Origin: an uncultured virus (IMG/VR IMGVR_UViG_3300047355_000120)
Taxonomy: Duplodnaviria; Heunggongvirae; Uroviricota; Caudoviricetes
Virus record (IMG/VR): IMGVR_UViG_3300047355_000120
Length of the DNA: 64,000 bases
Reading direction: 5' to 3' (one strand)
Shown: one piece after another, positions 1 through 64,000 of the stretch
Position numbering within the stretch: the first letter of the stretch is position 1
How the letters are laid out: every line of letters begins with the position of its first letter
Program-made: the position numbers and the translations under genes
The notes under the pieces: generated by a model
Told to the model about the DNA's origin: nothing
The model's database searches: none
Seen by the model: the letters and a program-made list of their open reading frames with translations, nothing else

Positions 1-10
1 GCAGGATTAG

Positions 11-145
11 ATGAACACTAAAAAACTAAGACATAAGCACGTTAAACTACTTAAAATTACTAGGCAAGACGCTGAACGTATAGAACTTGAGTGGTTTAGG
101 CGTTACAATTTACAAACTAAATACGAACATAATTGGATAATATAA
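11..145 (+). CDS. small early hypothetical protein (44 aa, MNTKKLRHKH...), not in ORF track
   Basis: Hand-translated ATG at 11 to TAA at 143-145. Confidence 0.45.
   Translation: MNTKKLRHKHVKLLKITRQDAERIELEWFRRYNLQTKYEHNWII
110..143 (+). promoter_or_regulatory. early promoter-like motif, copy 1 (TTACAAACTAAATACGA-N8-GGATAATAT)
   Basis: Both blocks and the 8-nt spacer recur at 966 and 2218; ATG follows at 148. Confidence 0.7.
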
Positions 146-147
146 AT

Positions 148-336
148 ATGAGATGTAAATGTAACAACAAAATACCGGCAGGCAGAATAGCATTAGGTTA
201 TTCAAATTGTGTAAACTGCAGCGCAACACAGCAATATAGTTATATTCCTATTATTGCTAACAAACAAGTTCTTGAATTACAAATAGTAAGCCAAGAACTA
301 AGCGATCAAGTACACAAAGCTTGGCGTAGAAAGTAA
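148..336 (+). CDS. DksA/TraR-like C4 zinc-finger protein
   Basis: CKC...IPAGRIALGYSNCVNC resembles the TraR/DksA finger; ATG at 148 preferred over the track start at 133. Confidence 0.55.
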   Translation: MRCKCNNKIPAGRIALGYSNCVNCSATQQYSYIPIIANKQVLELQIVSQELSDQVHKAWRRK

Positions 337-341
337 CAGAG

Positions 342-577
342 GCTAGACGAGTAGCTTAATTAGGTGTCATACTCACAAACATGTGATCGTCGACGCACAT
401 AAGTGAATAGCTAGCAGAGAGGCGGCGGCATACAGGTCACGTTAGGTAGATCGGTACAATTACACATTAATTTATAATTAATAGTAATGGTAATTTAATT
501 ACTGTACCAGTACGAAACAGAAAGTGTGGATAAATGACAATACTAGTTAACTACCTGTCCACAACTGGTGCCTCTCA
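342..577 (+). ncRNA. candidate structured ncRNA(s) of unknown class
   Basis: Non-coding; helices GCTAG/CTAGC (342/411), ATGTG/CACAT, GAGAGGC/GCCTCTC (417/570), GGTACA/TGTACC, ACCAGT/ACTGGT, GTGGATA/TGTCCAC. Confidence 0.5.
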
Positions 578-580
578 TAA

Positions 581-664
581 GGGAGTGATAAGGTAAGTGA
601 GATTTTAGAACCGAAAAATTAGCGGTAGCAATCTCAAACGGCGGTTCGACTCCGCCCACTTCCA
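581..664 (+). ncRNA. minimal tmRNA-like RNA (tRNA-like domain only, Ala identity)
   Basis: Acceptor GGGAGTG/CACTTCC with G3:U70 and discriminator A; T-arm GGCGG-TTCGACT-CCGCC; stemless D-loop; helix GAGATT/AATCTC; no anticodon arm or tag frame. Confidence 0.7.
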
Positions 665-669
665 CTAAA

Positions 670-742
670 TGCGGCGTAGAGCAGTGGCCAGCTCGTCGGG
701 CTCATAACCCGAAGGTCGGGGGTTCGAATCCTTCCGCCGCAA
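670..742 (+). tRNA. tRNA-fMet (CAT), initiator type
   Basis: Cloverleaf TGCGGCG/CGCCGCA; anticodon arm TCGGG-CTCATAA-CCCGA with three G-C pairs; A11-U24; CCA not encoded. Confidence 0.95.
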
Positions 743-763
743 CTAACATTAAATAAATAAATT

Positions 764-976
764 ATGCCAAACATGAGTTACTGCAGGTTCGAGAACACTG
801 CAAGAGCGTTAAGAGACTGTGTAAACGCTATACAAGATAATGAAGTCAATGATCTAAGTACATATGAAGTTAATGGCTTAGCAGAACTACAACTACTTGC
901 TATGGATATTGTAGCAATGCAAGATGAGATCGGCGAAATAATCGATAGTAACAAAGAGAGATTTGTTACAAACTAA
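764..976 (+). CDS. conserved phage hypothetical protein (NMSYCRFENT family)
   Basis: ORF track; recognisable N-terminal motif. Confidence 0.7.
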   Translation: MPNMSYCRFENTARALRDCVNAIQDNEVNDLSTYEVNGLAELQLLAMDIVAMQDEIGEIIDSNKERFVTN

Positions 977-999
977 ATACGAATCAACACGGATAATAT
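966..999 (+). promoter_or_regulatory. early promoter-like motif, copy 2
   Basis: TTACAAACTAAATACGA-atcaacac-GGATAATAT, ATG at 1004. Confidence 0.7.
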
Positions 1000-1003
1000 A
1001 AAT

Positions 1004-1237
1004 ATGAGATTAAAAACAATTTATGACAAACTAAAACCAGGTTTTAAGTTGTCACTACAAGAAAATGCTAGAAAATATTCTAGCGCTAAAAGACTTAAGT
1101 ATGCGCTTATGTCTGAAACATCATGGTATGACTTAACTATAAGTCAAATATCTGATATATCAGTATACTGTGACATAAAAACTTACAATTTATCTGCTCA
1201 AGATATAATGTATGGTAACTCTATAATTAACAAATAA
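1004..1237 (+). CDS. hypothetical protein
   Basis: ORF track; directly behind promoter-like motif. Confidence 0.7.
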   Translation: MRLKTIYDKLKPGFKLSLQENARKYSSAKRLKYALMSETSWYDLTISQISDISVYCDIKTYNLSAQDIMYGNSIINK

Positions 1238-1238
1238 T

Positions 1239-1487
1239 ATGGAAATAGATATAAAAAACAGAGCACACGACAAAGCTTTTGCTACTATATACAGTCTTGA
1301 TACTGACATTAGCAGGTTAAAGCAAGAAATAAAAGATGATATGACACCTTTTATAACTATAGAACAATTACAAGGCGTATTAGATCACACTAAAAGACAG
1401 CGTCAAGTGTGGGATTATATAGCATCATTAATAGAAAAAGATCACGAAAGAATAGATTATCTTGATATACAACAACAATTGTCTTAA
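1239..1487 (+). CDS. hypothetical coiled-coil protein
   Basis: ORF track; tight gene packing. Confidence 0.65.
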   Translation: MEIDIKNRAHDKAFATIYSLDTDISRLKQEIKDDMTPFITIEQLQGVLDHTKRQRQVWDYIASLIEKDHERIDYLDIQQQLS

Positions 1488-1492
1488 AATAA

Positions 1493-1565
1493 TGACTCGT
1501 GGTGTAACTGGCAACACGTCTGGTTTTGGTCCAGAAGAGTCTAGGTTCGAGCCCTAGCGAGTCAA
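1493..1565 (+). tRNA. tRNA-Gln (TTG)
   Basis: TGACTCG/CGAGTCA acceptor; TCTGG-TTTTGGT-CCAGA anticodon arm; CTAGG-TTCGAGC-CCTAG T-arm; CCA not encoded. Confidence 0.95.
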
Positions 1566-1584
1566 CTAACTTAAATTTTATAAT

Positions 1585-1737
1585 ATGAATGAAAAATTAA
1601 CACCACACTTCTTTGTAAGTGTACTTAAATCCGCTATAAGAATATTCGGGTTTACTATGCTAATGTCATCTATACCATTTGGCATTACAATATTAATAAT
1701 CGCTGAAGTAATCAGCATATTTGAAGAATTGGTATGA
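1585..1737 (+). CDS. small membrane protein (50 aa, MNEKLTPHFFVSVLKSAIRIFG...EELV), not in ORF track
   Basis: Hand translation; hydrophobic; ATGA overlap with next gene. Confidence 0.7.
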   Translation: MNEKLTPHFFVSVLKSAIRIFGFTMLMSSIPFGITILIIAEVISIFEELV

Positions 1738-2228
1738 GTACTAGAAGCGTAACAATGGTGGTCGATAGATCACACGCAGAAGAACATGAAGCTGGCTTTG
1801 CACTTAAACCTCAATTGGTTAGTGATAAAGCTAATGTTCATATGTATCTACACCATGACGGTTATCCTGAGTGGAGAGGTATAGAGCTTGCTAACTGGAT
1901 TAATCACATGCAAGAATACAAAGGTTTTAACAACTTTGGTGATGGATCAAGAATAGCATCACATTTAGTACATGACTTTCATTACAATAGTCAATATCTA
2001 TATCCTAATGTTGACTCTGTAGATCATGAATATACATGGATTATATGGGTAGGTAAACCTGATGTGTGGTTAAGTGCTTATAATCAGTACAATAACGTAT
2101 GTGAATTTGTTGGCACACCTGACAAACTTATAAACAGGTATAAACAAAGAAACATGGGTTACACAGACTGGACTGAAAAGTTTTTAGTAGAAACTGACGC
2201 GGTAAATAGAACTAAAATTACAAACTAA
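1734..2228 (+). CDS. conserved phage hypothetical protein (MSTRS...HHDGYP family)
   Basis: ORF track; motif YLHHDGYPE. Confidence 0.75.
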   Translation: MSTRSVTMVVDRSHAEEHEAGFALKPQLVSDKANVHMYLHHDGYPEWRGIELANWINHMQEYKGFNNFGDGSRIASHLVHDFHYNSQYLYPNVDSVDHEYTWIIWVGKPDVWLSAYNQYNNVCEFVGTPDKLINRYKQRNMGYTDWTEKFLVETDAVNRTKITN

Positions 2229-2251
2229 ATACGATAAAATATGGATAATAT
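2218..2251 (+). promoter_or_regulatory. early promoter-like motif, copy 3
   Basis: TTACAAACTAAATACGA-taaaatat-GGATAATAT. Confidence 0.7.
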
Positions 2252-2426
2252 GTTTAAAGATGATCTAACGATCAATGCACAGAACATCTACGGAGGTATA
2301 AAATCTCACGAAGATGGAGAGTTACATACTCTTAAAGAAATGTTAGAAAGAATTGAAGCTTTAGAAGCTAGACAATCTGACATAAAATACTTTTTAAATA
2401 ACCCTTCTAAACTAGGATTATACTAA
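2241..2426 (+). CDS. hypothetical protein (start may be ATG at 2250)
   Basis: ORF track; TAATG coupling to next gene. Confidence 0.55.
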   Translation: MDNMFKDDLTINAQNIYGGIKSHEDGELHTLKEMLERIEALEARQSDIKYFLNNPSKLGLY

Positions 2427-2698
2427 TGACAGAAAAACAGTATCAAAAACTATTAGATAGAATTAAGTTCGATCTATATCAAGAGTTTATTAACCCTGAA
2501 ACAGCATCTTATGGTATTAAATACGTAGAAGACGAACCTATATATGAAGGTAAATTGTCTGAGCGTGAAATACTACAAGACGAACTTGGCAGATTATGTA
2601 CACTTCAAAACAAATTTATTGATGATGAAGAGTATGAAAAAGCTGAGATAATGAAAAATAAAATAACTAAAATTCAAAATAAAATAGATAAATTATGA
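2426..2698 (+). CDS. UvrB/UvrC (UVR) motif protein
   Basis: C-terminal FIDDEEYEKAEIMKNKI matches the UVR coiled-coil motif. Confidence 0.6.
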   Translation: MTEKQYQKLLDRIKFDLYQEFINPETASYGIKYVEDEPIYEGKLSEREILQDELGRLCTLQNKFIDDEEYEKAEIMKNKITKIQNKIDKL

Positions 2699-3537
2699 TT
2701 AAACCAATGCTCGCATACAAAGTAGACAAAAAACCTGTCGACTGGTCCGAGAAAGTATACATTCAACCTAAGCTTGACGGCGTACGTTGTGTTATAACTC
2801 TCGATGAAAAAGAAAACATTAGATGTTTTTCTAGAACAGGTAAAGAATTTCACAACTTACAACACATTAAAGACTCATTAAAACCTTGGTTTGAGTTTCA
2901 TGATGATGTAATACTAGACGGTGAATTGTATAACCATGATCTAAGAGATAATTTCGAAAAGATTATATCATTAGTCAGAAAACAAAAACCAACTGAATCT
3001 GATAAGCTAGAAGCCGCAGAATTAGTACAATTTCATTGTTATGACTACATAGATCAAATGCATGATTACAGTACCAGAATGAATCAACTTGTTACAACTG
3101 ATATGTATTCTGATTGTGTTAAATATGTAGAAACTACTTTAGTTAATTCTAAAGAAGCTGCACAGTTAAGACATCAATACAATCTAAATAATGGCTATGA
3201 AGGCTCTATACTACGTCTAGATGCTCCTTATCAATGCAAAAGATCTTACAACTTACAAAAGTTTAAAGACTTTAGTGATACTGAAGCTACAATTATTGGC
3301 TACGAAGAAGGTAAAGGCAAACGCGAAGGTACTCTTGGCAAATTCTTAATGCAAGATGATGATGGCAACAAATTCGGTTGTCCTCCAGGTAAAGGCTACA
3401 ACTACAAAGCTCTAGCTAATATGCTTAAAAACATTCACGACTACATAGGTAAAACAGCTACGTTTACATATTTCGAACGTACTCAATACGGTAGTTACAG
3501 ACATCCATTGTTTAAAACTATTCGTAACTATGAGTAA
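2695..3537 (+). CDS. ATP-dependent DNA ligase (minimal)
   Basis: Motifs KLDGVR, DGELY, GYEGSILR, LQKFKDF, RHPLF. Confidence 0.93.
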   Translation: MIKPMLAYKVDKKPVDWSEKVYIQPKLDGVRCVITLDEKENIRCFSRTGKEFHNLQHIKDSLKPWFEFHDDVILDGELYNHDLRDNFEKIISLVRKQKPTESDKLEAAELVQFHCYDYIDQMHDYSTRMNQLVTTDMYSDCVKYVETTLVNSKEAAQLRHQYNLNNGYEGSILRLDAPYQCKRSYNLQKFKDFSDTEATIIGYEEGKGKREGTLGKFLMQDDDGNKFGCPPGKGYNYKALANMLKNIHDYIGKTATFTYFERTQYGSYRHPLFKTIRNYE

Positions 3538-3631
3538 GCTAGTGTGGCAATTATACAACGATAATATGATTAGTATGGAAGTTGCCAACATGCTACTAGA
3601 TCAACATTATAACAGAGTAAATAAGACATGA
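3530..3631 (+). CDS. small hypothetical protein (33 aa), not in ORF track
   Basis: Fills the gap; overlaps ligase stop and ends in ATGA overlap with next gene. Confidence 0.55.
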   Translation: MSKLVWQLYNDNMISMEVANMLLDQHYNRVNKT

Positions 3632-4197
3632 ATATATTTTATTTACACCCTGATCCAAATAAAGCTGCCGCTTATCATTATGACAAACATAAAGTTAAGA
3701 TGATACTCGAAGCAGCTCAAATGCTCTGTACAGCTCATCATCATTATGCTGAGTTGTATGAGTATGACGGTAGTTATATTCCTTACAAAAAAGCACATTA
3801 TAATCACCCTTCAACGCAATGGGCAAGAGAAAATATGCAAACGTATTTTTGGCTCTATGATTATATGATGGCGCTTGGTGAGGAATATACTAAACGTTAC
3901 AAGAAAAAGCACTTAAGTATAACTAAATGTGCTAAAGTATTGTTAAATCCTCCTGAAGGTATGCAAAATGGTCATTTTACAACGCCTCCACAATGTATGC
4001 CTGATGAGTATAAAGTAACTTGGAACAGTTTAAAAGCTTATTGGAATTATTATATTAACGATAAAAAATCTATAATTAATAAAGATGAAAAACCTTATAC
4101 TGAGTACCCTTTTAATGTCGACGATCTCGACGTCAGACTTGACCGTAACGGCAACTATATATCACGCTACCATCAAGCAAACAGACAGTACGCCTGA
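3628..4197 (+). CDS. pyrimidine-dimer DNA glycosylase / endonuclease V-like protein
   Basis: MNIFYL..DP...A....DKH.VKMILE.AQML, HYNHPS..WAR, PPQCMPD.YK family signature. Confidence 0.7.
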   Translation: MNIFYLHPDPNKAAAYHYDKHKVKMILEAAQMLCTAHHHYAELYEYDGSYIPYKKAHYNHPSTQWARENMQTYFWLYDYMMALGEEYTKRYKKKHLSITKCAKVLLNPPEGMQNGHFTTPPQCMPDEYKVTWNSLKAYWNYYINDKKSIINKDEKPYTEYPFNVDDLDVRLDRNGNYISRYHQANRQYA

Positions 4198-4462
4198 TAG
4201 AACAGCTACAAATTTTAAAATAAATATGAACAACCCTGAGATACACAGAATAATTGCTGTGTCTAGGGATCTTGAAGCTAAAGGCTTTAAAATGAATAGT
4301 ATTGTTGTTATTAGCAATGCAGGCGATATGAACGGCCTTTGGGTCATAAGAGATAGAATGAATAAAAGATGGACAAATAGAATAGATTTCCTGGTCGACG
4401 AGACAATGAAGGGAGGTAAATGGACTAACGTAAAAATTAAATTATATGAGCACAATAACTAA
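4085..4462 (+). CDS. 3D-domain / double-psi beta-barrel peptidoglycan lytic protein with N-terminal hydrophobic leader
   Basis: VTATIY..QTDSTP..TA, IIAVSRDL, DRMNKRW.NRID. Confidence 0.7.
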   Translation: MKNLILSTLLMSTISTSDLTVTATIYHATIKQTDSTPDRTATNFKINMNNPEIHRIIAVSRDLEAKGFKMNSIVVISNAGDMNGLWVIRDRMNKRWTNRIDFLVDETMKGGKWTNVKIKLYEHNN

Positions 4463-4571
4463 TGTAAAACATTTAATGAAAACTAATGTTTTCAATATTG
4501 CAGATAAAGTTAAATCATTTCAAAAACCTAAACGTGACAATAGGTCTAAGAATAAGAGAGTAAGAGGCTAA
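4446..4571 (+). CDS. small basic hypothetical protein (41 aa), not in ORF track
   Basis: Hand translation; TAATG coupling to 4571. Confidence 0.45.
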   Translation: MSTITNVKHLMKTNVFNIADKVKSFQKPKRDNRSKNKRVRG

Positions 4572-5212
4572 TGTCACATTATGTATCAATACCGCGTCAC
4601 TTATATTATTTAAACAAGAGGCGGATTGTATACAGACGTAATCCAATAACAGATAAGCCTACATTAGAGTTTGAGTACGGTAAATTTTATGAAGAAGGTA
4701 CTTATGAATGTTATGATCTGTTTCGTAGTAAAGCTAAAATTACTACATACAAATCATTAAAATGGCATCTGTTAGTCTTGTGGTATTTAAACCCACAACT
4801 AGACATGAATGAGTTTACAAAGCTATCTGAAACTATAGCTAATTATAAGTATGGATTTATTGCGTTTGATATACCTCCAGAATTACTTAAAAGAATAATA
4901 TATGATGTAAGCATGTGTGATCTTGAAGAACCACCTAAAAATAAACTAAGAAAAGTTATATTTAATGACTATTGCTCTTTAACTCTGTCAGAAAAATTAA
5001 CTATTGTAGGTCAATTAATAGGTAGATCAAAAAGAATACATGAAGATGATATTTACCAATGCATGTTAGATATAAATGACATGGGTAAAAAAATAACTAT
5101 AAATAGACTTGCAGGCCTGTTGAATTGTTCTGCTAGAACTATACATAGAAATATGGGCTATGAACTTAAAAAAGAAAAAGAACTTTTAAATCAATCAAAT
5201 GAAAAAATATAA
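4571..5212 (+). CDS. hypothetical protein with C-terminal HTH
   Basis: ITINRLAGLLNCSARTIHRNM helix-turn-helix. Confidence 0.65.
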   Translation: MSHYVSIPRHLYYLNKRRIVYRRNPITDKPTLEFEYGKFYEEGTYECYDLFRSKAKITTYKSLKWHLLVLWYLNPQLDMNEFTKLSETIANYKYGFIAFDIPPELLKRIIYDVSMCDLEEPPKNKLRKVIFNDYCSLTLSEKLTIVGQLIGRSKRIHEDDIYQCMLDINDMGKKITINRLAGLLNCSARTIHRNMGYELKKEKELLNQSNEKI

Positions 5213-5966
5213 TATACCTAATTATATTCGTTATAAAAACGATTTAATAATTAAACTAAAACTAATAGAAGATATTGATGTTAAATATTTAAGTCAGGAA
5301 CAATTGCAATGGAAATTTATGCTATTAGTAGAAAACATAGCTCGTAAATTCTCTACAACACAACAAGCATCAGGTGTTATGAGTATTAATGATCTTATAC
5401 AAGAAGGTAATTTAAGCTTAACTAAAGCTATTAGAAAAATAGACTGGGTTAGACTAAGTGAATCAGATGATCAAGAAAAAACATTAAAGTCTTTTTTATC
5501 TAAACGTATTAAAGGTGGTATAAGACGTGCTGTTGATATAAACAGAGGCGATATAAGAATACCTGAGCATAAACTTAATGAAATACGTAAAAACAATGGT
5601 AAAGATCAAAAGATGGTTGCTATGTTTTTTAATAGTATGTTTTTATCTATTGATGATAAACCTAAAAACACTGATGATGAAGAGTCTATGATATATCAAA
5701 TAGCAGATAAATCAGAGCCTTATAATATAGGTTTATTAAATGTTTATTTAACTAGTTTATTAAAAACTCATTTAAACGAAAAAGAATATGAGGTGTTAAG
5801 ATTAAGCTATGGTTTAGACTGCGAAAAGCATTCAGCTAATAAAATAGCAGAGATCTTAAACATTGAAGGAAGCAGTGCTTATGTACGTGTTTCAGAGCTT
5901 AAAAAGCAAGCTGTAGATAAATTAATTGATAGTGTAGATCACTCGCAAGTGATTGATTATCTGTAG
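5199..5966 (+). CDS. phage sigma70-family RNA polymerase sigma factor
   Basis: Region 2 DLIQEGNLSLTKAI, IRIPEH; region 4 LNEKEYEVLRLSYGL...IAEILNI...RVSELKKQAVDKL. Confidence 0.85.
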   Translation: MKKYNIPNYIRYKNDLIIKLKLIEDIDVKYLSQEQLQWKFMLLVENIARKFSTTQQASGVMSINDLIQEGNLSLTKAIRKIDWVRLSESDDQEKTLKSFLSKRIKGGIRRAVDINRGDIRIPEHKLNEIRKNNGKDQKMVAMFFNSMFLSIDDKPKNTDDEESMIYQIADKSEPYNIGLLNVYLTSLLKTHLNEKEYEVLRLSYGLDCEKHSANKIAEILNIEGSSAYVRVSELKKQAVDKLIDSVDHSQVIDYL

Positions 5967-5975
5967 TTTACTCTT

Positions 5976-6006
5976 GTAAAACTTAATTTTAATATGTAAT
6001 TATATA
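5976..6006 (+). promoter_or_regulatory. putative middle/late promoter (GTAAA...TGTAATTATATA)
   Basis: Intergenic; similar to motifs at 29781, 36735, 46211 and 52211 on - strand. Confidence 0.45.
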
Positions 6007-6009
6007 ACT

Positions 6010-6516
6010 ATGACCTTAAACCAAAAGCTGGCCACAATCCAGACCAAATTTAAATCGAAGAAAAGTAGATTTAACTCATTCGGCAAATATTACTTCCGCT
6101 CAGCCGAAGACATTCTTGAAGCAACAAAACCCTATTTATTAGAATTAGGAGTAACAGTAACAATTAATGAAAACTTAGTTGAGACTAGTCCTGTACCTAT
6201 TATTGAAAGTTGTGCTACTATATCTGATGGAGAAAATACAATACCTGCTACAGCGTTAGTTGGTGTTGATCTTAATCAAAAAGGTATGCAGACACCACAA
6301 CAGTTCGGTACTGCTTCAAGTTATGGGAAGAAATACGCATTAGGTAACTTATTCCTAATTGATGATACCAAAGATGCTGATGCAACCAATGGTTTACCAA
6401 TGAACAAAGCAGCTATACAAAAAGCTAAAGACTTTGTACAAGCCGGTGGAAAGCTCGATGCTATCAAAAAGAAATATAATGTAACTCCTGAAATTGAAAA
6501 ACAAATAACATTATAG
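6010..6516 (+). CDS. ERF-family single-strand annealing protein
   Basis: N.FGKY.FRSAEDIL, Q..GTASSYGKKYALGNLFLIDDTKDAD. Confidence 0.85.
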   Translation: MTLNQKLATIQTKFKSKKSRFNSFGKYYFRSAEDILEATKPYLLELGVTVTINENLVETSPVPIIESCATISDGENTIPATALVGVDLNQKGMQTPQQFGTASSYGKKYALGNLFLIDDTKDADATNGLPMNKAAIQKAKDFVQAGGKLDAIKKKYNVTPEIEKQITL

Positions 6517-6517
6517 T

Positions 6518-7246
6518 ATGACTAAACAAGAGGTGTTAGATAAGCTTAAAATTGATGAGCATTACTACGGTGACTTTGGTAAACAATACCTTAGTAACTC
6601 AGACATATCAGCTTTGTTAAACAACCCTTTAGCACTTGGACAACAGTCACCGCCATCGGCTGCATTTTTAGTCGGTGGTTATTTTCACACAGCTATACTA
6701 GAGCCTAATAAGCTTAATAAGTATAAAGTTGTGAAATCGTCTACTAGAAATACTAAAGCTTATAAAGACATAGCTGGAGGAGAGTTATGTCTACTACAAC
6801 ATGAGGTTGACTCTATAGAATTAATGAGAGAAAAAATCATGAGTAATGACGTATGTAAAAGTTTAATAACAGGTAATGTTGAATATGAACAACCTGGTAT
6901 TGTAGAACTTGAAGGACAGATGTGGAAAGGTAAAGCTGATATAGTTAATCACGATGAAAAGTTAATCATTGATTTAAAAACTACAGCAGATCTTACTAAA
7001 TTTAAGTACTCAGCTTCTAAATACAATTACGATAGTCAAGCTTTTATTTATAGTAGTCTATTTGGTTATGAATTTATGTTTATTGTTATAGACAAAAAGA
7101 CACATCAAATAGGTATTTATGACTGTTCGCCTCAGTTTTATGAAACTGGGCAGGACAAGGTTAAAAGAGCCGTTGAGGCTTACGATCTGTTTTATAAGAC
7201 AGACAGTTTCGATCCGAAACAATATTTTATTAGTAAAACCCTTTAA
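6518..7246 (+). CDS. PD-(D/E)XK exonuclease (RecE/DUF3799-like)
   Basis: LSNSDI, G..FHTAILEP, KGKADIV, IIDLKTT, Y..QAFIY. Confidence 0.85.
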   Translation: MTKQEVLDKLKIDEHYYGDFGKQYLSNSDISALLNNPLALGQQSPPSAAFLVGGYFHTAILEPNKLNKYKVVKSSTRNTKAYKDIAGGELCLLQHEVDSIELMREKIMSNDVCKSLITGNVEYEQPGIVELEGQMWKGKADIVNHDEKLIIDLKTTADLTKFKYSASKYNYDSQAFIYSSLFGYEFMFIVIDKKTHQIGIYDCSPQFYETGQDKVKRAVEAYDLFYKTDSFDPKQYFISKTL

Positions 7247-7258
7247 TTTTATTTTATT

Positions 7259-7462
7259 ATGGCAAGAACAAGAAAAGTAACAACAAAACAATGTGCAATG
7301 ACTGGAATGAATTTTCCTGTAACTGAATTTTATAAGAACAATACAACTGCAGATGGCTTGCACCCATATGCTAAGAAAGCAGATAATTTCAGAAGAAGAA
7401 CTGGTGTAAATGCAGCAGATCTTAGAACTATGTTCACAAACCTATTTAATACAACAGCATAA
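7259..7462 (+). CDS. small hypothetical protein (degenerate zinc-finger-like)
   Basis: KQC...FPVTEFYK....DGLHPY; most Cys of the usual finger are absent. Confidence 0.6.
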   Translation: MARTRKVTTKQCAMTGMNFPVTEFYKNNTTADGLHPYAKKADNFRRRTGVNAADLRTMFTNLFNTTA

Positions 7463-7770
7463 TGGCATTAATATTAGCAGCAAGCATTAACTTAAATGAA
7501 ATACCTAAAGACAAGATCATTATTGGTAAGAAAGGTAAATACTTACCTATCAGTATTACTCTTAACGATGAGCTTGATCAGTTCGGTAATCAGGGTCCAG
7601 TCATTGTATCGCAAAGTAAAGAAGAACGTGAAGCGAAACAAGCAAAGACATACTTAGGTAATGTAAAATTAGTATGGACCAACGGAGAAGTTAAAAAATT
7701 CGATAACCCACAGCAGCAAGCAGCACCGCCTGTAGCAGCTGCAGCAATCGAAGATGATTTACCATTTTAA
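7462..7770 (+). CDS. single-stranded DNA-binding protein-like
   Basis: Acidic C-terminal EDDLPF tail; lies between recombinase and primase. Confidence 0.7.
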   Translation: MALILAASINLNEIPKDKIIIGKKGKYLPISITLNDELDQFGNQGPVIVSQSKEEREAKQAKTYLGNVKLVWTNGEVKKFDNPQQQAAPPVAAAAIEDDLPF

Positions 7771-7780
7771 ATAGTAATAC

Positions 7781-9496
7781 ATGCAAGTAAACAACACGGA
7801 GATTAATGGATTTTTAATCGACCAGTTTAACCAACATAAACTAGATGTAGGAAAGACGCAGGGGATTTGTCCCCTGTGTTCACATGATAGAAAGCCTAAA
7901 AACCAAAAGGCTAAATGTGCTAGTTATGATTGGGAACGAGGTTTGGGTACTTGCCATCATTGTGATTCATCATTCCAATTACATACGTATCAACGTAAAG
8001 GTGCTAGTGAAAAGACTTATGTAAGGCCTGAAAGTATAGAGGTAAAACCTCCTACTAGCAAAGTAATTGAGTGGTTTAAAACAAGAGGTATATCTCAGCA
8101 GACTCTTATCGATCTTCGGTGCGGTGAGGGTCCTGAGTTTATGCCACAGACCGGCAAGTCCGAGAATACAATTCAGTTCAATTATATAGTAGGCGATGAG
8201 TTAATCAATGTTAAATACAGAGATGGTCGTAAAAATTTTAAATTATATAAAGGTGCTGAAAAAGTATTTTATAATATAAATAGTATTGTAGGTTTTGATA
8301 CTTGTGTTATAACTGAAGGTGAAATGGATGTATTAGCACTACATGAAGCTGGAATATCAAATGCAATATCAGTACCTAACGGTGCAACTCTAAATTCTAA
8401 TAACTTAGACTATTTAGATAACTGTATAGATTACTTTGAAGATAAAGAAAAAGTAATACTAGCTGTAGATAATGATGAACCTGGTCAAGCTTTACAACAA
8501 GAACTTATTAGACGTCTTGGTGCTGAAGTTTGTTTCATGGCAAGTTTTGAAGATTGTAAGGATGCAAATGAATATTTAATAAAACACGGTAAGGAACAAT
8601 TAAAAAATAAGATTAATGATGCAAGACCTGTTCCATTAGAAAACGTAAAAACATTTAAAGATATTGAAGATGAAATTACAGATTTTGTTAAAAATGGTTT
8701 TAAGCCTGGGTACCAAATTGGCTTACCTAATTTTGATAATATTTTCTCTACTTATACTGGGCAGTTTATCACTGTTACTGGCATACCATCTAGCGGAAAG
8801 TCAGATTTCGTTGATCAGATGGTAGTAGGTTATAACCAAAGGTATCAATGGAAAACAGCTTTTGCTAGTCCTGAAAATGCTCCTACTTATTTACATGCTC
8901 ACAAGCTTATGCGTAAGATCTGGCAGGATATGCCAACAAGAAATGATATACATTCAGATAAATGGAATCAGATTGCAGAACATTGTAATGATAACTTTTT
9001 TCATATTGATATGGAACGTTATACTCTTGAGTCTGTGTTACGTAAAGGTGCTGAGCTAGTTAAACGTAAGGGTATTAAATGTCTTGTCATAGATCCATTT
9101 AATAAGATCAGAGATGTTGATTGTAAAACCGAGGATGTAAATAGATATACAATGGAATATCTAACTAAGATTGAAATGTTTTGTAAGAAATATGATGTTT
9201 TAGTTTTTATTGTAGCGCATCCAACTAAAATGTATAGAGATAAAGATGGTAAAATTGAAGAACCTACTATGTATAACATTAAAGGCGGTGGTGAATGGTA
9301 CGATGCAAGTTATCATGGTATACTGGTCCACAGAGATTATGAAGCTAAAACAGTTAAAGCAAAAGTACTTAAAGTAAAGTTTCAAAACCTAGGTGAAAAC
9401 GGAGCAGAAGCTCATTTTAAATGGGAACATAAATCAGGTTGTTTTATACCTCATCAATTAGCTGAGCTAGAAGAGGAATCAATGCCTTGGGATTAA
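7781..9496 (+). CDS. DNA primase-helicase (T7 gp4/Twinkle-like)
   Basis: CPLC..CHHC Zn domain; TOPRIM ITEGEMD/DNDEPG; Walker A GIPSSGKS; Walker B LVIDP. Confidence 0.95.
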   Translation: MQVNNTEINGFLIDQFNQHKLDVGKTQGICPLCSHDRKPKNQKAKCASYDWERGLGTCHHCDSSFQLHTYQRKGASEKTYVRPESIEVKPPTSKVIEWFKTRGISQQTLIDLRCGEGPEFMPQTGKSENTIQFNYIVGDELINVKYRDGRKNFKLYKGAEKVFYNINSIVGFDTCVITEGEMDVLALHEAGISNAISVPNGATLNSNNLDYLDNCIDYFEDKEKVILAVDNDEPGQALQQELIRRLGAEVCFMASFEDCKDANEYLIKHGKEQLKNKINDARPVPLENVKTFKDIEDEITDFVKNGFKPGYQIGLPNFDNIFSTYTGQFITVTGIPSSGKSDFVDQMVVGYNQRYQWKTAFASPENAPTYLHAHKLMRKIWQDMPTRNDIHSDKWNQIAEHCNDNFFHIDMERYTLESVLRKGAELVKRKGIKCLVIDPFNKIRDVDCKTEDVNRYTMEYLTKIEMFCKKYDVLVFIVAHPTKMYRDKDGKIEEPTMYNIKGGGEWYDASYHGILVHRDYEAKTVKAKVLKVKFQNLGENGAEAHFKWEHKSGCFIPHQLAELEEESMPWD

Positions 9497-9774
9497 TGAG
9501 TGCTGCTTGGCGTAAAAAAAAGGTAAACATCTTAGGGCCTGAATGGACTGATGAAAATACAGAGGCATATAAATGGTGTATAAACAATGGTGTTAAAATA
9601 TCTCCATGGGCTGCAAGTAGTGAACAAGATAATTACTACTGGTGGATTGATGTAGAAGTTAATGGAGCTAAAAAACGATCACCATTTAAATACAACGGTA
9701 AACAATTAAACGAAAAAATATTCGAATTATATAGATTTTATTATGATAAAAACAAAATTTCAAACAGCAAGTGA
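9496..9774 (+). CDS. hypothetical protein
   Basis: ORF track (start 9487); ATG at 9496 overlaps the helicase stop. Confidence 0.65.
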   Translation: MSAAWRKKKVNILGPEWTDENTEAYKWCINNGVKISPWAASSEQDNYYWWIDVEVNGAKKRSPFKYNGKQLNEKIFELYRFYYDKNKISNSK

Positions 9775-10393
9775 TGCTTTTAATTATTTCTTTCCATTGA
9801 TAATGTGGGACGGTATAAAGTTCGATAATACTATGGCTTTATTTAATATAGGTTTTTATATTAAAAAACCTTTAGACAATGATATATTAGCTAGTCACAG
9901 AAAATGGAATAAAGAATATGCTGAAGCTGAATGGCAATGGTACTTATCAGGTGATCCTAACGTAGATAAGTTAGGAGAGATATATGGTAGAGTGCCTGAG
10001 ATATGGCAACGAATGGTCGACGGTAATAATGAAGTAAGATCTAATTACGGTTGGCAATGGGAACGTAACTATCAATTAGATTATGTAGTTGCAAAGCTTA
10101 AGGATAATCCTAATACTAGACACGCGGCAATAAGTATATATGATGGTAAAGAACATCATTACTACGCTAAAGATACTCCATGTACTTATGCGGTTCAGTT
10201 TACAGTATTAAACAATAAACTAAATATGTCAGTTGTGATGCGTTCTAATGATCTCTGGTACGGTTTCTGTAATGATCAGTATTGTTTTTCAAAGCTACAG
10301 GAATTAGTCTCAGAGAGGACAGGATATGAGATCGGTACGTATTACCATTTCGCACATAACTTACATTTGTATAACGATAAAATAACAAAATAA
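9743..10393 (+). CDS. thymidylate synthase-superfamily enzyme, probably dCMP hydroxymethylase/methylase (T4 gp42-like)
   Basis: E.QWYLS, P.IWQ, SNYGW, PCTYAVQF, MRSNDLWYGFCND with Asp at the E. coli ThyA Asn177-equivalent position. Confidence 0.75.
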   Translation: MIKTKFQTASDAFNYFFPLIMWDGIKFDNTMALFNIGFYIKKPLDNDILASHRKWNKEYAEAEWQWYLSGDPNVDKLGEIYGRVPEIWQRMVDGNNEVRSNYGWQWERNYQLDYVVAKLKDNPNTRHAAISIYDGKEHHYYAKDTPCTYAVQFTVLNNKLNMSVVMRSNDLWYGFCNDQYCFSKLQELVSERTGYEIGTYYHFAHNLHLYNDKITK

Positions 10394-11163
10394 TGTATTA
10401 TTTATACCACATACCAGGTAAAAAGATAGGTGTTACACGTGATCTTAATACTCGTGTTACATTAATTCAGGGCTATAGCTCTAGTGAATATGAAGTTCTT
10501 GATCAGTCGGACGATATAGATTATATATCGGACAAAGAGATAGAACTTCAAAAGTCTTATGGCTATAAAGTAGATAGAAAGAAATATAAAAACCTTTTTA
10601 AGAAAATGAAAATAAACGTAACAGAACAAACTTCAACTTTTGCAGTTCCTTTAAACAAATTAAAAGGACATCTTATGGATAACATGAATATGAAATGGGA
10701 TACATCTCATGGTAAGTTCTACATAGATATGCAAACAATACAATGGATAATGGATAACGCTAAAGTTTCAATGTATAATGATAAGAGATCTTACATATAT
10801 AATAAAGCTTTTGCAGAGTACTTTAAAACTAGTACAATTATGGAAATACCAGACTATAATAAAAGTCAGGTTATGTTTGATAAAATTAGAACATGGGCTT
10901 ATGAAAGAGGTTTATATGAAAAAGGAAATCCTATGGTACAGTATGTTAAACTACAAGAAGAAGCTGGTGAACTAGCTAAAGCTTTATTAAAAGATGATCA
11001 ACCAGAAGTTATAGATGCTATTGGTGATATGGTTGTAGTGTTAACTAACTTAGCTCATCAACGAGGTGTTTATATTGAAACATGCATACAGTCTGCATAT
11101 GAAGTTATAAACCAAAGAACAGGTAAAATGATTAACGGAACATTTGTAAAAGATGAAAATTAA
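10393..11163 (+). CDS. GIY-YIG-like N-terminal domain fused to MazG-like NTP pyrophosphohydrolase
   Basis: N-term YYLYH...KIGVT.DL..R...E; C-term KLQEEAGELA...DAIGDMVVVL. Confidence 0.75.
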   Translation: MYYLYHIPGKKIGVTRDLNTRVTLIQGYSSSEYEVLDQSDDIDYISDKEIELQKSYGYKVDRKKYKNLFKKMKINVTEQTSTFAVPLNKLKGHLMDNMNMKWDTSHGKFYIDMQTIQWIMDNAKVSMYNDKRSYIYNKAFAEYFKTSTIMEIPDYNKSQVMFDKIRTWAYERGLYEKGNPMVQYVKLQEEAGELAKALLKDDQPEVIDAIGDMVVVLTNLAHQRGVYIETCIQSAYEVINQRTGKMINGTFVKDEN

Positions 11164-11437
11164 AACAGAAGATAAGATAGTAAAGGCAGTACTAAGGAAG
11201 ATGGACCAACGTAGTTTAATAGGCCAGAAAAAATATGGAGCTACAATGATGCAAGAAATTGAAGGTCAAGAAAAAGATTTAAATAGATTTTTAATTGATG
11301 TACAAGAGGAATTAATGGATGCATTATTATATATTGAAGCAGCTAAAAGATGTTTACAAGATGAGATAGAAGAGGTTGCATACAATAGGTTTACTAAAGA
11401 TGTAACTAATATAAACGTAAATGAAGAAGTCTTATAA
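11153..11437 (+). CDS. small all-alpha NTP-PPase-like protein
   Basis: R...GQKKYG.T...QEELMDALLY motif. Confidence 0.55.
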   Translation: MKIKTEDKIVKAVLRKMDQRSLIGQKKYGATMMQEIEGQEKDLNRFLIDVQEELMDALLYIEAAKRCLQDEIEEVAYNRFTKDVTNINVNEEVL

Positions 11438-11906
11438 ACGTAAAAGAGGACCAGTCCGAGCAAAAAAAGTAATATATGATGATATTAAATTTGCATCAGG
11501 ACTAGAAGTGTATATGTATAAAGCTTTGAAAGAAGCTAGAATCGTAGCTGAGTATGAGCCTACAAGCTATACTCTGCTTAACGGTTTTGATTATGAAGGT
11601 ATATGCTTTGAAAAACAAGCTAACGGTAAAGGTGAATACAAAGATCGAGGTTGTAAAAAGATTTTACCTATAAAATACAAACCAGATTTTGTAGGTAGAG
11701 ATTTTGTAATTGAATGTAAAGGTAGAGCTAATGAATCGTTTCCACTTAGATGGAAATTATTTAAATCATGGATAGCACAGCATTCACCTAGTATAGCACT
11801 GTTTAAACCTCAAAACCAAAAAGACTGTGATGAAACTATCAAGCAGATAGAAATCATGAGAAAAAATCTTAGAACAAATGCAAAGAAAAAACAAACTAGC
11901 CTCTAA
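11421..11906 (+). CDS. endonuclease I-like Holliday junction resolvase (PD-(D/E)XK)
   Basis: FASGLE, YEP, Y.PDF..IECKG. Confidence 0.8.
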   Translation: MKKSYKRKRGPVRAKKVIYDDIKFASGLEVYMYKALKEARIVAEYEPTSYTLLNGFDYEGICFEKQANGKGEYKDRGCKKILPIKYKPDFVGRDFVIECKGRANESFPLRWKLFKSWIAQHSPSIALFKPQNQKDCDETIKQIEIMRKNLRTNAKKKQTSL

Positions 11907-12042
11907 ACATATAGCTAGAACTAAATATAAGGAACGTAAGATCGATACTTATATTAAATGGACAGTTAATAAAAGAGGTTATTTAAAATGGAAGGATCTA
12001 ATTGCGATCCATAATAAATATAATATACAATGCTATGGGTAA
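11878..12042 (+). CDS. small basic hypothetical protein (54 aa), not in ORF track
   Basis: Hand translation MQRKNKLASK...; fills gap with overlaps at both ends. Confidence 0.5.
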   Translation: MQRKNKLASKHIARTKYKERKIDTYIKWTVNKRGYLKWKDLIAIHNKYNIQCYG

Positions 12043-12187
12043 ATCAAAACAATGGGAGTTGTCAGCTGGAGTGTTTCCAGGTATACTCTTTGGAATAAGA
12101 AGTTATGAAGACGGAGATTTTCAAGTAGATCACGTTTTATATTTAGGAATATTTGATATATGTTTAACTCTATACTATGAAGAATAA
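12035..12187 (+). CDS. small hypothetical protein (MGKSKQWELSAG...)
   Basis: ORF track (start 12002); ATG at 12035 preferred. Confidence 0.6.
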   Translation: MGKSKQWELSAGVFPGILFGIRSYEDGDFQVDHVLYLGIFDICLTLYYEE

Positions 12188-13166
12188 TATGAACGTACCA
12201 TTATTTACAGAAAGAATACCGTACAAGCCTTTTGAATATCCTGAGTACTATACTGAGGGTTGGTTAAAGCAAGCTCAAGCGTTTTGGTTACATACTGAAA
12301 TACCTATGAGTGGTGATGTTAAAGACTGGAATGAAAAATTAACTCCAGAAGAAAAAAACTTAGTAGGTAATATACTATTAGGTTTTGCACAAACAGAATG
12401 TGCAGTAAGTGATTACTGGACACAAAACGTCGTATCATGGTTTCCTAAACATGAGATACAGCAAATGGCTATGATGTTCGGCTCACAAGAAACAATACAC
12501 GCTGTAGCTTACAGTTATTTAAATGAAACACTTGGACTCGAAGATTACGAAGCTTTTCTCCATGAGCCTGCTACTGCTGCAAGGTTTGATAACCTGGTTA
12601 GTTATGGCGGGTCCGATCCTATTGGTATTGGTAAGTCTCTTGCTACTTTTTCTGCTTTTGCTGAAGGGGTTAGTTTATATTCTGCCTTTGCTGTATTATA
12701 CAGTTTTCAAATGAGAAACCTATTAAAAGGTATTGGTCAACAAATGAAATGGTCTGTAAGAGATGAATCATTACATAGTAAAATGGGTTGTCAACTATTT
12801 AGACATATGTGTTCGCAAATACCAGGATTAAAAGAAGAATGTAAAGAGCATGTATATGATGCAGCTTTAACTATGCACAATGCTGAAATGACTTATATAT
12901 CTAAGTTATTTGAAATGGGTGATATTGAAGGAATAACAGAATATGACCTTAAACATTTTATTAAAAAACGTACAGGTGATAAACTTAAAGAATTGGGCTA
13001 CAAAGCAGAAGGAAAATTTAAATTTGAATATGACCAAAAGTCAATTGACAAAATGGCTTGGTTCGACCATCTTACTGGGGGTCACACTCACACTGATTTT
13101 TTCGCTATTAGGCCGACTGACTATAGTAAAGCAAATGAAGGCGAAGACTTTGAAGATGTTTGGTAA
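12177..13166 (+). CDS. nrdB: class I ribonucleotide reductase beta subunit
   Basis: YKPFEYP, FW..TEI, ETIH...Y, AEGV.LYS.F, RDESLH, HTDFF. Confidence 0.95.
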   Translation: MKNNMNVPLFTERIPYKPFEYPEYYTEGWLKQAQAFWLHTEIPMSGDVKDWNEKLTPEEKNLVGNILLGFAQTECAVSDYWTQNVVSWFPKHEIQQMAMMFGSQETIHAVAYSYLNETLGLEDYEAFLHEPATAARFDNLVSYGGSDPIGIGKSLATFSAFAEGVSLYSAFAVLYSFQMRNLLKGIGQQMKWSVRDESLHSKMGCQLFRHMCSQIPGLKEECKEHVYDAALTMHNAEMTYISKLFEMGDIEGITEYDLKHFIKKRTGDKLKELGYKAEGKFKFEYDQKSIDKMAWFDHLTGGHTHTDFFAIRPTDYSKANEGEDFEDVW

Positions 13167-13414
13167 CAATAAAATTAAATGATATGAAAGAAAATAAATT
13201 AATATTAATGCAAAAAAAAGTAGATCAAATGGGTGTTGTTATAAATACTCTTATTGAAAAACTTAAACAAGTAGATAGTATGGCTAAAGGAACTTTAACA
13301 GCTTTTCAATTAAATATAGGTAAAGAAACTTGGGATAAATTAGTTGAAGAATTAAAAGATATAGAGTCTAGGCCAAAACCAGAAGAAAAAAAGTTTGAGA
13401 CTGATGTGGAATAA
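13160..13414 (+). CDS. hypothetical coiled-coil protein (start probably the internal ATG of MKENK)
   Basis: ORF track; lies between nrdB and nrdA. Confidence 0.6.
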   Translation: MVTIKLNDMKENKLILMQKKVDQMGVVINTLIEKLKQVDSMAKGTLTAFQLNIGKETWDKLVEELKDIESRPKPEEKKFETDVE

Positions 13415-15125
13415 TGAGTGGAAAAAAGGTGTTGATTACCCAAGCTGGGGAGACACTGATGTTTATAAAAAAACTATAGGTGGTGGTTATCTTTTAAAAA
13501 ATGAATCACCTAAAGATGCTTATCATAGAGTTTGTAATACTGTAGCAAGACGTTTAGAACGTCCTGATATGGCCGAAAAGTTTTTTGAATACATTTGGTC
13601 AGGTTGGTTATGTCTTGCGTCTCCTGTGTTGTCTAATACAGGAACAGACAGAGGTTTACCGATCAGTTGTTTCGGTATAGATGTTGCTGACAGTATATAC
13701 GATATAGGTAGTAAAAACCTAGAGATGATGCTACTCGCAAAGCACGGCGGTGGAGTAGGAATCGGAATTAATCAAATCAGACCCGCTAGTGCAAAAATTA
13801 AAGGAAATGGAACTAGTGATGGAGTTGTGCCTTTTTGTAAGATATACGATTCAACAATACTTGCCACTAATCAAGGATCTGTCCGACGAGGAGCTGCATC
13901 GGTTAATCTTAACATTGAACACCCCGATTTTGATGAGTGGCTCGAAATACGTGAACCTAAAGGAGACGTTAACCGTCAATCACTCAACCTGCACCAGTGC
14001 GCTGTGGTCGGCGACAAGTTTATGCGACGAGTTGAGTCAGGAGATGGAGCAGCTAGAAAACGTTGGGGAAAATTACTTCAAAAGCGTAAAGCTACTGGAG
14101 AACCTTACGTGTTATTTAAGGGGAATACAAACAAGTGTAACCCACCAGCTTACAAAAAGCACGGTTTAAAAGTACATATGACTAATATATGTAGTGAAAT
14201 TACATTACATACAGATGAGTCACACAGTTTCGTTTGTTGTCTATCTAGTTTAAATCTAGCTAAGTACGATGAATGGAAAGGAAGTAATCTAATACACGAT
14301 GCTATATGGTTTTTAGATGGCGTATTAGAAGAGTTTATACAGAGATCCAAAGGTAAAGTTGGATTTCATAATTCTGTAAGATCTGCTGAAAAAGGTAGAG
14401 CTTTAGGATTAGGCGTTTTAGGTTGGCACACGTATCTACAAGAAAAGGGCCTACCATTTGAAGGTTTATTATCACAATATGAAACAAGAAAAATTTTCTC
14501 ACAAATTAAAATCGAGTCTGAACGAGCTTCAATGTCTTTGGCTGAAGCTTTTGGAGAACCTCTTTGGTGTGTCGGTACTGGTTTTCGCAATACCCATCTT
14601 CGCGCTATCGCTCCCACTGTATCTAACAGTAAGCTTAGTGGAAACGTATCGCCAGGAATAGAACCATGGGCTGCAAATGTATTTACAGAACAAAGCGCTA
14701 AAGGTACTTTTATAAGAAAAAATCCAACATTAAAAAAAATATTACGCAAGCATAAAATAGATACTGAAAAAACATGGAATCAAATACTAAAAGACGGAGG
14801 ATCAATACAGGGATTAAAAGCATTAGACAAAATTACATACGGTCCTCACGATATACCGGTCAAAGAAATTTTCAAAACTTTCAAAGAAATTAATCAGTTA
14901 GAGTTAATTAATCAAGCGGGTATAAGACAACAATATATAGATCAAAGCGTAAGTTTAAACTTAGCTTTTCCTAGTGTTGCTACACCTAAGTGGATAAATA
15001 AAGTACATTTTGAAGCTTGGAAAAAAGGTATTAAAACCTTATACTATACTCGAACTGAGTCAGTGTTACGTGGAGATATTGCTGAACAAGCAATGGATGA
15101 CGGCTGTCTTAGTTGTGACGGATAA
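13404..15125 (+). CDS. nrdA: class I ribonucleotide reductase alpha subunit (no ATP cone)
   Basis: ASPVLSN, PISCF, GGGVG, TNICSEI, APTVSNS, LYY, C-terminal CLSCDG; ATG at 13404 (track start 13395). Confidence 0.95.
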   Translation: MWNNEWKKGVDYPSWGDTDVYKKTIGGGYLLKNESPKDAYHRVCNTVARRLERPDMAEKFFEYIWSGWLCLASPVLSNTGTDRGLPISCFGIDVADSIYDIGSKNLEMMLLAKHGGGVGIGINQIRPASAKIKGNGTSDGVVPFCKIYDSTILATNQGSVRRGAASVNLNIEHPDFDEWLEIREPKGDVNRQSLNLHQCAVVGDKFMRRVESGDGAARKRWGKLLQKRKATGEPYVLFKGNTNKCNPPAYKKHGLKVHMTNICSEITLHTDESHSFVCCLSSLNLAKYDEWKGSNLIHDAIWFLDGVLEEFIQRSKGKVGFHNSVRSAEKGRALGLGVLGWHTYLQEKGLPFEGLLSQYETRKIFSQIKIESERASMSLAEAFGEPLWCVGTGFRNTHLRAIAPTVSNSKLSGNVSPGIEPWAANVFTEQSAKGTFIRKNPTLKKILRKHKIDTEKTWNQILKDGGSIQGLKALDKITYGPHDIPVKEIFKTFKEINQLELINQAGIRQQYIDQSVSLNLAFPSVATPKWINKVHFEAWKKGIKTLYYTRTESVLRGDIAEQAMDDGCLSCDG

Positions 15126-15187
15126 TCAACGTTCGTTGGGTTGATCACTAACGGAGGAAATGAGTGGTTGGTGGGAGTTGATTATAT

Positions 15188-15221
15188 AAAAAAGGGGGCT
15201 ATTTTCATAGCTCCCTTTCTT
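15188..15221. terminator. bidirectional intrinsic terminator at the convergence of the two arms
   Basis: AAAAAA-GGGGGCTAT-TTTC-ATAGCTCCC-TTTCTT. Confidence 0.8.
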
Positions 15222-15235
15222 GTTACAGGAATTTT

Positions 15236-15259
15236 TGGGTATGGTGCCCATTTTTTTTT
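15236..15259 (+). terminator. second intrinsic terminator
   Basis: TGGGTA-TGG-TGCCCA followed by T9. Confidence 0.6.
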
Positions 15260-15267
15260 ATTCCTAG

Positions 15268-15591
15268 TTAGTTTTGAGATAGTAAAAAATATATTCTATT
15301 TTGAATTTCTTCTTTTGAAGCCGTTATTTTAAAACTTAAATTTGCATTCCATCGACCTCTTGGTTTACCATCTTTATCAAGTAATATAATTATTGGCACA
15401 GATTTTATTTGAGCTCTTAAAGAAGGTGTTTGATCTTCTAATAATGCATATTGTATTTTTGCCTCTTTAATACCTCTTAAATCAAAATTATTTCTTTGAT
15501 TCCACTGTGCATTTATATGCATTAAAGTATAATCCTGTGCTGTTACTAAAAAAGTGAACAACATAAATATAATTGTAATTAAATTTTTCAT
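15268..15591 (-). CDS. secreted thioredoxin-fold protein lacking CxxC
   Basis: Signal peptide ending TAQ; INAQWNQRN in place of WCxxC; IKSVPIIILLDKDGK cis-Pro motif. Confidence 0.6.
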   Translation of the reverse strand: MKNLITIIFMLFTFLVTAQDYTLMHINAQWNQRNNFDLRGIKEAKIQYALLEDQTPSLRAQIKSVPIIILLDKDGKPRGRWNANLSFKITASKEEIQNRIYFLLSQN

Positions 15592-15884
15592 TGGTATATT
15601 TTATCTTCTATTTTTTCTATTGATTCTTTATTGTCTAAAATATCTTCTTTTAAACCTTCAGTAGATTTTTCTATTTGTAAAATTGTAGAACGTATCAACT
15701 CATCTTTAAGTTGAAACTCCATTTGTTTTACAAACTCCTCAGGATTTGCTTTATTTTTAAGCTCTTGTATATCACTTTGCAAAGTAAACCACATACTTGC
15801 CAAAGCTATTACTCCTCCAACAATCATTCCAATTGTTTTAAGGTCTAGTTGTACTTGAGTGTCTTCTCCAATTTTTGTTGCCAT
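15588..15884 (-). CDS. single-TM coiled-coil membrane protein
   Basis: LDLKTIGMIVGG TM segment, then heptads. Confidence 0.7.
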   Translation of the reverse strand: MATKIGEDTQVQLDLKTIGMIVGGVIALASMWFTLQSDIQELKNKANPEEFVKQMEFQLKDELIRSTILQIEKSTEGLKEDILDNKESIEKIEDKIYQ

Positions 15885-15887
15885 GTT

Positions 15888-16187
15888 TTATCTTCTGTAA
15901 ATTTTATCTTCTAGTTTATCTAAACGTTTATCATGATCTTCAGCGAGCTTATCCATCATTTCTTCAAGATATAAAAGCTTTTGATCTATAACTTCATGCG
16001 ACTGTTGAGGCGGTAGTTTTTTAGCCTCTTCAATACCTTGTTTGTTTAACTGAATTTGCTCAGTCAAAGTAGTATAAGTCATTGTTATAGATATTAAACC
16101 ACCTACTATTAGTATAATAGTTTTTAAATCTAAACTTAAATCTGGCTTTCCATCACCGTCAATGTCTACACCTACTTCGTTTTTCAT
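15888..16187 (-). CDS. single-TM coiled-coil membrane protein, paralog of 15588-15884
   Basis: DIDGDGKPD motif; LDLKTIILIVGG; shared C-terminal EDKIY. Confidence 0.7.
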   Translation of the reverse strand: MKNEVGVDIDGDGKPDLSLDLKTIILIVGGLISITMTYTTLTEQIQLNKQGIEEAKKLPPQQSHEVIDQKLLYLEEMMDKLAEDHDKRLDKLEDKIYRR

Positions 16188-16190
16188 AAT

Positions 16191-16574
16191 TTATTTTTTA
16201 CTTTTTAATAATACTTCTCCAGATGGTCTTTTATCAGGATTGTCTCTTGGAACAATTTTGTTATTGTTATTGTTGTTGTTATTGTTATTGCTTGAAGATC
16301 CATTAGATCCTTTACTAGGAGCATATATAGGTCTATTATTATAGTAACTTGGTTGATAATAATTATTATACCAGCCACCATAATATCTATTAGGATATGA
16401 TATAACGTTATAATAAACGTTTGGTTTAATCATATTAATAGGTAACCTTAGCGTATCACCTTGTTCTGTGACGGCTAAGACATGCGTAATTTTTATTTTA
16501 GGTTTAACGTGTGTTCCACAACTAGCAGCAGCCAGCATAGCCATCACACAAAGGGCAATTTTCCATAATTTCAT
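16191..16574 (-). CDS. lipoprotein with Tyr/Asn-rich low-complexity tail
   Basis: Lipobox AASC after hydrophobic leader; poly-Asn tract. Confidence 0.7.
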   Translation of the reverse strand: MKLWKIALCVMAMLAAASCGTHVKPKIKITHVLAVTEQGDTLRLPINMIKPNVYYNVISYPNRYYGGWYNNYYQPSYYNNRPIYAPSKGSNGSSSNNNNNNNNNNKIVPRDNPDKRPSGEVLLKSKK

Positions 16575-16693
16575 TTTTTCTTTTTAGATTTAGGTACACA
16601 ATTAGGTACTCTTCTGTTTCCTTTTTTCTTCATGCCGATCATTTCGTAACCAGTCCAGCATGGTCCTTTTTTTCCTTTTTTCTTTTTTTTCAT
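16571..16693 (-). CDS. small basic CWxGY...VPNCVP protein (40 aa), not in ORF track
   Basis: MKKKKKGKKGPCWTGYEMIGMKKKGNRRVPNCVPKSKKKK; overlaps both neighbours by 4 nt. Confidence 0.7.
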   Translation of the reverse strand: MKKKKKGKKGPCWTGYEMIGMKKKGNRRVPNCVPKSKKKK

Positions 16694-19600
16694 AGCTTTA
16701 ATTTTCCGGTTTTCTTTTTTGATTTTTTACTTTTAGGTTTTTTATATTTAGCATAAGGATCTAAACCTAAACTCCACTGATCCCATCCTAATGTTAAAGC
16801 TATAGTTTGCCAAGTTTCAGTTTGACTGTCTAACGCTACATCTAAGTTATTATATTTTTGAAATAATCTGTCTAACGGAATATTTGTTGTTGCTGACGTT
16901 AATTTACCTATAGCTAAATAAGCAGGGTTATCTAAACTTAACCCCATTTCCATTATTTCATCTTTATTATATTGATACGTTAATGCAGCAGATCTTAATT
17001 TATTTATTTTAGATGATATTGGAGGTGATAAACTTAAAGATTTTAATGCTGCAATTTCATAATCAGGTCTATTCTTTTTTGATTGTCTTACCGCTTCTAT
17101 TATAACATTTTTTACAGCAGCTGCTGCAGCACCACCAACACCTAAACCTCTTAAAAGTGAATCAGCCATACCGTTTCCGATACCTATAAGTTTGTCAGTT
17201 TCCTTTTTTTCTTTTTCATCTTCATCTTCTTCCCATATTAAAGCAAACAAAGCTTGCTGTAAAGCATTAAATGCAAAGTTTTGAACAGTACTATAATAGA
17301 CCAATTTAGACATGTTAGTTTTCCAATCACCTCTTTTATTTTTTAAATCTAAAAAAGCTTTTTTCATTAATCGAGAATATTGCATAGGTGTGTTAGCAAA
17401 AGCTAATATAACACGACCTAATGGTCCTGCTTGTTGTTGGCTAATTCTATCAGCTCTACTTGATTGCTGAGCTTCTTCAGTTAACTCTTGCCAGTCTAAT
17501 AAAGCTTTAGCTTTTGCATCAGCTTCTGACATACCTTGTTTTTTAAGAGCATTTATTCTGTTTCTTACCATACTTGCACCACCTATTGCAATAGCAAAAC
17601 TATCGGCAAGCTGTGTAGGTAAAAATCCTTTTGAAAGCAAATAACTTATAGCAGCTTTTGCCTTGTTTTTTGAACCTTTAACATAGTTAGCTATTTCACT
17701 AGCATTAACATCTGTTTTTAAACCAGATCGTCTTGATTTTAAAAAATCTGAGTTAAATAATTCTACAAAATCTGTCCAATATTGTTTTTGATTTAACAAT
17801 GTTTTAGCTACAGCAATTGGATTATTATCAGAAAAATTAATATAGTTTAATGCAGATATAGTTTGTAACACAGCAGATCTTGCATTAAAAAACATAATAG
17901 CACCAACTGAATTATTTATCCAATTCATAAAACTATTAACCAACCTATTAGTACCAAAGTTTCTATTAGTACCATTTTCCATACGGTACAACATATCCTC
18001 TAGTGCTTCTCTAAAATTACTACCGTATATACCTTCAATTTTATTTAAATTTTGTTCGCTAAAAATTTTATTTTTATTTTCAATCCATTGACTTAAAAAT
18101 TCTTTTCTTTTAAAATCTTTAGATTCTTGTTCAAGATCGCTTAAAATACTACCCGCATCCCAGTTATCTGTTGGTTGCACATAGCCATCTGGATTACCTG
18201 TTATAGAAGATATTTTTTTAGCATAATCTTTTATTCGTTCGTTTTTGTTAACAACATCAACTAATTTTTTAATATCATTTTTGTTAACTCCTGGAATATC
18301 ATAACCTGCTAAAGTCCACATATAAACTCTTATAGCGTCTTCATTTGTAAAACCTTTAAAAGTAGACTCTTTTTTTAACAGCTTATGGACATCTTTATAT
18401 TGATTTCTTACATCATTATATAAATTTCTAGTAGCATTTTGTGCTAAATTTAAAGCTTGCATTGCTTGGCCAAAGGGTTTTATTAAAGTTTTGTTAAAAA
18501 ACTCCATTTGTTTTTCACCTACTTTACCTTTGTCTAAAAACGAGTACAATAAACCTACAAAATCTTCAGCTGAAGGTGGTATAAAAAAAGTGTTTCTACC
18601 TATTTTAGCACCTAAAGCTTTTGATCTTTTTGGTGAATATATTTCATATATACCAACGCCTTTTGTTTGTTCTAGTATTTTATTAAATTCTCTACTCATA
18701 TCAGGTAAAGTACTTTCTCTAGCGTTTTCGTCAATTTCTACTTTAACATTAAAATCTTTTAACATTTTAGCAGCAAATTCTGATCTAGCAACCTCGTACA
18801 TTGTTTGATTTGTAAGCACACTATACGTATTTTTACCTATTTTAGGATCTAATAAAAATCTAAGATTTTTTAATCTGTTATTTCTACCACCTAGTTTATC
18901 TAATTTATCAGCTAATTTTTTTGGTATAAAAGATTGTTCAAAACCGTCTAATATACCTTGAATATCTTGATTAAATGTGTTATTAGCTATAGAATTTACT
19001 ATTGCCGATGTTAAATTAGATGCATCATAAACGTGTTCTCCTTTATAACCTTGTAAGTTTTTAGGAATATTTTGAGCACCATCAGTAAAATAAAAAGAAG
19101 TAAACGCTGCATAAGCCCTTGCTGAGAACACAGAGTTTGTTGTTAGTTGTAAATTTGTTATAACATCTTTAACAGCATCATCTCTAGTCATCTTACCATC
19201 TTTAACTTGTTTATCAACCCAGTCGTTCCAACTAGAATGCACAGCTTCCATTAATGCATGGCCTGCTTCTAATGCTTTTCTACCATCATTTCCAATAATT
19301 TTTCTTAATTTTGCAGCTTTTTCTTTCCCAGTTATGTTTTCATTAGCAATTTCAGAAGCAATATTTATTATGTGTCCAAGTTTATTAGCTGTTTTATTAG
19401 AAACCTCAAGATCACCTTTTATTTTATCAAACTTTTTCCATCTAGCTTTTGTTTCTGGGCTAGTAAATTCATCAAATTTATTATCTTTTATAGCTTGATT
19501 TATTTTATTTTCTTTAGTTTTTAAATTATCTTTATACGCTAAAGACCTAGCTCTATTTAATAAAAGTTTTTCTTTTGCAACACCATCTACTTCAACACCT

Positions 19601-22600
19601 TCAAAAGATTTTTGCAAAACAATAGATCCTTTAACTGATTTAGAATAAGCTATTTGTTCTTTTTCCGTTTGATTTGTAAAAAACATTAAACCTCTATCAC
19701 TACCATTATCTTTATATATTACTTTACTTATAATGTTAGAGTTAGCGTTTGAGTATTTTTGCGTAAGCAATGATTTAGGTAAATAGTTTAATACTTGATT
19801 AGCTACCTCAAAAGCTCTTTGTTGTCTTTTTAAATTAGTTAAAGTAACTCCATTTTCTGTTCTAGTAAGTTTATAATCACCGTCTTTTAAATATTTACTT
19901 AATACTTCATTTTTTTCAAAGTCTTTTTTAAGCCTAGCAAGATAACCATCGTTATTTATACCCTCAAGATTTATTTCTTTTTTTGCAAATTCATTAAAAG
20001 CTTGATCAAAAGCAGCAAACAATTCAACATTTTCTTGCATTGTTTCTACAGGACCTTGTAAAAGCTTTACTAAATCATCAGTTGACAAACCTTGACTATT
20101 AGCTATATCTACTAATTCAGAAGCTCTAGAATCATTATTAGGGTTATCTCTTTCAATCTGCTTAGCTATTATAGCTTGATAATTATCTTTAAGATCATTA
20201 TTCATTAACGATTGTATGCCTTCAAATCTTTGCCTAGCCTCTTTGTTATTCATTAACACATCCATTGTTTGATCAAAAGCAAGCTCAGCACCTAAGTTTT
20301 CTGCTAACTTATCTTTTCTTGTACCTTTTTTAGATCCTTTTATATCAAAAAATTCTAAAAATTGATCTTTTGTAGGCATTTTTTTAGCATACAAAGTTGG
20401 TCCTGTTTTTCTACCAGTATCTTTATTTAATTTGCCTTCAGCTATAGCTTTATCTACAGCTTTAGGTTTTAAATTTTTTTGTAATTCTTTAGTAAAAATT
20501 CTATTTTCAGGTTTAATTAACCTTTCCATTCTAACTAAAACACTTATTGGTAATTTTTGAACAATAGTTCTTCTAACTTGAGGATCAGATAAAAATCTTG
20601 TATAATTTTTTTTCGTACCCATTAAGTCTGCTAATGGTTTTTTTAATTCATTTGCAAAAGATTTTTCTAAATCTTTTCTAAAAGCTTTTTGATCTATTGA
20701 AGACAATCTAGTTCCTAACGTTTTAATAACAGCATTAACAACTTTTATTCTTTCTTTATCATTTAATTTTAATCTTTTTGCTAAATCTATTTGTGGTTTT
20801 TCTGGAGTTGTAGTTGATGTATTTTCTTCTGATGTATTAGTAGTAGTTCTGTCATCTATTTCTGAGGTAAATAAATTACCATCTTGACCTAAACTTTTTA
20901 ATATATTACCTAATCTACCTCCGCCAAATTTACCACCTCCATATAAAGCTTCTTTAATATATGCGCCGTATTCTCCTTTACTAGGATTATAAGTTTTGTT
21001 TAATCTAACTAAAACTTCTTCCTGAACAGCAGCTTTAAATTCTTCTCTTGTTATTCCTAGACCACTTTTAAATTTATCATTAACAAAATTGTTTACAACA
21101 CCTTGATTGTTTAAAAATAAATCATTTTTAATATCAATTGCTTGTTGATCAGTAGCTGTTTTTAAAGCTTCGGATAATTTTTTATTTTCTTCTACTATTG
21201 ATTCCCTTTCACCTGCTCCTTTTTTACCAGGACTTAAATTTGCATCTATTTTTATTCCAGCACCTAACTTTCCTTTAAAAAATGTTTTATTATAATTTTT
21301 TAAAAACTCAAACGCCTGTTCTCCTGTTTCTATTTTAGCAGCGTTAATGGTTTCATTACCCATGTTTAAGTTAAACTTAAAAAAATCATTTAAATCATTT
21401 GCTATTCTTTGCCAAAATGTTTTATCTTGTCTATTCCAATTTATATTTCCTAATGATATTTCATCACTAATACTTGTAAAAACTTCTTGGGCATAATTTG
21501 CTTTAGCTTGCTGTTTTTGTTTTTTAGTAGATTTTTTATCATTTAAAACTTTATCTCTTTTTTTAGCATAATTATTTAATCTACTTTTTATTTTACTTAC
21601 AACTCCTGCTGAAATATTTTTACCATCATTGTTGTTTTGCTCTTCTAAATATGTAGTAAGTTTTTCACCCATATTTATAACTTGCTCTTTAGTCATAGTT
21701 CTGTCTAGAACAGCGTGTAGAACTTCGTGAGCAACACTAACTGATGATGCGGCTCTACTATCGTCTATTAGTTGTAATGATGCGTTAGAGTTAATGTTTT
21801 CAGCACTAACAAAAATAGTTTGTTTTTTACCAGGCTCATATTTTGTTATATATGCCGATGTATTAGCTGATGCAAATTTATCTAATATTTTCTTTTTTTG
21901 ATTTTCAAATTCAGAAGGTAAATTTGTTGGATCTGTATTACTATCTAAAGTAATTAACTCTAAATTAGAATCAGGATCTAATGATTTTAAAAAATTAACA
22001 CCTCCTTCAAGAGAGCTTTTAGCATTTCTAACGTAGTCAGTCATTGTAGTAACTTTATCGTCAGATTTTAATTTGCCATTTTCTTTTAGATAATCTATTT
22101 CAGCATCAATAGCTTTTATTTTATCACCAGCTACTTTAACTAAAGCATCGTTACCTTGTATATATCTTTTTGTTGCTAACAAGTCGGCAACTCTTTGCTT
22201 AACACTTAATGAAGCTCTTTTACCTTTTAAAACCTCTTTAGTAGATTCAGCTATGTAACCGTTTTCTAATATTTGATTTTGTTCTTCTACTGTTATAGCA
22301 TTTCTTTTTATTAGACCATCAGTAAATTTTTTTAATTGCTCTACAGAATAACCACCATCAATAACAGAGTTTAAATTAGTTCTAAGATTGTCTGCCATTT
22401 TAACAGCTTGATCTGTCATATTAGCTCTAGCAATTTTTAAACCTAAGTTTGACGCGGTTCCAAATTGACCCCCAATCATTTCATCAAATATTTCTGTTAC
22501 TTTTATACCTTCACCTGATGATAATTGAGCAAGAAGTTCTCCACCTCCCTCAAACAAAGGTTCAACAACTGTTTGACTGACTAAACCTAAACCTATTTGT

Positions 22601-24561
22601 TTTGCTGTAGAAGCTAATGGCGCAACAAATGCACCTGCCATTTTAGCACCTAACACATTCATTATAGCTATAGGAACTCCTCTTTTAAAACCTAACTCAT
22701 TAGCTTTTTCTCTTATTTCAGGATTTCTTAATCCTTTAACTAATTCTTCAGCATTTTCCATATCAATTCCCGCTTCACTAAGAGTTTGGCCATATGCGTT
22801 ACCAACTTCCATACCTAATCCTGTTAAACCTTGCCATGTCATTAATCCATAACCTAAACCTGTAACAGCACCTGGTAGACCAGCCGATGCACCACCGATA
22901 GCGGCACCTCCACCAACAACAGGTATTATCATTTCAGTTCCTGTAGAAAAAAATTGACTTAAAGAATTACCTGTTAAACTTGCTAATATTTCTATAGGAT
23001 TAGTACCTAATATAGCTGTTTTTTCAGTTAAAGTTTCAGCGTTCATATAAGCCTCGTAAACTTCTGAATTTAATATACCGTTGTTTTTAGCATTTGTTAA
23101 TGCAATGTTTTCACTTACAGCAGCCATTTCTTCATCATTGTCTAAATCAGTAACACCTAAAACAATTTTATTATAAGCTCTATTATTTTTACCGTTTAAC
23201 CAACCTTTTATTGTTACGTTGATTGTGCTGAGTAAAGAATTGTTTTCATATTCACCTCTCATTTTAGAAACTGTACCATAGTCTAACATTAAATTTAAAC
23301 TATCTGAAGCCTCTTGAATTCTTGATATTTGTTTATTTAAAACTTGACTATCATTTAAAATCTTATTTAAAGGTGATGAATATTCTTGCAGATCGTTTAT
23401 TTCAAGACTAAGTTCGTATAATTTTTCTCTTTCTTCACTATTTTTAGGTTTATAATCAGATAAACTATTTATATCGCCTCCAGTTATATTTTTAATTTCT
23501 TTATTAAGTCTATCGAATTCTTTATTAACATTGTCAACGATTGTTTTACTACCTTTTAAATCTACTTTATATGCTTCCATCATTGCTTTATCTAATAAAC
23601 CAATGTCTTTTTCTAAAGCTCCTGAATCATTTTTTAATGTTTTTTGAGTTTCAAGAACATCTTCAGCAAATTCTAAATCTGCTATTTTTTTAATACGTTG
23701 ATACTCTTCGTTTCCTTTTAAATCTAAGTAACTAGAATTTTTATCTTCTAATTCTTTTTTAATTTTTTCAACTTTATATTTTTTTATTTTACCATCTTCA
23801 TCAAAGTAATCTGGGTAATTTTTTATATCTTCAGGAGTACCTTGATAGTTTTCATTAACAACTTTTCTATCTATACCACCAATATCTCTTCTTTGTTCAG
23901 AAACAGAGGTTCCACGCATTAATACATCATCAATAAACTTTAGATCTTTTTCATTTTTTTTAATGTTTTCATCAACATATCTTATTTTTTCAAAATCTAA
24001 ACCATTGTTTGCATAAACTATATCTTCATAAGCTCTTAAAAGTGCGTCCTCTCCAGTGTGTAACCTATCGTTAGCACCTGTATAACTACCGTCTTCGTTT
24101 TTAACAATATTTTTTTTAAAAGTTTTCCAGTTTAAATCTTTATTAGGATTTAGCAAAGGTTTATCAATTTTATAATCGTTAAGTTTATTTAATTCAACTT
24201 TTCTTTTTTCTAGTTCTTCTTTTTTTCTTTCAGATCTAAAAGCAAAGTCAACTAAACCGTCGTACTCCGCTCTCATATCTCTTAATTCTTTTTCATATTT
24301 TTTTGGATCTGTTTTATAAAGTTCATAATTTTTTTGAGCTGTATCCAAAGAAATGTTTTCCGAATCTGAACCCGTACTCTCGGGTGCTGCATTTACCTGA
24401 TCCACATCCGCACCCTGGGCTTGTGAACCGTTTGTCTTTCCCTCATTAGCAGTTTTAAATTCTTTAATTTTTGCTGTATACTGAGACTCTCTATCTTTAT
24501 CAGATAAATTATTATCTGCTAAAATACTATTTAAGATCTGTTTTTGTTCTTCTGTAAGCAT
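16690..24561 (-). CDS. giant (2623 aa) putative internal virion/ejection polyvalent protein
   Basis: Last of three helical genes after the tail genes; Gly/Ala hydrophobic region; HEVLH zincin motif. Confidence 0.7.
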   Translation of the reverse strand: MLTEEQKQILNSILADNNLSDKDRESQYTAKIKEFKTANEGKTNGSQAQGADVDQVNAAPESTGSDSENISLDTAQKNYELYKTDPKKYEKELRDMRAEYDGLVDFAFRSERKKEELEKRKVELNKLNDYKIDKPLLNPNKDLNWKTFKKNIVKNEDGSYTGANDRLHTGEDALLRAYEDIVYANNGLDFEKIRYVDENIKKNEKDLKFIDDVLMRGTSVSEQRRDIGGIDRKVVNENYQGTPEDIKNYPDYFDEDGKIKKYKVEKIKKELEDKNSSYLDLKGNEEYQRIKKIADLEFAEDVLETQKTLKNDSGALEKDIGLLDKAMMEAYKVDLKGSKTIVDNVNKEFDRLNKEIKNITGGDINSLSDYKPKNSEEREKLYELSLEINDLQEYSSPLNKILNDSQVLNKQISRIQEASDSLNLMLDYGTVSKMRGEYENNSLLSTINVTIKGWLNGKNNRAYNKIVLGVTDLDNDEEMAAVSENIALTNAKNNGILNSEVYEAYMNAETLTEKTAILGTNPIEILASLTGNSLSQFFSTGTEMIIPVVGGGAAIGGASAGLPGAVTGLGYGLMTWQGLTGLGMEVGNAYGQTLSEAGIDMENAEELVKGLRNPEIREKANELGFKRGVPIAIMNVLGAKMAGAFVAPLASTAKQIGLGLVSQTVVEPLFEGGGELLAQLSSGEGIKVTEIFDEMIGGQFGTASNLGLKIARANMTDQAVKMADNLRTNLNSVIDGGYSVEQLKKFTDGLIKRNAITVEEQNQILENGYIAESTKEVLKGKRASLSVKQRVADLLATKRYIQGNDALVKVAGDKIKAIDAEIDYLKENGKLKSDDKVTTMTDYVRNAKSSLEGGVNFLKSLDPDSNLELITLDSNTDPTNLPSEFENQKKKILDKFASANTSAYITKYEPGKKQTIFVSAENINSNASLQLIDDSRAASSVSVAHEVLHAVLDRTMTKEQVINMGEKLTTYLEEQNNNDGKNISAGVVSKIKSRLNNYAKKRDKVLNDKKSTKKQKQQAKANYAQEVFTSISDEISLGNINWNRQDKTFWQRIANDLNDFFKFNLNMGNETINAAKIETGEQAFEFLKNYNKTFFKGKLGAGIKIDANLSPGKKGAGERESIVEENKKLSEALKTATDQQAIDIKNDLFLNNQGVVNNFVNDKFKSGLGITREEFKAAVQEEVLVRLNKTYNPSKGEYGAYIKEALYGGGKFGGGRLGNILKSLGQDGNLFTSEIDDRTTTNTSEENTSTTTPEKPQIDLAKRLKLNDKERIKVVNAVIKTLGTRLSSIDQKAFRKDLEKSFANELKKPLADLMGTKKNYTRFLSDPQVRRTIVQKLPISVLVRMERLIKPENRIFTKELQKNLKPKAVDKAIAEGKLNKDTGRKTGPTLYAKKMPTKDQFLEFFDIKGSKKGTRKDKLAENLGAELAFDQTMDVLMNNKEARQRFEGIQSLMNNDLKDNYQAIIAKQIERDNPNNDSRASELVDIANSQGLSTDDLVKLLQGPVETMQENVELFAAFDQAFNEFAKKEINLEGINNDGYLARLKKDFEKNEVLSKYLKDGDYKLTRTENGVTLTNLKRQQRAFEVANQVLNYLPKSLLTQKYSNANSNIISKVIYKDNGSDRGLMFFTNQTEKEQIAYSKSVKGSIVLQKSFEGVEVDGVAKEKLLLNRARSLAYKDNLKTKENKINQAIKDNKFDEFTSPETKARWKKFDKIKGDLEVSNKTANKLGHIINIASEIANENITGKEKAAKLRKIIGNDGRKALEAGHALMEAVHSSWNDWVDKQVKDGKMTRDDAVKDVITNLQLTTNSVFSARAYAAFTSFYFTDGAQNIPKNLQGYKGEHVYDASNLTSAIVNSIANNTFNQDIQGILDGFEQSFIPKKLADKLDKLGGRNNRLKNLRFLLDPKIGKNTYSVLTNQTMYEVARSEFAAKMLKDFNVKVEIDENARESTLPDMSREFNKILEQTKGVGIYEIYSPKRSKALGAKIGRNTFFIPPSAEDFVGLLYSFLDKGKVGEKQMEFFNKTLIKPFGQAMQALNLAQNATRNLYNDVRNQYKDVHKLLKKESTFKGFTNEDAIRVYMWTLAGYDIPGVNKNDIKKLVDVVNKNERIKDYAKKISSITGNPDGYVQPTDNWDAGSILSDLEQESKDFKRKEFLSQWIENKNKIFSEQNLNKIEGIYGSNFREALEDMLYRMENGTNRNFGTNRLVNSFMNWINNSVGAIMFFNARSAVLQTISALNYINFSDNNPIAVAKTLLNQKQYWTDFVELFNSDFLKSRRSGLKTDVNASEIANYVKGSKNKAKAAISYLLSKGFLPTQLADSFAIAIGGASMVRNRINALKKQGMSEADAKAKALLDWQELTEEAQQSSRADRISQQQAGPLGRVILAFANTPMQYSRLMKKAFLDLKNKRGDWKTNMSKLVYYSTVQNFAFNALQQALFALIWEEDEDEKEKKETDKLIGIGNGMADSLLRGLGVGGAAAAAVKNVIIEAVRQSKKNRPDYEIAALKSLSLSPPISSKINKLRSAALTYQYNKDEIMEMGLSLDNPAYLAIGKLTSATTNIPLDRLFQKYNNLDVALDSQTETWQTIALTLGWDQWSLGLDPYAKYKKPKSKKSKKKTGKLKL
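24382..24442 (-). promoter_or_regulatory. putative -1 programmed ribosomal frameshift element
   Basis: In-frame G_GGA_AAG, 6-nt spacer, stems GGTTCAC/GTGGATC and GGGTGC/GCACCC forming an H-type pseudoknot. Confidence 0.6.
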
Positions 24562-24576
24562 GTTTATAAAATTTAA

Positions 24577-26526
24577 TTATCTTCTTGACTCTCTTTCTTC
24601 TTCTAACTCTTTTAATATTCTTTCATTGTCTTGGATCATAGCTTTATATGTTGGATTTTTTATAAGTCTTTTATATTTAGCAATATCTTTGTCTAATTCT
24701 TTTATACTAGATTTAGCTGCTATGCTTCCAACCCTAAAATCTTTTTGTTCTCCACCATCTTTAAAGAAATTAGTTATTTCTGACTCTAATTGCTCTTTAC
24801 TTATTCTACCTGTATTAGTGCCTGGAAGTCTAGTTAACGCGGCATCTTCATCTTTAGACATATCAACCTTTTGAACAAAAACTGGGTTTTCACCATTCTC
24901 TTTAAGTTTTTCAAGTTTTTCCGCACTTTCGGTTTCTGTGTTGTCTGTGTAATACTTAATAGCTTGATCAATGTTTAAAGCTTTATAACCATCTGGTTTT
25001 CTTTTATTAATAACTTTAACAACTTCTGAAGAACTTAATGAAGTTCCTGGAACAGAATTTATGTCGCTTATTATAGGAGCGAATTGATTAGGTGGTTTAT
25101 TTTCTTCTTTTTCAATACCATAGTATCTTTCCCAGTCAGTACCAGGTATTAGGCTAGGTTCATCATACGCACCCGCTAAAGCTAATGCTTTGGATTTCAT
25201 CCATCTTTTAATAGACTCTTCACTTTCACTAGTAAATATATTATCACCTGTTTTATCTTTGTTTAACTCTGGAATTTGTAATTCAACTAAACTACGTTCT
25301 ATTTTTATCTTACCATTACTGTCTCTTAAATCTTTAGATTCAGTTATTAACATACCATCACTATCTACAAAGGCATTATAATAAAGTTTACGATCTTTCA
25401 TTATAACGTCACCTTTTTTAAGTTCAGACATAATAGAATTAGTTAAAGTAACGTTACCGCCTTTTAATGTAGATAAATTATGATATTGCTGATCAACAGC
25501 ATTTTGTGCTATAGGATTTAAACGGCTAATTAGATTAAAAGTTGCTTCACCAGTTTCTAATTCTCCTTGTCTTGTAGGGTCTGGTTGATAAACTCTTTGT
25601 GGATCAGATTTATAACTAGGATTTATTGTATTACCTTCAGAGAAAGGTGTGTTAGAGCCGTCTGTATTTTCAGGATCATTAGTATTTGTATTATAAACAT
25701 CAAGTAATAAATTATTTATATTAGCATCTGTAGATAACAATGGACTGTTATAAGGGTTTGTAGGGTTTGCGTAGTCTTTAGCAGCGTTTGTTAAGTTTAT
25801 AAAATATGAATCAGAAAAGCTAGGTGGACCGTCCTCTCCATACTCACCATACATAGGTACGTCACCAAGATAACCAGCTTCTTTTTTATTTATTTCTTTA
25901 ATGCTTTCGCCTTTTGCTTGCATTCCTAACTCTAATCTACCTGTAGCATTGTTTTTATTTATACTATATGTTAATTCACCTGGCAATGTTTTAGCGCCTA
26001 TATATGTAGCTGCTTTAAAAAAAGCATTAGTATCACCAGCTGCTTTTCCATTTGCATAAGCTTCAGAAGCTTCTCCAAATAAAGCATTTACATTTTCTAA
26101 AATACTAGGTAGTTCTCCAGATAAAATTTCAAAATTTTGTATAGTTTTTAAATCTTCTTCTTTACCTTCGTAATTTTTTCTTCTATAGTTTTTCTTATTT
26201 CTTTTTAAAGCATCTCCATACTCTTTTAATTCTAAAGACATAGCTTCTTTTAAAGAATCTATATTTGCTCCTTTTAAACCTTTTTCTTCAATAGATGCGT
26301 CTTGTGATATAGTTTCTTTAGTTATAAGTTCATCAACCTTGTTGTCAATTATATTATTAGTTTCTAATATTTTATTATATTTTTCTACACCTTTAGCTTT
26401 TGTTTTAGCCGCGCTAAGCATACCCTTAGCAATAGCGCTTCCTACATTTGCAGCTGCTTTACCTAACAACTGACCTGTTACTGTATCGACGCCTACATTT
26501 ACATTTGGATTATCATATGCTCCCAT
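24577..26526 (-). CDS. putative internal virion/ejection protein (649 aa)
   Basis: Synteny; amphipathic Gly/Ala N-terminus. Confidence 0.55.
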   Translation of the reverse strand: MGAYDNPNVNVGVDTVTGQLLGKAAANVGSAIAKGMLSAAKTKAKGVEKYNKILETNNIIDNKVDELITKETISQDASIEEKGLKGANIDSLKEAMSLELKEYGDALKRNKKNYRRKNYEGKEEDLKTIQNFEILSGELPSILENVNALFGEASEAYANGKAAGDTNAFFKAATYIGAKTLPGELTYSINKNNATGRLELGMQAKGESIKEINKKEAGYLGDVPMYGEYGEDGPPSFSDSYFINLTNAAKDYANPTNPYNSPLLSTDANINNLLLDVYNTNTNDPENTDGSNTPFSEGNTINPSYKSDPQRVYQPDPTRQGELETGEATFNLISRLNPIAQNAVDQQYHNLSTLKGGNVTLTNSIMSELKKGDVIMKDRKLYYNAFVDSDGMLITESKDLRDSNGKIKIERSLVELQIPELNKDKTGDNIFTSESEESIKRWMKSKALALAGAYDEPSLIPGTDWERYYGIEKEENKPPNQFAPIISDINSVPGTSLSSSEVVKVINKRKPDGYKALNIDQAIKYYTDNTETESAEKLEKLKENGENPVFVQKVDMSKDEDAALTRLPGTNTGRISKEQLESEITNFFKDGGEQKDFRVGSIAAKSSIKELDKDIAKYKRLIKNPTYKAMIQDNERILKELEEERESRR

Positions 26527-26545
26527 AATTTATTTTTATTTATTT

Positions 26546-27319
26546 TTACTTTGGAAAAGGCCCATCATAATTTGGATTAGAATATACACCAGCCATTTTA
26601 GTTGCATTAGCTGAAATACCTGCACCAGCTATACTTGACAAACCACTAATCATACCTGTTAATGCAGCTGTAGAAGCTTGATTTGCAGCCATTTCTTGAT
26701 TAGCTGCTCTATCAGCTAAACCAGCAACTCTATTCATTTTTTGAACTTCTCTACCTTCTCTAGTGTTAAACATAAACTGTTTACCAGCGGCATCTAATCC
26801 TTGCATTCTTTGGCCTTCACTTATTTGTATACCCTGTATTCTGCCTTTTTCTTGCATCTGGATCATTTCCATTTTTTGTTCACCTTGAGCTTTTAGTTTC
26901 TCATTTTGTGCTTCTTGAGCTTCAATACTAGCGGCAACACCTTTTTTACTTTGTAATGCGGCTTGGGCTAAAGCAGTTGCTCCACCAGCACTAGAACCTG
27001 TAGCTCTTAATGTATCTAATGTATTAGCTAAAGCTATATCACTTTGTTCCATTTGTATTTCAGCTGACCTTGTAGCAACACCAAGATTAGCAAAAGGATT
27101 ACTTATCATACCGCTTAAATCCTTAGCCATAGAACTTAAATCTTTAGCACCAGAATAAGGGTTTATAATTTTTTGTCTATTTCTTTCTAGTCTAGATAAT
27201 TCCCTTTGCTGTTTTTCTCTTTCTACACGAGCTCTTCTAGCTGCTCTTTTAGCTGAGCCCATACCAAATAAACCTGAACCTAGGCTTAAAAGTCCACCAC
27301 CTACTATTGCCCAAGACAT
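26546..27319 (-). CDS. putative DNA pilot/ejection protein (257 aa)
   Basis: Gly-rich hydrophobic termini, Gln/Ala-rich coiled coil. Confidence 0.6.
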   Translation of the reverse strand: MSWAIVGGGLLSLGSGLFGMGSAKRAARRARVEREKQQRELSRLERNRQKIINPYSGAKDLSSMAKDLSGMISNPFANLGVATRSAEIQMEQSDIALANTLDTLRATGSSAGGATALAQAALQSKKGVAASIEAQEAQNEKLKAQGEQKMEMIQMQEKGRIQGIQISEGQRMQGLDAAGKQFMFNTREGREVQKMNRVAGLADRAANQEMAANQASTAALTGMISGLSSIAGAGISANATKMAGVYSNPNYDGPFPK

Positions 27320-27322
27320 ATA

Positions 27323-27781
27323 TTATGATTTAAGTTGTTTATTGTTTTCATATTCTAAATAATTTTTTGCTATAATTTCGTTCTCAAGATCTGATAAGTT
27401 TTCATTATTATTTGGGTTTCCATAAATATTAACAAAAATAGAATCTTCTAAAGCTCTTATTAATCTTTGAGTACCTCCGGAAGCTTTTACATAACAAGGT
27501 GCTATATATTCTTCTACACCCTGTTCGGTTTCAACTAATAACTTACCTGTTAATAAAAACCATATATGATCATGTTGATGTATTTTACCCAACACAAACG
27601 TATCTTTTTCCATTTTCATTTCCCTTACATAAACACCATGTGCAAACATATGTTTTAAAGGAAACTTTTCACTATCGCCAGTTACTAATTCATTATTGTT
27701 TTCAGCTTGATATTTTAATTCATTTTCTAAATTTACTAAAGATTTTCTATAATCTATAGTAGATTTACTTAATTTATTCAT
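27323..27781 (-). CDS. cupin-fold protein
   Basis: H.FAHGVYVRE...GKIHQHDH..FLLTG. Confidence 0.7.
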   Translation of the reverse strand: MNKLSKSTIDYRKSLVNLENELKYQAENNNELVTGDSEKFPLKHMFAHGVYVREMKMEKDTFVLGKIHQHDHIWFLLTGKLLVETEQGVEEYIAPCYVKASGGTQRLIRALEDSIFVNIYGNPNNNENLSDLENEIIAKNYLEYENNKQLKS

Positions 27782-27791
27782 TTAATTTAAT

Positions 27792-29780
27792 TTAATAAGA
27801 TGATTCTACTATCGTAGACGATATTGCAAATAATTCTTTTTTAACATTATTATAAACTCTATTGTCTAATGTCATTTTAACTGTTGAAAAGAATCCTTTT
27901 ACACCTGACATATCAGGTCCAAAGATAACCTCACCTTGTGTTGCTGTTGAATTATTTATAAGATTTGCAAAATACTTATCTTCTTTTTTCTTAAAAGTGT
28001 TTTGCCATATTTGATTTTCAAGAGCTGTTAAATCTGTTTTAAACACGTATTCAGTTATTGGTAATGTAACATCACCAGAACTAGATGTCATATTTTCTAA
28101 AGCCCAGCCCTGACTTCCTTCGTAATTAATTGTTTTAAAGTTTTTAACAACTGAAGGATTTGAATTTAATATTAAAGTAACTGTTGAAGGATATATTAAA
28201 CCATAATAGTTACCGTAAGTATTTAAAGCGTTGTGATAATATATATTACCATAAAAGAAACTATAAAAATCACTTTTTATACTTGTTATATATGAAGGTC
28301 TATATTTATAAAAACTAGTCCAACCTAATATAGACTCATCAAAAGAAGCAGTGCTATAAGGTTTTAATTGAAAACTTATATTTGCACCAGCTGGAATAGA
28401 ATTAACTAATTCACAAGTAATAGCTATTGTTGAAAAAGAAATAACATCTCCAGAGTCTACACCCCAACCAGATTGATCAGTGTTAACCCTAGTTGATGCA
28501 CCGTTATAAGTTGGATATAAAGTTGTTGTAACTAATCCTCTTGATACTCCAGTTGTTGTATTTAAAGATTTTAAACCTGTTGTTATAACAGTTGTTAAAT
28601 CTCCTGCAAAAGTAAAATGACCTCCATTAACATTGTTTACTAATTCTACTTTACTTGTAACTGTATAATCATAACTTGAGCTTTTAGTTATACCATAAAA
28701 CTCACCAGTATTAGTATCAAAAATTTCCATGCCACTAGTTAATACACCTCCGGATGTTGCCAGAACAACTGTAACATCGTTACCAGCGCTATAACCTACA
28801 CCAGAATATGTATCTTTAGTAACTAAGTTACTAGGAGTTTCTTGTATAGAAATTATATAATTTTTACTATGATTATCCCACGCTCCAACTATATTGTTAG
28901 CTAAATTTAATCTATCTCTAAAAAAGTCATGCATGCCATAACTTGATATTTCTGTTATACCATCATGTGATAATCTTAATACACAACCTCTTTTTCTGTC
29001 TGTAAAATATTTTCTGTAACCATATACAGCAAAACTATTAGGATCCGTAGATATACCATATTCACCTGCATAAGCTATTATTTGACCTATAACTAATGGC
29101 CTAGATGTAACAGTAGCGTTACCCTCTGCAGAATATATTGCATCTTTATCTATTAAAGCTCTACTTACTTTATCTTCTTGAAATATAATTAAATTAGTAT
29201 CTTCAGCGTAAAGTCTTTGTATAGATCCGTTAGCTGGATCTGCTGATTTAGTTATGTCTAAACCTACAGAAAACTGATTAGTATCGTTAACACCAGTTCT
29301 AGAGTTGAATATACCAGAATATATAAGCGAACTAATTCTATGTTGCTGTGCAAATGTATCTTCAACTAAAAAAGCTTTAACACCATAATCTAATGATGTA
29401 TTGTTATACCCTCCTCTAATCCTAGCTTCTTCTATATACCAGTCTGTTGCCGTGTCAGAATCATAATCTTGAGGTATGTTAGCATTAGGAGCAACGCCAG
29501 TAAATTTTATTTGATCATTAAGAGTTACTGTTTCTGAAGAGCTTATTGTTATATCTTGATTGTTAGCTGCTACTGAAACCACGGTTACAGTTCCAGTAAA
29601 AGGATTTGTAACATTTGTAACAACTTGACCTGCGCCTATTTTAGTGCTAGGGTTTTGTAAGTTTATTATATTAGCTGCACTAGCGTTAGCTGGTAAAGTA
29701 ACAGTTTCTATATCTGTAATACTCTTGATTTTTTTTAACCAGAATGAATTAAAGTAGTTTACTTCTAATGTAGCTGCCAT
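27792..29780 (-). CDS. tail structural protein (stabilisation/nozzle-like, C-terminal part)
   Basis: IYSG..NS.TGVN..NQF, GEYGIS..P.SFA.YG...YFTD..RG.VLRLS.DG, FKTINYEG. Confidence 0.7.
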   Translation of the reverse strand: MAATLEVNYFNSFWLKKIKSITDIETVTLPANASAANIINLQNPSTKIGAGQVVTNVTNPFTGTVTVVSVAANNQDITISSSETVTLNDQIKFTGVAPNANIPQDYDSDTATDWYIEEARIRGGYNNTSLDYGVKAFLVEDTFAQQHRISSLIYSGIFNSRTGVNDTNQFSVGLDITKSADPANGSIQRLYAEDTNLIIFQEDKVSRALIDKDAIYSAEGNATVTSRPLVIGQIIAYAGEYGISTDPNSFAVYGYRKYFTDRKRGCVLRLSHDGITEISSYGMHDFFRDRLNLANNIVGAWDNHSKNYIISIQETPSNLVTKDTYSGVGYSAGNDVTVVLATSGGVLTSGMEIFDTNTGEFYGITKSSSYDYTVTSKVELVNNVNGGHFTFAGDLTTVITTGLKSLNTTTGVSRGLVTTTLYPTYNGASTRVNTDQSGWGVDSGDVISFSTIAITCELVNSIPAGANISFQLKPYSTASFDESILGWTSFYKYRPSYITSIKSDFYSFFYGNIYYHNALNTYGNYYGLIYPSTVTLILNSNPSVVKNFKTINYEGSQGWALENMTSSSGDVTLPITEYVFKTDLTALENQIWQNTFKKKEDKYFANLINNSTATQGEVIFGPDMSGVKGFFSTVKMTLDNRVYNNVKKELFAISSTIVESSY

Positions 29781-29804
29781 AATTTATTATCACTTATTTT
29801 TTAC
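29781..29804 (-). promoter_or_regulatory. putative late promoter (GTAAAAAATAAGTGATAATAAATT)
   Basis: Intergenic; shares the motif seen at 52211 and 46211. Confidence 0.45.
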
Positions 29805-29812
29805 TATTATTA

Positions 29813-32800
29813 CTAAGGACTAAATGGATATAAGTATATATTAGGTGAACATCCATTTACTGATGAACAAGCTTGTACGTAGCATGAAGTCCAAGGATTA
29901 GGTACGTATACTTTTGCATCACTAACATTAAATCTAGTAGAAAATTTATATTTAGTAGTTCCACCATTGTTATAAGGCGATGAACCTGCTGTTGTTATAA
30001 AACCTTTATAATTACTTACACCACCTCCTGCGTCTGCAAATGAATAAACCGTAGATAAAGCTGATGATGTATAAAATTGTGTCACATATTGACCGTAAGG
30101 CACGTGTGAGTAAGCATAAGAAGATCCAGCTATAGCATTGGGACAGTAATAGCTGTTTGAACCAGTTAAATCTAATGAATATTTGTAAGATTGAGCAGTT
30201 CCACCTGTAACGTTAGATCCGTTCTCGATAACACAAGTGCTATAATATAAGTCGTTTGAATTTACCCAGCAAGCCATTGTTTCAGCTTGTGTTGGAGCTG
30301 TTACGCTTCTTGCATTAAAAGCTGCAATCGCATATTCACCCGGTTGATTATAAGCTAAAACTCTTTGATCGTAAAATACACCGAATTGACCTGTTGCACT
30401 TGTTGTAAGATCTACTTTGATAGCACCAGAACTAGGTGTTCCTGTGTTTGAATTATCTATTGTAAAGTTATTTATATCAGCAATAGCAGCCCAAGAAGAA
30501 CTACTATTTGTTCTATGCCATACCCTCCATGTTACATCTGCATCTAAACCTGCTGGACCAGATGTTGACCATGTAAAACTAGCATTCATAGATAAAGACA
30601 TTGTGCCCTGTGTTAATGCGCTACCAATTTTAAACAGTGTGTTTGTTTGAGACGCGTCTCCTGTTTGTGCTGTGCTTGGAACTACAATAGCATTTGATCC
30701 GTTAAAAAAATCACTAGCTGTTAATGTATTGTCAGATAAATACCAAACGCCTGTTATAGGTCCTGTGGCTTGTCTTTTTGTTATTAATGCATTTTCTATA
30801 GGCATACCCGGAAGATTTGTGTTTATAGGACCGGTTATACAATTTGATTCTATTCCCGCATTAGCAGGTTGAGGACCAACTATAATTATTTGATTAGAGT
30901 TTGAGTTTAAACCACCAACATTAGAAACTCCATTACAATCTTCTATTTTTAAAACCAAAGTATGTTGACCACTTGGAGTGTTATTAGCTACCTGTGTTAT
31001 ATTACCTCCATTTGTTCCGCTTTGTACAATATCAAAAGAAGGCTGACCATTTACTCCAGTAGGATTACCAGATACAATAGACCATTTAAGTTCGCTAGTA
31101 GTGTTTCCAGTATTACCACTGTTTGTTCCATTGACAGCAGTAGTATTTTGACCATAAGCAGTCATACCATTGTTTACATCACCAGTTTGATCAACAGTAA
31201 CGTTTATTGTTGGTAAAGGTGATTGAGTAAAAGAAGGTACAATATTTGTTAAACTACCTTGAAATTGTATAGTTTGTTGTTCGTTAGGAGCAAGCAAAGA
31301 TGTTGAATCAACTTTTATTGTTATTGAAAATGTAAAAACATCATTAGTAATACTGTTTTCATTATATATAAAGTATTGATTTGATGGAGTTACATTAGGT
31401 GTACCAGGAGTTAAACTCGCTTGCGATGTTAATATTCTATAAGCTTTATAAGTAGTACTAGTAGGGTCAGAATCTTGTTGAATATAAAATTTACCAGTTT
31501 GATCACCTAAAGGAGAACTTACAGCAAAAGTAATACAGCTAGTAGGATAAGCTGAATCAAAAGCCGTGCCCTCATTAGATACAGGATAAAAATAATCTGT
31601 TATAGGGTGTCCCGGTGCATCACTTTCTAGTAACTCAAAATTTTGAGCTGTAAAACCAACTGGTCCATCATACCCAGTAAGAACATCTGCATTTAAATCC
31701 GCTATCAAACCTACAGTTCCTGTTTCCCAAAATATATCTAATAATGACTCTACAGGTTCAGTTTCATATATAGCCAAAAAAGGCTGCATGTTAAGGTGTG
31801 TGTTTGCTGAATCAGTTTCTACACCTATTGTTAAAGTAGTTGATAACCTTGCTATTAAAGGTTTAGTATCAATTTGATATAAATTTTCTTGTCCTTGTGG
31901 CCCAAGATTATCAAATTTCATGTTTGAATCTTCAGTTGTAGCTATGCTAATAGCTGTATCTGTTAAATTAGCAGGGTAAAATTGACTATTGTTTTTAGCA
32001 GCGTTTGCTGATGTTCCAACAATATTATTAGTAACTCTACCATATAACTGAACAGAACTTCTAAATTGTTTTTGATCAGGCCCAACTTCTTGTAAGTCTC
32101 TAGGAACTTTGTTTATATTATCATTTATTAAAACTATATTTGCTGTTTTATTTTCTTCGTTTTGAGGAAAAGGTATAGGTGTGGAAGATGTAGCTCCAGA
32201 TATGCTAGGATAACCGTTTAATATACCAGGTAAATAAACATTGTAATATTCTTGTTCTGTTTGTTTAACAACAACCTTATAAGAATACCAACCAATAGGA
32301 TTTATTTTATAAGCAAATTTTTTATCTGCAGTAGGACCTATTAGTGTATCATTTAAATAACTTGAATTAACTCTACCATCTGTTGTTATAGTATATGCTG
32401 GACCTCCAGATACATTTGTAACTTTAACAAAATCTATATATTCACCTCTTAAATAATCATCTACTGCAGGAACAGCAACATTACTTGGATACGTAGTGCT
32501 GTCTAAAGTAAATGTATAATCAGTATTAGTTATAGTAGCTTCTGGTGTTTGTTTTACAGCAAAACCACTGACATTAGTAGGAACAGCATACAACCCTGGT
32601 TCTCCTGATTGTGTAGAAGTTCCTGTTGTAAAATCTGGATAACCATTAAAACCGGAGCTAATAGTATCTGTTACAGAAAGTTGTAATGTTTTTCCAAACC
32701 AATTTTTTATAGTTCCTTGATTTGCTGACGTGTTGTATGGTAAGTACAAAGTAGATCCTAAATAGTCTTGTGCTACTTCTGCAGTTACTGGTGATAATAT

Positions 32801-34315
32801 AACAGAAGACTGTCTTCCATATTTATCAGCTAAAATAAAACCAACTTGATAATTTCTATTTTGTTTTAATGTATGATTAGGGTATTCAATCCAGCTTGTA
32901 GAAAATTTTGAACCTTTATCAATTACTTTTACATCATATTCTATATTACTAGGTGCTGTATGAATATCTTTGAAATTACCATATATTATTCTATTACCAG
33001 CTGTTTCTTGTGAAAAAGCTCTAACTGGAACTTTATCATATACTCTTGTAGTTTGTTCTTGTGGTAGTGTTTTATAAGGTTTACGTGATTGATAATCGTA
33101 AGTGTATATGTTATCTACAGATTTAGATTGAAGATCAGATAAAGAGATAGTTTCTAAAACTTTAACAGCTAATGCATCAGACTCTTTAAATAAAATATCT
33201 AAAGATTTTATTTTAAAATTAGTAGAAATATCTGTACCATTACAGGGAAGAGTTAATAATAATTCTATATTATTTATTTCATTTTCCATCCACTCTACAA
33301 TTGTACTTCTAAAAGCGCTGTCTTCATCACCGTTTTTAAAATAACCTTTTTGTTTAGGAATATAAGCTACTTGACTAAAAGGCGCCATAATAGAATATTC
33401 TCCATCATCAAATCTATATCTATAACTAAATCTAACAAATCTATCTTCTAAATAGTCAGGATCACCAGGCCAATTAGGCGTCTCTGCTTTATTACTCATT
33501 GTTGAGCTTAAAAAAGTAAATATATCTCCTGTAGCAGGTGGAGTTATTGGTTTTGATAAAACAACAACAGTCATTAAAACACCAAGGTTTGCGTCTATTA
33601 CATTTTGTACTGTGACATAGTCAGATGGTGTAACTTTTTCTGTGCCTGTAGAGCTTATAGACATTACAGACATACCTTTTTTAATTGCTGTATTTCTTAA
33701 AACATAAAAAGTAGTTGTGGTAACAGCTTGATTTAATACAGTTCCTTGTGTTTTTTTAAATAAACTTACAGGTAAATAAGGATTATATTTAGCTACAGAA
33801 ATTTGAGTTTCATCTTGATAATAACTACCACTATTGTTTACATTTACTTTTCTTGGTTGGTTTCTGTTATCAGTAAAAAATAATAAATTTTCAATTAAAC
33901 TAGCTTGTATAGGATTAGTTGTAGAAAAATTTAAAAACAAACCATCAGCTATTACAGTTGCCGTTGCTGATCCAGGTACCCATGAATATATAATACACCT
34001 ATCTGTGTTTGAAGTAGGATACGCAGGTTGATCATTTGGATTACTATCAGTATAGTTTGTAGCAAATATATACATTTTAGAAGTATATTCATCTACTAAA
34101 TAACCTATTATTTTTATATTTTTGGGAAGAACTGGTGTTATTGTAGGTGTTTTTATAGCATTACCTAAGACAGTTTCTAAAGAACCAATATCATCAGCTT
34201 CAGATTTACCTACAGAAATATTCTGCGCATCTCTATATTCACCGTTAGGTATTAATCTATCATCCAAGTCTTTATTCATCTTGGATCTTAGAAAACTATT
34301 CTTTATTTCCGCCAT
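29813..34315 (-). CDS. tail structural protein (stabilisation/nozzle-like, 1500 aa)
   Basis: N-term KMNKDLDDRL.PNGEYRDA.NI, LFFTDNRNQPRK.N, RFSYRY.FDDGEYS, NRIIYGN. Confidence 0.7.
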   Translation of the reverse strand: MAEIKNSFLRSKMNKDLDDRLIPNGEYRDAQNISVGKSEADDIGSLETVLGNAIKTPTITPVLPKNIKIIGYLVDEYTSKMYIFATNYTDSNPNDQPAYPTSNTDRCIIYSWVPGSATATVIADGLFLNFSTTNPIQASLIENLLFFTDNRNQPRKVNVNNSGSYYQDETQISVAKYNPYLPVSLFKKTQGTVLNQAVTTTTFYVLRNTAIKKGMSVMSISSTGTEKVTPSDYVTVQNVIDANLGVLMTVVVLSKPITPPATGDIFTFLSSTMSNKAETPNWPGDPDYLEDRFVRFSYRYRFDDGEYSIMAPFSQVAYIPKQKGYFKNGDEDSAFRSTIVEWMENEINNIELLLTLPCNGTDISTNFKIKSLDILFKESDALAVKVLETISLSDLQSKSVDNIYTYDYQSRKPYKTLPQEQTTRVYDKVPVRAFSQETAGNRIIYGNFKDIHTAPSNIEYDVKVIDKGSKFSTSWIEYPNHTLKQNRNYQVGFILADKYGRQSSVILSPVTAEVAQDYLGSTLYLPYNTSANQGTIKNWFGKTLQLSVTDTISSGFNGYPDFTTGTSTQSGEPGLYAVPTNVSGFAVKQTPEATITNTDYTFTLDSTTYPSNVAVPAVDDYLRGEYIDFVKVTNVSGGPAYTITTDGRVNSSYLNDTLIGPTADKKFAYKINPIGWYSYKVVVKQTEQEYYNVYLPGILNGYPSISGATSSTPIPFPQNEENKTANIVLINDNINKVPRDLQEVGPDQKQFRSSVQLYGRVTNNIVGTSANAAKNNSQFYPANLTDTAISIATTEDSNMKFDNLGPQGQENLYQIDTKPLIARLSTTLTIGVETDSANTHLNMQPFLAIYETEPVESLLDIFWETGTVGLIADLNADVLTGYDGPVGFTAQNFELLESDAPGHPITDYFYPVSNEGTAFDSAYPTSCITFAVSSPLGDQTGKFYIQQDSDPTSTTYKAYRILTSQASLTPGTPNVTPSNQYFIYNENSITNDVFTFSITIKVDSTSLLAPNEQQTIQFQGSLTNIVPSFTQSPLPTINVTVDQTGDVNNGMTAYGQNTTAVNGTNSGNTGNTTSELKWSIVSGNPTGVNGQPSFDIVQSGTNGGNITQVANNTPSGQHTLVLKIEDCNGVSNVGGLNSNSNQIIIVGPQPANAGIESNCITGPINTNLPGMPIENALITKRQATGPITGVWYLSDNTLTASDFFNGSNAIVVPSTAQTGDASQTNTLFKIGSALTQGTMSLSMNASFTWSTSGPAGLDADVTWRVWHRTNSSSSWAAIADINNFTIDNSNTGTPSSGAIKVDLTTSATGQFGVFYDQRVLAYNQPGEYAIAAFNARSVTAPTQAETMACWVNSNDLYYSTCVIENGSNVTGGTAQSYKYSLDLTGSNSYYCPNAIAGSSYAYSHVPYGQYVTQFYTSSALSTVYSFADAGGGVSNYKGFITTAGSSPYNNGGTTKYKFSTRFNVSDAKVYVPNPWTSCYVQACSSVNGCSPNIYLYPFSP

Positions 34316-34318
34316 GTA

Positions 34319-35758
34319 TTAAAATTTAAGCCATTTAGATTTACCTCTCATAACCTGAATCAACTGATCAGATTTAAGATTAGATAATCTAATTTTAGCA
34401 TTTCTTAGTTTAGCACTTTTTTCTTTTTGAAATCTTTTTACTATATACTCCTGTATACCTCTAGTTACAGATATAATAGCATATAAAATATGTGCATATA
34501 AAGCTTCTTCGGCTAATTTAGGTATTCTAACATCTAAATCATAAGCATTTCCATCTGATATATATTCTAAAGTTATTAGTTTTTCAGCTAAATCACTACT
34601 AAAAGAAAACTTACCCTCTCTTTCGTTTATTGTAAACCAACCATTTTTTTGACTTGTTGGTGGGTTTAAACCATATCTTTGGCCTAAAGCAGTATCATAT
34701 AAACTATTATATAAAAGGTTAGCATTATCATATTCATTTAAAAAAGCCCCGCTAATTTTTCTTGGATTATTAGCTGCCCAAGCCGCATCAGTTTGAGATG
34801 TTCCAGTTATATTAGAATCTTTACTGTCCTGTGTAGGAACACCAGCGTCGTCTTGAACAGGGTTTTCATAAGGATTTGTTGTTAAGGTATTAGCTGGAAA
34901 AATTGTGTGTTGCACACCCATTTCATCTATCCAGGATAATCTAGTATAATTAACATAATCTTGAGGTATAATAACACTTAAAGCGCTGTTAACTGTTAAT
35001 TCTTGAGATTTAATACTTCTTAATGTATCGTAACTAAATTCTTGCAAACCACGTTTAGCGTGAAATATTACATCAGATCTTTTTACACTAGGTATAAGTT
35101 TTCCAGGACCAACATAAGCTATTAAAAAATTATCAATAGCATCTACTAGTCTAGTGTATTCATAACCGCCATAATTATCTTCAACAGCACTCTTATTCAT
35201 TTGTATTTTCAAATACGTTCCTAATGCTAAATAAGATGATACGGTAACTATATTACCAACTACAGACCAAGGTGAAGCAGATTTTAAACTTAAATTAGTA
35301 CCGGGATTTGCGGCTGGAATACTAACTACAATGTTAACAATAAAGTTTTTATTATCTACAACAGATACAACAGTTCCATAAGTAACGTTACCAGCAGTGT
35401 TTTGTATAAGCATACCTGGGACAACATTATCATTAGCAACTAGAATAGTCATTGTTTGGTTGGTTTCAACAGGATTAAGAACTGCTAAACCCGCAATAGG
35501 TGCGACAACTGTAGTATTAGCATTAGCTGCTGAAGGAGTTAGTTCTAGCCAATTTAAAGCGTCTGAAGATGTATATATTTTAAAATTATTTAAAATATAA
35601 TTGTTATTTAAAGGGTCTGAACTTCCAAATACTAAATCAGTATTAAAAGTACTAGTAAATGTTTGACCTGCACCTGCTGTGTCTATATAAAACTGCTGAG
35701 CTCCAGCGTAATATTGTCTATTTGTTTCGGTTATTAAACCACCATTAGGTATAGGCAT
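34319..35758 (-). CDS. neck/tail ring structural protein
   Basis: Synteny; DVIFHAKRGLQEFSYD, IPQDYVNY, LEYISDG. Confidence 0.65.
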   Translation of the reverse strand: MPIPNGGLITETNRQYYAGAQQFYIDTAGAGQTFTSTFNTDLVFGSSDPLNNNYILNNFKIYTSSDALNWLELTPSAANANTTVVAPIAGLAVLNPVETNQTMTILVANDNVVPGMLIQNTAGNVTYGTVVSVVDNKNFIVNIVVSIPAANPGTNLSLKSASPWSVVGNIVTVSSYLALGTYLKIQMNKSAVEDNYGGYEYTRLVDAIDNFLIAYVGPGKLIPSVKRSDVIFHAKRGLQEFSYDTLRSIKSQELTVNSALSVIIPQDYVNYTRLSWIDEMGVQHTIFPANTLTTNPYENPVQDDAGVPTQDSKDSNITGTSQTDAAWAANNPRKISGAFLNEYDNANLLYNSLYDTALGQRYGLNPPTSQKNGWFTINEREGKFSFSSDLAEKLITLEYISDGNAYDLDVRIPKLAEEALYAHILYAIISVTRGIQEYIVKRFQKEKSAKLRNAKIRLSNLKSDQLIQVMRGKSKWLKF

Positions 35759-35764
35759 AATTTA

Positions 35765-36688
35765 TTATCTTTGTTGATTTATATTTTCTTGTGCAACTTG
35801 TTGTGCTGCAACTTGTATTATTTCTGGACTTTTTATAACTACACCAGCATATAATAATATTTTTAATATTAATTCAGTTTGATCAGCGTCATGTAATTCA
35901 AAATTAACTGAAGTATTAGAATTATATACGTAAGCATTGCCACTTAATGAAAAGTTCCATATAGGTGATAAAGGTTTTCTTATATAATCTACTGTTATAC
36001 CACTTTGTATTGAAGTTGGGTATACAGTTATTTGTTGATTCTCATAAGTGTATATAGGATATGTAGTACTAGGTTTGGTTAACTTAGAGGAAAGTAAATG
36101 GTAAAGTTCTGATTTAGTAACTCTTTCTAATTCTTGAGAATTTAAAGCACCAATTTTATAGCTAACCGTTCCTAACCTATAAAAGTCATTTGAGTCAACT
36201 ACAGTTAAAACAGTAAAAACTGAAGCGGGTGAATTAGTTAAAGTTATAATGTTATTGTTGATAGTGTAAGCTGAAGACGGTTGTAATACACCATTAAAAT
36301 AAACCTGTACAGTTCCATTTGATAATTGGCCAGACGTTAATGTTGTATACGTATAAGCTTGTTGGTTTATTATAGTGCTAATTGTCTCTGTAGATTGAGC
36401 AACACCTGATTCTTTAGGTAAAGAAAAATAAGGAGCACTATATGTAGCGACTCCAGAAGTTTTAAAAATTGATATTTTTTCGTCGATATTTACAACTCGA
36501 TCTGCATAATCAACGTTAGTTTGTGGAACACGTAACTGCTGGTTTAAACTGTCAAAGTATGTTTCAAATATTTCTAATTGAGCTTGATTACCTATTTTAT
36601 TAAACTCAACAGGTGTCATATAACCCCTCTGTTCTTTATTTAGTATTAATAAAACGGTTTGATATACAGTATTTACGTTTATTGCCAT
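35765..36688 (-). CDS. head-tail adaptor/ring structural protein
   Basis: VNTVYQTVL..LNKEQRGY.TP.EFN, YIRKP..P.W; synteny. Confidence 0.65.
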   Translation of the reverse strand: MAINVNTVYQTVLLILNKEQRGYMTPVEFNKIGNQAQLEIFETYFDSLNQQLRVPQTNVDYADRVVNIDEKISIFKTSGVATYSAPYFSLPKESGVAQSTETISTIINQQAYTYTTLTSGQLSNGTVQVYFNGVLQPSSAYTINNNIITLTNSPASVFTVLTVVDSNDFYRLGTVSYKIGALNSQELERVTKSELYHLLSSKLTKPSTTYPIYTYENQQITVYPTSIQSGITVDYIRKPLSPIWNFSLSGNAYVYNSNTSVNFELHDADQTELILKILLYAGVVIKSPEIIQVAAQQVAQENINQQR

Positions 36689-36709
36689 TTTAATATTTTA
36701 ATTAATAAT

Positions 36710-36732
36710 GAGGGCCACAGAAGTGACCCTTC
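36710..36732 (-). terminator. hairpin (terminator or 5' leader stem)
   Basis: GAAGGGTCAC-TTCT-GTGGCCCTC on - strand. Confidence 0.45.
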
Positions 36733-36734
36733 AC

Positions 36735-36760
36735 TATATTATAGTTACATATTATTGTAA
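36735..36760 (-). promoter_or_regulatory. putative late promoter (TGTAACTATAATATA)
   Basis: Same core as the 46211 motif. Confidence 0.45.
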
Positions 36761-37516
36761 CTTTTTCTCTATTGTTTTAAAAACATCTACACCTTCATCT
36801 GTTTTAAACCAAGCAGCCATTGCTGAATATGGATTTTCGTCAAAAGGTACAGTCATTAGTTTTCTGTCATTAGATCCCCAACTAAATGTTCTTTGGTCTT
36901 GAGATAATTTAATTATGCTTTGTTCTCTAGCTTTAATAGCAACATTTCTTAATTCTACATTGTCATCGTTTGCAATATCTATAAATGCTTTAGGGCTATT
37001 TTTAGCCATAATAAGTAAATCTCTTTTAAGTTCTTTAGAAGTCATATTAGCTACTTCACTACCTTTTTCAACTCTTAATATAGCTTCTGCATGATCAACA
37101 CTTATATTTTTAGCAGCATTCATAGCTTCTAACTGTAAATCTATTTCTTCTAATTCATCAATAGCTTCTACTTCTTTAGAAAACTCAGTATATAAAATCT
37201 CTTTTTTTGGGTGATATAACGATAGTAATTTTTGTAAATTTTGTAATTGTTTACTTACAGTTAAAACACCGTTTTCAAATATAATATGACCTAATGTTGC
37301 TTCTCCTTTTTGTTCATCAGTAAATGGCGAAGCTTGATTAGTCGCATATCTTAATTCTCGCTGTGATCCTTTCGATTCATCAAACCATAATAAAGGATGG
37401 CGAGCTGTATGTTTAGACCCTAACGTAAAAGTTAGAGGTGATTTGTTTTGTGATAAGATATAAGTTCTATCTTTGATCTCCCATTTAGGGGCTTTAATTT
37501 CTTTTGTCTTTGACAT
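36752..37516 (-). CDS. conserved hypothetical protein downstream of capsid gene
   Basis: ORF track; RELRYATNQ.SPF.DEQ. Confidence 0.75.
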   Translation of the reverse strand: MSKTKEIKAPKWEIKDRTYILSQNKSPLTFTLGSKHTARHPLLWFDESKGSQRELRYATNQASPFTDEQKGEATLGHIIFENGVLTVSKQLQNLQKLLSLYHPKKEILYTEFSKEVEAIDELEEIDLQLEAMNAAKNISVDHAEAILRVEKGSEVANMTSKELKRDLLIMAKNSPKAFIDIANDDNVELRNVAIKAREQSIIKLSQDQRTFSWGSNDRKLMTVPFDENPYSAMAAWFKTDEGVDVFKTIEKKLQ

Positions 37517-37543
37517 GATATAATATAATATAATTAATAAAAA

Positions 37544-37577
37544 TAAAGGGCTAGGCGCCGAAGCGCCTAACTCTTTA
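37544..37577 (-). terminator. intrinsic terminator after major capsid gene
   Basis: AAAGAGTTAGGCGC-TTCG-GCGCCTAGCCCTTT (C-UUCG-G loop), then T-rich tract. Confidence 0.85.
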
Positions 37578-37585
37578 ATGTAATT

Positions 37586-39064
37586 CTAGCTTTGGAACAA
37601 TACGAAATTGTTAGCAGCTTGAGTAATTAGACATCTTTCAGATAGCCAGTTAACCTGCATAGCATCTAACTGAGAAGTGTAAACACCACCAGCAGATCCT
37701 GTGATCCAGTTTTTGTATCTTCTGTCGTCTCCTTGTGAAGCTCTGTATCTTACGTGCAAGAATGGTCTTCTAATGTTTGTACCAAGTTGTTGGTCATAAA
37801 CAGTTGAAGTTCCAGCAGGTATTAATACACCGTCAATGTTATTAACAGCTACACCACCTCTAGTTGACATATCATTTAGATATTTCCAGCTAGTTTTATA
37901 GAAGTCATAAGAACCTCTTCTAAAACCAGAGAAACCTAAATTAAGTGCCATATCTTCAGAGTTTTCGAATAAACCGTAAGCAACACCACCAGAGAATCCA
38001 GCAGAAATTTGTCCTAGCATATCGTCAAAATCTAAATCAAGAGATCTGTTTAAGAAAAGCATGTTTTCTTCAATAGCTCCTTGAGTATCAAGGTTTTTAA
38101 GTACTTGATCAAAGTCACTGATACCAGTTCCAGCAGAGAATCCTGTAAATACATTACCTCTTGCTTGGATAGCAGAAAATAGACCTTGAGTACCGTGTGC
38201 AGCTACATTAACGAATCCTGGTACATTACCAAGAGCAGCTTGTGCAGTGAAACCATCACCTGCGATAGCTTGTTCACCTTCAACCATTGACATTTCTAAG
38301 TAGTCATCAAAACGTAATCTTGTTTCTGATTCAGACTTTAAATACCATAAGTATCCTGATGTACCATCTTCAGTTGAAACTTCTACCCAACCGATTTGAG
38401 CCATATCAGACCCATTGATTTGGAATGAATCTTTTATGATAATTGGTTGATTAGAAAATTGAGTAAATCTAGGCTCAATTGATTTAATAGCACCACCTGT
38501 TTGAGCAGGAGCAGCTGTTCCTTTTGCAAATACAGAACCATAAACAAACATTTTTAAGCTGTTTGTTCCATTTCCTAAAGCATTCCAGTTAGCAACTTGG
38601 AAAGGATAAGCTGTTACTGTTGTAACGCCAGGTCCAGCAGCTACAGCTGTAGCTCCAACAATACCTTTAATAGTAACTCCTGTTGCAGGGTTCATTACTA
38701 CAATTGTATCATTTGGAAATATAGCATTTCTAGCAGCAGTTTGATTTACAGCAGCATTTGTTGGGATAGTGATCGTGAAAGCACCAGCTCCAGTTAAGTT
38801 ACAGTTTTGGTAACAAATATGTAACCTGTTTTGTTCAGACCAGATAACCTGATCAGACGTCATTGGCATTTCAGCGCCAACCATTCTAAGAAATCCAGAT
38901 AAAGTTCTATTACCGTATCTTTCAACTTCTGCTTCATATATCTCAGGAAGATATTGTTGAGCGAAGTCATTAGCTCCAGCGTTAAACGCTAGATAATTGC
39001 TTTGCAACGCAAGTTGCTGTTGTGATGGCGTTAATGCGCCAAACACGGGATTAATTGCACCCAT
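37586..39064 (-). CDS. major capsid protein
   Basis: Follows portal and scaffold; QQYLPE.YE.E.ERYGNR, LGFSGFRRGSYDFYK; strong terminator downstream. Confidence 0.85.
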   Translation of the reverse strand: MGAINPVFGALTPSQQQLALQSNYLAFNAGANDFAQQYLPEIYEAEVERYGNRTLSGFLRMVGAEMPMTSDQVIWSEQNRLHICYQNCNLTGAGAFTITIPTNAAVNQTAARNAIFPNDTIVVMNPATGVTIKGIVGATAVAAGPGVTTVTAYPFQVANWNALGNGTNSLKMFVYGSVFAKGTAAPAQTGGAIKSIEPRFTQFSNQPIIIKDSFQINGSDMAQIGWVEVSTEDGTSGYLWYLKSESETRLRFDDYLEMSMVEGEQAIAGDGFTAQAALGNVPGFVNVAAHGTQGLFSAIQARGNVFTGFSAGTGISDFDQVLKNLDTQGAIEENMLFLNRSLDLDFDDMLGQISAGFSGGVAYGLFENSEDMALNLGFSGFRRGSYDFYKTSWKYLNDMSTRGGVAVNNIDGVLIPAGTSTVYDQQLGTNIRRPFLHVRYRASQGDDRRYKNWITGSAGGVYTSQLDAMQVNWLSERCLITQAANNFVLFQS

Positions 39065-39079
39065 AGTTTTTAATTGTTT

Positions 39080-40267
39080 TTAATTGTTAAATGTTCTCTT
39101 TTTAATTCTAAGTTTTGAAGAATCAACACCGCTAACAGCTTTAACTTTTATTCCACCAACAAAAACGTCACCAGACGTAGGTCTAATGTCTTCTTTTATG
39201 TTTTTAGATTTTGCAACTAATTCTCTTGTAGCATCGGATTTACCTTGCTCGTAAAAATGTTTTGCAATAGTGTCAGCATTTTCAGCAGCGTACATAGCTT
39301 TGTGATAACCTTTAACATCTTTAACACTTCCATCATTGTTTAAGAACTTCTTAATTGTATTGGTAATATTTGATTGTTTAGTTGCAACCTCACTAGGATT
39401 TTTAACACCGTATCTAAATTTTTTTTCTCCAATATTGAAATCAAAACCTTTGAATTCATTAGTGAAATAATTTTTAGTATTAGATTTAAAATCCTCATGT
39501 TGTTGTTGAGCCACATTTTGCTCTTCATTGTAGCGATTGAAAAAATCCATAGCTTTTTGTTGATCTTGAGTAACTCCGGGTCTCAACTTGATCTCCTCGT
39601 AATATTTACTCTTTAAACCTTCTAAATGCTTTTTTGCTTTTGCAACCTCTTCTTTATACGCAAGTTTCTTTTTACGGATCTCACGCTCTTCGTCCTCTTC
39701 TTCATCAAAAGAAAAATTATCTTCAATCATGAAATTAATTTCTTCTGAATCTAAATGGGATTTAGCTTGTTTGTAATACTCTCTTAATAAAGTATCGTTA
39801 TCGACATTAGAATAATCTGCGTTTAATCTTACATAATCTTCTAATGTTCCACCCGTTTCTTTCATAAAGTCTACGACTTTTTCGATGTTTTCAGGTAATT
39901 TAGCTATTTCTCTTGACTCTTCTGGAGTAGGAGCAATAACTTTTTCTTCTAGTTTCTCGCCTAATTCAACTATATCTTCTTCTACTTTTTCTTCAATAGT
40001 TTTATCTTCTTCTTCTACAATTTCTTGTATTAAGCTTTCTTCTTCTTCAGCTTTAGAAACTTCTTTGGACTCTGGTATTTGTTCGTCCACTTCAGGGCTA
40101 TTTCCGGTTTGTTCTTCCACAGCCACCTCCTTTGTTTTTCCGACTTGAATGGCATCTGTTTCTTCTTTAGGTTTTGATAAATCGACTTTTATAACATTGT
40201 CTTTTACCAATTGTTTTGGCTTACGTTTAATTTTAAACGTGCCCTCTTGTTTTACTTCTTCTGACAT
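39080..40267 (-). CDS. capsid scaffolding protein
   Basis: Highly acidic N-half, helical C-half; lies between portal and capsid. Confidence 0.75.
   Translation of the reverse strand: MSEEVKQEGTFKIKRKPKQLVKDNVIKVDLSKPKEETDAIQVGKTKEVAVEEQTGNSPEVDEQIPESKEVSKAEEEESLIQEIVEEEDKTIEEKVEEDIVELGEKLEEKVIAPTPEESREIAKLPENIEKVVDFMKETGGTLEDYVRLNADYSNVDNDTLLREYYKQAKSHLDSEEINFMIEDNFSFDEEEDEEREIRKKKLAYKEEVAKAKKHLEGLKSKYYEEIKLRPGVTQDQQKAMDFFNRYNEEQNVAQQQHEDFKSNTKNYFTNEFKGFDFNIGEKKFRYGVKNPSEVATKQSNITNTIKKFLNNDGSVKDVKGYHKAMYAAENADTIAKHFYEQGKSDATRELVAKSKNIKEDIRPTSGDVFVGGIKVKAVSGVDSSKLRIKKRTFNN
40030..40155 (-). CDS. overprinted small basic protein (41 aa, MPFKSEKQRRWLWKNKPEIALKWTNKYQSPKK...) within scaffold gene
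   Basis: Hand translation in the +1 frame; resembles the MPFKSEKQRR small phage protein family. Confidence 0.6.
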   Translation of the reverse strand: MPFKSEKQRRWLWKNKPEIALKWTNKYQSPKKFLKLKKKKA

Positions 40268-40296
40268 AATATAATATAATAAAAATTAATAAATGA

Positions 40297-42672
40297 CTAA
40301 AAATCTACAGGTATTTCACCTTGAGACTCAAAGTCTTGTGGTAACCCATTATTTTGCCTTTGATTTATCATCGCAGACTGTTGGGTAGCTTGTAATTTAG
40401 TTCTTTTATCTTTACGATCCTCAATATCCGCTTCTTTTTGACTTATTGTTGCTGATTGCATTTGAGCTAATTGTAAATCATATTGAAACTGCTCAGCCAT
40501 TAATTGAGTTTTTATCTGAGCTTCTGTTTGCATCCTTTGTATTTCAAACTGAGACTTAGCTTGTTCAATTTGAACTTTAGACTGAGTCATTGCTTCGTTT
40601 TTCTGTACTTCACTCATGGCAGCTGATTCTGCAGCTTTAGCATTAGCTTGAGCTTGAGCTTGTATTTGAGCTGTTTGAGCAGCTTGATCTTCTTTTTGTT
40701 TTTTAATTCGTCTATATTTTAAAACTTGATTTGCTAATGATATATTTTTTATTTCTCTAATATCAATAGCATCTTCAAGATATATTTGATTTTGTTGCAA
40801 AGCCATTTGAATATTTTGTTCTATCATAGCTTTTTCTTCATCGTCAGGCTCTAAATTTAAATATAAACCAAAATCATATAAATGCAAGTCTTTTGCTTCA
40901 TCTAAACTAGCAGTATTAAATCTACCTATACTAGATTTTAAAGCATTGTTAGTTAATGGAAACTCTAAAACATCTGCAATTCTTAATGATATGTTTTCAC
41001 AAGCTCTAAGTGTTAAATACAAACTAGCATCTAATATGTGTTTAGTAGCTATATTTGAAGCATTGGCAGCCATTTTTTGCAATCCGACCAACGCGTCTTT
41101 GTCTGGTAAACTGCCGTCTCGTGCTTCATTTAGTCCCGTTACGTCTCTTATCATTTGTAGATAATACTGATAAGTGTTGATCAACGACTGTATTTTTCCA
41201 TTAGCACTCGATGATTGTAATTCCTGAATAGGTACTTTACCTCTATTAGGATCGCCATCTTGTGTTAAGCTTCTACCAACTATACTACCAGTTTGGAAAT
41301 ACATGTTTAACGCTTCTTGTGGATTATAATTTGTTCCATTACCTAAATCAACTTCTGCTAAACCATCTACATCTACAAATACACCGTCTGGCACCATCCT
41401 TGCAATTACTTGTTGTAATTTTAATGATGTTAATTGTATCATGTCAGCAAAACTAGTCATACGCCCAACTAAAGAATTTATACGCCCTTGATACATTTGA
41501 GGTGCACAAACAACATAATTCATATTTACTTTAGTTAAATCACTATTTGGCCTAGTCATATTTTTTGCTAGCTTCCATTCAAGCATCTGTGGAACACCCA
41601 TTACTTTTACACCACTGTATAAAACCTCTATACTTCTTGAAACTCTATCAAAGTTGTCACTTGGTGGTGGATTAAAAAAATCTTCTTTTTGTAATGTTTT
41701 TTCTAAACCTTGATCAGTCTTTTTTATTTTAAAAACTTGATCAACATATGTTTTATATTCAAAATATAGTAATTGAATTAAATCATTATCATAATTTGGA
41801 TTTGCTATATACCCTTGTCTACCAGGGTATCTAACCATAGTTTCTAACTCTTTATCGGTAAGTTGAGGAAATTGCTTTTTAATTTCTGGTATTGTTAATG
41901 ATTTTATTTCTCCTACATACCATAAATCTTCAAAATTAGGATCATTACTATATGAATAGACTAAATTAGCTGGATCCACATAATCAACCACTACTCCTTC
42001 AGATTTATTAAAACTTGTTTTTACAGCACCAATACCAATTGTAACTATATCTTCAACTAGTCTTTTTTTAGTTAATTGATATTTATTAAATGCTAAAACA
42101 TTATCAATAACTTCTTCTTGTGCTATTTCCATACTTTGCTTGTAATTAAGCTGCATGTGTATTTCTAATTCTTCATCACTTTCTGGTATTTCACTTTCTT
42201 TATTAAGTAAAAAATTCATACCAGTAGCTTCTTGTAATTTTAAAGCTTGTTCCTTAACTAACATATCTTGCATTAATCCCTCAGCATAATCAGTTCTTTG
42301 TTGTTGTGAAAAAGGATCTTGAGCGTATGCATTTATTTCATATTCTTTAGAAGCTATACCATTTACCACTATATTTAAAAACTTAGGTATAATAGGTACT
42401 GGTTTCCAGTCTAAATTTAAATAAGATAAATCACCATTTATTGATAATTCATCTTTATATTTTTGTACAGGTTGTTCACCTCTAGCGTATAAACGTAATC
42501 TATTAAAGTTTGTGTATCCTTGATTCCATTTACCACTGTTTAATCTACCTCCTCTAAACCATTCATATTCAATAGCTTGCCCAACTGCAAGTCCATATTC
42601 TAAAGTTTTCTTTTCCGCCTCAGGTACCACCTGACTTGGAAACGCACTGTTAGTAACATTAGTGTCAATCAT
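40297..42672 (-). CDS. portal protein
   Basis: Downstream of terminase; LRLYARGEQ, SYLNLDWKPVPIIPKF, IRDVTGLNEARDG. Confidence 0.85.
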   Translation of the reverse strand: MIDTNVTNSAFPSQVVPEAEKKTLEYGLAVGQAIEYEWFRGGRLNSGKWNQGYTNFNRLRLYARGEQPVQKYKDELSINGDLSYLNLDWKPVPIIPKFLNIVVNGIASKEYEINAYAQDPFSQQQRTDYAEGLMQDMLVKEQALKLQEATGMNFLLNKESEIPESDEELEIHMQLNYKQSMEIAQEEVIDNVLAFNKYQLTKKRLVEDIVTIGIGAVKTSFNKSEGVVVDYVDPANLVYSYSNDPNFEDLWYVGEIKSLTIPEIKKQFPQLTDKELETMVRYPGRQGYIANPNYDNDLIQLLYFEYKTYVDQVFKIKKTDQGLEKTLQKEDFFNPPPSDNFDRVSRSIEVLYSGVKVMGVPQMLEWKLAKNMTRPNSDLTKVNMNYVVCAPQMYQGRINSLVGRMTSFADMIQLTSLKLQQVIARMVPDGVFVDVDGLAEVDLGNGTNYNPQEALNMYFQTGSIVGRSLTQDGDPNRGKVPIQELQSSSANGKIQSLINTYQYYLQMIRDVTGLNEARDGSLPDKDALVGLQKMAANASNIATKHILDASLYLTLRACENISLRIADVLEFPLTNNALKSSIGRFNTASLDEAKDLHLYDFGLYLNLEPDDEEKAMIEQNIQMALQQNQIYLEDAIDIREIKNISLANQVLKYRRIKKQKEDQAAQTAQIQAQAQANAKAAESAAMSEVQKNEAMTQSKVQIEQAKSQFEIQRMQTEAQIKTQLMAEQFQYDLQLAQMQSATISQKEADIEDRKDKRTKLQATQQSAMINQRQNNGLPQDFESQGEIPVDF

Positions 42673-44876
42673 CTATTAATTATTTTTGATTCATTACCTC
42701 TATTATCATATTTAGAAAAATTTAAATTTACTTTTTCTTTAATAATTTCAGCTATTGGTCTATATTTATTTTTATTACAAGCCATAATTGCTAAACCTGA
42801 ACTAATAGATGCATCGTGCTTTGTTCTATTGTTTATATCAAATGCAGCCCAGTCTTCTAATGTTCTTTGAAAATACATCGTACCATATTGTTCATTGTTG
42901 TAACCTACAAACATTTCAATATATGATTCAATTGCTGCAGCGTGAGCTTGTTTAACATCTTCACTTGAATTAGGTATACCACCTATTTCTTTTTCAGTTA
43001 CTGACATTTTATGTATTGTTTTATCAGGTCTATTCATAGAAAACCCTCTATAACCTCTACGTTTAAAATGATACAGTAATCTAGGTTTATTATTTTCTGC
43101 AAGAAGTGGCATGCTATAAAATACGCAAGCCATAAGTACATCTTCAAAAAATATTTCTGCGGTTTGAGGTCTAGCTATATATTCTAAAAAAAATAAATTA
43201 GGTGGGCAATCATCCATAGTGAATTTAGTTAACCCGTGCAGTGATCCTTTTGATCCTCTACCATCTACGGTTCCTGATATATCATATGAGTCACAGCCAA
43301 ATGCTCCCATATGTTCATTAGCAGGATATTTTTTATTATTTTTTAAAATAATTCTATTTTGTTGACCTAGTTCTGGTATCCATGAAACTAAAAATCTACC
43401 TTGTTGACTTGGCGAAAAAACTACTCTTGAGTCTTTTACTCCACCTTCCCACTGGAAATTACCCTTAGTTACAACTCCAGAATATTTTAAATCTTCATTA
43501 TAATCTATTTGTTCGTAAATTTTAGTTAGATTAAATAAAGATTGTTTTGTTTCATCTCTGAATGCATGTTTTTCTGTACGTGGAAACTGTCTATATAATT
43601 CATTAAGCGCATCAGGATCATCCTTAAGGCCATCTACTTCATTTTCCCAATGCTCGATAACACCGATTTCAATTGGGAAACCGTCTGGCCCCTTCTTTTT
43701 TTCTTTGGGTGTCTCGAAGACAGGTAGTCCATAAGAATCAATGTATCCTTCGTAATTCCATTCCATAGGTATGAACAGGCTATATAATCCCGAGCTAGTC
43801 TGCCCATTTCTGTTTCTTCTGGTAACGTCTGAATCATCATATATTTTTTTATAGTTTCTACCACCTTTATCAAGAGCATTGCTCGTTGATCCCATCATAC
43901 ACTTACCTATAATTCTAGAACCTAATCGTAAACAAGTTTTTGTAACCCTCCAGTTATTTAATATATTATCAGGTTTTTCCCATTTACCACTTTCATCATG
44001 TACAAGTAGTTTTAATTTTTCACCATCATAACTATTGTCCCCTGTGTTTTTCCAGTCAATAGTTGTATCTAATCCTTCAAGTTCTTCTAACTGTTCATTG
44101 GTGTCTAATTTTTTTCTAGTGAATCTACTGGCTGGGACTCTGTATGCAAGCTCCGTCTTCGGCCTATCCATACCGTCTTGAATCGGTTTGAAGAAGAACG
44201 GATAATTAACGGAGATGGGTACGATTTTGTCGGTAAACATTTTCTTAGCATCCGACCCTGACTTTGATAAGACACCGAATCTAGCATCGCTTGATATTGT
44301 GGCCATGTTAACAGCTTCGCCCGATGCCATAAAAGAGAATCCTGAACGCCTGTTCTTAAGATAACACATTCCGTAGCACCTTGTATCTGCTTTGCAAGCT
44401 TCCCAGAATATATAGAATAATCTGTTTGCTTCCCTAAAGTCTGCTTGCCCAACATCAATTTTTGACCATTGCAAATACATGTAGTGAGTACCAGTAATAT
44501 AGATAGCTTTACCTTTATTAGTAAACCAATAACCTTCGTGGCGTCTAGCAAATTCTCTATCAATATACGCATACCATTTATTTTTAAAATCATCTGGATA
44601 TTGTTTCCAGTCAAATATTGTTTTTATTTTTTTTAATGTTTTAGGATACTCATGAACAGTCCACCTGTCGTTTTCTTTATCAACATTATTTTCTTTTGGT
44701 AATGCTATTTTAAGATTTTGTATTTCATATATTTCACCTATTTGTCCAGTTTGAGATATAACAATAACATCATATTCTTTATTATAACCATAATCCCATT
44801 TTTTAGATTTATTTAATCTTTTTATTACGTGGGGTTTTATATGATCAATTACTTTATATAAAGTTTGCTTATACAT
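42669..44876 (-). CDS. terL: terminase large subunit
   Basis: Walker A-like KNRRSGFS, Walker B LLVHDE, GSTSN, nuclease GCDSYD...HDA. Confidence 0.92.
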   Translation of the reverse strand: MYKQTLYKVIDHIKPHVIKRLNKSKKWDYGYNKEYDVIVISQTGQIGEIYEIQNLKIALPKENNVDKENDRWTVHEYPKTLKKIKTIFDWKQYPDDFKNKWYAYIDREFARRHEGYWFTNKGKAIYITGTHYMYLQWSKIDVGQADFREANRLFYIFWEACKADTRCYGMCYLKNRRSGFSFMASGEAVNMATISSDARFGVLSKSGSDAKKMFTDKIVPISVNYPFFFKPIQDGMDRPKTELAYRVPASRFTRKKLDTNEQLEELEGLDTTIDWKNTGDNSYDGEKLKLLVHDESGKWEKPDNILNNWRVTKTCLRLGSRIIGKCMMGSTSNALDKGGRNYKKIYDDSDVTRRNRNGQTSSGLYSLFIPMEWNYEGYIDSYGLPVFETPKEKKKGPDGFPIEIGVIEHWENEVDGLKDDPDALNELYRQFPRTEKHAFRDETKQSLFNLTKIYEQIDYNEDLKYSGVVTKGNFQWEGGVKDSRVVFSPSQQGRFLVSWIPELGQQNRIILKNNKKYPANEHMGAFGCDSYDISGTVDGRGSKGSLHGLTKFTMDDCPPNLFFLEYIARPQTAEIFFEDVLMACVFYSMPLLAENNKPRLLYHFKRRGYRGFSMNRPDKTIHKMSVTEKEIGGIPNSSEDVKQAHAAAIESYIEMFVGYNNEQYGTMYFQRTLEDWAAFDINNRTKHDASISSGLAIMACNKNKYRPIAEIIKEKVNLNFSKYDNRGNESKIINR

Positions 44877-45151
44877 TATTTAGATCGTCTTTCTGCAAAA
44901 CCTCCAAAAGCTTCAGTTTTCTTTTCTTCTTTTGGTTTTTCGTTTATCATATCCTCTTCTTCTTTAATACGATTAAGTATTTCAAAAGCGTCAAATATAG
45001 CTAGCTTTTTAGTAGCTGCTGCATTTTTTAATCTATCAGCTGATATATCATCATCAGAATCAACAATAGCTTCTTTAGCAACTTTTATTAATTCCTCAAC
45101 CGCTTTGTGCCCAGCTAGGATTATGTTCAACTTCGTTTCCTTGACGTTCAT
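44876..45151 (-). CDS. terminase small subunit-like protein
   Basis: Directly upstream of terL; ADRLKNAAATKKLAIFDAF. Confidence 0.55.
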   Translation of the reverse strand: MNVKETKLNIILAGHKAVEELIKVAKEAIVDSDDDISADRLKNAAATKKLAIFDAFEILNRIKEEEDMINEKPKEEKKTEAFGGFAERRSK

Positions 45152-45701
45152 ATTTAATTACAATATCATTAGATTTCATACAGTAAAGTCTTTTACCATC
45201 TACAATAAAATCATATTCTCCGCCTGGTGTGTAACCTACAAGGTCTCCCTCGCTTATTTCTAGCGCTTCTAATGAACTATTACCGTATTTTAGTATACCA
45301 ATAAGGAATTGCTCTAAATTATTATGTATATCAACTTGATCTTTAATTGGAGCAATAAAACATCTATTGCCAAAAGCTTTCCATTTGTCTTTTTGTTTAT
45401 ATAAATAAACTTGATCTGGTTGAACAAAATAAAGATTATCTTTAAAATATGCTTTACTATTTTTTTCTTCACCTCTAACGTTATACCATCTTCTGAATAC
45501 ATTATGATGTATCATAATTAAATCTCCTACTTTAATAGAAGTTTTGTATACTATTGGAACCTGTATAACTTTAGCAATATTATTTACTGATTTAAAAGTT
45601 TCAATTTTAGTGTTAATTATAAGGCTTTTGTCACCTACTTTTACTTCATTATTATATCGTTGGCCATAAGGCTCAACAATAAAATCAAATAAACTTTTCA
45701 T
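45096..45701 (-). CDS. tandem GroES-like co-chaperonin (two domains)
   Basis: Two repeats of the GroES-like pattern F(I/V)xP...(V/E)GD.(I/V)... Confidence 0.6.
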   Translation of the reverse strand: MKSLFDFIVEPYGQRYNNEVKVGDKSLIINTKIETFKSVNNIAKVIQVPIVYKTSIKVGDLIMIHHNVFRRWYNVRGEEKNSKAYFKDNLYFVQPDQVYLYKQKDKWKAFGNRCFIAPIKDQVDIHNNLEQFLIGILKYGNSSLEALEISEGDLVGYTPGGEYDFIVDGKRLYCMKSNDIVIKYERQGNEVEHNPSWAQSG

Positions 45702-45928
45702 TAATACTCTAAATCATACTCAACGGATATTGCCATGTTAGAATTAAACTTCTTCCACGGCAATACTTCGTCTTGTTTTTTGATAAAAATATTATAAGAA
45801 TTATCTTTTTTATCAGAAAGTATATGTGATATAATGTGACCACCATATACCGACTGCCCTATCGAGTAGTGCATAGCATCGGTTTTGTAGTCAGAACCAA
45901 TACTGATCTTTCTAATAACTGAAGACAT
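45701..45928 (-). CDS. conserved hypothetical protein
   Basis: IRKISIG.DYK.DAMHY; coupled stops and starts. Confidence 0.7.
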   Translation of the reverse strand: MSSVIRKISIGSDYKTDAMHYSIGQSVYGGHIISHILSDKKDNSYNIFIKKQDEVLPWKKFNSNMAISVEYDLEY

Positions 45929-46182
45929 TATTTCTTATCCTCTTCTTTTTCAATAGGTTCATATGTTCCATCTTCTAAATTAATATTGATAGAGCCATAT
46001 TCTTCTTCTAGTTCTTTTTTGAAGTCTTCAGTCTTTTTGTTTTCTTCATGGAACTTCCCTAATACTGCGGATTTTTGGGCTTCTAAGAAACCTACTTCAT
46101 TTAAGAGTTTGTTCAACTCTTTTTGAAAGCCTTGAATCTTTTCTAATTGGTCTTTGGTAATCATTGATTTTACTTCACTCAT
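45928..46182 (-). CDS. coiled-coil hypothetical protein
   Basis: LEEEYGSININLEDG motif. Confidence 0.7.
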   Translation of the reverse strand: MSEVKSMITKDQLEKIQGFQKELNKLLNEVGFLEAQKSAVLGKFHEENKKTEDFKKELEEEYGSININLEDGTYEPIEKEEDKK

Positions 46183-46210
46183 TTTAATTTAATTTAATTG
46201 GTTATTAATG

Positions 46211-46238
46211 TATTAATATAGTTACAGGTTTTCTTTAC
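46211..46238 (-). promoter_or_regulatory. putative late promoter (GTAAAGAAAACCTGTAACTATATTAATA)
   Basis: Intergenic; shared motif. Confidence 0.45.
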
Positions 46239-46696
46239 TTTTTAAATATACTTGTAACCTTTTCACTACTTCGTCCGCCAAAATAGGCTAAAACTACGGC
46301 CATCATTACTTTTTCAAATGTATCGTTCCACGTAACACCTATGTTAAATGGTATTGATTCTACACTATCTAATATTCCAGCTAGTGAGAATATAACAATA
46401 CACCACACTAAAACTAATGGGCGTACATTTTTAGAAAGCCATGAATCTGATATTGAGTCGGCTTGCCACCTTGAAGTGACGGCTTCCATTTCTTTGTTTT
46501 GTTGTTCAAATATAAGTTGTTGTAATTTTATTTTATCTTCACCACTTACATCAGATTTACCAATAGCAGCAATAGCTTCTGCTGGTGAACTAACACCACT
46601 TAGAACACTGCCTAATGCAGGGTTAACTAGTGATGCAGCACCAAACAAAAGTTTTCCTACAGTGGTATCTTTAAACTTTTTTTTAGGTTTAGACAT
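46235..46696 (-). CDS. holin (3TM / GTA-holin-like family)
   Basis: RWQAD..SDSWLSKNVRP, TM segments, AYFGGRS.EK. Confidence 0.75.
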   Translation of the reverse strand: MSKPKKKFKDTTVGKLLFGAASLVNPALGSVLSGVSSPAEAIAAIGKSDVSGEDKIKLQQLIFEQQNKEMEAVTSRWQADSISDSWLSKNVRPLVLVWCIVIFSLAGILDSVESIPFNIGVTWNDTFEKVMMAVVLAYFGGRSSEKVTSIFKK

Positions 46697-46749
46697 TATT
46701 TAGAACAAACTCCTGGTTTGTTGTAAGGTTTTTTAGGTTTAATTTTCAT
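46696..46749 (-). CDS. tiny basic peptide MKIKPKKPYNKPGVCSK
   Basis: Hand translation; TAATG coupling to holin. Confidence 0.4.
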   Translation of the reverse strand: MKIKPKKPYNKPGVCSK

Positions 46750-46752
46750 AAT

Positions 46753-46842
46753 CTATTTTTTCTTTTTCATTAAAAAAGCTGGTAATTTCTTTTTATTTTT
46801 TGATTTTGAACTACTTTTTTTTGGGGAGCTTTTGTACGCCAT
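46753..46842 (-). CDS. tiny Lys/Ser-rich peptide (29 aa)
   Basis: MAYKSSPKKSSSKSKNKKKLPAFLMKKKK; tiles the region. Confidence 0.5.
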   Translation of the reverse strand: MAYKSSPKKSSSKSKNKKKLPAFLMKKKK

Positions 46843-46844
46843 AA

Positions 46845-46928
46845 TTATTTGTGTTTTTTAAGTTTAGCTAATTTTATAGCTTTTTTGTCTATTATTTTCT
46901 CTACTTCTTTTTTTTTCTTTTTAGCCAT
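46845..46928 (-). CDS. tiny Lys-rich peptide (27 aa)
   Basis: MAKKKKKEVEKIIDKKAIKLAKLKKHK; tiles the region. Confidence 0.5.
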   Translation of the reverse strand: MAKKKKKEVEKIIDKKAIKLAKLKKHK

Positions 46929-46929
46929 G

Positions 46930-47085
46930 TTATTGTTTTTTACCTGGAAACATTTGATTAAGTTTTTCTTTACGCTGTTGGCAGCCACAGGGTATGTTTA
47001 AACCCTGTGACACTGCATCAACAACTTTTTTAATACCAGTTGCTTTAGTGAATGATTCTATTTTATCACCTAAGCCTTTATTCAT
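46930..47085 (-). CDS. conserved small phage protein (GLGD...TGIKK...CGC..RK..LN, 51 aa)
   Basis: Hand translation; recognisable motif. Confidence 0.75.
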   Translation of the reverse strand: MNKGLGDKIESFTKATGIKKVVDAVSQGLNIPCGCQQRKEKLNQMFPGKKQ

Positions 47086-47450
47086 TATGCTTGAACAAAT
47101 GATCTCCAATATAATCTTAGTCCAGTTCCGCCACTATCTAGTCCTAGTGAAACTGAAGATACAACCCCACCTGGATTAGCTTTCATAGCATATTGAATAG
47201 ATTGTTTTAAAAGTGGAGAAGTTGATGTTGGAGTTCCAGCTGTACCTGTTGCAGCTGTACCAGCTATCACAGTAATTACATCAGCTGCTCCAACTGAATT
47301 AAGTTGAACTGTAGCTGTAGTTGCTGAAGCTTGAAAAACTCCACTGATTAAATCTACGGGAACTAAATTGATCCCGTCTTGAAATGTAGAAGCGCCAGCC
47401 AAACCTGAGTTAGCGCTGTCTGTTACGTTAAATGAAATGTACTTTGCCAT
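47085..47450 (-). CDS. putative structural protein (Ala/Gly/Thr-rich)
   Basis: ORF track; ANPGG motif. Confidence 0.6.
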   Translation of the reverse strand: MAKYISFNVTDSANSGLAGASTFQDGINLVPVDLISGVFQASATTATVQLNSVGAADVITVIAGTAATGTAGTPTSTSPLLKQSIQYAMKANPGGVVSSVSLGLDSGGTGLRLYWRSFVQA

Positions 47451-47490
47451 AATAATTTTGTTAATTTTTGTTAATTTTTGTTAATTTTTG
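47451..47490. repeat. tandem 10-nt repeat (TTAATTTTTG)x3 plus one degenerate copy
   Basis: Directly visible; 5' leader of 47085-47450. Confidence 0.85.
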
Positions 47491-47505
47491 TTTTGTTTTG
47501 CGGGT

Positions 47506-47658
47506 TTACATCCCGTTTTTATCGTATTGATGTTTACCACTAGATTTGCTATCTCTAACAATAACATTTTCTTTTATAAATCCTCCTTTTTTACCGCCTG
47601 AAGTAACTTTACCAAGGCCAGATCCGTAAGGTTTTAAATGATGTGTTTTTAGTCCCAT
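47506..47658 (-). CDS. small Gly/Lys-rich protein (50 aa)
   Basis: Hand translation MGLKTHHLKPYGSGLGK...; TAATG coupling. Confidence 0.5.
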   Translation of the reverse strand: MGLKTHHLKPYGSGLGKVTSGGKKGGFIKENVIVRDSKSSGKHQYDKNGM

Positions 47659-47870
47659 TATGAGTGTGAGTGTTTAGACATAAAGCTTTTATCAGCTTTT
47701 ATATCGCCAGCTAATTTAGAGATGTGTTTTTCATCAGCTGTTTGGTTAATGTTTTTGTATTTGCCTCCTTTTTTTTGATCATCTAAAACATCTCTTTTTA
47801 AATAATCTATGTGAGCTTTATCATCTTTGATAGCAGACTTCACGTTGCCTTTATTAATTTTAGTTTGCAT
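47658..47870 (-). CDS. small basic hypothetical protein
   Basis: ORF track; DD.AHIDYLKRD, ADEKHISKLAGD. Confidence 0.65.
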   Translation of the reverse strand: MQTKINKGNVKSAIKDDKAHIDYLKRDVLDDQKKGGKYKNINQTADEKHISKLAGDIKADKSFMSKHSHS

Positions 47871-47888
47871 AATTATTTTTTTTTAATA

Positions 47889-48422
47889 TTAACTTAATGC
47901 TACTATATCACTTACACCACCTTGTGTGTCTGTAGAATAAACTTGAACTACACTAACTGGTAATATAGATCCAGCTACAGGGTTTTTAAATGTAATAACT
48001 TCGTCGTTTATAGTATGTACTTTAATTGATGGTAAAACAGCAAAAGAAAAAGTTAAAACAGTATCAGCTGCTATTTGTGTTCCAATGTTTGCGGACAAAG
48101 TAAATTGTTTAGAGCTTTGAACACTAAGAACCGTTGCGCCAGTTGGTACATTAGTTCCGTGAACTGTCATTCCCACTTGTATTCTAGGGTTATCTACCTT
48201 AATAGTAACAATAGCTTGACCTGTATTAGACTGGTTAGCTGTTGCGCTAGTGTTTCCACCAAAATTATCTTGTTGTATAGGTGAATTACCAATGTATACA
48301 TTATATTCTTTCCAATAAGAGATTGGTGTTGTTGCTCTAGCTCTACCATCAATCAACAGCGTATCACTTGGAGTAACTGCTATTCCTGATTTAAAAGCGT
48401 CTGTGTAATAATTTCTAATCAT
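47889..48422 (-). CDS. head spike-base-like protein with inserted beta module
   Basis: AVTPSD...FKN..AGSILPV.V.QV; central insert IQVGMTVHGTNVPTGATV. Confidence 0.55.
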   Translation of the reverse strand: MIRNYYTDAFKSGIAVTPSDTLLIDGRARATTPISYWKEYNVYIGNSPIQQDNFGGNTSATANQSNTGQAIVTIKVDNPRIQVGMTVHGTNVPTGATVLSVQSSKQFTLSANIGTQIAADTVLTFSFAVLPSIKVHTINDEVITFKNPVAGSILPVSVVQVYSTDTQGGVSDIVALS

Positions 48423-48428
48423 TTTTTT

Positions 48429-48689
48429 TTATTTTTTTTTGTTTTTATTACAAAAAGATCTTGCAGCTTCTTTACTACCAAATCCCCATTTTTTAAGAGC
48501 CATCTTTAATTTAGTTGGTTCTCCTTTTGAATTTTTTAATGAACCTGCCATACCACCAAACCTACACGCAAAAGAAACTCTTCTACTCCCTTTACCAGAC
48601 GTTTGTCTACTACCTAGTTTTTTACCAGTTTCTTTAGTGTAGTCTTTTCGCATTTTACGATTTTGTTTTTCGTATGATTTTTCAGTCAT
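48429..48689 (-). CDS. small basic conserved phage protein
   Basis: RRVSFACRFGGM.G....KGEPT...ALKKWG. Confidence 0.7.
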   Translation of the reverse strand: MTEKSYEKQNRKMRKDYTKETGKKLGSRQTSGKGSRRVSFACRFGGMAGSLKNSKGEPTKLKMALKKWGFGSKEAARSFCNKNKKK

Positions 48690-49153
48690 TATATTATTTT
48701 GTATTTTGTTTTACCATTTTCTTTATATGCTTGTAAACATCTTCTTCTGTTAACATCTTCTGATACATAACTTACATGAACCCAGGCAGGGTTAGTTTCG
48801 TCACCAAATTCCCAAATCATCTGATCGTAATCTAAATTGTTTTTTATATACTCATACATTTCTGCATTAGTTTTATAACCATAGTTGTCATCTAGGTCAA
48901 GTGCACATCCTATACAATGTTGAGAGGTTGTACTTCCGCCAATAGCAGAATTCAATTTGGGTGAGCGATAGAAACTATTAATAGCAATTGGACCACCCAC
49001 CCATTTACGTAGAGGTTCAAATACTTTTTCAGCAATAGTTTTCATGTTAATTAAATCTATTTCTCTAGGTGTATTATCAATACTTAACCTAGTAGCTGTG
49101 TGAGATTTAATACCTTCTTTAAATGATATGTGTTCACTTATTCTATCACTCAT
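48689..49153 (-). CDS. endolysin, peptidase M15 family
   Basis: SFYRS..LN.AIGG...SQH..G.ALD, WVHVSY. Confidence 0.88.
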   Translation of the reverse strand: MSDRISEHISFKEGIKSHTATRLSIDNTPREIDLINMKTIAEKVFEPLRKWVGGPIAINSFYRSPKLNSAIGGSTTSQHCIGCALDLDDNYGYKTNAEMYEYIKNNLDYDQMIWEFGDETNPAWVHVSYVSEDVNRRRCLQAYKENGKTKYKII

Positions 49154-49165
49154 TTTAGTGAGTTT

Positions 49166-49321
49166 TTACTTTTGAGCAAGACTAGTTATTGGGCCAGCAG
49201 TGTACGGACAATCAGCTTTAGAAACTTGCATGCTATTTCTAGCATTTCCTTTTACTAAATCTGTTGCCTTGTACGGTCCACCCCATACAGCTTGTATACC
49301 TAATTGTTTTTTATCTGCCAT
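49166..49321 (-). CDS. small hypothetical protein (51 aa), not in ORF track
   Basis: Hand translation MADKKQLGIQAVWGGP...GPITSLAQK. Confidence 0.6.
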   Translation of the reverse strand: MADKKQLGIQAVWGGPYKATDLVKGNARNSMQVSKADCPYTAGPITSLAQK

Positions 49322-49331
49322 AATATATATA

Positions 49332-49577
49332 TTAACTTATTTTACTTTCAATCTCTTCTGGATCTAAAGGAATATCTAAAATAGGAGCTGGCGTTGTTGG
49401 AACACTGTTAACATCAACAATAGAACCTTTCATTATTTCTGTTTGTGTACCTAAATTAACTTCAGGTTTTTGAAAGTTTTTTGTAAAGCTATCAGCATAA
49501 GGTTGAGTATCACCAGCCATTTGTTTAAAGTTTGGATACTCTTTTTGCCCCATGAAATTAATTTTATCTTCTACCAT
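49332..49577 (-). CDS. hypothetical protein
   Basis: ORF track. Confidence 0.55.
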   Translation of the reverse strand: MVEDKINFMGQKEYPNFKQMAGDTQPYADSFTKNFQKPEVNLGTQTEIMKGSIVDVNSVPTTPAPILDIPLDPEEIESKIS

Positions 49578-49579
49578 AA

Positions 49580-50023
49580 TTATCTATTTTTATCTTTATT
49601 TACATTTTCTATAGATGTTATCATTACTTTATCTATATAAGTATTACCTTTCATTATTTTATTTCTAGCAACAGAAGTTGGTATATCTTCTGTGCCTAGC
49701 ATAATACGGTACATACGACTTATTAGTTGTTTACACTTGAAGGAAACTTTATAGATATTATACTTTTGCGTTGTGCGGTTGTGTTTTCTCCAAACCGTTA
49801 TCCAACCTTCTTTAAGTAATCTGTTCCAGCGTCTGTTGTCCCAACTATAAGAATACGTACCGATTTTAAAATCTTCTCTAGTGAAAAAATTCATGCAATC
49901 GAAATATATAAGTAATTCTAAATCTGCATCATTAAGATTATTATTTTTGCAAGCCCATTTTCTAATTATACGATAATGTTTTAAAAGATTTAAATCTTTT
50001 ATATCTTTAGCTTCTAATCTCAT
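49580..50023 (-). CDS. putative winged-helix protein
   Basis: LNDADLELLIY, RLLKEGWI.VW; coupled to groES. Confidence 0.55.
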   Translation of the reverse strand: MRLEAKDIKDLNLLKHYRIIRKWACKNNNLNDADLELLIYFDCMNFFTREDFKIGTYSYSWDNRRWNRLLKEGWITVWRKHNRTTQKYNIYKVSFKCKQLISRMYRIMLGTEDIPTSVARNKIMKGNTYIDKVMITSIENVNKDKNR

Positions 50024-50280
50024 AATACAACCACAACATGATCTACTTTTACCACGCTGTAAATGTCTTTTTTTATTTCTATTTGATGTGAATTATTTTT
50101 ATCAAAATATATAATATTACCTTTTTTTATACCTAAAACTTCATTACCTGCAGATATTACAGTTGCTTCTTCATACCTTATATCTTCTCTTTGTTTTTCT
50201 GCTAACAATAACCCGCCTTTAGTTTCAGACACACCTTGTTTTACAGCTTGTATAATTAAATTTCTACCTATTGCCTTCAT
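50020..50280 (-). CDS. groES: co-chaperonin GroES
   Basis: Mobile loop ETKGGLLL, VISAG.EV..IKKG. Confidence 0.85.
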   Translation of the reverse strand: MKAIGRNLIIQAVKQGVSETKGGLLLAEKQREDIRYEEATVISAGNEVLGIKKGNIIYFDKNNSHQIEIKKDIYSVVKVDHVVVVL

Positions 50281-51811
50281 TAATTCTTAAGTTATTAATT
50301 ATACAATCAGTTGATAATATTGTTGTAGCTACTGAAGCTGCATTTTGTAATGCACTTTTAGTCACGAGTAAGGGATCAATAATTCCTGACTCAATCATAT
50401 TTACCATATCTCCTGTAACAACGTTTAAACCATATCCAAACTCTTTTATTTCCGAATAATCTTCAATACCAGCATTGTTTAATATAGTTAAAAAAGGTGC
50501 TTTAATTGCATCATACAAAATTCTTTGTGTTGGTTGTACAGCAATAAACTTTGATGCATTTAATAAAGCAATACCACCTCCTGGTACTATACCTTGTTTT
50601 ATAGCAGCTTTAGTAGCACAAATAGCATCTTCGACTCTAGCTTGTTTTTCTTGTAATTCTACTTCTGAGTTAGCTCCTACTTTTACAACAGCTACTTTAC
50701 CAGAAAGTCTTGCTAATCTTTTTTCTAATCTTACAACTATTAAAGGATCTTTAGTTTTAGCTAAATCTTTTTCTAGTTTGATTATAATATCTTTTACTTT
50801 TTGATTATTAGGTTTTGCTTGTAAAATTGTTTCAGTTTGACTTGTTATACTCTTTAAACATTCACCTAAATGTTCAGGACCTATTAAATCTATATCATCA
50901 CCTAAGTCTTCGTTTATAATAGTAGCTCCTGTAACTAAAGATAAATCTTTTAACACTTCTTTTTTACTTATACCGTAAATAGGTGCATCAATTACATTTA
51001 CCTTAATATTACCTTTTATTTTATTCATTGCTAACGCAGACATAACTTGTGTATCTATATCAGCTATTATTAGCAGCGATCTATTTTGTTTTATAGCGTA
51101 TTCTAATACGTTTTGTATTTTTCTAACAACATCAACCTGTGATTCAACTAATAAAACTAAAGGATTATCTAATTCAGCTGTAGTTGTTTCTTCGTTTGTT
51201 ACAAAATGAACATTTTTTAAACCTCTATTGTATTGAATACCATCAATAAGTTCATAATTTGTTTCAGGTAATTCAGTAGGTTCTAACATTACTACTCCGT
51301 TTTTACCAGCTGCTCTAAAAGCATCTGCAATAATTTTACCTAAAATAGGATCATTGTTTGTTGATATAGTTGCAACTTGATCTATCATGTCGCCTTCAAC
51401 AGGAACAGCTATATCTTCTAAATATTGTATAGCTTGTTTTGTTGCTGTTTCTATACCTTGTTTTATATCTCTTGTTGAAGCTTTTGATTTGTAAGCTTCT
51501 TCTAAAATAGCATGAGCTAATACCGTAGCGGTAGTAGTACCATCTCCAGCTTCTCTCACTGTTTTTCTAGCCGCTTCTTTTAAAAGAGTTGCACCCATAT
51601 TTTCTACTGGATCCAACAGTGTAATAGCCTCTGCTACAGTTACACCATCTTTTGTAATAAGTGGTTTACCAGTATTGTCTTCTAACATAACACACTTACC
51701 ACTAGCCCCAAGAGTGGAGCTAACGGCTTGTGTAAGTTTTTTAATACCAGCAAACACATTGTTTTTAGCATCTGAACCAAAGCTCAGATTTTTTACAATT
51801 GCATTTGACAT
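50264..51811 (-). CDS. groEL: chaperonin GroEL (no GGM tail)
   Basis: ITKDGVTVA, AGDGTTTATVLA, RVEDA..ATKAA...GIVPGGG, GIIDP..VT. Confidence 0.97.
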   Translation of the reverse strand: MSNAIVKNLSFGSDAKNNVFAGIKKLTQAVSSTLGASGKCVMLEDNTGKPLITKDGVTVAEAITLLDPVENMGATLLKEAARKTVREAGDGTTTATVLAHAILEEAYKSKASTRDIKQGIETATKQAIQYLEDIAVPVEGDMIDQVATISTNNDPILGKIIADAFRAAGKNGVVMLEPTELPETNYELIDGIQYNRGLKNVHFVTNEETTTAELDNPLVLLVESQVDVVRKIQNVLEYAIKQNRSLLIIADIDTQVMSALAMNKIKGNIKVNVIDAPIYGISKKEVLKDLSLVTGATIINEDLGDDIDLIGPEHLGECLKSITSQTETILQAKPNNQKVKDIIIKLEKDLAKTKDPLIVVRLEKRLARLSGKVAVVKVGANSEVELQEKQARVEDAICATKAAIKQGIVPGGGIALLNASKFIAVQPTQRILYDAIKAPFLTILNNAGIEDYSEIKEFGYGLNVVTGDMVNMIESGIIDPLLVTKSALQNAASVATTILSTDCIINNLRINEGNR

Positions 51812-51843
51812 AATTTAATTTAATTTGATTTGATTTATTGATA

Positions 51844-52143
51844 TTATTTAAACGTCTTAACTACTTTAGGTCCTTTTAAGAAATCTACTTTTTTCTTGTA
51901 GTGATCAACACTACCATCAATAGCGATTTCAGCGGCTTCCATAGTTTCACGTCTTGTTACATCGTACCATTTGTCTTTTTCTACAAGGTCACGGTGTTCG
52001 GTTTGAAAATAACCATTAGGTAACTGAACTATTCTCCAATGTTTCTTTTTGGATAAATGTTTCCATACGTTAATAGTTTCTTCGGTAATCTGCGGTGTTT
52101 GTGGTTGTCCCATACTTGTGGACAACGAGTAAAAATAAGTCAT
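51844..52143 (-). CDS. conserved hypothetical protein
   Basis: WRIVQLPNGYFQTE, DVTRRET. Confidence 0.7.
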   Translation of the reverse strand: MTYFYSLSTSMGQPQTPQITEETINVWKHLSKKKHWRIVQLPNGYFQTEHRDLVEKDKWYDVTRRETMEAAEIAIDGSVDHYKKKVDFLKGPKVVKTFK

Positions 52144-52210
52144 CGTTTTTTGGTTTTAAGGGTTAAACATTATTTTTGGTTAATATTGCGTCGCTAGCAA
52201 TATAGGTTTA

Positions 52211-52235
52211 ATTATAGTATCACTTGTTTTTTTAC
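52211..52235 (-). promoter_or_regulatory. putative promoter of the chaperonin operon (GTAAAAAAACAAGTGATACTATAAT)
   Basis: Intergenic shared motif; followed by hairpin ATATTGC/GCAATAT at 52183-52203. Confidence 0.45.
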
Positions 52236-52244
52236 AAACTTACA

Positions 52245-52616
52245 CTATTCTTCCACTGGTGGCACTGGTGGTGCTGGTGGCATATCCCATGTAAAATATA
52301 AATCTTCATTTACAGGTGTAATTTGAAGGTTAATGTTATCTTCAATAGATTTAGCCATTGAAGCTACATCTAAAACATCTTCAAGCCATCCGATCACTAC
52401 GTTTTCAAAAGCTTCAGTATCTGCATATGGTACAAAAGGTTCTCCAGCTACATAAGTAAAGCTTTGAGCACCTATTTGACTTGCTTGATATTGTTGTCCT
52501 CCAGACTTTTCAACTCCTTGATAAGTCCAATGTACTGTGTATATCACATTATCCTGGCCTTCAGCTTGAATATGTGCATTCATTTGGTTAATATTCCATT
52601 TGTAAGTAATTGCCAT
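52245..52616 (-). CDS. tail fibre-associated protein
   Basis: ITYKW.I..M......NVI.TVHW, FVPY.D....VIGWL; downstream of the fibre genes. Confidence 0.6.
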   Translation of the reverse strand: MAITYKWNINQMNAHIQAEGQDNVIYTVHWTYQGVEKSGGQQYQASQIGAQSFTYVAGEPFVPYADTEAFENVVIGWLEDVLDVASMAKSIEDNINLQITPVNEDLYFTWDMPPAPPVPPVEE

Positions 52617-52638
52617 TTTTATTGTTTTAATTTATTAT

Positions 52639-53187
52639 TTATGCCGTAATTTGTGTTACGGTCCATGTAACTAATTTTCCATTTTCTGGTGGATTCCATT
52701 GTGGTATATTTGATGGTGAACCGGGATTAGACCAAAACCATACCCAATCATTTGCATTGTAAGCACCACTAAGTCTAGTTGCAACAGCAGAGCTTCTATC
52801 AAATTCTTGTGTATAAGTAACGCCACTAGTGGTCCATTGATATATTAATGTTTTCCAAGAATTAGGTGGATTAGTATTGCTATTATCACCATTATTTAAT
52901 CTAAATACTATATTATTTCCTCCTGGTGGTACCCCTGAAGAAGAGTCTAAATAAAGACCCGTTACAACGGCATTACCTGATGTTTGAGCACCACCAATTA
53001 ATGATTTAGCTATTGATGTGTTAGTGGAGCTTCCCACACTACCTTGTTGAGCTACTGCAAAACCTCTCCAATAAATCAATCCTCCTATTGAAAAAGAAGT
53101 AGCTGTAGTCATTACTCCACTATGATCTGGACAAGGTCTATTATATGCTGCCCAATCACTAAATTTATATGGATATGGATAAGGCAT
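52639..53187 (-). CDS. putative tail tip/adhesin-associated protein
   Basis: PYKFSDWAAY N-terminus; Gly/Ser/Asn-rich beta content. Confidence 0.55.
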   Translation of the reverse strand: MPYPYPYKFSDWAAYNRPCPDHSGVMTTATSFSIGGLIYWRGFAVAQQGSVGSSTNTSIAKSLIGGAQTSGNAVVTGLYLDSSSGVPPGGNNIVFRLNNGDNSNTNPPNSWKTLIYQWTTSGVTYTQEFDRSSAVATRLSGAYNANDWVWFWSNPGSPSNIPQWNPPENGKLVTWTVTQITA

Positions 53188-53188
53188 T

Positions 53189-53671
53189 TTAACAGGTTGG
53201 ATTAGTATATGTTATTCTTCCGCTTGCATCAACTACAAAATCATTAGCGCATGTTGTGTAATCATAATTGTATGTTCCTCTTTGATTACTCAATGGTGTA
53301 GGGTTATTTAAATTAGAAATACTTTCAAAACCTTGAGCACCAAGTGAATTAACCCATGTTTCACCATTTGTCCACTCTGCTGTTATAAAATAAACAGTTA
53401 TAGGCACATTAGGAGGGGTTTGAGTCCCATCGTAGTATGTTGCTGTAATAGATGTAAAATCTGAACTAAAAGCTGGACCATATGGAGGGTTTGAAGAGCA
53501 AGGAGAATTGTTCCAAGCTGGATAACTTACTCCTGAACCAGCCGCTTGGCCAGAATTCATTAAATCATACATATGTATAGGACCGGTAATTGAACCACTA
53601 GAGCTATAATTATTATAATATAATTCTTTAGCTATTCCTAACATTGATATATTTGTATTTGGTACTGCCAT
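53189..53671 (-). CDS. putative tail tip-associated protein
   Basis: MAVP...ISMLGIA.E N-terminus, typical of genes after S74 fibres. Confidence 0.55.
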   Translation of the reverse strand: MAVPNTNISMLGIAKELYYNNYSSSGSITGPIHMYDLMNSGQAAGSGVSYPAWNNSPCSSNPPYGPAFSSDFTSITATYYDGTQTPPNVPITVYFITAEWTNGETWVNSLGAQGFESISNLNNPTPLSNQRGTYNYDYTTCANDFVVDASGRITYTNPTC

Positions 53672-56600
53672 TATTTAATTTTTTTCTTTAGTTCTTCTAT
53701 TTCAGCTTTTAATTCTTTAATAGCTTCGACTAGTATTGGTGTTATACCTTGATGTCTCATTGATAGCATACCGTTGTCATTTTCTCTAACAAGTTCAGGT
53801 AAAACTTCTTGAACGTCTTGAGCTATAAATCCTATATCTTCTTTTATATCAAGTATACCTTCTGATTTTTCTTTCCAATCAAACGTTACACCTTTTAGTT
53901 TCATTGTTTTTTCTAAAGCATTTTCTACAGGTTTTATATTTTTCTTTAATTTTTTATCTGATGGAGAACCGTATGCAACAATATCACCAAGTATAGTCAA
54001 AGTACCACTTGAGTTTAATTTACCTGTTTGAGCCGGTGTTGATCCTGTTCTAAAACAAACTGCATAACCAGATATTGTAGGCCCTTCATTTGCTTGATCA
54101 TAAAAAGTTGCTGTACTAGTTGTAGGATTTGAGTGATTAGCTCTAAACCTATATGAATCAGTAACAGCGTCTCCAGTTATTGTAAGATCTCCAGTATAAG
54201 AACCAGACATTGTAATATCGTTTGCATTAGCCGTTATACCGTTACTACCAATAACATTTAATGTAACACCACCACTTGTTCCACCACCAGTCATACCTGT
54301 ACCAGCGGTCACGCTAGTTATATCACCTGTTGTTGGTGGAGCTGTCCATACCAAATTTATAGAACCTGAAGCTTTTGATAGATAATAACCTGTTCCAGGT
54401 GCTGCGGTTGTTGGCATTCTCCAATACGTATTAGCTATAGTTGAAGTTGCAGCGGGACCAACTAACTCTAAATTTCCATTACCATATAGCTTAACTAATG
54501 TGTCAGTTACCCTAGCATTTCCACTATTTGAATTTAAATATTCGTTTATAATTGCAAGATAACGAAGTTTATTATCATCTGGTGTAACAATACCTGGATT
54601 AAAGAAAATTTCATTTTCTCTGCTTCCACCAGAATTATTATAAGCAAAAGCCATACCTTGATTGTTTATAGGTGCCGCGTTTGCTGCGTTACCAGCCACA
54701 TACAAATAACCATCAGATCCAGAACCATTCATAATTATTCTTTGATTTGTGGTATCTCCTCTTTGTGTGACTGATTGTAAATCGTCAGCTTCTGAAGTTA
54801 AATACCCACTGTCATTAGTCCACATGGATATATTACCTGATTTGTTGGTTAAAGTACTTGTACTTACGTTAGAAACTAAAGTTGAACTTGAACCAGCTGG
54901 TAATAACATTGTGTTAGTTACACCAGCACTATGAGGCTGAGCAGATAATGTTTGACCATGACTATTATCATAACAATTAAGCTTTATTTTTGCATCTACT
55001 GAAGATCCATCACCTTTTATTGTTAGTATAGCTCCAGAAGGTACTATTTCATCAATAACAGGAGAGGTTAATGTTTTATTAGTTAATGTTTGAGTACCTG
55101 TTTTTGTAACTACGGTGCTGTCTATAGAAAATTCTTCATTTGATAAACTTAAACCTGTTCCAGCCGTATATTGTGTGTCATCATTAGGTGGTGTAGCCCA
55201 AGCGTTATCACCTCTTAAAAAAGTTGAACTACTAGCTGTTCCTGACGCGGATAAATCTAAAGTTGTTAGAGCCGAAGCAGCATCAGGTGTTGTTTTTATA
55301 AAAGTTCCAGCTGTTAACTGTATTGTTGATGCAGTACCTGTGTTTGGTGTTATAGTTACATTAGTGTTATTACTACCAGGAGCTGACAAACTAATAGTAT
55401 AAGTTATAGGTGGTGTATCGCTATCAGCTCTCCAAGCTGGTACGCCACTTGCGTTTGTTTTCCAAACTAAATTAGCATCTGTAGCTGCTGGAGCGGCAAC
55501 ATAACCAGCAACAGTTACTGCATTTGGAATCCATGGTGGTACACTAAAACTACCATCACCATTTAAATAATATGTTCCTCCTTGTGTTCCAGCAGCAGGC
55601 GCAGGCACAAGACCAGCTGTTCCCGCCACATTAGCTGTAGAAGAAACAAAATCATCATATGTTGTTCCAGTAGGCACAACCCATGTTGCATCAGCTCTTA
55701 AAAATTTATCAGCATGAGGGTTTGGTAAAATAGGTACTAAACCAGCTGTACTTGTTGTAACAACACTATAAGTAGTATTAGGTGATGTTAAAGTCATTAA
55801 ATATGGATCTGTCGTAGTACCTGCTCCTGTTAAAGCAGTTCCTAAAGTTCCTGTTGCAGTTTCGAATTTTAAAAATTCATTATTAAGTAGTGTTTTATTT
55901 ACAGGCGTACCTTGTGTATCTCTTACTTTCCATTGATAACTTCCAGCTGCACTGTTAATAGTAAAAGCAGTTGCTGAAGTTCTAGTTACTGTAGTCGCAC
56001 CTGATCCGGTAATAGTTATATCATCAGGACCACCACTACCAGCTAATCTAAGTATAGGGTTACTATTTGATCCACTATTTTGCTCTACAGATAAATCATA
56101 TGTATTTTGAGTATTTGTATCAGGAGAGGTAAGCGTCATTATATAAGGATCGCTTGTACTACCAGAACCTGTAAGCGCTGTACCTAATGATCCTGTAGCT
56201 GTAACAAATTTTAAATATTTTTCGTTATCAACTGTTTTATCTAAATCTGCAAAATCTCTAACATACCATTCAGTATTTTCTTGAGTATCAGTCCAAGGTA
56301 CATTAGCAAACATTTTTTCCGAATTCAACTGTATTGCATAATTTCTATTTGCAGCGTCTGTAGTATATCCTATTTGTACTCCACCTCTAGTACCATCTGC
56401 GGCAAGTGGAAGAGTGTATGTTCCTGGTGGAACATCCCAAGTATTATCTCCTCTTAAAAATGTAGTTCCATCTTTGGTTCCAGTTGCTGATAAATCTATT
56501 GTACCAACAGTTACAGCACCAGTTGCGGCTGAATTTTCTATTCCAGCAGATATAAATGTACCATTAGCATTTGTAAATGTAGTTACACCTGCACCTGTAT

Positions 56601-58230
56601 AACTAGGGACATCCCATGTGTTATCTTTACTTAAAAACCTTGTGCTAGTATCAGAAGTGCCGTCTTGTGCACTTAAATCAGCTGTAACAGTCACAGCACC
56701 TGTTGTTGCGGTGTTAGGTGTTAAATCTACATAAGTTCCATCAGTTGTAGTAACGGTAGTTACACCTGAATTTGTAGCAGGTACTCTAGTCCAAGCAGTT
56801 CCATTATAAATACACCAATCACCTAAATTCCAAGAATTTGGAGCCACACCTGATCCGTTTGGTGCAGCGGAACCAGCCACATCAACTATGTATAACCAAC
56901 CATCAGCTGGTGATAAAGCTGTTAAGTCTGGATTACCACCGCCTGTGCCTGCAGCACTCCAAGTATCTTTAAACTGTAAGCCCGTTGGTATTGCACCCCA
57001 AGATCCATCACCTTTTAAATAAGTTGTTCCAGTTCCACCTTCAGGTACGTAACCCACATTAGCACCACCAATATATTTAGCCGATGTTAAAGTTAATTCT
57101 CTATTTGCTATACTTTCAACTAAAGGTGCACCCGCTGAATCTGCTGTAGCTAAAGTAACGCCAGTTATACCAGTGTCTGTATTTGTACCTGTTAAAGTTA
57201 TTGTGTTACCTGTTTGTGATGCCGCAACACTACCTGCACCTAATATTAAAACCGTTCCACCACTGTTGCTTAATAATATGCCAGAATTAGTATTATTTGA
57301 TCCAGTACCTGTTATAGTTTGAAAGGGATTTTGCGTATCGGTCCAAGGTACATTAACAAGCATTTGTTCAGTATCTAAAGTTACCGCATAATTTCTTGCT
57401 GTGGCATCTGTAGTATAACCTATTTTAACACCACCTAAATCTGCAGCTGTAGCAACTGGTAAAACATAAGTTGTATCTGTCCAAGGAACATTTACAAACA
57501 TTTTTTCACTACTTAATTGAACTGGATAATTTTTAAGATTTTGACCATAACCTATTTGAACACCACCTCTTGTACCATTTGCAGCTAAAGGTAAAGTATA
57601 TACTGTGTCAGTCCAAGGCACATTAACAAAAGCTTTTTCTGCAGCTAATTCTAATGGATAATTTTTAAGATTTTGACCATAACCTATCTGAATTCCACCT
57701 CTAGTTCCATCAGCTGCTAAAGGTAATACATAAGTACCTGGTATTGTAGATATTAATTGTAAACTACCTCCACCATCAATAAACTGAGTATTATTACCAG
57801 CTCCAGTAACAGTTAAAACTCCGGCTGTTGTTATAGGTGAATTAGTTACTGTAAATGCGGTAGGCATAGTAAGACCAACGCTTGTAACCCCTAAACTTGT
57901 ATTATTTATCCATTGTGTACCTACGTTTGTTGATGATAATATTTGACCAGCTACTCCTGGTTGATTAGAAGAGTCATAATATTTTCCAGAAACAAGTAAA
58001 TCATTACTTATAGTGATAGAATTAGTAGTTGTAGATCCAAGATTTGTAACTTGTTGTAATGTTTGAGCTCCTCCTCCAGTTCCTATTAAATCTAATATAC
58101 TTTGTACAGTAAAACTAACTGTAGGATTATTTTTAGGAGAATTATCATCATTTTCATCATGCGTTATTGTTCCAATTAATAAGTCTGCCGCTTTTGGCGT
58201 ATTTAAAGGATACGAATATATTATTGCCAT
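53671..58230 (-). CDS. long tail fibre with C-terminal peptidase S74 intramolecular chaperone
   Basis: SDKKLKKNI...LKGVTFDWK...GFIAQDVQEVLPELV...LVEAIKEL; internal repeats. Confidence 0.88.
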   Translation of the reverse strand: MAIIYSYPLNTPKAADLLIGTITHDENDDNSPKNNPTVSFTVQSILDLIGTGGGAQTLQQVTNLGSTTTNSITISNDLLVSGKYYDSSNQPGVAGQILSSTNVGTQWINNTSLGVTSVGLTMPTAFTVTNSPITTAGVLTVTGAGNNTQFIDGGGSLQLISTIPGTYVLPLAADGTRGGIQIGYGQNLKNYPLELAAEKAFVNVPWTDTVYTLPLAANGTRGGVQIGYGQNLKNYPVQLSSEKMFVNVPWTDTTYVLPVATAADLGGVKIGYTTDATARNYAVTLDTEQMLVNVPWTDTQNPFQTITGTGSNNTNSGILLSNSGGTVLILGAGSVAASQTGNTITLTGTNTDTGITGVTLATADSAGAPLVESIANRELTLTSAKYIGGANVGYVPEGGTGTTYLKGDGSWGAIPTGLQFKDTWSAAGTGGGNPDLTALSPADGWLYIVDVAGSAAPNGSGVAPNSWNLGDWCIYNGTAWTRVPATNSGVTTVTTTDGTYVDLTPNTATTGAVTVTADLSAQDGTSDTSTRFLSKDNTWDVPSYTGAGVTTFTNANGTFISAGIENSAATGAVTVGTIDLSATGTKDGTTFLRGDNTWDVPPGTYTLPLAADGTRGGVQIGYTTDAANRNYAIQLNSEKMFANVPWTDTQENTEWYVRDFADLDKTVDNEKYLKFVTATGSLGTALTGSGSTSDPYIMTLTSPDTNTQNTYDLSVEQNSGSNSNPILRLAGSGGPDDITITGSGATTVTRTSATAFTINSAAGSYQWKVRDTQGTPVNKTLLNNEFLKFETATGTLGTALTGAGTTTDPYLMTLTSPNTTYSVVTTSTAGLVPILPNPHADKFLRADATWVVPTGTTYDDFVSSTANVAGTAGLVPAPAAGTQGGTYYLNGDGSFSVPPWIPNAVTVAGYVAAPAATDANLVWKTNASGVPAWRADSDTPPITYTISLSAPGSNNTNVTITPNTGTASTIQLTAGTFIKTTPDAASALTTLDLSASGTASSSTFLRGDNAWATPPNDDTQYTAGTGLSLSNEEFSIDSTVVTKTGTQTLTNKTLTSPVIDEIVPSGAILTIKGDGSSVDAKIKLNCYDNSHGQTLSAQPHSAGVTNTMLLPAGSSSTLVSNVSTSTLTNKSGNISMWTNDSGYLTSEADDLQSVTQRGDTTNQRIIMNGSGSDGYLYVAGNAANAAPINNQGMAFAYNNSGGSRENEIFFNPGIVTPDDNKLRYLAIINEYLNSNSGNARVTDTLVKLYGNGNLELVGPAATSTIANTYWRMPTTAAPGTGYYLSKASGSINLVWTAPPTTGDITSVTAGTGMTGGGTSGGVTLNVIGSNGITANANDITMSGSYTGDLTITGDAVTDSYRFRANHSNPTTSTATFYDQANEGPTISGYAVCFRTGSTPAQTGKLNSSGTLTILGDIVAYGSPSDKKLKKNIKPVENALEKTMKLKGVTFDWKEKSEGILDIKEDIGFIAQDVQEVLPELVRENDNGMLSMRHQGITPILVEAIKELKAEIEELKKKIK
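57523..57687. repeat. 33-nt exact direct repeat, 132-nt period, within tail fibre repeats
   Basis: TGGATAATTTTTAAGATTTTGACCATAACCTAT at 57523-57555 and 57655-57687. Confidence 0.85.
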
Positions 58231-58233
58231 TTA

Positions 58234-60981
58234 TTATTTGTTTTCTAATTCTTTTACTCTAATTTCTAATTCTTGTATTGCTTTAACTAATATTGGAACA
58301 AGTACTGAATATTTTAATGATTTTATTCTATCACCTTGTGGATTTAAATCGTCTTCTACTAATCCAGGAAAAACCTTTTCAGTTTCTTGTGCTATTAATC
58401 CTATTTGTTTTAAATCATCTCCTATAAAATTAAAGTTTTTTACTTTTAATTTTTTAACATCTTCTAGCTTAGGCGTTGCATCAGTAATATTTTCTTTTAT
58501 AGTTTCATCTGAATACTGACCGTAAGAATTGTTTCTGTTTCTTAGGTTACCATTTAAATTACACAGAAGCATGTTTGTATCTGATCCAGATGTTGGAGCA
58601 GCTTGAAATACTAAATGATAACCACCAGCATTCATTGAAGCAGATGTGTATGATAATAAACCTGTTGGGTTACTTACACCATTAAGATTGTTTTTAATAC
58701 CAATACCATTAGCACTGTTTATTTGTATATTTAATTTACCTCCTATATTACCTGAATTAAAACCTATACCTACATCTTGAAGAAAATAACCATTTTGCCC
58801 AGATAATGTTCCAACAAGTGTTAAAGCGTTTATGTTACTTGTACTGGCAAAATCTCCATAATATGTAGTATTTGTATCATAAAAAATTGGGGCAGTCATG
58901 GATGTTCCTGATGCTAAAGCTCCAGATTTAGTCTGAGAACTTCCCCCACCGTCTAAAACTAACCTAGCTGTAGATTGAGACCCGTTAGTTGTTCTACTAA
59001 CCCAAAAATTGTCAGAGTGAAAAGCGTGGGTTAATTGAAAAGAATAATTATTACCACTCGTCCAGAGATCTCCTGCAGATTGAATATAGTTTACCCAATC
59101 TGTAGTTGGAGGGTTATTTGCAATATTACTTCCAAAGTAAAAACCAGATGGTTCACTGGTTCCTGCAAAAGAATACACTCGTGTGCTTTTTCTTCCAGAG
59201 CCACCTGAAACTATCATGCTTGGTGTTAAACCTCCTACATTAGTAGCATTAGTAGCATTAGTAGAATTAGTAGCGTTAGTAGCATTTGCTACAGTCTGAG
59301 TGCTAATATTACCACTATGAATAATCTGTTTAGTTGTATTCCAACTACCACCTTTACCCGCTCTTAAATACCAATTTTCATAAACAGTTGTAGTAGAAGG
59401 TCCAATAATTTGCCAACTAGCATAACCATCACTCCAACCTTTCATTTGTATATATGATTGCCAATTTCCATTGCCAGGAACTTGATTTGTAAAACCTAAG
59501 TTCATAGCATGATCGGTTTCAGCGTTTGGAGGTATATCACCAGCTCTTGTATCTTTTATAAAGTACCCTGTAGTACCATTCCATCTTCCTGTATAAGTAC
59601 CTGTTAAAGATACAGTTCCTGTTGTTGTAATTGTTCCACCTGTAATTCCATTGCTTGTAGCCACTGAAGTTACTCCACTTGACTGAACAGGGTTAGGTAA
59701 GTTAACAGAATCCCAAACTGTTCTCCAACTTTGCCATGTTCCACTATTTTTACCTCTTACGGCTATTTCACCTGTTCTAAAATTACTAAATATCTGAGAA
59801 ACCCAAGATGAACTATATGCGGCAACAAAAAGACCTCCATCGGCATAACCAGCAGCTGAAGATGCATTACAATAACCAGACATGTTAGATGTAGCAGAAT
59901 CTACAGCAATACCACCAGTACTATTTCTAGACGTAAAAGTAGTTCCAACAAAATTAGTTGTAGCTGTTACGGTTACAGCTGGACCTGAAGCATTAGTTAA
60001 ACTTATACCTGTACCTGCAACTAAAGAAGTTAATGTACCCGTATTACTAGTGTGTGAATTCCATGTGTTTGAATTACCTCCACTAGCATATATCACGCCT
60101 CCAGCTGTAAAACTTCCAGCTACAGTATTGTTTCCTGACATATCTAATGTCCATCTGTCAGCCGATGCAGACCATCCACCTATTCTAAGTACATTATCAC
60201 TGTCTAGCCCAAAATTAACAGCATATGCACCAGGTCTATGGAAATGCATAATAGCTCCAGCGCTACTACTACCATAAACGCCTAGTCCAACAGCAGATGA
60301 CCCGGCTGTTGATCCAATACCATATACATCTAATGGATAAGTTCCTGCTGTAAAATCTGTTGATCCAGTTACGGTTCCACCAGCTAGTGGTAAAAAAGGA
60401 CCTGCACCTGGGGTAACACTATCAACATAAGCTTTGTTAGCAGCATCAGTGCTATCGGTAACTGTATCAACGCCTTGTATTCTACCTGTGCCTCCTAAAG
60501 TTATATCACCTCCTGAAACAGTAAAATCTCCAGCTATAGTAACATTTCCAGAACCATCAAAAGATTGTTGTACAACATTATTGTGTTTAAATTCTATGTA
60601 ATCAGGGGTTGCTTCTCTGTAAAATATACCATAAGTTGTTGCGTTAGCAAGTATAACCATAGGTACAGTAGCACCGGCAACATAATTAATTCCAAAACCA
60701 GTTGCGCTTGTTGTAAAACCTGAAAAAGTTGCACTAGTTCCTGTTAAAGCACCCCCAACAGTAAATGATATACCAGAAGCTGTAGCCGTAGCACCTGTAA
60801 GTGTACCACCAGATAAAGGTAAATAAGGTCCACCAATAACAGTTGAAGCTGCTACCCAAGTTGGTGCTGCATTACCATTTGATTTTAATATCTGTCCAGC
60901 CGTACCGTGGTTACCGTTAAATTGTACAGCACCTGTAGAGTGAACGTCAAATATCCCATTTATATTAGATAATGATGCCAT
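58234..60981 (-). CDS. tail fibre with C-terminal peptidase S74 chaperone
   Basis: SDETIKENI...GLIAQETEKVFPGLV...LKYSVLVPILVKAIQEL; YLPLSGGTLTG repeats. Confidence 0.88.
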   Translation of the reverse strand: MASLSNINGIFDVHSTGAVQFNGNHGTAGQILKSNGNAAPTWVAASTVIGGPYLPLSGGTLTGATATASGISFTVGGALTGTSATFSGFTTSATGFGINYVAGATVPMVILANATTYGIFYREATPDYIEFKHNNVVQQSFDGSGNVTIAGDFTVSGGDITLGGTGRIQGVDTVTDSTDAANKAYVDSVTPGAGPFLPLAGGTVTGSTDFTAGTYPLDVYGIGSTAGSSAVGLGVYGSSSAGAIMHFHRPGAYAVNFGLDSDNVLRIGGWSASADRWTLDMSGNNTVAGSFTAGGVIYASGGNSNTWNSHTSNTGTLTSLVAGTGISLTNASGPAVTVTATTNFVGTTFTSRNSTGGIAVDSATSNMSGYCNASSAAGYADGGLFVAAYSSSWVSQIFSNFRTGEIAVRGKNSGTWQSWRTVWDSVNLPNPVQSSGVTSVATSNGITGGTITTTGTVSLTGTYTGRWNGTTGYFIKDTRAGDIPPNAETDHAMNLGFTNQVPGNGNWQSYIQMKGWSDGYASWQIIGPSTTTVYENWYLRAGKGGSWNTTKQIIHSGNISTQTVANATNATNSTNATNATNVGGLTPSMIVSGGSGRKSTRVYSFAGTSEPSGFYFGSNIANNPPTTDWVNYIQSAGDLWTSGNNYSFQLTHAFHSDNFWVSRTTNGSQSTARLVLDGGGSSQTKSGALASGTSMTAPIFYDTNTTYYGDFASTSNINALTLVGTLSGQNGYFLQDVGIGFNSGNIGGKLNIQINSANGIGIKNNLNGVSNPTGLLSYTSASMNAGGYHLVFQAAPTSGSDTNMLLCNLNGNLRNRNNSYGQYSDETIKENITDATPKLEDVKKLKVKNFNFIGDDLKQIGLIAQETEKVFPGLVEDDLNPQGDRIKSLKYSVLVPILVKAIQELEIRVKELENK
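59239..59285. repeat. 9-nt tandem repeat (ATTAGTAGC, about 5 copies) encoding NAT repeats
   Basis: Directly visible; encodes NATNATNSTNATNATN. Confidence 0.8.
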
Positions 60982-60983
60982 AA

Positions 60984-62810
60984 CTATATATTAGCAGATG
61001 TAAATAATTTATATACAAGTTTTAATTTTAAATTAGTAAATCCACTTGGTAGAGTACCACCACTTACTCTATGTAAAGTTGTTCCAGCACCAGGCAAATA
61101 AGGTCTTACAACAGCATTACCTGTAACCGCGGGCCTATAAAGCATACCGTTTCCACTGTTATTATTGGTCATATAATTCCATTGAGTTGAATTAACTCGT
61201 GTTACAGTTTGAACACCTGGTATTTGGTTAGATTGCCTCGCTTCTAGTTGAAGACCACTATTACTAGTGACTGTTCCTGTTGTCATCCAATAACTTTCTT
61301 GTATTACTACATATGTTGCGCCAGGTCCTGTTGTTCCACCTCCAGGAGCTGCTATTAAAGTATATCCACTACCTCCAAAACCAGCATTAAGTTGAGCTGC
61401 AGTAAAAGTCCATGTTTGTTCTAAAACAGCAGGTGTTAATCCACCACCTGCAACTTGCCAACTTGGAGAAGCATTCCCATTTGATGTTAATACTTCCCCT
61501 GCAGCTCCGTAAGCTGTAGCGGATGTTCCTAAAGCTATAGCGCCTGTGCTTGTTATAGTCATACGAGTGCTACTATTAGTTTCACTTCTAAATATATGGT
61601 TTGACGCACTATAATAATTATTGTTATCAACATAAGGAAACCAGTTATCAGCCGTTCCATTAGAAAGAACATTTCCTCCACTCGCGCCAGCATTAACTTC
61701 AATACCACTAGCGTTAGAATTTACATTTGCACCCACAACTAACTTAGCACCCGGGTTGGTATTATCGATCCCAACGTTGCCAGTATCTTTAATAAACATT
61801 AAACTTGAACCATTTCCATCTTTAAATTGAAAGCTTCTACTTGATTGGTTATTGTCTGAATCTATGGTTATAGCTCCTGATTCTCTAAAATTAATTTCAG
61901 CAAAACCTCCTATTAAAAAATTTATTGCAGATCCATATAATCCAATGTTACCATTATTTTCTACATGAGCTTTTTCATTACCTGCCTCGTTATAAACAAC
62001 AAAATTTTTAGCGGTTGTTGCACCTAAATATCCTTCAATTGTATTAGCTATTTTTAGTTCAATTAATGCTGAGCCAGGAGCATTTCTATTAAGACTTAAT
62101 ATAGTTCCAGATCCTGAAAAAATTGCTGTTGTTCCTGTAACACTTCCTGCAAAAGTTGCGTTTTGTGTACCGCCAATAGTTAATGCTAATGTTGGTGTGC
62201 TTCCTGTTTTTATTCTAAAATCTCCTGCTGTACTAATTTCTGCGCCAGTTACATTGTTTTCTGGTGTCATAAATGAATTAGCAGAATATTGTAATTTTTT
62301 TCCAGCGGCTAAATTTATATCTCCTGCAAAAGTTGCGTTTTGTGATGAGTCTAAAGTTAAAGCTGCTAATCCACTAGCGCCTGTTGCAATAACCAAAGCA
62401 TTGCTTTCTGTACCATATATAATCCCTAAGTCTCCTTGATTTACATTTGACCAAGTAATAGCGGGTCTAGATGCTCCAGAACCTTTAACTACTAACCCTG
62501 TATAATTAGAAACACCATCAATAAGTACAGTTCCTGCAAAAGTTGCATTTCCTGAAGTGTCTATAACTAATCTACCAGAAGCAGCATCTACATCATAAAA
62601 ATTTAATGAACCATTTACAGCTGAATATATAGAAAATGTTTTACCTTGTGCAGCTGAGTTATCTAAAGTTATAGAAGCACAGTTTCCATTTGTTATAGAT
62701 ATTCCACTTTCAGTACCTGATATATTATTTATAGGGGCTAAACTACCTATTTTAAGAAAATCTCCATCCGTGAATAGGAATTTATTATTTATATTTGATA
62801 AGTTTGCCAT
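60984..62810 (-). CDS. tail fibre/spike protein
   Basis: NATFAG and GNVGI repeats; N-terminal LSNIN shared with 58234-60981. Confidence 0.8.
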   Translation of the reverse strand: MANLSNINNKFLFTDGDFLKIGSLAPINNISGTESGISITNGNCASITLDNSAAQGKTFSIYSAVNGSLNFYDVDAASGRLVIDTSGNATFAGTVLIDGVSNYTGLVVKGSGASRPAITWSNVNQGDLGIIYGTESNALVIATGASGLAALTLDSSQNATFAGDINLAAGKKLQYSANSFMTPENNVTGAEISTAGDFRIKTGSTPTLALTIGGTQNATFAGSVTGTTAIFSGSGTILSLNRNAPGSALIELKIANTIEGYLGATTAKNFVVYNEAGNEKAHVENNGNIGLYGSAINFLIGGFAEINFRESGAITIDSDNNQSSRSFQFKDGNGSSLMFIKDTGNVGIDNTNPGAKLVVGANVNSNASGIEVNAGASGGNVLSNGTADNWFPYVDNNNYYSASNHIFRSETNSSTRMTITSTGAIALGTSATAYGAAGEVLTSNGNASPSWQVAGGGLTPAVLEQTWTFTAAQLNAGFGGSGYTLIAAPGGGTTGPGATYVVIQESYWMTTGTVTSNSGLQLEARQSNQIPGVQTVTRVNSTQWNYMTNNNSGNGMLYRPAVTGNAVVRPYLPGAGTTLHRVSGGTLPSGFTNLKLKLVYKLFTSANI

Positions 62811-62820
62811 TATTTGTTTT

Positions 62821-64000
62821 CTAAGCTTGATATGAAATTATTTTACAGTTCCATCCGTGTGCATTACTATGCCACCCTGTAAATGTAATCGTTATGTTAT
62901 TTGTTCCACCATTTGTTGATACAGATATTGCTCCACTACCAACAACAGCTGTTTGAACAAACCCAACAATACCATTTCCTATGTTAGTGTTACTTCCATT
63001 ATCCCTCCAGTATATAAACCCATTGTTAACTTTACTTTGCCAACCTGTAACTTGTATTTCACATTGACCACCTTGAGGATTGTTTCCAAAAAGTGTAACA
63101 GGATTAAAAGTATAAGTTCCATTAGCTCCTTGATAACCAATATTTAAAACTCTAGGTGTGTTTAAAATAGTTTGTAAAGTGTTATCTCTTTGAAATTGTT
63201 TATCACAAATAGAATATCCGTTAACATCTAAAGGTTGTGTAGGCGCTCCAGTTGCAATACCTACTTTAATATCACCCGCGCCTGTATTTTGAAAATTAAC
63301 TTCTCTACTAGCTCCACTAGACCACCCAATATTTCCTGTAGTTCCGTCTGAAGATATATCAAACACGCTAGAACCATAAACATACATTTGTAGTCTAGGT
63401 GTTCCACCAGCAACTGTTTCTATTAACACTTGTCCATTTGTAGGGTTAAGTACTGCAGAGTCTGTTCCAAAATGAACACCTCCATTAACGTGTAAAGTTG
63501 CGTTAGGCAAATTCGTCCCGATTCCGACGTTGCCACTATTACTCATATACATTACATTAGTGTTGAGACCACCTGCATTATTACCTGTATCAAACTGAAG
63601 ACCACCGTTATCTAATCCTTGTATTCTTGCTAAAGTTCCACCAGGATTTGTAAAACTTATTAATGAATCTAATCCATCTGTTGAATTATGCAGCTTTATC
63701 ATATCTTCAGCCGTATTCTGAATTACTAGTTTATAACCTGTAGGCGAATCCGTTCCGATCCCGACGTTACCTACCTTATCTATACGCATTTGCTCAGTTG
63801 AAGCAGAACCACCTGTTTGTGTCCAAAAAGTTAATGCAGAACCACCATTACCATTAGATTCTTGATGTACAGAGTTAATTCTTGTTTCAACTAATTGACT
63901 TGCTGAACCACTCCAGTACCTACCACTCATTCTAATTGAGTTTTGTATTTCATTACTGTCTACTAAACTTGCGTCATAATTTCTCATTATAAGCGTGGTT
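62821..64000 (-). CDS. tail fibre/spike protein, 5' end outside window
   Basis: GNVGIGT repeats; frame open to the window edge. Confidence 0.8.
   Translation of the reverse strand, partial: TTLIMRNYDASLVDSNEIQNSIRMSGRYWSGSASQLVETRINSVHQESNGNGGSALTFWTQTGGSASTEQMRIDKVGNVGIGTDSPTGYKLVIQNTAEDMIKLHNSTDGLDSLISFTNPGGTLARIQGLDNGGLQFDTGNNAGGLNTNVMYMSNSGNVGIGTNLPNATLHVNGGVHFGTDSAVLNPTNGQVLIETVAGGTPRLQMYVYGSSVFDISSDGTTGNIGWSSGASREVNFQNTGAGDIKVGIATGAPTQPLDVNGYSICDKQFQRDNTLQTILNTPRVLNIGYQGANGTYTFNPVTLFGNNPQGGQCEIQVTGWQSKVNNGFIYWRDNGSNTNIGNGIVGFVQTAVVGSGAISVSTNGGTNNITITFTGWHSNAHGWNCKIISYQA

Follow-up and report, generated by a model that had tools for sequence, protein, structure and literature searches.

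Trans-translation is nearly universal among bacteria and is a drug target. An acceptor stem that carries G3:U70 and A73 and is stacked on a T-arm suffices for alanyl-tRNA synthetase (AlaRS), and the canonical GAC/GGAC neck of tmRNA forms part of the contact with SmpB. In the account given in PMC8012679, tmRNA is charged by AlaRS and its tRNA-like domain (TLD) is bound by EF-Tu, with SmpB standing in for the missing arm. A phage tmRNA consisting of a TLD without a message has been published once, as the 'TLD only' form of Mycobacterium phage DS6A (tmRNA Website tmID 11587; JN698994, about 28478-28560; Hudson, Lau & Williams 2014, PMC4131195), and expression of this form in E. coli is reported to inhibit the endogenous tmRNA (PMC11915505). 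Organellar tmRNAs that have kept the TLD without a tag frame have also been described, namely the jakobid mt-tmRNA (RF02544) and plastid forms of about 65 bp (PMC11915505).

Here, we describe a computational analysis of a message-less tmRNA-like gene in the window, a stretch of 64,000 nucleotides of DNA from an uncultured virus of the Caudoviricetes (IMG/VR record IMGVR_UViG_3300047355_000120), whose source is a marine phage, probably a podovirus of Flavobacteriia with a Bacteroidota host. Nucleotides 581-664 are a conserved structured phage RNA with acceptor, D-loop and T-arm features of the tmRNA type. In structure the element is the tRNA-like domain of a tmRNA from which the message is missing, as distinct from a cloverleaf tRNA or a degenerate copy. 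New here is its inner arm, an exchangeable cassette that is nearly the sole difference between two otherwise identical phages. The element, its parts and its neighbours are located in the window as follows.

133 to 336, + strand: small Cys-rich ORF of 67 aa, which precedes the RNA array in relatives
340 to 418, + strand: Module A structured RNA, with an outer helix, an AGUA/GAA-type internal loop, an inner helix and a variable arm
417 to 577, + strand: Module B structured RNA, with a closing helix, an H-type pseudoknot and a variable hairpin insert at about 445-525
581 to 664, + strand: message-less (TLD-only) tmRNA-like RNA gene, 84 nt before CCA (from sequence, fold, RF00023, model R1 and family covariation)
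581 to 587, + strand: acceptor stem 5' strand GGGAGTG, with G3 at 583; its partner in the fold is 657-663
588 to 597, + strand: stemless D-loop ATAAGGTAAG / AUAAGGUAAG, with A8-U9 and GG of the tmRNA type (from alignment with the tmRNA consensus; no pairs in the fold)
597 to 636, + strand: swappable inner arm, with a 7-bp helix (598-604/630-636) and a cap hairpin (610-613/623-626)
637 to 639, + strand: AAC linker at the place of the GGAC neck of tmRNA (from the fold and the RF00023 alignment, in which the neck positions are deleted or mismatched)
640 to 656, + strand: perfect T-arm GGCGG-UUCGACU-CCGCC (from sequence and fold; stem pairs 2 and 3 covary)
657 to 664, + strand: acceptor stem 3' strand CACTTCC (657-663, U70 at 661) and discriminator A73 at 664
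670 to 743, + strand: initiator-like tRNA-Met(CAT), 5 nt downstream of the element (ARAGORN; RF00005, 66.9 bits)
1493 to 1566, + strand: tRNA-Gln(TTG), with a CTAA trailer (ARAGORN and Rfam)

An unconstrained RNA fold of 581-664 yields exactly this structure (-27.4 kcal/mol, z -2.68), with 3 of 200 shuffles folding equally well, and together with the sequence it confirms the layout given in a preliminary description of the locus. The third acceptor pair is G583:T661, corresponding to G3:U70; the inner helix joins TGAGATT (598-604) and AATCTCA (630-636) by 7 bp, and the arm is capped by ACCG-AAAAATTAG-CGGT (610-626). CCA is not encoded at 581-664, where the trailer is CTAA. The fold contains no anticodon arm, 7-nt anticodon loop or D-stem and none of the pseudoknots PK1-PK4, for which 84 nt leaves no room, and 581-664, with an arm of about 40 nt, holds no mRNA-like domain with resume codon, tag frame and stop. 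Also missing is the canonical helix 2a neck (5'-GAC with 3'-GGA(C), tandem G.A), since the window has AAG-U...A-AAC at this place, and Infernal deletes the neck positions of RF00023 or marks them as non-standard when it aligns the element. The parallel previously drawn to helix 2a and its GGAC linker therefore holds only loosely.

ARAGORN called neither a tRNA nor a tmRNA at 581-664, and no family reached its gathering score in an Rfam scan of the element. In a relaxed scan the tmRNA model RF00023 aligned over its full length (model positions 1-374) with 581-667, reaching 38.3 bits where the cut-off is 47, with an E-value of 1.9e-13 for the 1.4 kb searched; 12 nt of the window stand for 294 model positions in this match. 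The element shares with RF00023 the G3:U70 acceptor, the A8-U9...GG D-loop, the GGUUCGAnUCC T-loop, A73 and a helix between D-loop and T-arm, and differs from it by the lack of an mRNA-like domain, resume codon, tag frame, pseudoknots and GAC/GGAC neck and by its score below the gathering threshold. On the copy of the same backbone in a near-identical phage record, G001, RF00023 scored 38 bits and the tRNA model RF00005 25.6 bits (cut-off 29), which bears out the earlier assignment of the locus as a tmRNA TLD without a message and not a cloverleaf. The mt-tmRNA model RF02544 gave nothing at E<=10 on that copy, and the model does not bear out the proposed likeness to mitochondrial tmRNAs.

The DS6A element is the closest described counterpart. 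Both RNAs are borne by phages, are about 80 nt long, and combine a G3:U70 acceptor, a stemless D-loop, a short closing helix, a T-arm and A73 with no encoded CCA; both match RF00023 end to end below threshold (43.2 bits for DS6A, 38.3 for the window) and both are missed by ARAGORN. The DS6A element, which is unannotated, is matched over the whole of model R1, a covariance model built from relatives of the window element, at 28.6 bits, reflecting weak sequence similarity to the window. In view of this 'TLD only' gene, as presented in PMC4131195, the novelty implied by the preliminary description was overstated. The two differ in that the DS6A RNA is GC-rich, comes from an actinobacteriophage and keeps a canonical UCGAC...G(G)CAC-type neck, where the window has AAG...AAAC, and in that the family of the window RNA has cassette-like arms and lies in an array with two structured RNAs and a tRNA-Met. 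The organellar tmRNAs are, in contrast, organelle genes served by nucleus-encoded SmpB and are not of phage origin. With tRNA-Ala and the alanine minihelix the element shares G3:U70, A73 and a 7-bp acceptor stem stacked on the T-arm, but it lacks their anticodon arm and D-stem and falls short of the tRNA cut-off. Finally, t-elements resemble it as acceptor and T-arm mimics within polycistronic transcripts; amino-acid identity elements are not needed there, whereas G3:U70 and A73 are conserved in the window family.

Homologs of the window RNA are elements of 69-143 nt with the same build, and not the full-length tmRNAs or ordinary tRNAs of which it might earlier have been taken for a decayed copy. 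Model R1 scores the window element at 90.1 bits and, because it finds strongly covarying copies in many phage contigs, the element is more than a chance fold. In the family alignment 93.8% of cells are paired versus 70.0% in shuffles (0/500 shuffles as high), pairing falls to 39-53% when the partners are slid by 1-3 columns, and 7/7 pairs of the inner helix covary. Of the 51 distinct rows in this alignment, 50 have G3:U70, next to a pair, 4:69, that varies freely (AU 22, GC 14, CG 13). The G3:U70 pair is also found in 20 of 21 distinct elements at loci that were picked via the neighbouring protein and not via an RNA pattern, and A73 with a CTA trailer occurs in 22/22 synteny-selected rows. Among 47 unique pattern matches with a full acceptor stem, all 43 that are not tRNA-Tyr carry G3:T70. 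In a metagenome survey, a strict pattern comprising flank, element and tRNA-Met start gave 0 matches, and a backbone pattern took its place. At three related loci there is instead a 47-nt minihelix without G3:U70. The comparison of homologs suggested in the preliminary description thus finds G3:U70, A73 and the helix conserved with compensatory changes, a pattern of substitution which suggests that the alanine identity elements G3:U70 and A73 are under selection in this phage family.

A contig of DNA run X2 spans 517-668 and is identical to the window. The assembled contigs of three RNA runs do not cover 559-660 and have no bearing on expression, ends or CCA. Five cultured relatives chosen by terminase similarity (MW202828, elemoE 6-9C, phi19:3, phi38:1 and Gundel_1) were scanned with R1, and a true element was found in 0/5; of the two weak matches in these genomes, one is a tRNA-Asp and the other a degenerate tRNA-like sequence with G3:C70. 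The annotated tmRNA of Maribacter phage Panino is not of the TLD-only kind and looks like a permuted two-piece gene.

The element is flanked by phage genes and lies within an array. The 5-nt spacing to tRNA-Met recurs in the closest relatives, and in five relatives the element begins 3-5 nt past the stop of the upstream ORF. In the window CTAA follows the discriminator A of the element, of tRNA-Met and of tRNA-Gln, and no terminator-like site was found on the + strand of 1-1800, so the co-processing with tRNAs proposed earlier is plausible. A sigma-70 promoter scan is uninformative for the probable Bacteroidota host, and a host lookup by the tRNA-Gln pattern in genome contigs returned one irrelevant match. 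The two structured RNAs directly upstream had, like the hypervariable arm, escaped the preliminary description. Module A (alignment A8, 33 sequences) has 90.0% of cells paired versus 73.5% in shuffles, and Module B (alignment A7, 14 sequences) 96.5% versus 87.7%, with 0/500 shuffles as high in either case; compensatory changes occur in both pseudoknot helices of Module B, and no Rfam family matches either RNA. Module B ends 3-6 nt 5' of the TLD, and many family members have a TLD and no Module B. The 67-aa ORF has 42 related loci, and in 21 of these the element follows it downstream in the same orientation; the ORF belongs to no family in Pfam, PHROGs or Atlas, and only a weak zinc-ribbon lead was obtained for it.

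The inner arm is hypervariable. The window and G001 differ at 28 positions over 35,073 aligned nt, 21 of them within the 40-nt arm (597-636) and seven outside it; because seven differences in about 35 kb lie outside the arm, the backbone is not decaying. Among 138 loci with this backbone there are 18 arm types with few variants per type, and 197 locus pairs have an arm type in common despite flank identity below 80%. One 28-nt arm occurs on both GGGAGTG and GGGCGTG frames, that is, on different TLD backbones. Furthermore, 14 of 63 distinct arms match Module A or B inserts at other loci; the window's own arm has no such match. Several arms are tipped by GAAA tetraloops with G-C closing pairs, and no motif is common to all arms. 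No second copy was found in the 64-kb window for any of 43 arms (12-20-nt matches at E>=0.002 being all that was seen), and no reverse transcriptase is present among the window ORFs scanned; since donor copies and reverse transcriptase are both lacking, a DGR or an in-genome cassette switch is unlikely. Pairing of the arm with Module B was considered and ruled out, as the arm changed in G001 while the upstream sequence did not. The phage encodes an ERF annealing protein.

The most likely function of the RNA is interference with host trans-translation through competition for SmpB. In full, this proposal holds that 581-664 encodes a functional message-less tmRNA of the phage, a TLD with a short variable arm, which would compete with host tmRNA for SmpB and stalled ribosomes, and we consider it about as probable as all else taken together. 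The element, the upstream RNAs and tRNA-Met would share a transcript, from which RNase P would cleave at G1 of the element; the 3' end would be trimmed past A73 and receive CCA from the host enzyme, as is required for both CCA-less phage tRNAs. The RNA would then be charged with alanine by host AlaRS and bind SmpB and EF-Tu of the host. Because neither SmpB nor AlaRS is encoded among the 70 phage ORFs scanned, the phage would need both from its host. With host trans-translation weakened, the protein products of truncated or processed phage messages might escape tagging for proteolysis. If the arm is oriented like helix 2 of tmRNA, it would face away from SmpB, EF-Tu and AlaRS, and would therefore be free for exchange between phages as a cassette. 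Counting against competition for SmpB is the lack of the canonical 5'-GAC/3'-GGAC neck in the subfamily of the window. A plain sponge also leaves unexplained the 18 discrete conserved arm types and the near-clonal pair that differs almost only in the arm.

Several other readings of the locus must be weighed against competition for SmpB. A charged TLD might itself rescue ribosomes together with SmpB, taking the nascent chain on its alanine, with release by drop-off, peptidyl-tRNA hydrolase or ArfB-type factors, so that ribosomes are recycled and no degradation mark is added. Conserved G3:U70 and A73 matter only if charging matters, and PMC11915505 reports message-less tmRNAs from jakobid mitochondria and some plastids; however, no stop codon would end translation, no release route for a peptidyl-Ala-TLD is known, the mt-tmRNA model finds no match, and the inhibition exerted by a similar molecule is, per PMC4131195, independent of chargeability. 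We regard such a role as unlikely. Somewhat less probable again is a tRNA-like frame that serves processing, stability and perhaps delivery, with the interchangeable arm as the selected specificity part, be it a decoy or ligand of variable proteins of host or phage, or a docking module by which the TLD and Modules A and B build up a larger RNA particle. The concentration of differences between near-clonal genomes in the arm, the discrete arm types, their recurrence on unrelated flanks and different backbones, the matches to Module A and B inserts, and the GAAA tetraloops of several arms all point in this direction. Against it, the arms have no universal motif and that of the window is unmatched in the inserts, neutral variation is usual in peripheral hairpins of many RNAs, and short conserved flanks together with the ERF annealing protein could swap cassettes in the absence of selection. 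In addition, the conservation of G3:U70 shows selection of the tRNA-Ala type on the frame itself.

The remaining readings carry less weight. That the element is punctuation of the t-element kind, a tRNA-shaped signal at which RNase P and RNase Z split the upstream RNAs or ORF from tRNA-Met, would agree with a co-oriented gene run free of terminator-like sites on the + strand, with the start of the element just after the ORF stop in five relatives, and with the minihelix lacking G3:U70 at three loci. We nevertheless hold it to be improbable, as G3:U70, A73 and the tmRNA-type D-loop are conserved though RNase P and Z need none of them, and the tRNA-Met 5 nt away already gives cleavage sites. It is very improbable that Module B is the message part and the locus a rearranged complete tmRNA. 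The covarying pseudoknot of Module B does end close to the TLD, a stop is kept in one frame of its conserved loop (as UAA, UAG or UGA), and third codon positions account for 6 of the 9 positions changed in that frame; but both stop-keeping changes are A-to-G transitions, which makes this post hoc test weak, and the putative tag is short with an end that is not hydrophobic. Furthermore, the TLD stands without Module B in many family members, the arm changed in G001 while Module B did not, and a message on the 5' end of the acceptor has no known route to the mRNA channel and would be removed by RNase P. Least credible of all is a functionless pseudogene of a tRNA or tmRNA. Decay would fit an element that scores too low for the curated cut-offs of RF00023 and RF00005 and is not called by ARAGORN, but compensatory changes keep all three helices in dozens of phages and the position is conserved; because the helices covary, this reading is contradicted.

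A broader and distinctly tentative proposal, which we hold to be doubtful, is that the TLD, Module A and Module B all serve as carrier frames in a single RNA system of the phage, in which swapped arms from a common pool are selected, specificity-giving parts and the alanine-accepting frame is as much a device for delivery or stability as a competitor for SmpB. Arms of this kind could join the RNAs in a larger particle through contacts of the GAAA-tetraloop type, or they could be decoys of variable host factors. Short-homology recombination would swap the arms, and near-clonal phages would therefore differ only there. Such RNA-level diversification in phages is not described in the literature that we searched.

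Marine viromes hold many members of this family, although only one example is in print; present gene finders miss it, and its scores fall under the Rfam tmRNA cut-off. The hot spot in the arm, together with arms common to two unclassified structured RNAs, points to a mode of diversification in phages that operates at the level of RNA. If competition for SmpB is indeed the function of this gene, then phages manipulate ribosome rescue, and a natural phage RNA would offer a ready means of probing or inhibiting the step that involves SmpB and tmRNA.

The 84-nt element at 581-664 (+) has the form of the tRNA-like domain (TLD) of a tmRNA from which the message is absent, and all structural details reported for it in the preliminary description, including sequence, fold and neighbours, hold. 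Its parts, all on the + strand and within 581-664, follow in 5' to 3' order.

Acceptor 5' strand, first part of the element: GGGAGTG
Unpaired stretch after the acceptor 5' strand: ATAAGGTAAG
Helix 5' strand: TGAGATT
Cap between the helix strands: TTAGA-ACCG-AAAAATTAG-CGGT-AGC
Helix 3' strand: AATCTCA
Linker between helix and T-arm: AAC
T-arm: GGCGG-TTCGACT-CCGCC
Acceptor 3' strand, at the end of the element: CACTTCC, then discriminator A

At the third acceptor position G pairs with T, which gives G3:U70. Free-energy folding of the 84 nt reproduces the listed pairing in full (-27.4 kcal/mol, z -2.68), and 3 of 200 shuffled sequences are equally stable. CTAA follows the discriminator in the element, in tRNA-Met and in tRNA-Gln, and none of the three encodes CCA. 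Contigs from three public RNA runs leave 559-660 uncovered, which has no bearing either way.

Comparison with gene-finding programs and RNA family models, proposed earlier, sustained the tmRNA likeness in part. ARAGORN, run on the whole window, called only tRNA-Met(CAT) at 670-743 and tRNA-Gln(TTG) at 1493-1566, leaving the element uncalled, and Rfam at gathering thresholds likewise reported only these two tRNAs. At relaxed thresholds the tmRNA model RF00023 matched 581-667 across model positions 1-374, with 294 internal positions reduced to 12 nt, at 38.3 bits, below the cut-off of 47 (E 1.9e-13, 1.4 kb searched). On the copy of the same backbone in G001, a near-identical phage record, the tmRNA model scored 38 bits, sub-threshold but above the 25.6 bits of the tRNA model RF00005 (cut-off 29), and the mitochondrial tmRNA model RF02544 gave no match at E<=10. 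The tRNA-Met at 670-743 (+) has three G-C pairs beside the anticodon loop and a U1:A72 pair; we take it to resemble closely a bacterial initiator tRNA in which U1:A72 replaces the usual C1xA72 mismatch.

A TLD-only phage tmRNA is already known from one published case: an entry in Hudson, Lau & Williams 2014 (PMC4131195) reads 'Mycobacterium phage DS6A (TLD only)', and an entry in the 2025 tmRNA database paper (PMC11915505) repeats it, with CDS-less plastid forms added. A literature search on message-less tmRNAs returned only the latter as relevant, and broader searches yielded no account of such RNAs as a family in phages. The DS6A element is unannotated and is not called by ARAGORN. Because it carries G3:U70 and A73, matches RF00023 end to end (43.2 bits) and matches R1, our covariance model of the element family (28.6 bits), the window RNA is the same kind of object. 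The reading of 581-664 as a tmRNA-like TLD without a message was thus right, given this likeness, the end-to-end RF00023 match and the conserved G3:U70 and A73. The two RNAs differ in the neck. The canonical ..GAC / GGAC.. form is retained by DS6A, as by several other viral members, whereas the window subfamily has AAG-U / A-AAC, and Infernal deletes or mismatches those RF00023 positions.

In Maribacter phage Panino (L211, PP540027 27200-28400) the annotated 'tmRNA' overlaps tRNA-Asp and tRNA-Thr; rather than TLD-only, the sequence resembles a tmRNA gene that is permuted and in two pieces (L211 ~380-452 and 490 onward), with the T-arm and 3' acceptor strand upstream and the 5' part, GGGGGTGATTGGATTTGAC..., about 40 nt downstream. 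In Tenacibaculum phage Gundel_1 two sub-threshold tRNA-like sequences (L158 1501-1569 and 1577-1644; 27.8 and 25.7 bits), both uncalled by ARAGORN, head the phage's tRNA array, and G3:C70 rules out the first as a TLD.

The element is a genuine RNA, and selection acts on its alanine identity elements. A pattern scan of viral contigs, in which positions 1-4, 69 and 70 were free and 5-9, 66-68 and 71-73 fixed, returned at least 120 loci, with 85 unique sequences (window included) among the matches listed. A full 7-bp acceptor stem is present in 47 of these 85; four are tRNA-Tyr, and the other 43 all have G3:T70. By eye, the remaining 38 of the listed sequences resemble mostly 3' ends of full-length tmRNAs (GGAC...CCACCTCCACCA); ARAGORN identifies a few of them as ordinary tRNAs. 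R1, built from 16 relatives, gave 52 matches at E<=1e-7 in 52 sources chosen from the pattern-scan loci. In the resulting alignment, which is fitted to its own model and drawn from loci with positions 5-9, 66-68 and 71-73 fixed, the share of paired cells is 93.8%, compared with 70.0% after shuffling (0 of 500 shuffles as high), and sliding the partners by 1-3 columns lowers the value to 39-53%. The expectation that homologs would keep G3:U70 and show helix covariation was borne out: 50 of 51 distinct rows retain G3:U70, while the adjoining pair 4:69 varies (AU 22, GC 14, CG 13), and two-sided changes occur in all seven inner-helix pairs and in two of five T-stem pairs.

An independent sample comprised 42 loci fetched through a small upstream ORF (133-336) rather than the RNA pattern. 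A strong R1 match lies downstream on the same strand in 21 of them (22 rows, 21 distinct, 43-91 bits), and no strong match was found in the other 21. In 22/22 rows the acceptor stem has 7 bp, the discriminator is A73 and the trailer begins CTA. G3:U70 is present in 20 of the 21 distinct elements, the exception, with A3:U70 and a GGAC linker, being the first copy of a tandem TLD pair (L170:1793-1872 and 1876-1971). Five weaker rows are a TLD::tRNA-Met hybrid (L162:1702-1790, a TLD 5' half joined to a tRNA-Met 3' part), one 5'-degenerate copy, and three 47-nt copies of an acceptor/T-arm minihelix lacking G3:U70, which sits inside a Module A arm (L184, L185 and L190, ~2287-2363). None of five cultured relatives examined carries the element.

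Alignment of the 330 nt 5' of the element across relatives revealed conserved blocks with variable inserts, among them two structured RNAs.

Module A, 340-418, +: hairpin-type RNA with outer helix, internal loop AGUA opposite GAA, second helix, variable arm
Module B, 417-577, +: closing helix and two crossing helices (H-type pseudoknot), variable hairpin insert at ~445-525

We take the AGUA/GAA loop to be a motif of the sarcin-ricin/loop-E type. Across 33 distinct Module A sequences 90.0% of cells pair, against 73.5% when shuffled (0 of 500 as high); the outer helix covaries, and the second helix switches cleanly from C-G to G-C in 8 of the 33. For Module B, of which a minimal 73-nt form exists in relatives, the values over 14 sequences are 96.5% and 87.7% (0 of 500), and compensatory changes, representing few independent events, fall in the closing helix and both pseudoknot helices. 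No Rfam family matched either module, at E<=10 for the window and at E<=1 for five further loci, minimal forms among them. The order A-B-TLD-tRNA-Met is modular: relatives have A-TLD, the TLD directly after the ORF, or A elsewhere. Inserts are also held in common, as 14 of 63 distinct TLD arms match Module A or B inserts of other loci (E<=1e-3), and a 23-nt stretch of the G001 arm is identical at 22 positions to a Module B insert on another contig; the arm of the window itself matches no such insert at E<=1e-3.

The inner arm of the element (597-636; helix 598-604/630-636 with its cap) behaves as a cassette and forms the one hot spot of difference in a near-clonal pair of phages. G001 and the window overlap over 35,073 nt in three blocks with 28 differences, of which 21 lie within the arm and seven outside it (128, 781, 1268, 1271, 41959, 58263 and 58270). 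The G001 arm is an unrelated 37-nt sequence that again forms a helix, and the window's arm (2 changes in 39 nt) occurs on two contigs whose flanks are merely 84-89% identical to the window. Scans with the exact backbone found 22 viral and 117 metagenome loci; 138 backbone loci, window included, carry 43 distinct arms of 18 types, with 1-7 variants per type. Flanks of 300 nt or more on both sides were available for 65 loci, and their 2,080 pairs were classed by the lower flank identity.

Pairs of backbone loci with the same arm type, by lower flank identity
>=98%: 2 of 3 pairs
95-98%: 1 of 2
90-95%: 3 of 6
80-90%: 16 of 52
<80%: 197 of 2,017

Flanks and arm type are only loosely linked, in a test limited by the few pairs in the top classes and in which, the backbone being identical by selection, exchange of the arm and of the whole element look alike. 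The window holds no second copy of any arm, and neither SmpB, AlaRS nor a reverse transcriptase was found among the 70 window ORFs scanned. Since a second arm copy and a reverse transcriptase are both absent, exchange between genomes is the likely route. Such exchange would run through the element's conserved ends, with the phage ERF protein as a possible catalyst. The ERF-family single-strand annealing protein (6010-6516, +) adjoins a PDDEXK (DUF3799) nuclease (6518-7246, +), a recombination module (6010-7246) that could mediate short-homology swapping of RNA arms.

The window is phage DNA, encoding a large terminase, portal, virion proteins and tail fibres, together with GroEL/GroES, ribonucleotide reductase, thymidylate synthase, ligase, primase-helicase and a sigma-like factor. 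The terminase is nearest to that of an uncultured podovirus (63%), followed by Flavobacterium 'elemo' phages (44%), Cellulophaga phages (36-38%) and a Tenacibaculum phage (30%), and because of these latter relatives the host is probably a member of the Flavobacteriia. The GroES/GroEL pair (Cpn10, Cpn60) lies at 50020-51811 (-), and a 2,623-aa ORF at 16690-24561 (-), among the virion genes, matches no Pfam or PHROG family. A ~50-nt motif (..TACAAACTAAATACGA..GGATAATATAAATATG), repeated at ~107-160 and 966-1014 directly 5' of start codons and in four further copies in G001 (L002-L006), probably serves the phage as a promoter or translation-start module. No terminator-like site was found on the + strand of 1-1800.

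According to PMC8012679, the TLD of tmRNA receives its alanine from AlaRS and is bound by EF-Tu as a tRNA would be, with SmpB in place of the missing arm, and transfer to it requires an mRNA whose end lies no more than ~9 nt from the P site. An RNA with the parts of a TLD and no message could bind the same partners and at most accept a nascent chain. With the DS6A type as a precedent, we regard as best supported the reading in which the element is a TLD-only RNA that competes for host SmpB and stalled ribosomes, so that tagging would be lost; identity and mechanism taken jointly, the chance that it is correct is about even. A possible benefit to the phage is suggested by the placing of its tRNA-like genes between ORFs, with a stop codon 3-5 nt ahead of them in some relatives: RNase P cuts there would leave messages ending close to the ribosome, the natural substrates of tmRNA.

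Competition for SmpB must nevertheless contend with the missing canonical neck, and a sponge leaves the discrete, conserved arm types unexplained. That the element is a display chassis, with its function carried by the arm, is doubtful, and ranks behind tag-less rescue, itself unlikely. Action as a processing signal is improbable. A split tmRNA in which Module B supplies the message is very improbable; its only hint is the conserved 22-nt Module B loop, where one frame retains a stop (UAA, UAG or UGA) in all variants, weak evidence in that both stop-keeping changes are A-to-G transitions. Least credible of all is a pseudogene. The aspects of this RNA that are new and merit a bench test are the altered neck, the cassette-like arm, and the arms held in common with two further unclassified structured RNAs.

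Follow-up and report, generated by a model that had tools for sequence, protein, structure and literature searches.

Does the thymidylate synthase-like gene of this phage raise the supply of dTMP, or does it modify the cytosine of progeny DNA? The question is raised by a window of 64,000 nucleotides, the whole stretch of DNA analysed here, in which a gene of the thymidylate synthase (TS) family is followed by a MazG fusion gene (Table 1). The source is a marine flavobacterial phage of a very common uncultured ocean group, for which IMG/VR yields 533 related stretches and the metagenomic collection more than 8000 related proteins (E up to 0.001), the best 120 of them at 68-97% identity. The TS-like gene is missing from the nearest record (G001), a 42.6 kb fragment, and megablast of positions 7000-16000 of the window against named phages gave no match. 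The explanation that we consider probable is that the gene encodes a dCMP hydroxymethylase of the T4 gp42 type, which would act together with its MazG partner and provide progeny DNA with 5-hydroxymethylcytosine (5hmC) as protection.

Table 1. Features of the locus, with positions given in the window
Feature	Coordinates	Strand	Remarks
DNA primase/helicase	7781..9496	+	PHROG 239 at 5.6e-83; conserved upstream neighbour, replication block (synteny)
TS-like gene, predicted dCMP 5-hydroxymethylase	9743..10393	+	216 aa, ATG start, TAA stop
D144-T-P-C147	10172..10183	+	Asp at E. coli Leu143; catalytic Cys = E. coli Cys146 / T4 Cys148
Asp170 codon	10250..10252	+	E. coli Asp169 position, Asp retained
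Asp178 codon gat	10274..10276	+	E. coli Asn177 / T4 Asp179 position; pyrimidine-specificity residue
T5orf172/GIY-YIG-like (N-terminal) and MazG/PRA-PH (C-terminal) fusion, candidate dCTPase	10393..11163	+	256 aa; PRA-PH 5e-06, MazG 1.2e-04 (Pfam)
Conserved ORF	11153..11437	+	94 aa; invariant KYG...E...D.QEE.MD
Ribonucleotide reductase small subunit	12177..13166	+	PHROG 86 at 1.1e-66
Ribonucleotide reductase large subunit	13395..15125	+	PHROG 84 at 1.2e-147

Fold, active site and phylogeny of the TS-like protein

The protein belongs to the thymidylate synthase fold, and both fold and family are secure: Pfam assigns PF00303 at 3.1e-24, PHROG 160 matches at 2.2e-40, and the AlphaFold2 model reaches a pLDDT of 96.6. 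In PDB sequence searches with HMMER, the top match is the T4 dCMP hydroxymethylase (1b49, E 4.6e-19), at only ~27% identity between T4 gp42 and the phage protein, followed by MilA (5b6d, 1.5e-17), the best ThyA (1.5e-14), and E. coli ThyA (~5e-10). Foldseek, run with the 216-aa model, places MilA first (TMq 0.90, rmsd 1.9 Å) and then the T4 enzyme. Relatives are named 'thymidylate synthase' by the sources in the protein collection.

The first-pass annotation had placed an Asp at the position of E. coli Asn177, and this assignment is confirmed by HMMER, by MAFFT, and by reading the DNA itself, where tac ggt ttc tgt aat gat cag encodes YGFCNDQ and gat is Asp178. In the HMMER alignment with 1b49, the phage segment MRSNDLWYGFCND lies over MRSNDVVFGFRND of T4, with Asp178 on the Asp of the RND of T4, and in the MAFFT alignment with E. 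coli ThyA (from NC_000913) the same residue falls in the Asn177 column. Asp178 is invariant in 52/52 aligned relatives, down to 30% identity, and an Asp fills the Asn177 column in every one of the metagenomic rows counted (125/125); thus, the match is not due to chance. According to PMC13326640, the N177D exchange selects dCMP, and positions 177 and 147 are described in PMC8670742 as the top residues separating cytosine-modified from unmodified virome contigs.

The rest of the active site was compared at 16 positions (E. coli numbering 58, 80, 94, 126, 127, 143, 146, 147, 165, 166, 167, 169, 173, 177, 207, and 209), at which the phage protein reads EWYRHDCTMRSDGDHY and T4 gp42 EWYRRDCTMRSDGDHY. 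The two are identical at 15 of them, Thr147 and Met165 included, while the same positions read ...LCHQ...N.. in ThyA, ...NCPL...D.. in the Xp12 homologue, and EVY..ECTM.SNVD.F in RB69 gp48. The Leu143 column holds Asp in 120/125 metagenomic relatives, in T4 gp42, and in the TS homologues of four phages of the 5hmdU lineage (SPO1, ViI, PhiW-14, and M6); elsewhere, it holds Leu in both true thymidylate synthases and Asn in the Xp12 homologue. An acidic residue at 143 correlates with a hydroxymethyl, not a methyl, product in the account of PMC13326640. Hydroxymethyl and methyl products had both been allowed at first; judged by sequence, the predicted product can be narrowed to hydroxymethyl and the methyl option is disfavoured.

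The residues that contact the folate pterin, Asp169 and Trp80, are retained in the phage protein as Asp170 and Trp88, and so is Glu58, as Glu63. Across the 52-relative alignment, Asp170 is invariant and Asp144, Cys147, Trp88, and Glu63 are each conserved in at least 90%. The C-terminal tail differs in length, with 6 residues after Tyr209 in the phage protein, 12 in RB69 gp48, 28 in T4 gp42, 55 in E. coli ThyA, and 61 in the Xp12 homologue, and because only 6 residues remain, folate binding is less certain. Four further segments had been described as gp42-like, and all of them do resemble T4 once aligned (phage/T4): EWQWYLS/ELEWYKS, PEIWQ/PKIWQ, SNYGW/SNYGW, and CTYAVQF/CTNTVQY.

A phylogeny with ThyA, gp42, and dUMP hydroxymethylases, proposed as a check in the first-pass annotation, places the phage protein on the gp42 side. 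In a maximum-likelihood tree of 50 rows, a split with 87/96 support keeps its 12-row clade (100/99) together with the T4 gp42 clade (99/92), although this backbone split is below the tool's threshold for strong support and T4 gp42 forms a long branch. The opposite side contains ThyA with Xp12 (100/99), the dUMP hydroxymethylases (100/98), and RB69 gp48, and a quick tree of 75 rows gave the same grouping. The view that the gene encodes a dCMP-specific, C5-modifying enzyme is supported by every sequence and structure test that was run, and remains a prediction at the level of sequence and model.

The MazG fusion and the search for further pathway genes

The fusion gene lies directly 3' of the TS-like gene in 70/70 related viral contigs with downstream DNA, and its ATG overlaps the stop of the TS-like gene in the sequence TAATG. 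Beyond the Pfam hits, it matches PDB 1vmg at 2.5e-07, and among its relatives the MazG domain is present in 32/32 and T5orf172 in 5/32. The fusion is a candidate dCTPase, perhaps acting on dUTP too. TS and PRA-PH (PF01503) co-occur in the cytosine-modified virome contigs reported in PMC8670742, and gp56 homologues are listed in PMC13326640 (Table 1 of that paper) as matching dCTP pyrophosphatase and nucleotide pyrophosphohydrolase structures. T4 gp56 itself has no detectable sequence relation to the fusion (hhalign probability 1.2%), and searching the T4, SPO1, Xp12, and RB69 genomes with a profile of the MazG fusion gave no match.

The conserved 94-aa ORF that follows was considered as a second NTP pyrophosphatase and rejected, with hhalign probabilities of 1.8% against the MazG fusion and 0.5% against T4 gp56. 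PDB searches at E up to 10 and the Pfam and NCBIfam libraries yield no match for it, it appears in Atlas only within unnamed viral clusters, and its AlphaFold2 model (pLDDT 69) is a two-helix hairpin without a Foldseek match; because the hhalign, PDB, family, and Foldseek results are all negative, it is not counted as a pyrophosphatase. Further downstream, in the same early block as the TS-like gene, the ribonucleotide reductase genes provide for deoxynucleotide supply.

Other parts of a T4-like pathway were looked for as well. PHROGs and Pfam scans revealed no dNMP kinase of the gp1 type, and of the 72 ORFs of the window, the primase/helicase alone has a true Walker A motif. The ~5 kb beyond the window, judged from a complete relative (G002), hold small ORFs and tail-fibre genes only, with no kinase candidate. 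A family A DNA polymerase is absent from 5/5 relatives rated complete, which would leave the modified nucleotide to host enzymes. The statement that no glycosyltransferase is visible also stands, since neither PHROGs (61 ORFs) nor Pfam names a 5hmC glycosyltransferase, though many ORFs matched nothing in these scans.

Predicted reaction and rival explanations

In the preferred explanation, the fold, the active-site signature, the tree placement, and the gene pairing are observed, while what the enzyme converts, what it makes, whether its partner is a dCTPase, and whether and how far virion DNA is modified are inferred. In the proposed reaction, which is modelled on T4 gp42, Cys147 would attack C6 of cytosine, and Asp178 would protonate and hydrogen-bond cytosine at N3/N4, so that dCMP is chosen over dUMP. 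Methylene-tetrahydrofolate would give the one-carbon unit, with its pterin held by Asp170 and Trp88, and water could then add to the exocyclic methylene in an open active site. Two features would keep the site open, namely Asp144 in place of the water-excluding Leu143 and the near absence of a C-terminal lid, and since an open site lets water add to the exocyclic methylene, no hydride transfer would occur. The TS-like gene is translationally coupled to the MazG fusion, which may cut dCTP (perhaps also dUTP) to the monophosphate, thereby feeding the hydroxymethylase and excluding plain cytosine from phage DNA, with the ribonucleotide reductase of the same early block presumably supplying deoxynucleotides. 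Phosphorylation and polymerisation of the product would be performed by host enzymes or by unrecognised phage proteins, and progeny DNA with 5-hydroxymethylcytosine would be protected against host nucleases. Virion DNA probably holds modified cytosine.

Restriction-site avoidance was analysed by site counts in the window and 75 related loci, expressed as pooled observed/expected ratios. The most avoided palindrome is GATATC, with no site in the window, where 15.6 are expected, and a ratio of 0.21 in the pooled counts; EcoRV, which recognises it, cuts 5hmC DNA completely as tabulated by Flodman 2020 (Table S1), and this avoidance agrees with the hypothesis. Also avoided in the pooled counts are GGTACC (0.31), GAATTC (0.36), GGATCC (0.40), and GAGCTC (0.51), although 5hmC blocks the corresponding enzymes in vitro, and avoidance is no stronger for sites that are cut in 5hmC DNA than for blocked ones (Mann-Whitney p = 0.69, 5 vs 46 sites). 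The 4-bp sites GATC, CCGG, and GCGC are not avoided (pooled ratios 0.93 to 1.17), and a ThyX-carrying relative has 0 GATC against 202 expected and 0 CCGG against 26 expected. The outcome of this test is mixed, and it gives no overall support for protected DNA.

These counts bear on an alternative that we regard as unlikely, in which 5-hydroxymethyl-dCMP is made but virion DNA is substituted partly or not at all, either because the product serves another purpose or because dCTP competes in the absence of dCTP removal and a dedicated kinase. Such an outcome would fit the lack of a kinase among the window ORFs, a MazG-domain substrate that cannot be read from sequence, and the avoidance of several cytosine-containing 6-bp palindromes even though their enzymes are blocked by 5hmC. 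The tolerance of GATC, CCGG, and GCGC, when set against the absence of GATC and CCGG in the ThyX relative, argues the other way, and the strictly conserved, translationally coupled TS-MazG pair corresponds to an arrangement that PMC8670742 ties to selectable cytosine modification in viromes. A more elaborate version of the cytosine-modification hypothesis, which seems to us quite unlikely, makes the two genes a cytosine-replacement module without kinase or polymerase. The TS core would make 5-hydroxymethyl-dCMP, the nuclease-like domain of the fusion would attack cytosine-containing host DNA, MazG would destroy dCTP, and the host replisome and kinases would build 5hmC DNA. T4 offers a parallel, as its GIY-YIG endonuclease II attacks unmodified, cytosine-containing host DNA. 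If this version held, few modified bases would be commoner in ocean viral DNA than unglycosylated 5hmC, since the group in which the module is fixed accounts for hundreds of IMG/VR contigs and thousands of metagenomic proteins.

The remaining alternatives concern the enzyme itself. A dCMP methyltransferase of the Xp12 type, producing 5-methyl-dCMP by reductive methylation and hence a 5-methylcytosine genome, shares Asp at 177 with the phage protein, and N177D mutants of ThyA make 5-methyl-dCMP in work cited by PMC8670742. It is nevertheless very unlikely here: the Xp12 homologue groups with ThyA, away from the phage protein, and combines Asn143, Pro147, and Leu165 with its long tail, whereas the phage protein has Asp143, Thr147, Met165, and a tail of 6 residues. 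Moreover, thymidylate synthases without their C-terminus are not known to complete hydride transfer. Even less probable, in our judgement, is a flavin-dependent dCMP hydroxylase (5-hydroxy-dCMP synthase) of the kind represented by RB69 gp48 and HY126 AfhB, despite several shared traits, namely a short TS-fold protein with a short tail, Asp177, an acidic residue at 143, Thr147, and Met165, and despite Foldseek matches of the model to AfhB (9iqu, TMq 0.83; 9iqc, TMq 0.86). D169N, which marks the 5-hydroxy-dCMP synthases according to PMC13326640, is absent from the phage protein, where Asp170 is invariant, whereas the alignment shows Asn there in RB69 gp48; the phage protein also has Trp80, Gly173, and Tyr209 against Val, Val, and Phe in RB69 gp48, which lies across the tree split, and no glycosyltransferase genes were found in the PHROGs and Pfam scans. 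An ordinary thymidylate synthase, carried as an auxiliary metabolic gene to raise dTMP supply, is the annotation given by most pipelines and would agree with the label on relatives, with PHROG 160, and with PF00303, but is extremely unlikely. Asn177, Leu143, His147, and Gln165 of ThyA are replaced by Asp, Asp, Thr, and Met, the lid is nearly absent, and the protein scores below all 8 NCBIfam thymidylate-synthase cut-offs (best 74.5 bits vs a cut-off of 327). In addition, a terminase relative from a spring-water metagenome has ThyX and no TS-like gene annotated.

Significance and comparison with known systems

Should the dCMP hydroxymethylase assignment be true, 'thymidylate synthase' calls would mistake a gene for anti-restriction DNA modification for one of nucleotide supply, library methods and enzymes sensitive to modified cytosine would under-sample this phage group, and the way it interacts with the restriction systems of flavobacteria and with modification-dependent nucleases would have to be reconsidered. 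With 216 aa and no C-terminal lid, the protein also ranks at about the lower size limit of its fold, and it offers a natural experiment for telling the parts of the fold that hydroxymethylation requires from those required for reductive methylation. Literature searches found no paper pairing dCMP hydroxymethylase with Flavobacterium or with MazG, nothing related on Cellulophaga phage thymidylate synthase and MazG, and nothing on this lineage in the marine-virome 5hmC literature.

The T4-type system of cytosine modification has been textbook knowledge since T4. T4 gp42 (PDB 1b49/1b5d, 6a9a, 6l18) acts with the gp56 dCTPase, the gp1 dNMP kinase, and glucosyltransferases. The phage protein resembles gp42 in its TS fold and in the 15/16 active-site positions, among them the catalytic Cys, Asp177, Asp143, Asp169, Thr147, and Met165, and a pyrophosphatase gene is found nearby in both phages. 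It differs from gp42, which has 246 aa and a 28-residue tail, in its length of 216 aa, its 6-residue tail, and a His in place of Arg127 (E. coli numbering). Moreover, no gp1-like kinase, glucosyltransferase, or phage DNA polymerase was found for the flavobacterial phage, and its pyrophosphatase carries a fused T5orf172-like domain and lacks sequence relation to gp56.

MilA (PDB 5jnh, 5b6d), the CMP 5-hydroxymethylase of the mildiomycin pathway, is the best structural and second-best sequence match, and has Asp at both 177 and 143 as given in PMC13326640. It is, however, a bacterial enzyme of ~320 aa from an antibiotic pathway, with a preference for the ribonucleotide CMP, whereas the protein studied here comes from a phage, and because its gene sits in a block of DNA replication and ribonucleotide reductase genes, dCMP is a likelier substrate than CMP. 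The 5-hydroxy-dCMP synthases (RB69 gp48, DLP3 gp80, and HY126 AfhB) are likewise short TS-fold phage enzymes with Asp177 and an acidic residue at 143, but have Asn at 169 and use flavin and O2 in the description of PMC13326640. The Xp12 TS homologue, a presumed dCMP methyltransferase from a phage whose genome contains 100% 5-methylcytosine (5mC according to Flodman 2020), shares Asp177 and the principle of modifying cytosine before replication by means of a TS homologue, and differs in its ThyA-like scaffold, its full C-terminal tail, and N143/P147/L165. The MetaGPA contigs, as presented in eLife 2021 (PMC8670742), resemble this locus in the combination of TS with PRA-PH/MazG, in Asp177, and in a residue other than His at 147. 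On this comparison of sequences, the phage protein is predicted to be a further member of the T4-like dCMP hydroxymethylases, a known phage trick, in a very common uncultured ocean phage group.

Active site and fold of the thymidylate synthase-like enzyme

The set of active-site residues is the deciding evidence, at the level of sequence, for the type of enzyme encoded by the thymidylate synthase (TS)-like gene, and it points to a C5-modifying enzyme directed to dCMP, as the first-pass annotation had proposed. According to passages of Lee et al. 2026 (PMC13326640), Cys146 (E. coli ThyA numbering) is the catalytic residue, dCMP is selected by the change of Asn177 to Asp, the replacement of Leu143 by Asp or Glu accompanies hydroxymethyl or other non-methyl products, and Asp169 to Asn is the mark of 5-hydroxy-dCMP synthases. 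Moreover, positions 177 and 147 are given in part of the MetaGPA study (PMC8670742) as the top residues separating cytosine-modified from unmodified virome contigs. Reference proteins were extracted from their own genome records and aligned with the query; T4 gp42 is identical to it at 15 of the 16 signature positions, the sole mismatch being His in the query for Arg127, and the marker of every rival chemistry is absent from the query. We consider it highly likely that the substrate is a cytosine nucleotide.

Active-site signatures at E. coli ThyA positions 58, 80, 94, 126, 127, 143, 146, 147, 165, 166, 167, 169, 173, 177, 207 and 209
Protein	Signature (16 positions)
Query	EWYRHDCTMRSDGDHY
T4 gp42	EWYRRDCTMRSDGDHY
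E. coli ThyA and RB69 Td	EWYRRLCHQRSDGNHY
Xp12 homologue (5-methyl-C phage)	EWYRRNCPLRSDGDHY
RB69 gp48 (5-hydroxy-dCMP synthase)	EVYRRECTMRSNVDHF
SPO1 gp29 (dUMP hydroxymethylase)	EMYRQDCNNRSDGNHY

The Asp codon previously placed at the Asn177 position is indeed read there, and two alignments agree on it: HMMER sets the query MRSNDLWYGFCND over T4 dCMP hydroxymethylase MRSNDVVFGFRND, and MAFFT, with E. coli ThyA from NC_000913 included, puts Asp178 of the query in the Asn177 column. The other segments noted as resembling gp42 all align with it in the HMMER alignment. Asp178 is invariant in 52/52 relatives, with identity down to 30%, and the column is Asp in 125/125 metagenomic rows tallied; one row outside this tally, P0001, has an identical signature.

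The thymidylate synthase fold of the query is secure, since PF00303 matches at 3.1e-24 and the AlphaFold2 model has a pLDDT of 96.6 and a pTM of 0.93. Its best solved relatives by sequence are cytosine hydroxymethylases (T4 dCH, 4.6e-19; MilA, 1.5e-17), followed by the best ThyA (1.5e-14) and E. coli ThyA (about 5e-10), and the query lies far under all NCBIfam thymidylate synthase cut-offs (74.5 bits vs 327). In the fold comparison, MilA comes first (TMq 0.90, rmsd 1.9 A) and T4 dCH next, but their lead over the flavin-dependent dCMP hydroxylase AfhB (0.83 to 0.86) and over ThyA structures (about 0.79) is small, so that the fold alone leaves the chemistry undecided.

A maximum-likelihood tree, built with care from 50 rows after BF503P2_b (a very long branch) and about half of the metagenomic representatives had been left out, includes ThyA, gp42 and the dUMP hydroxymethylases and places the query on the gp42 side. 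The query clade (12 rows, support 100/99) and the T4 gp42 clade (99/92) share one side of a split supported at 87/96, with ThyA and Xp12 (100/99), the dUMP hydroxymethylases (100/98) and RB69 gp48 on the other; a quick 75-row tree keeps this grouping with weaker backbone support. T4 gp42 and RB69 gp48 are long branches, and thus the tree is taken as supporting evidence only.

Bacteroides phage BF503P2 (L001/L092) carries a second, divergent TS-like gene (record 34973-35779), 2 kb upstream of its query-like copy and with a dUTPase gene in between, in which Glu58 and Gly173 are replaced by Leu and Cys146, Asp143 and Asp177 are kept.

The query ends only 6 residues beyond the Tyr209 position, compared with 28 in T4 gp42, 55 in E. 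coli ThyA and 12 in RB69 gp48. The protein is not truncated, the short tail being a family trait (most of the best 120 relatives measure 213 to 228 aa). In ThyA, hydride transfer takes place in an active site closed by the C-terminus; the loss of this tail, together with Asp for Leu143, fits a reaction in which water adds to the methylene intermediate, that is, hydroxymethylation. With so short a tail, how the folate is held becomes somewhat less sure.

The MazG fusion and the neighbouring genes

IMG/VR holds 533 stretches encoding a relative of the query, 80 of which were examined. The TS-like gene was called in 73/80 loci (missed in L014, L030, L031, L034, L035, L055 and L058), and a homologue of the MazG fusion is the next gene downstream in 70/70, the remaining 3/73 ending at the TS-like gene; in the window, the stop of one overlaps the start of the other (TAATG).

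Features of the window
Feature	Position	Strand	Observation
Pyr_excise ORF	3628-4197	+	Pfam Pyr_excise (pyrimidine dimer DNA glycosylase family), 1.7e-06
Sigma factor-like ORF	5199-5966	+	PHROG 351, 1.2e-16; weak Sigma70 region 2 and region 4 matches
TS-like enzyme, 216 aa	9743-10393	+	Pfam PF00303
Asp178 codon	10274-10276	+	gat, DNA reading
MazG fusion	10393-11163	+	C-terminal MazG/PRA-PH; weak N-terminal T5orf172/MUG113 match
N-terminus of MazG fusion, about 150 residues	10393-10842	+	Conserved domain; invariant residues include Tyr5, Gly13, Arg21, Glu49
Conserved 94-aa ORF	11153-11437	+	Invariant KYG, Glu35, Asp49, QEE.MD (acidic motif)
2623-aa ORF	16690-24561	-	Virion gene block; no PHROG or Pfam match
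GroES-like gene	50020-50280	-	
GroEL	50264-51811	-	PHROG 5725, 2.1e-130

The MazG/PRA-PH domain is found by Pfam in 32/32 relatives and matches PDB 1vmg at 2.5e-07. The N-terminal domain matches the GIY-YIG clan weakly (T5orf172 in 5/32 relatives, MUG113 in 3/32; best E 0.002), and T5orf172 occurs in 11 to 48% of members of Atlas look-alike clusters; no description of a nuclease-like domain fused to MazG was found in the literature examined. Sections of the MetaGPA study report that thymidylate synthase and PRA-PH domains co-occur in cytosine-modified contigs, and sections of Lee et al. 2026 report that the gp56 homologues of RB69 and DLP3 match dCTP pyrophosphatase and nucleotide pyrophosphohydrolase structures. 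By this analogy, the MazG domain is a likely candidate dCTPase; a sequence relation between it and T4 gp56 is not detectable. For the next ORF, of 94 aa, no match to a known family or fold was obtained, and its reading as a pyrophosphatase was dropped, as none of several tests linked it to one.

Phage genome, host and restriction sites

The window is an almost complete phage genome, related IMG/VR contigs rated 100% complete measuring 67.7 to 71.5 kb. Its minus strand carries the portal, large terminase, virion proteins and tail fibres, while a plus-strand early block encodes a ligase, an Erf-like annealing protein, an exonuclease, a primase/helicase and a ribonucleotide reductase, the query lying between the last two. 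The terminase matches 87 named phage records, mostly from Flavobacterium (68) and Cellulophaga (15), the others being from Tenacibaculum (2) and Maribacter (1) plus one uncultured record, which makes a host within the Flavobacteriia very probable. Among named records, MW202828.1 (L107/L108) gives the best terminase match (63% identity); it is a spring-water metagenome phage record with ThyX in place of the TS-like/MazG pair. This freshwater relative also encodes GroEL and a GroES-like protein, and has a 3859-aa gene at the place equivalent to the 2623-aa ORF. The Pyr_excise match identifies the product of ORF 3628-4197 as a T4 endonuclease V-like repair enzyme.

Observed counts of palindromic restriction sites were compared with Markov-expected ones. 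GATATC (EcoRV) is absent from the window (0 vs 15.6 expected) and has the lowest observed/expected ratio of all palindromes over the window and 75 related loci (0.21); its count is zero in 52/75 of these loci. According to Table S1 of Flodman 2020, EcoRV completely cuts 5hmC DNA (T4gt), and thus its avoidance is consistent, for this single site, with a genome containing 5hmC. Nevertheless, GGTACC (0.31), GAATTC (0.36), GGATCC (0.40) and GAGCTC (0.51) are avoided too, even though 5hmC blocks the corresponding enzymes in vitro, and cut sites are not more avoided than blocked ones (5 vs 46; Mann-Whitney p = 0.69), so that site avoidance speaks overall neither for nor against modification. The 4-bp sites GATC, CCGG and GCGC are not avoided (0.93 to 1.17); MW202828.1, whose different host makes it no clean control, has 0 GATC (202 expected) and 0 CCGG (26 expected).

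Pathway and comparison with known systems

Several parts of the T4 pathway were not found. The primase/helicase has the sole real Walker A among the 72 window ORFs, with no dNMP kinase seen, and the genome part beyond the window, as checked in a complete relative (G002), holds small ORFs and tail-fibre genes only. PHROGs named no DNA polymerase in the window, and a search for family A polymerases found none in 5/5 relatives rated 100% complete (G002-G006); the phage seems to bring its primase/helicase and to depend on the host polymerase. Likewise, PHROGs and Pfam scans of the window contain no glycosyltransferase, in line with the first-pass annotation. Host kinases and the host replisome would then have to accept the modified nucleotide, which is possible, since Lee et al. 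2026 observed some incorporation without the phage kinase. We regard 5-hydroxymethyl-dCMP as the probable product of a pathway working as described, and the presence of the modification in virion DNA as somewhat favoured; complete replacement of C is doubtful, this reliance on host enzymes making it less certain.

No paper on this marine phage lineage was found in a literature search. The kind of enzyme is already known; its nearest named phage proteins, from Bacteroides phages (46% identity), are annotated as deoxycytidylate 5-hydroxymethyltransferase. The system is of interest because it is abundant and of minimal size, because a kinase and a polymerase are missing, and because a nuclease-like domain is fused to MazG; in T4, the dCTPase gene 56 adjoins the GIY-YIG gene segF.

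Follow-up and report, generated by a model that had tools for sequence, protein, structure and literature searches.

A probable programmed -1 frameshift signal near the 5' end of a giant, putative virion-protein gene of uncultured Flavobacteriia phages

Known -1 shifts and the locus under study

Well-described programmed frameshifts of phages are few and are found chiefly in tail-chaperone and capsid genes. In alphavirus 6K/TF and cardiovirus 2B*, -1 shifts give a small transframe protein with a conserved C-terminus and end downstream translation; these viruses of eukaryotes have RNA genomes and express polyproteins, and their genes have no relation to the one considered here. The 6K of SFV is named in PMC6771820. 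The tailed phage lambda makes G and GT, two proteins with a common N-terminus, at a set ratio of about 30:1 (PMC5009743) by a -1 shift on the heptamer G_GGA_AAG (PMC3296357, Table 1). This heptamer is highly shift-prone in E. coli, where A_AAG is the minimal -1 site (PMC5009743). In E. coli dnaX (tau/gamma), the shift is truncating, takes place on a site ending in A_AAG with RNA structure downstream, and leaves a short product that keeps the common N-terminus (PMC5009743). Non-canonical N_NNA_AAG shift sites are represented by Bacillus cdd (A_CGA_AAG) and IS1222 (G_CGA_AAG) (PMC5009743).

The locus described here lies in a stretch of 64,000 nucleotides from an uncultured virus of the Caudoviricetes (IMG/VR record IMGVR_UViG_3300047355_000120), hereafter the window. 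Comparison with its relatives makes it highly likely that the locus carries a genuine programmed -1 ribosomal frameshift signal of the classical kind in a new place. A preliminary description had called its heptamer the same as that of lambda G-T, which agrees with the published table (PMC3296357, Table 1), and both shifts belong to the late/structural region of a tailed phage. The lambda shift, however, takes place close to the 3' terminus of a small gene, ahead of the tape-measure gene, and extends G to GT, whereas that proposed for the window comes 42 codons into a gene of 2623 codons in a podovirus-like Flavobacteriia phage, is accompanied by a pseudoknot and is truncating, as the preliminary description had recognized. 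The lambda-type tail-chaperone arrangement (3' end of a small gene, tape-measure gene downstream, product extension) was not found at the window locus. Like dnaX, the locus is bacterial in setting, is predicted to truncate its product at an A_AAG site followed by RNA structure, and would leave a short product with the common N-terminus. It differs in having an H-type pseudoknot in place of a Shine-Dalgarno-like element plus hairpin, and in a shift at codon 42 that is followed by a conserved 37-residue transframe peptide. The cdd and IS1222 sites belong to other genes, and the window has a canonical heptamer; they resemble the A_GTA_AAG, A_GCA_AAG and G_GAA_AAG sites of the relatives in that only the A-site Lys tRNA re-pairs well. 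No published description of a frameshift in this giant gene was found in the literature searched, a limited collection.

Slip site, pseudoknot and -1 reading frame in the window

The features are as follows, all on the - strand.

16690..24561, - strand: giant gene, 2623 aa, zero frame (ORF call); putative virion polyvalent-type protein
24436..24561, - strand: codons 1-42, common to the giant protein and the frameshift product; small N-terminal domain, probably helical
24443..24445, - strand: TGA stop in the -1 frame, abutting the heptamer on its 5' side
24436..24442, - strand: slippery heptamer G_GGA_AAG, Gly41 in the P site and Lys42 in the A site; conserved at the nucleotide level across the family
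24326..24442, - strand: -1-frame ORF of 39 codons from GGG, with 37 transframe residues after Lys42; conserved Cys-rich plus aromatic/Gly peptide
24430..24435, - strand: spacer, 6 nt; among 44 relatives that have a pseudoknot, 43 show a spacer of 5-7 nt
24422..24429, - strand: 5' arm of stem 1, 8 nt (pseudoknot fold)
24410..24415, - strand: 5' arm of stem 2, 6 nt, inside the stem 1 loop; covariation counted
24399..24406, - strand: 3' arm of stem 1 (pseudoknot fold)
24382..24387, - strand: 3' arm of stem 2; covariation counted
24341..24379, - strand: best-conserved motif of the -1 ORF, downstream of the pseudoknot; modelled beta-hairpin
24323..24325, - strand: TGA stop in the -1 frame, 37 codons past Lys42, ending the 79-aa product

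The heptamer is in the X_XXY_YYZ register, the final G of codon 40 being followed by GGA and AAG as codons 41 and 42, and it occupies exactly the bases (24442-24436) given in the preliminary description. Since the giant gene has 64 in-frame heptamers of this form, the heptamer by itself is unremarkable; it is set apart from the others by what follows downstream. The 6-nt spacer and the two interleaved stems of an H-type pseudoknot had been placed correctly to the base, with one amendment: stem 1 stands where it was drawn (24429-24423 with 24405-24399), but its length of 7 nt falls short, and an additional A-U pair (24422/24406) brings it to 8 bp. Stem 2 (24415-24410 with 24387-24382) has 6 bp, and loops L1, L2 and L3 comprise 6, 3 and 11 nt, respectively.

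The summed stem energy of -17.7 kcal/mol is the most stable value downstream of any of the 63 in-frame heptamers scored, the next-best pseudoknot reaching -11.1 kcal/mol, and it was attained by 1 of 100 dinucleotide shuffles of the downstream 85 nt (null -3.9 +/- 4.5). Nested minimum free energy folding is uninformative, as expected for a pseudoknot (z 0.0 for 75 nt of the window; family mean -0.98, with 7 of 47 below -2). Rfam covariance models gave no match at E up to 1 on either strand of positions 24250-24600.

The -1 ORF begins at the slip site and lacks a start codon, because the TGA lies directly 5' of the heptamer: zero codons separate the two, and there is no ATG, GTG or TTG between them. 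From the heptamer to the -1 stop the GC content is 0.458, against 0.292 for the whole giant gene, which bears out the GC-rich patch noted earlier. The predicted product of 79 residues is likewise confirmed by the TGA at 24325-24323.

Slip site and pseudoknot together very probably yield this product at the side of the giant protein. Ribosomes with Gly41 (GGA) in the P site and Lys42 (AAG) in the A site would have stem 1 of the pseudoknot, 6 nt downstream of the slip site, at their mRNA entry channel. A fraction would slip one base back onto the codons GGG and AAA, read 37 codons of the -1 frame through the pseudoknot region and end at the TGA. Because some ribosomes would slip in this way, the gene would give a 2623-aa and a 79-aa protein that are identical over their first 42 residues. 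We infer that ribosomes slip here, how efficiently they do so and what the small protein is for.

Conservation among the relatives

At least 578 IMG/VR stretches encode relatives of the giant protein. Our sample consisted of 119 homologous giant genes with complete 5' ends from uncultured marine phages, reduced to 105 unique N-termini, of which 47 representatives at no more than 85% nucleotide identity served for the entropy and pseudoknot tests. With a profile of the -1 peptide, 62 of the 105 genes gave a match (E<1e-3); every match lay in the -1 frame, with none in the other two. The cassette is thus present at about 60% of the sampled 5' ends, and it is not universal in the family; a few of the 43 homologues lacking a strong match have variant or weak forms. 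When 54,161 six-frame ORF pieces from 149 sequences were searched, 72 of 73 matches lay in the assigned giant gene, no more than 500 nt from its start; the sole exception (L098) is a gene whose assigned start looks wrong.

At the conserved -1 ORF the slip sites comprise 29 G_GGA_AAG, one G_GGA_AAA and 28 other NNA_AAG; three genes with a strong profile match (L087, L131 and L144) have no site by the NNA_AAR rule. Where Gly occupies the P site, the heptamer is G_GGA_AAG in 29 of 30 cassettes and G_GGA_AAA in the other. The preceding codon encodes any of six residues (GAG, GTG, TCG, CCG, TTG, GCG), its final base always being G. Elsewhere in the same genes, G_GGA_AAG occurs at only 5 of 1831 Gly-Lys pairs, codon usage predicting 0.5%, and AAG, which accounts for 18.7% of Lys codons overall, is found at 58 of 62 shift sites. 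These counts argue that the heptamer is kept at the nucleotide level beyond coding need. There are four main heptamer classes in the family. A_GTA_AAG, A_GCA_AAG and G_GAA_AAG replace G_GGA_AAG in 26 of 62 relatives; the first two account for 19 of the 62 sites, and the P-site tRNA cannot re-pair well there. A scan of synonymous sites against relatives of 61-94% identity did not single out the patch (12/14 and 13/15 codons conserved against the 61-65% relatives, 0.67-0.71 gene-wide), a result that is uninformative either way as these mosaic genes are far from saturated.

The -1 frame also bears the signature of a coding sequence. The median distance from the nearest upstream -1 stop to the shift site is 2 codons, and in 60 of 62 genes no ATG, GTG or TTG intervenes, so that in these 60 the -1 ORF is reachable only by a shift. 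An internal ribosome-binding site with its own start was considered and rejected, an ATG following the heptamer in only one relative. The predicted product has a median length of 79.5 aa and falls between 68 and 100 aa in 56 of 62 genes. Among the 47 representatives, entropy at positions 1, 2 and 3 of the -1-frame codons is 1.02, 0.93 and 1.42 bits. Three blocks, two of them past the pseudoknot, give BLOSUM pair scores of 1.7-2.9 when read in the -1 frame and of 0.4-0.65 when read in the zero frame; this comparison favours the -1 frame because the alignment was made from its translation. The variability by codon position marks the -1 frame as the selected one, and the -1 ORF is under purifying selection. 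The same coding signature contradicts the idea, accordingly rejected, that a recombination linker or a plain protein motif would by itself explain the conserved nucleotides.

An H-type knot with stem 1 beginning 4-9 nt past the site can be formed in 44 of 47 representatives, with 34 distinct 5' arms for stem 1 and 28 for stem 2. In 42 of the 47, no more than 5 of 100 dinucleotide shuffles were equally stable (mean -18.05 vs -5.36 kcal/mol). The same number of shift sites reached -15, compared with 0.2% of the 502 in-frame NNA_AAG sites examined elsewhere in these genes.

Covariation of stem 2 was counted on a short realignment of 22 sequences selected for a GGRUGY-type arm; a MAFFT alignment of the 22 whole downstream regions had the window-type sequences out of register and was discarded. 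Here 89.6% of cells are paired (26-50% in slid controls), and 9 cells show double changes compared with 2.2 +/- 1.2 in shuffles, none of 500 of which scored as high. The equivalent of stem 1, counted on 17 other relatives with a single terminal alignment column as the only gap, is paired in 94.1% of cells compared with 79.3% (slid controls 32-45%) and has 22 double-change cells versus 6.3 +/- 1.7, again with 0 of 500 as high; these lineages differ from that of the window, and the stem register is somewhat shifted in them. Both stems are kept in the nine close relatives of the window while the loops vary, the only two stem changes, G-U to A-U and U-A to U-G, preserving the pairing; for the window's own stem 1 this amounts to a single, one-sided change that preserves pairing. 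Compensatory changes thus lend support to both stems among the relatives, and the alignment of 5' ends proposed in the preliminary description has borne it out on heptamer and stems alike.

One could suppose that the pseudoknot is real and serves another purpose, such as ribosome slowing, mRNA stability or translational control, and that the -1 ORF is untranslated, its apparent conservation coming from constraints on the RNA and on the zero-frame peptide. Stems and Cys codons of the -1 peptide do overlap, so that RNA could account for part of the peptide conservation, and the zero frame has a recurring linker motif, Gly-Lys...Ser-Leu-Asp/Glu. Yet it is past the pseudoknot that the -1 peptide is best conserved, with scores of 2.7-2.9 in its own frame and 0.5-0.65 for the zero frame, and variability there peaks at third codon positions of the -1 frame. 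Nor would such a purpose account for the uncommon codon ending in G ahead of GGA, for the seldom-used AAG, for the nearby upstream -1 stop or for the stop a few codons past the conserved motif, and we give this explanation very little credence.

The small product, the giant protein and their meaning

The 79-aa product consists of the 42 shared residues and a C-terminal part with three Cys followed by an aromatic/Gly-rich motif. It had been proposed as one of two outcomes that the shift would produce a short Cys-containing isoform sharing the N-terminus, a proposal that gains support from the conservation of the transframe peptide; the other outcome proposed, that the shift might set the copy number of the giant protein, is a conjecture. 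AlphaFold2 places strands at residues 20-27 and 30-37 of the 39-residue peptide (pLDDT about 70-76) in a model that is weak (mean pLDDT 59) and of low confidence outside the hairpin. Pfam gave no match to the transframe peptide of the window and only scattered single matches (E >= 0.004) to 45 aligned peptides, and tblastn of two -1 peptides against GenBank phages gave none at E up to 10. These searches mark the transframe part as a new peptide, Cys-rich and with an aromatic/Gly part, that matches no known family. Among 50,697 GenBank phage records, no cultured phage was found with either the C-terminal domain of the giant family or the -1 peptide.

A library of 1.84 billion proteins held 19 small predicted proteins (41-127 aa) that have the peptide in one continuous frame, with N-terminal domains of the same kinds as in the cassette genes. 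They would fit expression of the -1 ORF without slippage at the heptamer, by independent initiation, transcriptional slippage or one-base indel variants in the population. Against this, the missing start codons upstream in 60 of 62 genes include the case of the window, several of the single-frame proteins change frame some codons past the heptamer, as with random indels or assembly errors, and IMG/VR relatives of one of them show the ordinary two-frame layout. To our knowledge, runs of three such as GGG and AAA are also below the length of known transcriptional slippage. The 19 ORFs may be indel artefacts or genuine unshifted forms, and expression without slippage seems to us most improbable as a general explanation. 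Least probable of all is a chance heptamer with chance complementarity in a GC-richer patch coding for a Gly/Ala/Pro-rich linker, to which the many heptamers of the gene, the GC content of the patch and the nested folding score of the window would be congenial, but which is contradicted by every comparative result: heptamer, -1 ORF, coding signature, pseudoknot stability and covariation.

The neighbours of the giant gene are podovirus-type structural genes, and the phage group is podovirus-like and infects Flavobacteriia. In the giant protein, an HExxH motif near residues 945-949 has H945, E946 and H949 invariant, and the C-terminal ~650 aa are conserved and all-alpha. Searches of Pfam and PHROG with the giant protein found no match, and no Pfam LPD domain reached threshold in it; a sequence-profile search of the PDB gave one chance-level match only, and a Foldseek search of the C-terminal domain against the PDB nothing at E <= 0.001. 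Against BFVD, the C-terminal domain aligned by Foldseek with pieces of phage polyvalent/structural proteins (E 1e-6 to 1e-4, TM about 0.4), named PolyVal ART, MuF C-terminal or LPD-containing, and ESM-Atlas neighbours with LPD39 or LPD38 are leads only. The giant protein is accordingly described as putatively resembling phage polyvalent virion proteins in its modelled structure; its size and its synteny with the giant gene of elemoC_14-1A (see below) would be compatible with this. In GenBank phages, blastn with the 5' region gave no match and tblastn with residues 1-700 one weak match (residues 465-698, 27%), while a single-protein search of viral contigs brought up no relative. The syntenic giant gene of the Flavobacterium phage elemoC_14-1A, annotated as a structural protein of 3694 aa, was searched for the cassette, which was not found in it.

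One possibility, which we put forward tentatively, is that the small protein is a fixed-ratio partner of the giant polyvalent-type virion protein and docks through the shared N-terminal domain at the same assembly or packaging site. Any such shift would stop the costly synthesis of the giant protein early as well. A second suggestion, which we hold no more firmly, is that the transframe product founds a new and widespread family of small phage proteins, with the frameshift as a stoichiometry device for packaging or ejection of the giant protein. If so, its members would begin with an N-terminal domain that varies and continue with a Cys cluster and an aromatic/Gly beta-hairpin, and they would be encoded nowhere but in the -1 frame, overlapping the 5' end of giant genes for polyvalent-type virion proteins. 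A fixed number of small proteins would then be made for each giant protein, for entry into or ejection from the capsid, which would give podovirus-like phages their own version of the G/GT logic known from tail assembly in tailed phages.

In conclusion, the relatives of the window point to an unreported place and an unusual outcome for a programmed shift, namely an early, truncating event in a giant, putative virion-protein gene that would give a conserved small protein. Such a transframe protein is invisible to any gene caller, and each of these genomes would lack one real protein in its annotation. The natural series of 34 stem-1 arms, 28 stem-2 arms and four main heptamer classes offers a ready test set for recoding on Bacteroidota-type ribosomes. 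For phage biology, the small protein may provide a lead to how giant cargo proteins are handled.

Anatomy of the signal in the giant gene

The mechanism proposed for codon 42 of the giant gene is that of a textbook -1 frameshift signal. When the preliminary description, made by a model from the sequence, was rechecked on the - strand, all of its coordinates were correct.

Features of the signal and its gene
24561-16690, -: giant gene, an ORF of 2623 codons
24445-24443, -: -1-frame TGA directly 5´ of the heptamer
24442-24436, -: slippery heptamer G_GGA_AAG in the X_XXY_YYZ register, with GGA as codon 41 and AAG as codon 42
24435-24430, -: spacer
24429-24423 with 24405-24399, -: stem 1, one further pair being possible
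24415-24410 with 24387-24382, -: stem 2, interleaved with stem 1
24325-24323, -: -1-frame stop TGA that ends the product

The -1 frame is open for 37 codons past Lys42 and then meets TGA, which agrees with the 79-residue product originally predicted; before the shift site, the -1 ORF holds no ATG, GTG or TTG. The gene contains 64 in-frame slippery heptamers, and a slippery heptamer alone therefore means little. Nested folding of the 75 nt downstream is no better than that of shuffles (z 0.0). When 63 in-frame heptamers were scored in a search for H-type pseudoknots, this heptamer was the best at -17.7, followed by one at -11.1, and 1 of 100 dinucleotide shuffles of the downstream stretch was as stable. 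The patch is GC-rich because the zero frame over the overlap encodes a linker of Gly, Ala, Pro, Thr, Ser and acidic residues. The anatomy of the signal is established: it is real and had been read correctly.

A conserved -1 reading frame

Full-length relatives of the giant protein form a graded series of 94, 84, 78, 65, 63 and 61% identity, beyond which lies a very large family with mainly the C-terminal quarter in common. No homologue was found in 50,697 GenBank phage records, and at least 578 IMG/VR stretches match the C-terminal region. Homologue DNA came from IMG/VR and metagenome contigs. Loci (L-numbers) were accepted when the ORF could be traced upstream to a stop and first ATG, giving 119 genes with 105 unique N-termini; excluded were C-terminal fragments and ten ORFs running off the contig (L022, L026, L037, L038, L039, L046, L058, L100, L111 and L128). 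A few assigned starts (L074, L098 and L118) are probably wrong.

The peptide read in the -1 frame after the shift site has the consensus [GS]-K-[DA]-K-R, a variable stretch, C-x-C-G-x2-C and then [RK]-[YW]-G-[FI]-x-[FI]-G-[KR]-[YW]-F-[FI]-G-[FI], with the stop a few codons on. A profile built from 56 such peptides matches 62 of the 105 genes at E<1e-3, the 56 training sequences by construction, always in the -1 frame and in neither of the others; weaker -1-frame matches come from six more genes. Searched against 54,161 six-frame ORF pieces from 149 sequences, it places 72 of 73 matches within the first 500 nt of an assigned giant gene, the sole exception being L098, whose assigned start is apparently wrong. 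A variant cassette (shift site, pseudoknot and -1 ORF) that the main profile misses or scores weakly is seen in L027, L029, L048 and L089: it has G_GGA_AAG and a pseudoknot (tested for L048), and its shorter -1 peptide has only the aromatic/Gly motif, with Cys at the C-terminal end.

Among 47 representatives of at most 85% nucleotide identity, variability peaks at the third codon position of the -1 frame (1.42 bits vs 1.02 and 0.93), corresponding to position 2 of zero-frame codons. In BLOSUM pair scoring the -1 frame has 1.7-2.9 and the zero frame 0.4-0.65, two blocks beyond the pseudoknot included, with the caveat that the alignment was built on the translated -1 frame, which favours it. Upstream of the shift site, the closest -1 stop is at a median distance of 2 codons, and in 60 of the 62 genes no start codon separates the two. 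Predicted products have a median length of 79.5 residues (68-100 in 56/62 genes). Taken over these genes, the comparison shows a -1 ORF with the marks of purifying selection, reachable only by a shift.

The transframe peptide matched no Pfam family. The AlphaFold2 model made with 45 aligned peptides is weak (mean pLDDT 59); it folds the aromatic/Gly motif into a beta-hairpin (residues 20-37, pLDDT ~70-76). The N-terminal domains that precede the cassette are of several unrelated types, so that the cassette is better conserved than the domain to which it is attached; its movement or persistence seems not to depend on the upstream domain. Within the first 150 codons of L072-L148, the short N-terminal domain before the same cassette is of at least five kinds, unrelated to one another.

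A profile search of 1.84 billion proteins returned 19 small ORFs (P0123-P0141, 41-127 aa) that end in the peptide; a single continuous reading frame covers the N-terminal domain and this transframe-type peptide. In some of them the frame switches several codons past the heptamer, as indel errors would give, and one has IMG/VR relatives with the ordinary layout. These ORFs may be either indel or assembly artefacts or the products of phages that encode the small protein without frameshifting.

Selection on the shift site and pseudoknot

The closest relatives keep the patch almost base for base, with 12/14 and 13/15 identical-residue codons unchanged vs 0.67-0.71 gene-wide; they are not decisive, since most synonymous sites are kept throughout the gene. 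In distant relatives the N-termini are unalignable, yet the Gly-Lys pair that opens the patch is still nnG GGA AAG, the codon before GGA being GAG, GTG, TCG, CCG, TTG or GCG. A comparison of 5´ ends, along the lines suggested in the preliminary description, bears out conservation of the heptamer: where Gly occupies the P site, the shift site is G_GGA_AAG in 29 cases of 30 and G_GGA_AAA in one, as against 5/1831 G_GGA_AAG at other Gly-Lys pairs of the same 105 genes, where codon usage (third-position G 10.5%, GGA 25.6% of Gly codons, AAG 18.7% of Lys codons) predicts 0.5%. These counts show the imprint of nucleotide-level selection on the heptamer.

The remaining shift sites are A_GTA_AAG (12), A_GCA_AAG (7), G_GAA_AAG (7, among them the window's 61-65% relatives), A_AAA_AAR (5) and A_ATA_AAG (1), and the A-site codon is AAG in 58 of all 62. 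Atkins et al. (2016; PMC5009743) name A_AAG as the minimal -1 site, describe G_GGA_AAG as highly prone to shifting in E. coli, and state that sites such as A_CGA_AAG and G_CGA_AAG are in natural use. At the 19 non-canonical A_GTA_AAG and A_GCA_AAG sites (L074-L076, L081, L097, L108, L110, L114, L116, L125, L137, L138 and the A_GCA_AAG group), an A invariably stands directly 5´ of the P-site codon. Re-pairing in the P site does not account for this, which may reflect a bias towards A-ending codons, relatedness or an E-site effect.

With ungapped stems of at least 5 bp and stem 1 starting 4-9 nt past the shift site, an H-type knot is found in 44 of the 47 representatives, 43 of them with a spacer of 5-7 nt. 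Stem 1 is 5-11 bp long, with 34 distinct 5´ arms, and stem 2 is 5-8 bp long, with 28; what is conserved of the predicted pseudoknot is its form rather than its sequence. In 42/47, no more than 5 of 100 dinucleotide shuffles were as stable, the mean summed stem energy being -18.05 vs -5.36 kcal/mol. A value of -15 was reached at 42/47 shift sites; among 502 NNA_AAG sites lying in frame elsewhere in these genes, 0.2% reached it, the control stretches being less GC-rich (0.33 vs 0.50).

Stem covariation, another check proposed at the outset, revealed compensatory changes in both stems. Among 22 of the 47 representatives, picked for a GGRUGY-type arm and realigned with MAFFT, 89.6% of stem 2 cells pair (26-50% in slid controls); G-C becomes A-U in five sequences and C-G becomes U-A in two, and there are 9 double-change cells vs 2.2 +/- 1.2 in shuffles (0/500 as high). 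For the equivalent of stem 1 in 17 other relatives, whose alignment has a single gap of one terminal column, 94.1% pair vs 79.3%, with slid controls at 32-45%; double changes occur in 5 of 10 pairs and number 22 cells vs 6.3 +/- 1.7 (0/500). The window's own stem 1 lies outside this count because stem 1 shifts register between lineages. Its nine close relatives have only two stem changes, both pairing-preserving, and variable loops. The pattern of substitution shows a predicted pseudoknot kept through compensatory change.

The giant protein and known systems

The giant gene lies in the late structural gene block of the window.

Other genes of the late structural block
44876-42669: terminase
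42672-40297: portal
39064-37586: major-capsid-like virion protein
29780-27792: protein with a crassvirus muzzle C-terminal domain
Same block: virion protein of 1500 aa

Judged by its capsid protein, the window is closest among cultured phages to Flavobacterium phage vB_FspP_elemo, Cellulophaga phages and Maribacter phage Panino (43-48% identity). In elemoC_14-1A, the gene at the syntenic position encodes 3694 aa and carries the annotation 'structural protein'. Pfam and PHROG searches with the giant protein gave no matches. An HExxH motif at residues 945-949 (window ~21718-21732, -) is kept across the family, with His945, Glu946 and His949 invariant in 12 closer homologues and nearly so in 20 that are distant, which hints at a metallopeptidase domain of the zincin type, though one that matches no Pfam model. 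The C-terminal ~650-676 residues (16690-18720, -) are conserved and all-alpha (model mean pLDDT 65.5). By fold they resemble pieces of phage proteins in BFVD (E 1e-10 to 1e-4 beyond their own family) named PolyVal ADP-ribosyltransferase, MuF C-terminal domain protein, large polyvalent protein-associated domain protein and 'structural protein'; PDB searches with the sequence profile of the giant protein and the fold of this domain found nothing. We treat the giant gene as encoding a putative polyvalent-type virion protein because of its synteny with a structural gene and the BFVD fold likeness, not by family assignment.

Elsewhere in the window, two large tail-fibre-like genes (53671-58230 and 58234-60981, -) both have a Peptidase_S74 intramolecular chaperone domain at their end. 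Genes for a ribonucleotide reductase large subunit (13395-15125, +) and a primase-helicase (7781-9496) lie on the strand opposite to the giant gene, and the GC skew switches sign at ~15-16 kb, the point of divergence between the two gene blocks. The nearest virus record among those covered, G001, has 55% of the window's sampled 31-mers in common and no match to 14000-33000; it therefore differs, or is cut off, in the giant-gene region.

The identity of the heptamer with that of lambda G/GT, as first described, is confirmed by Table 1 of PMC3296357. A tail-chaperone shift extends the product and is placed at a small gene's 3´ end, before the tape-measure gene, a defining layout that the window site fails. 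In consequence dnaX is nearer, its product being truncated, as is predicted here (passages in PMC5009743). No Rfam family matches the site, and the literature searched, mostly abstracts and of limited coverage, held no description of a frameshift in such phages or in polyvalent proteins. Actual shifting by ribosomes, its frequency and the role of the 79-residue protein are inferences. Alphavirus TF and cardiovirus 2B* are small conserved transframe products, and the window site would resemble them in making one.
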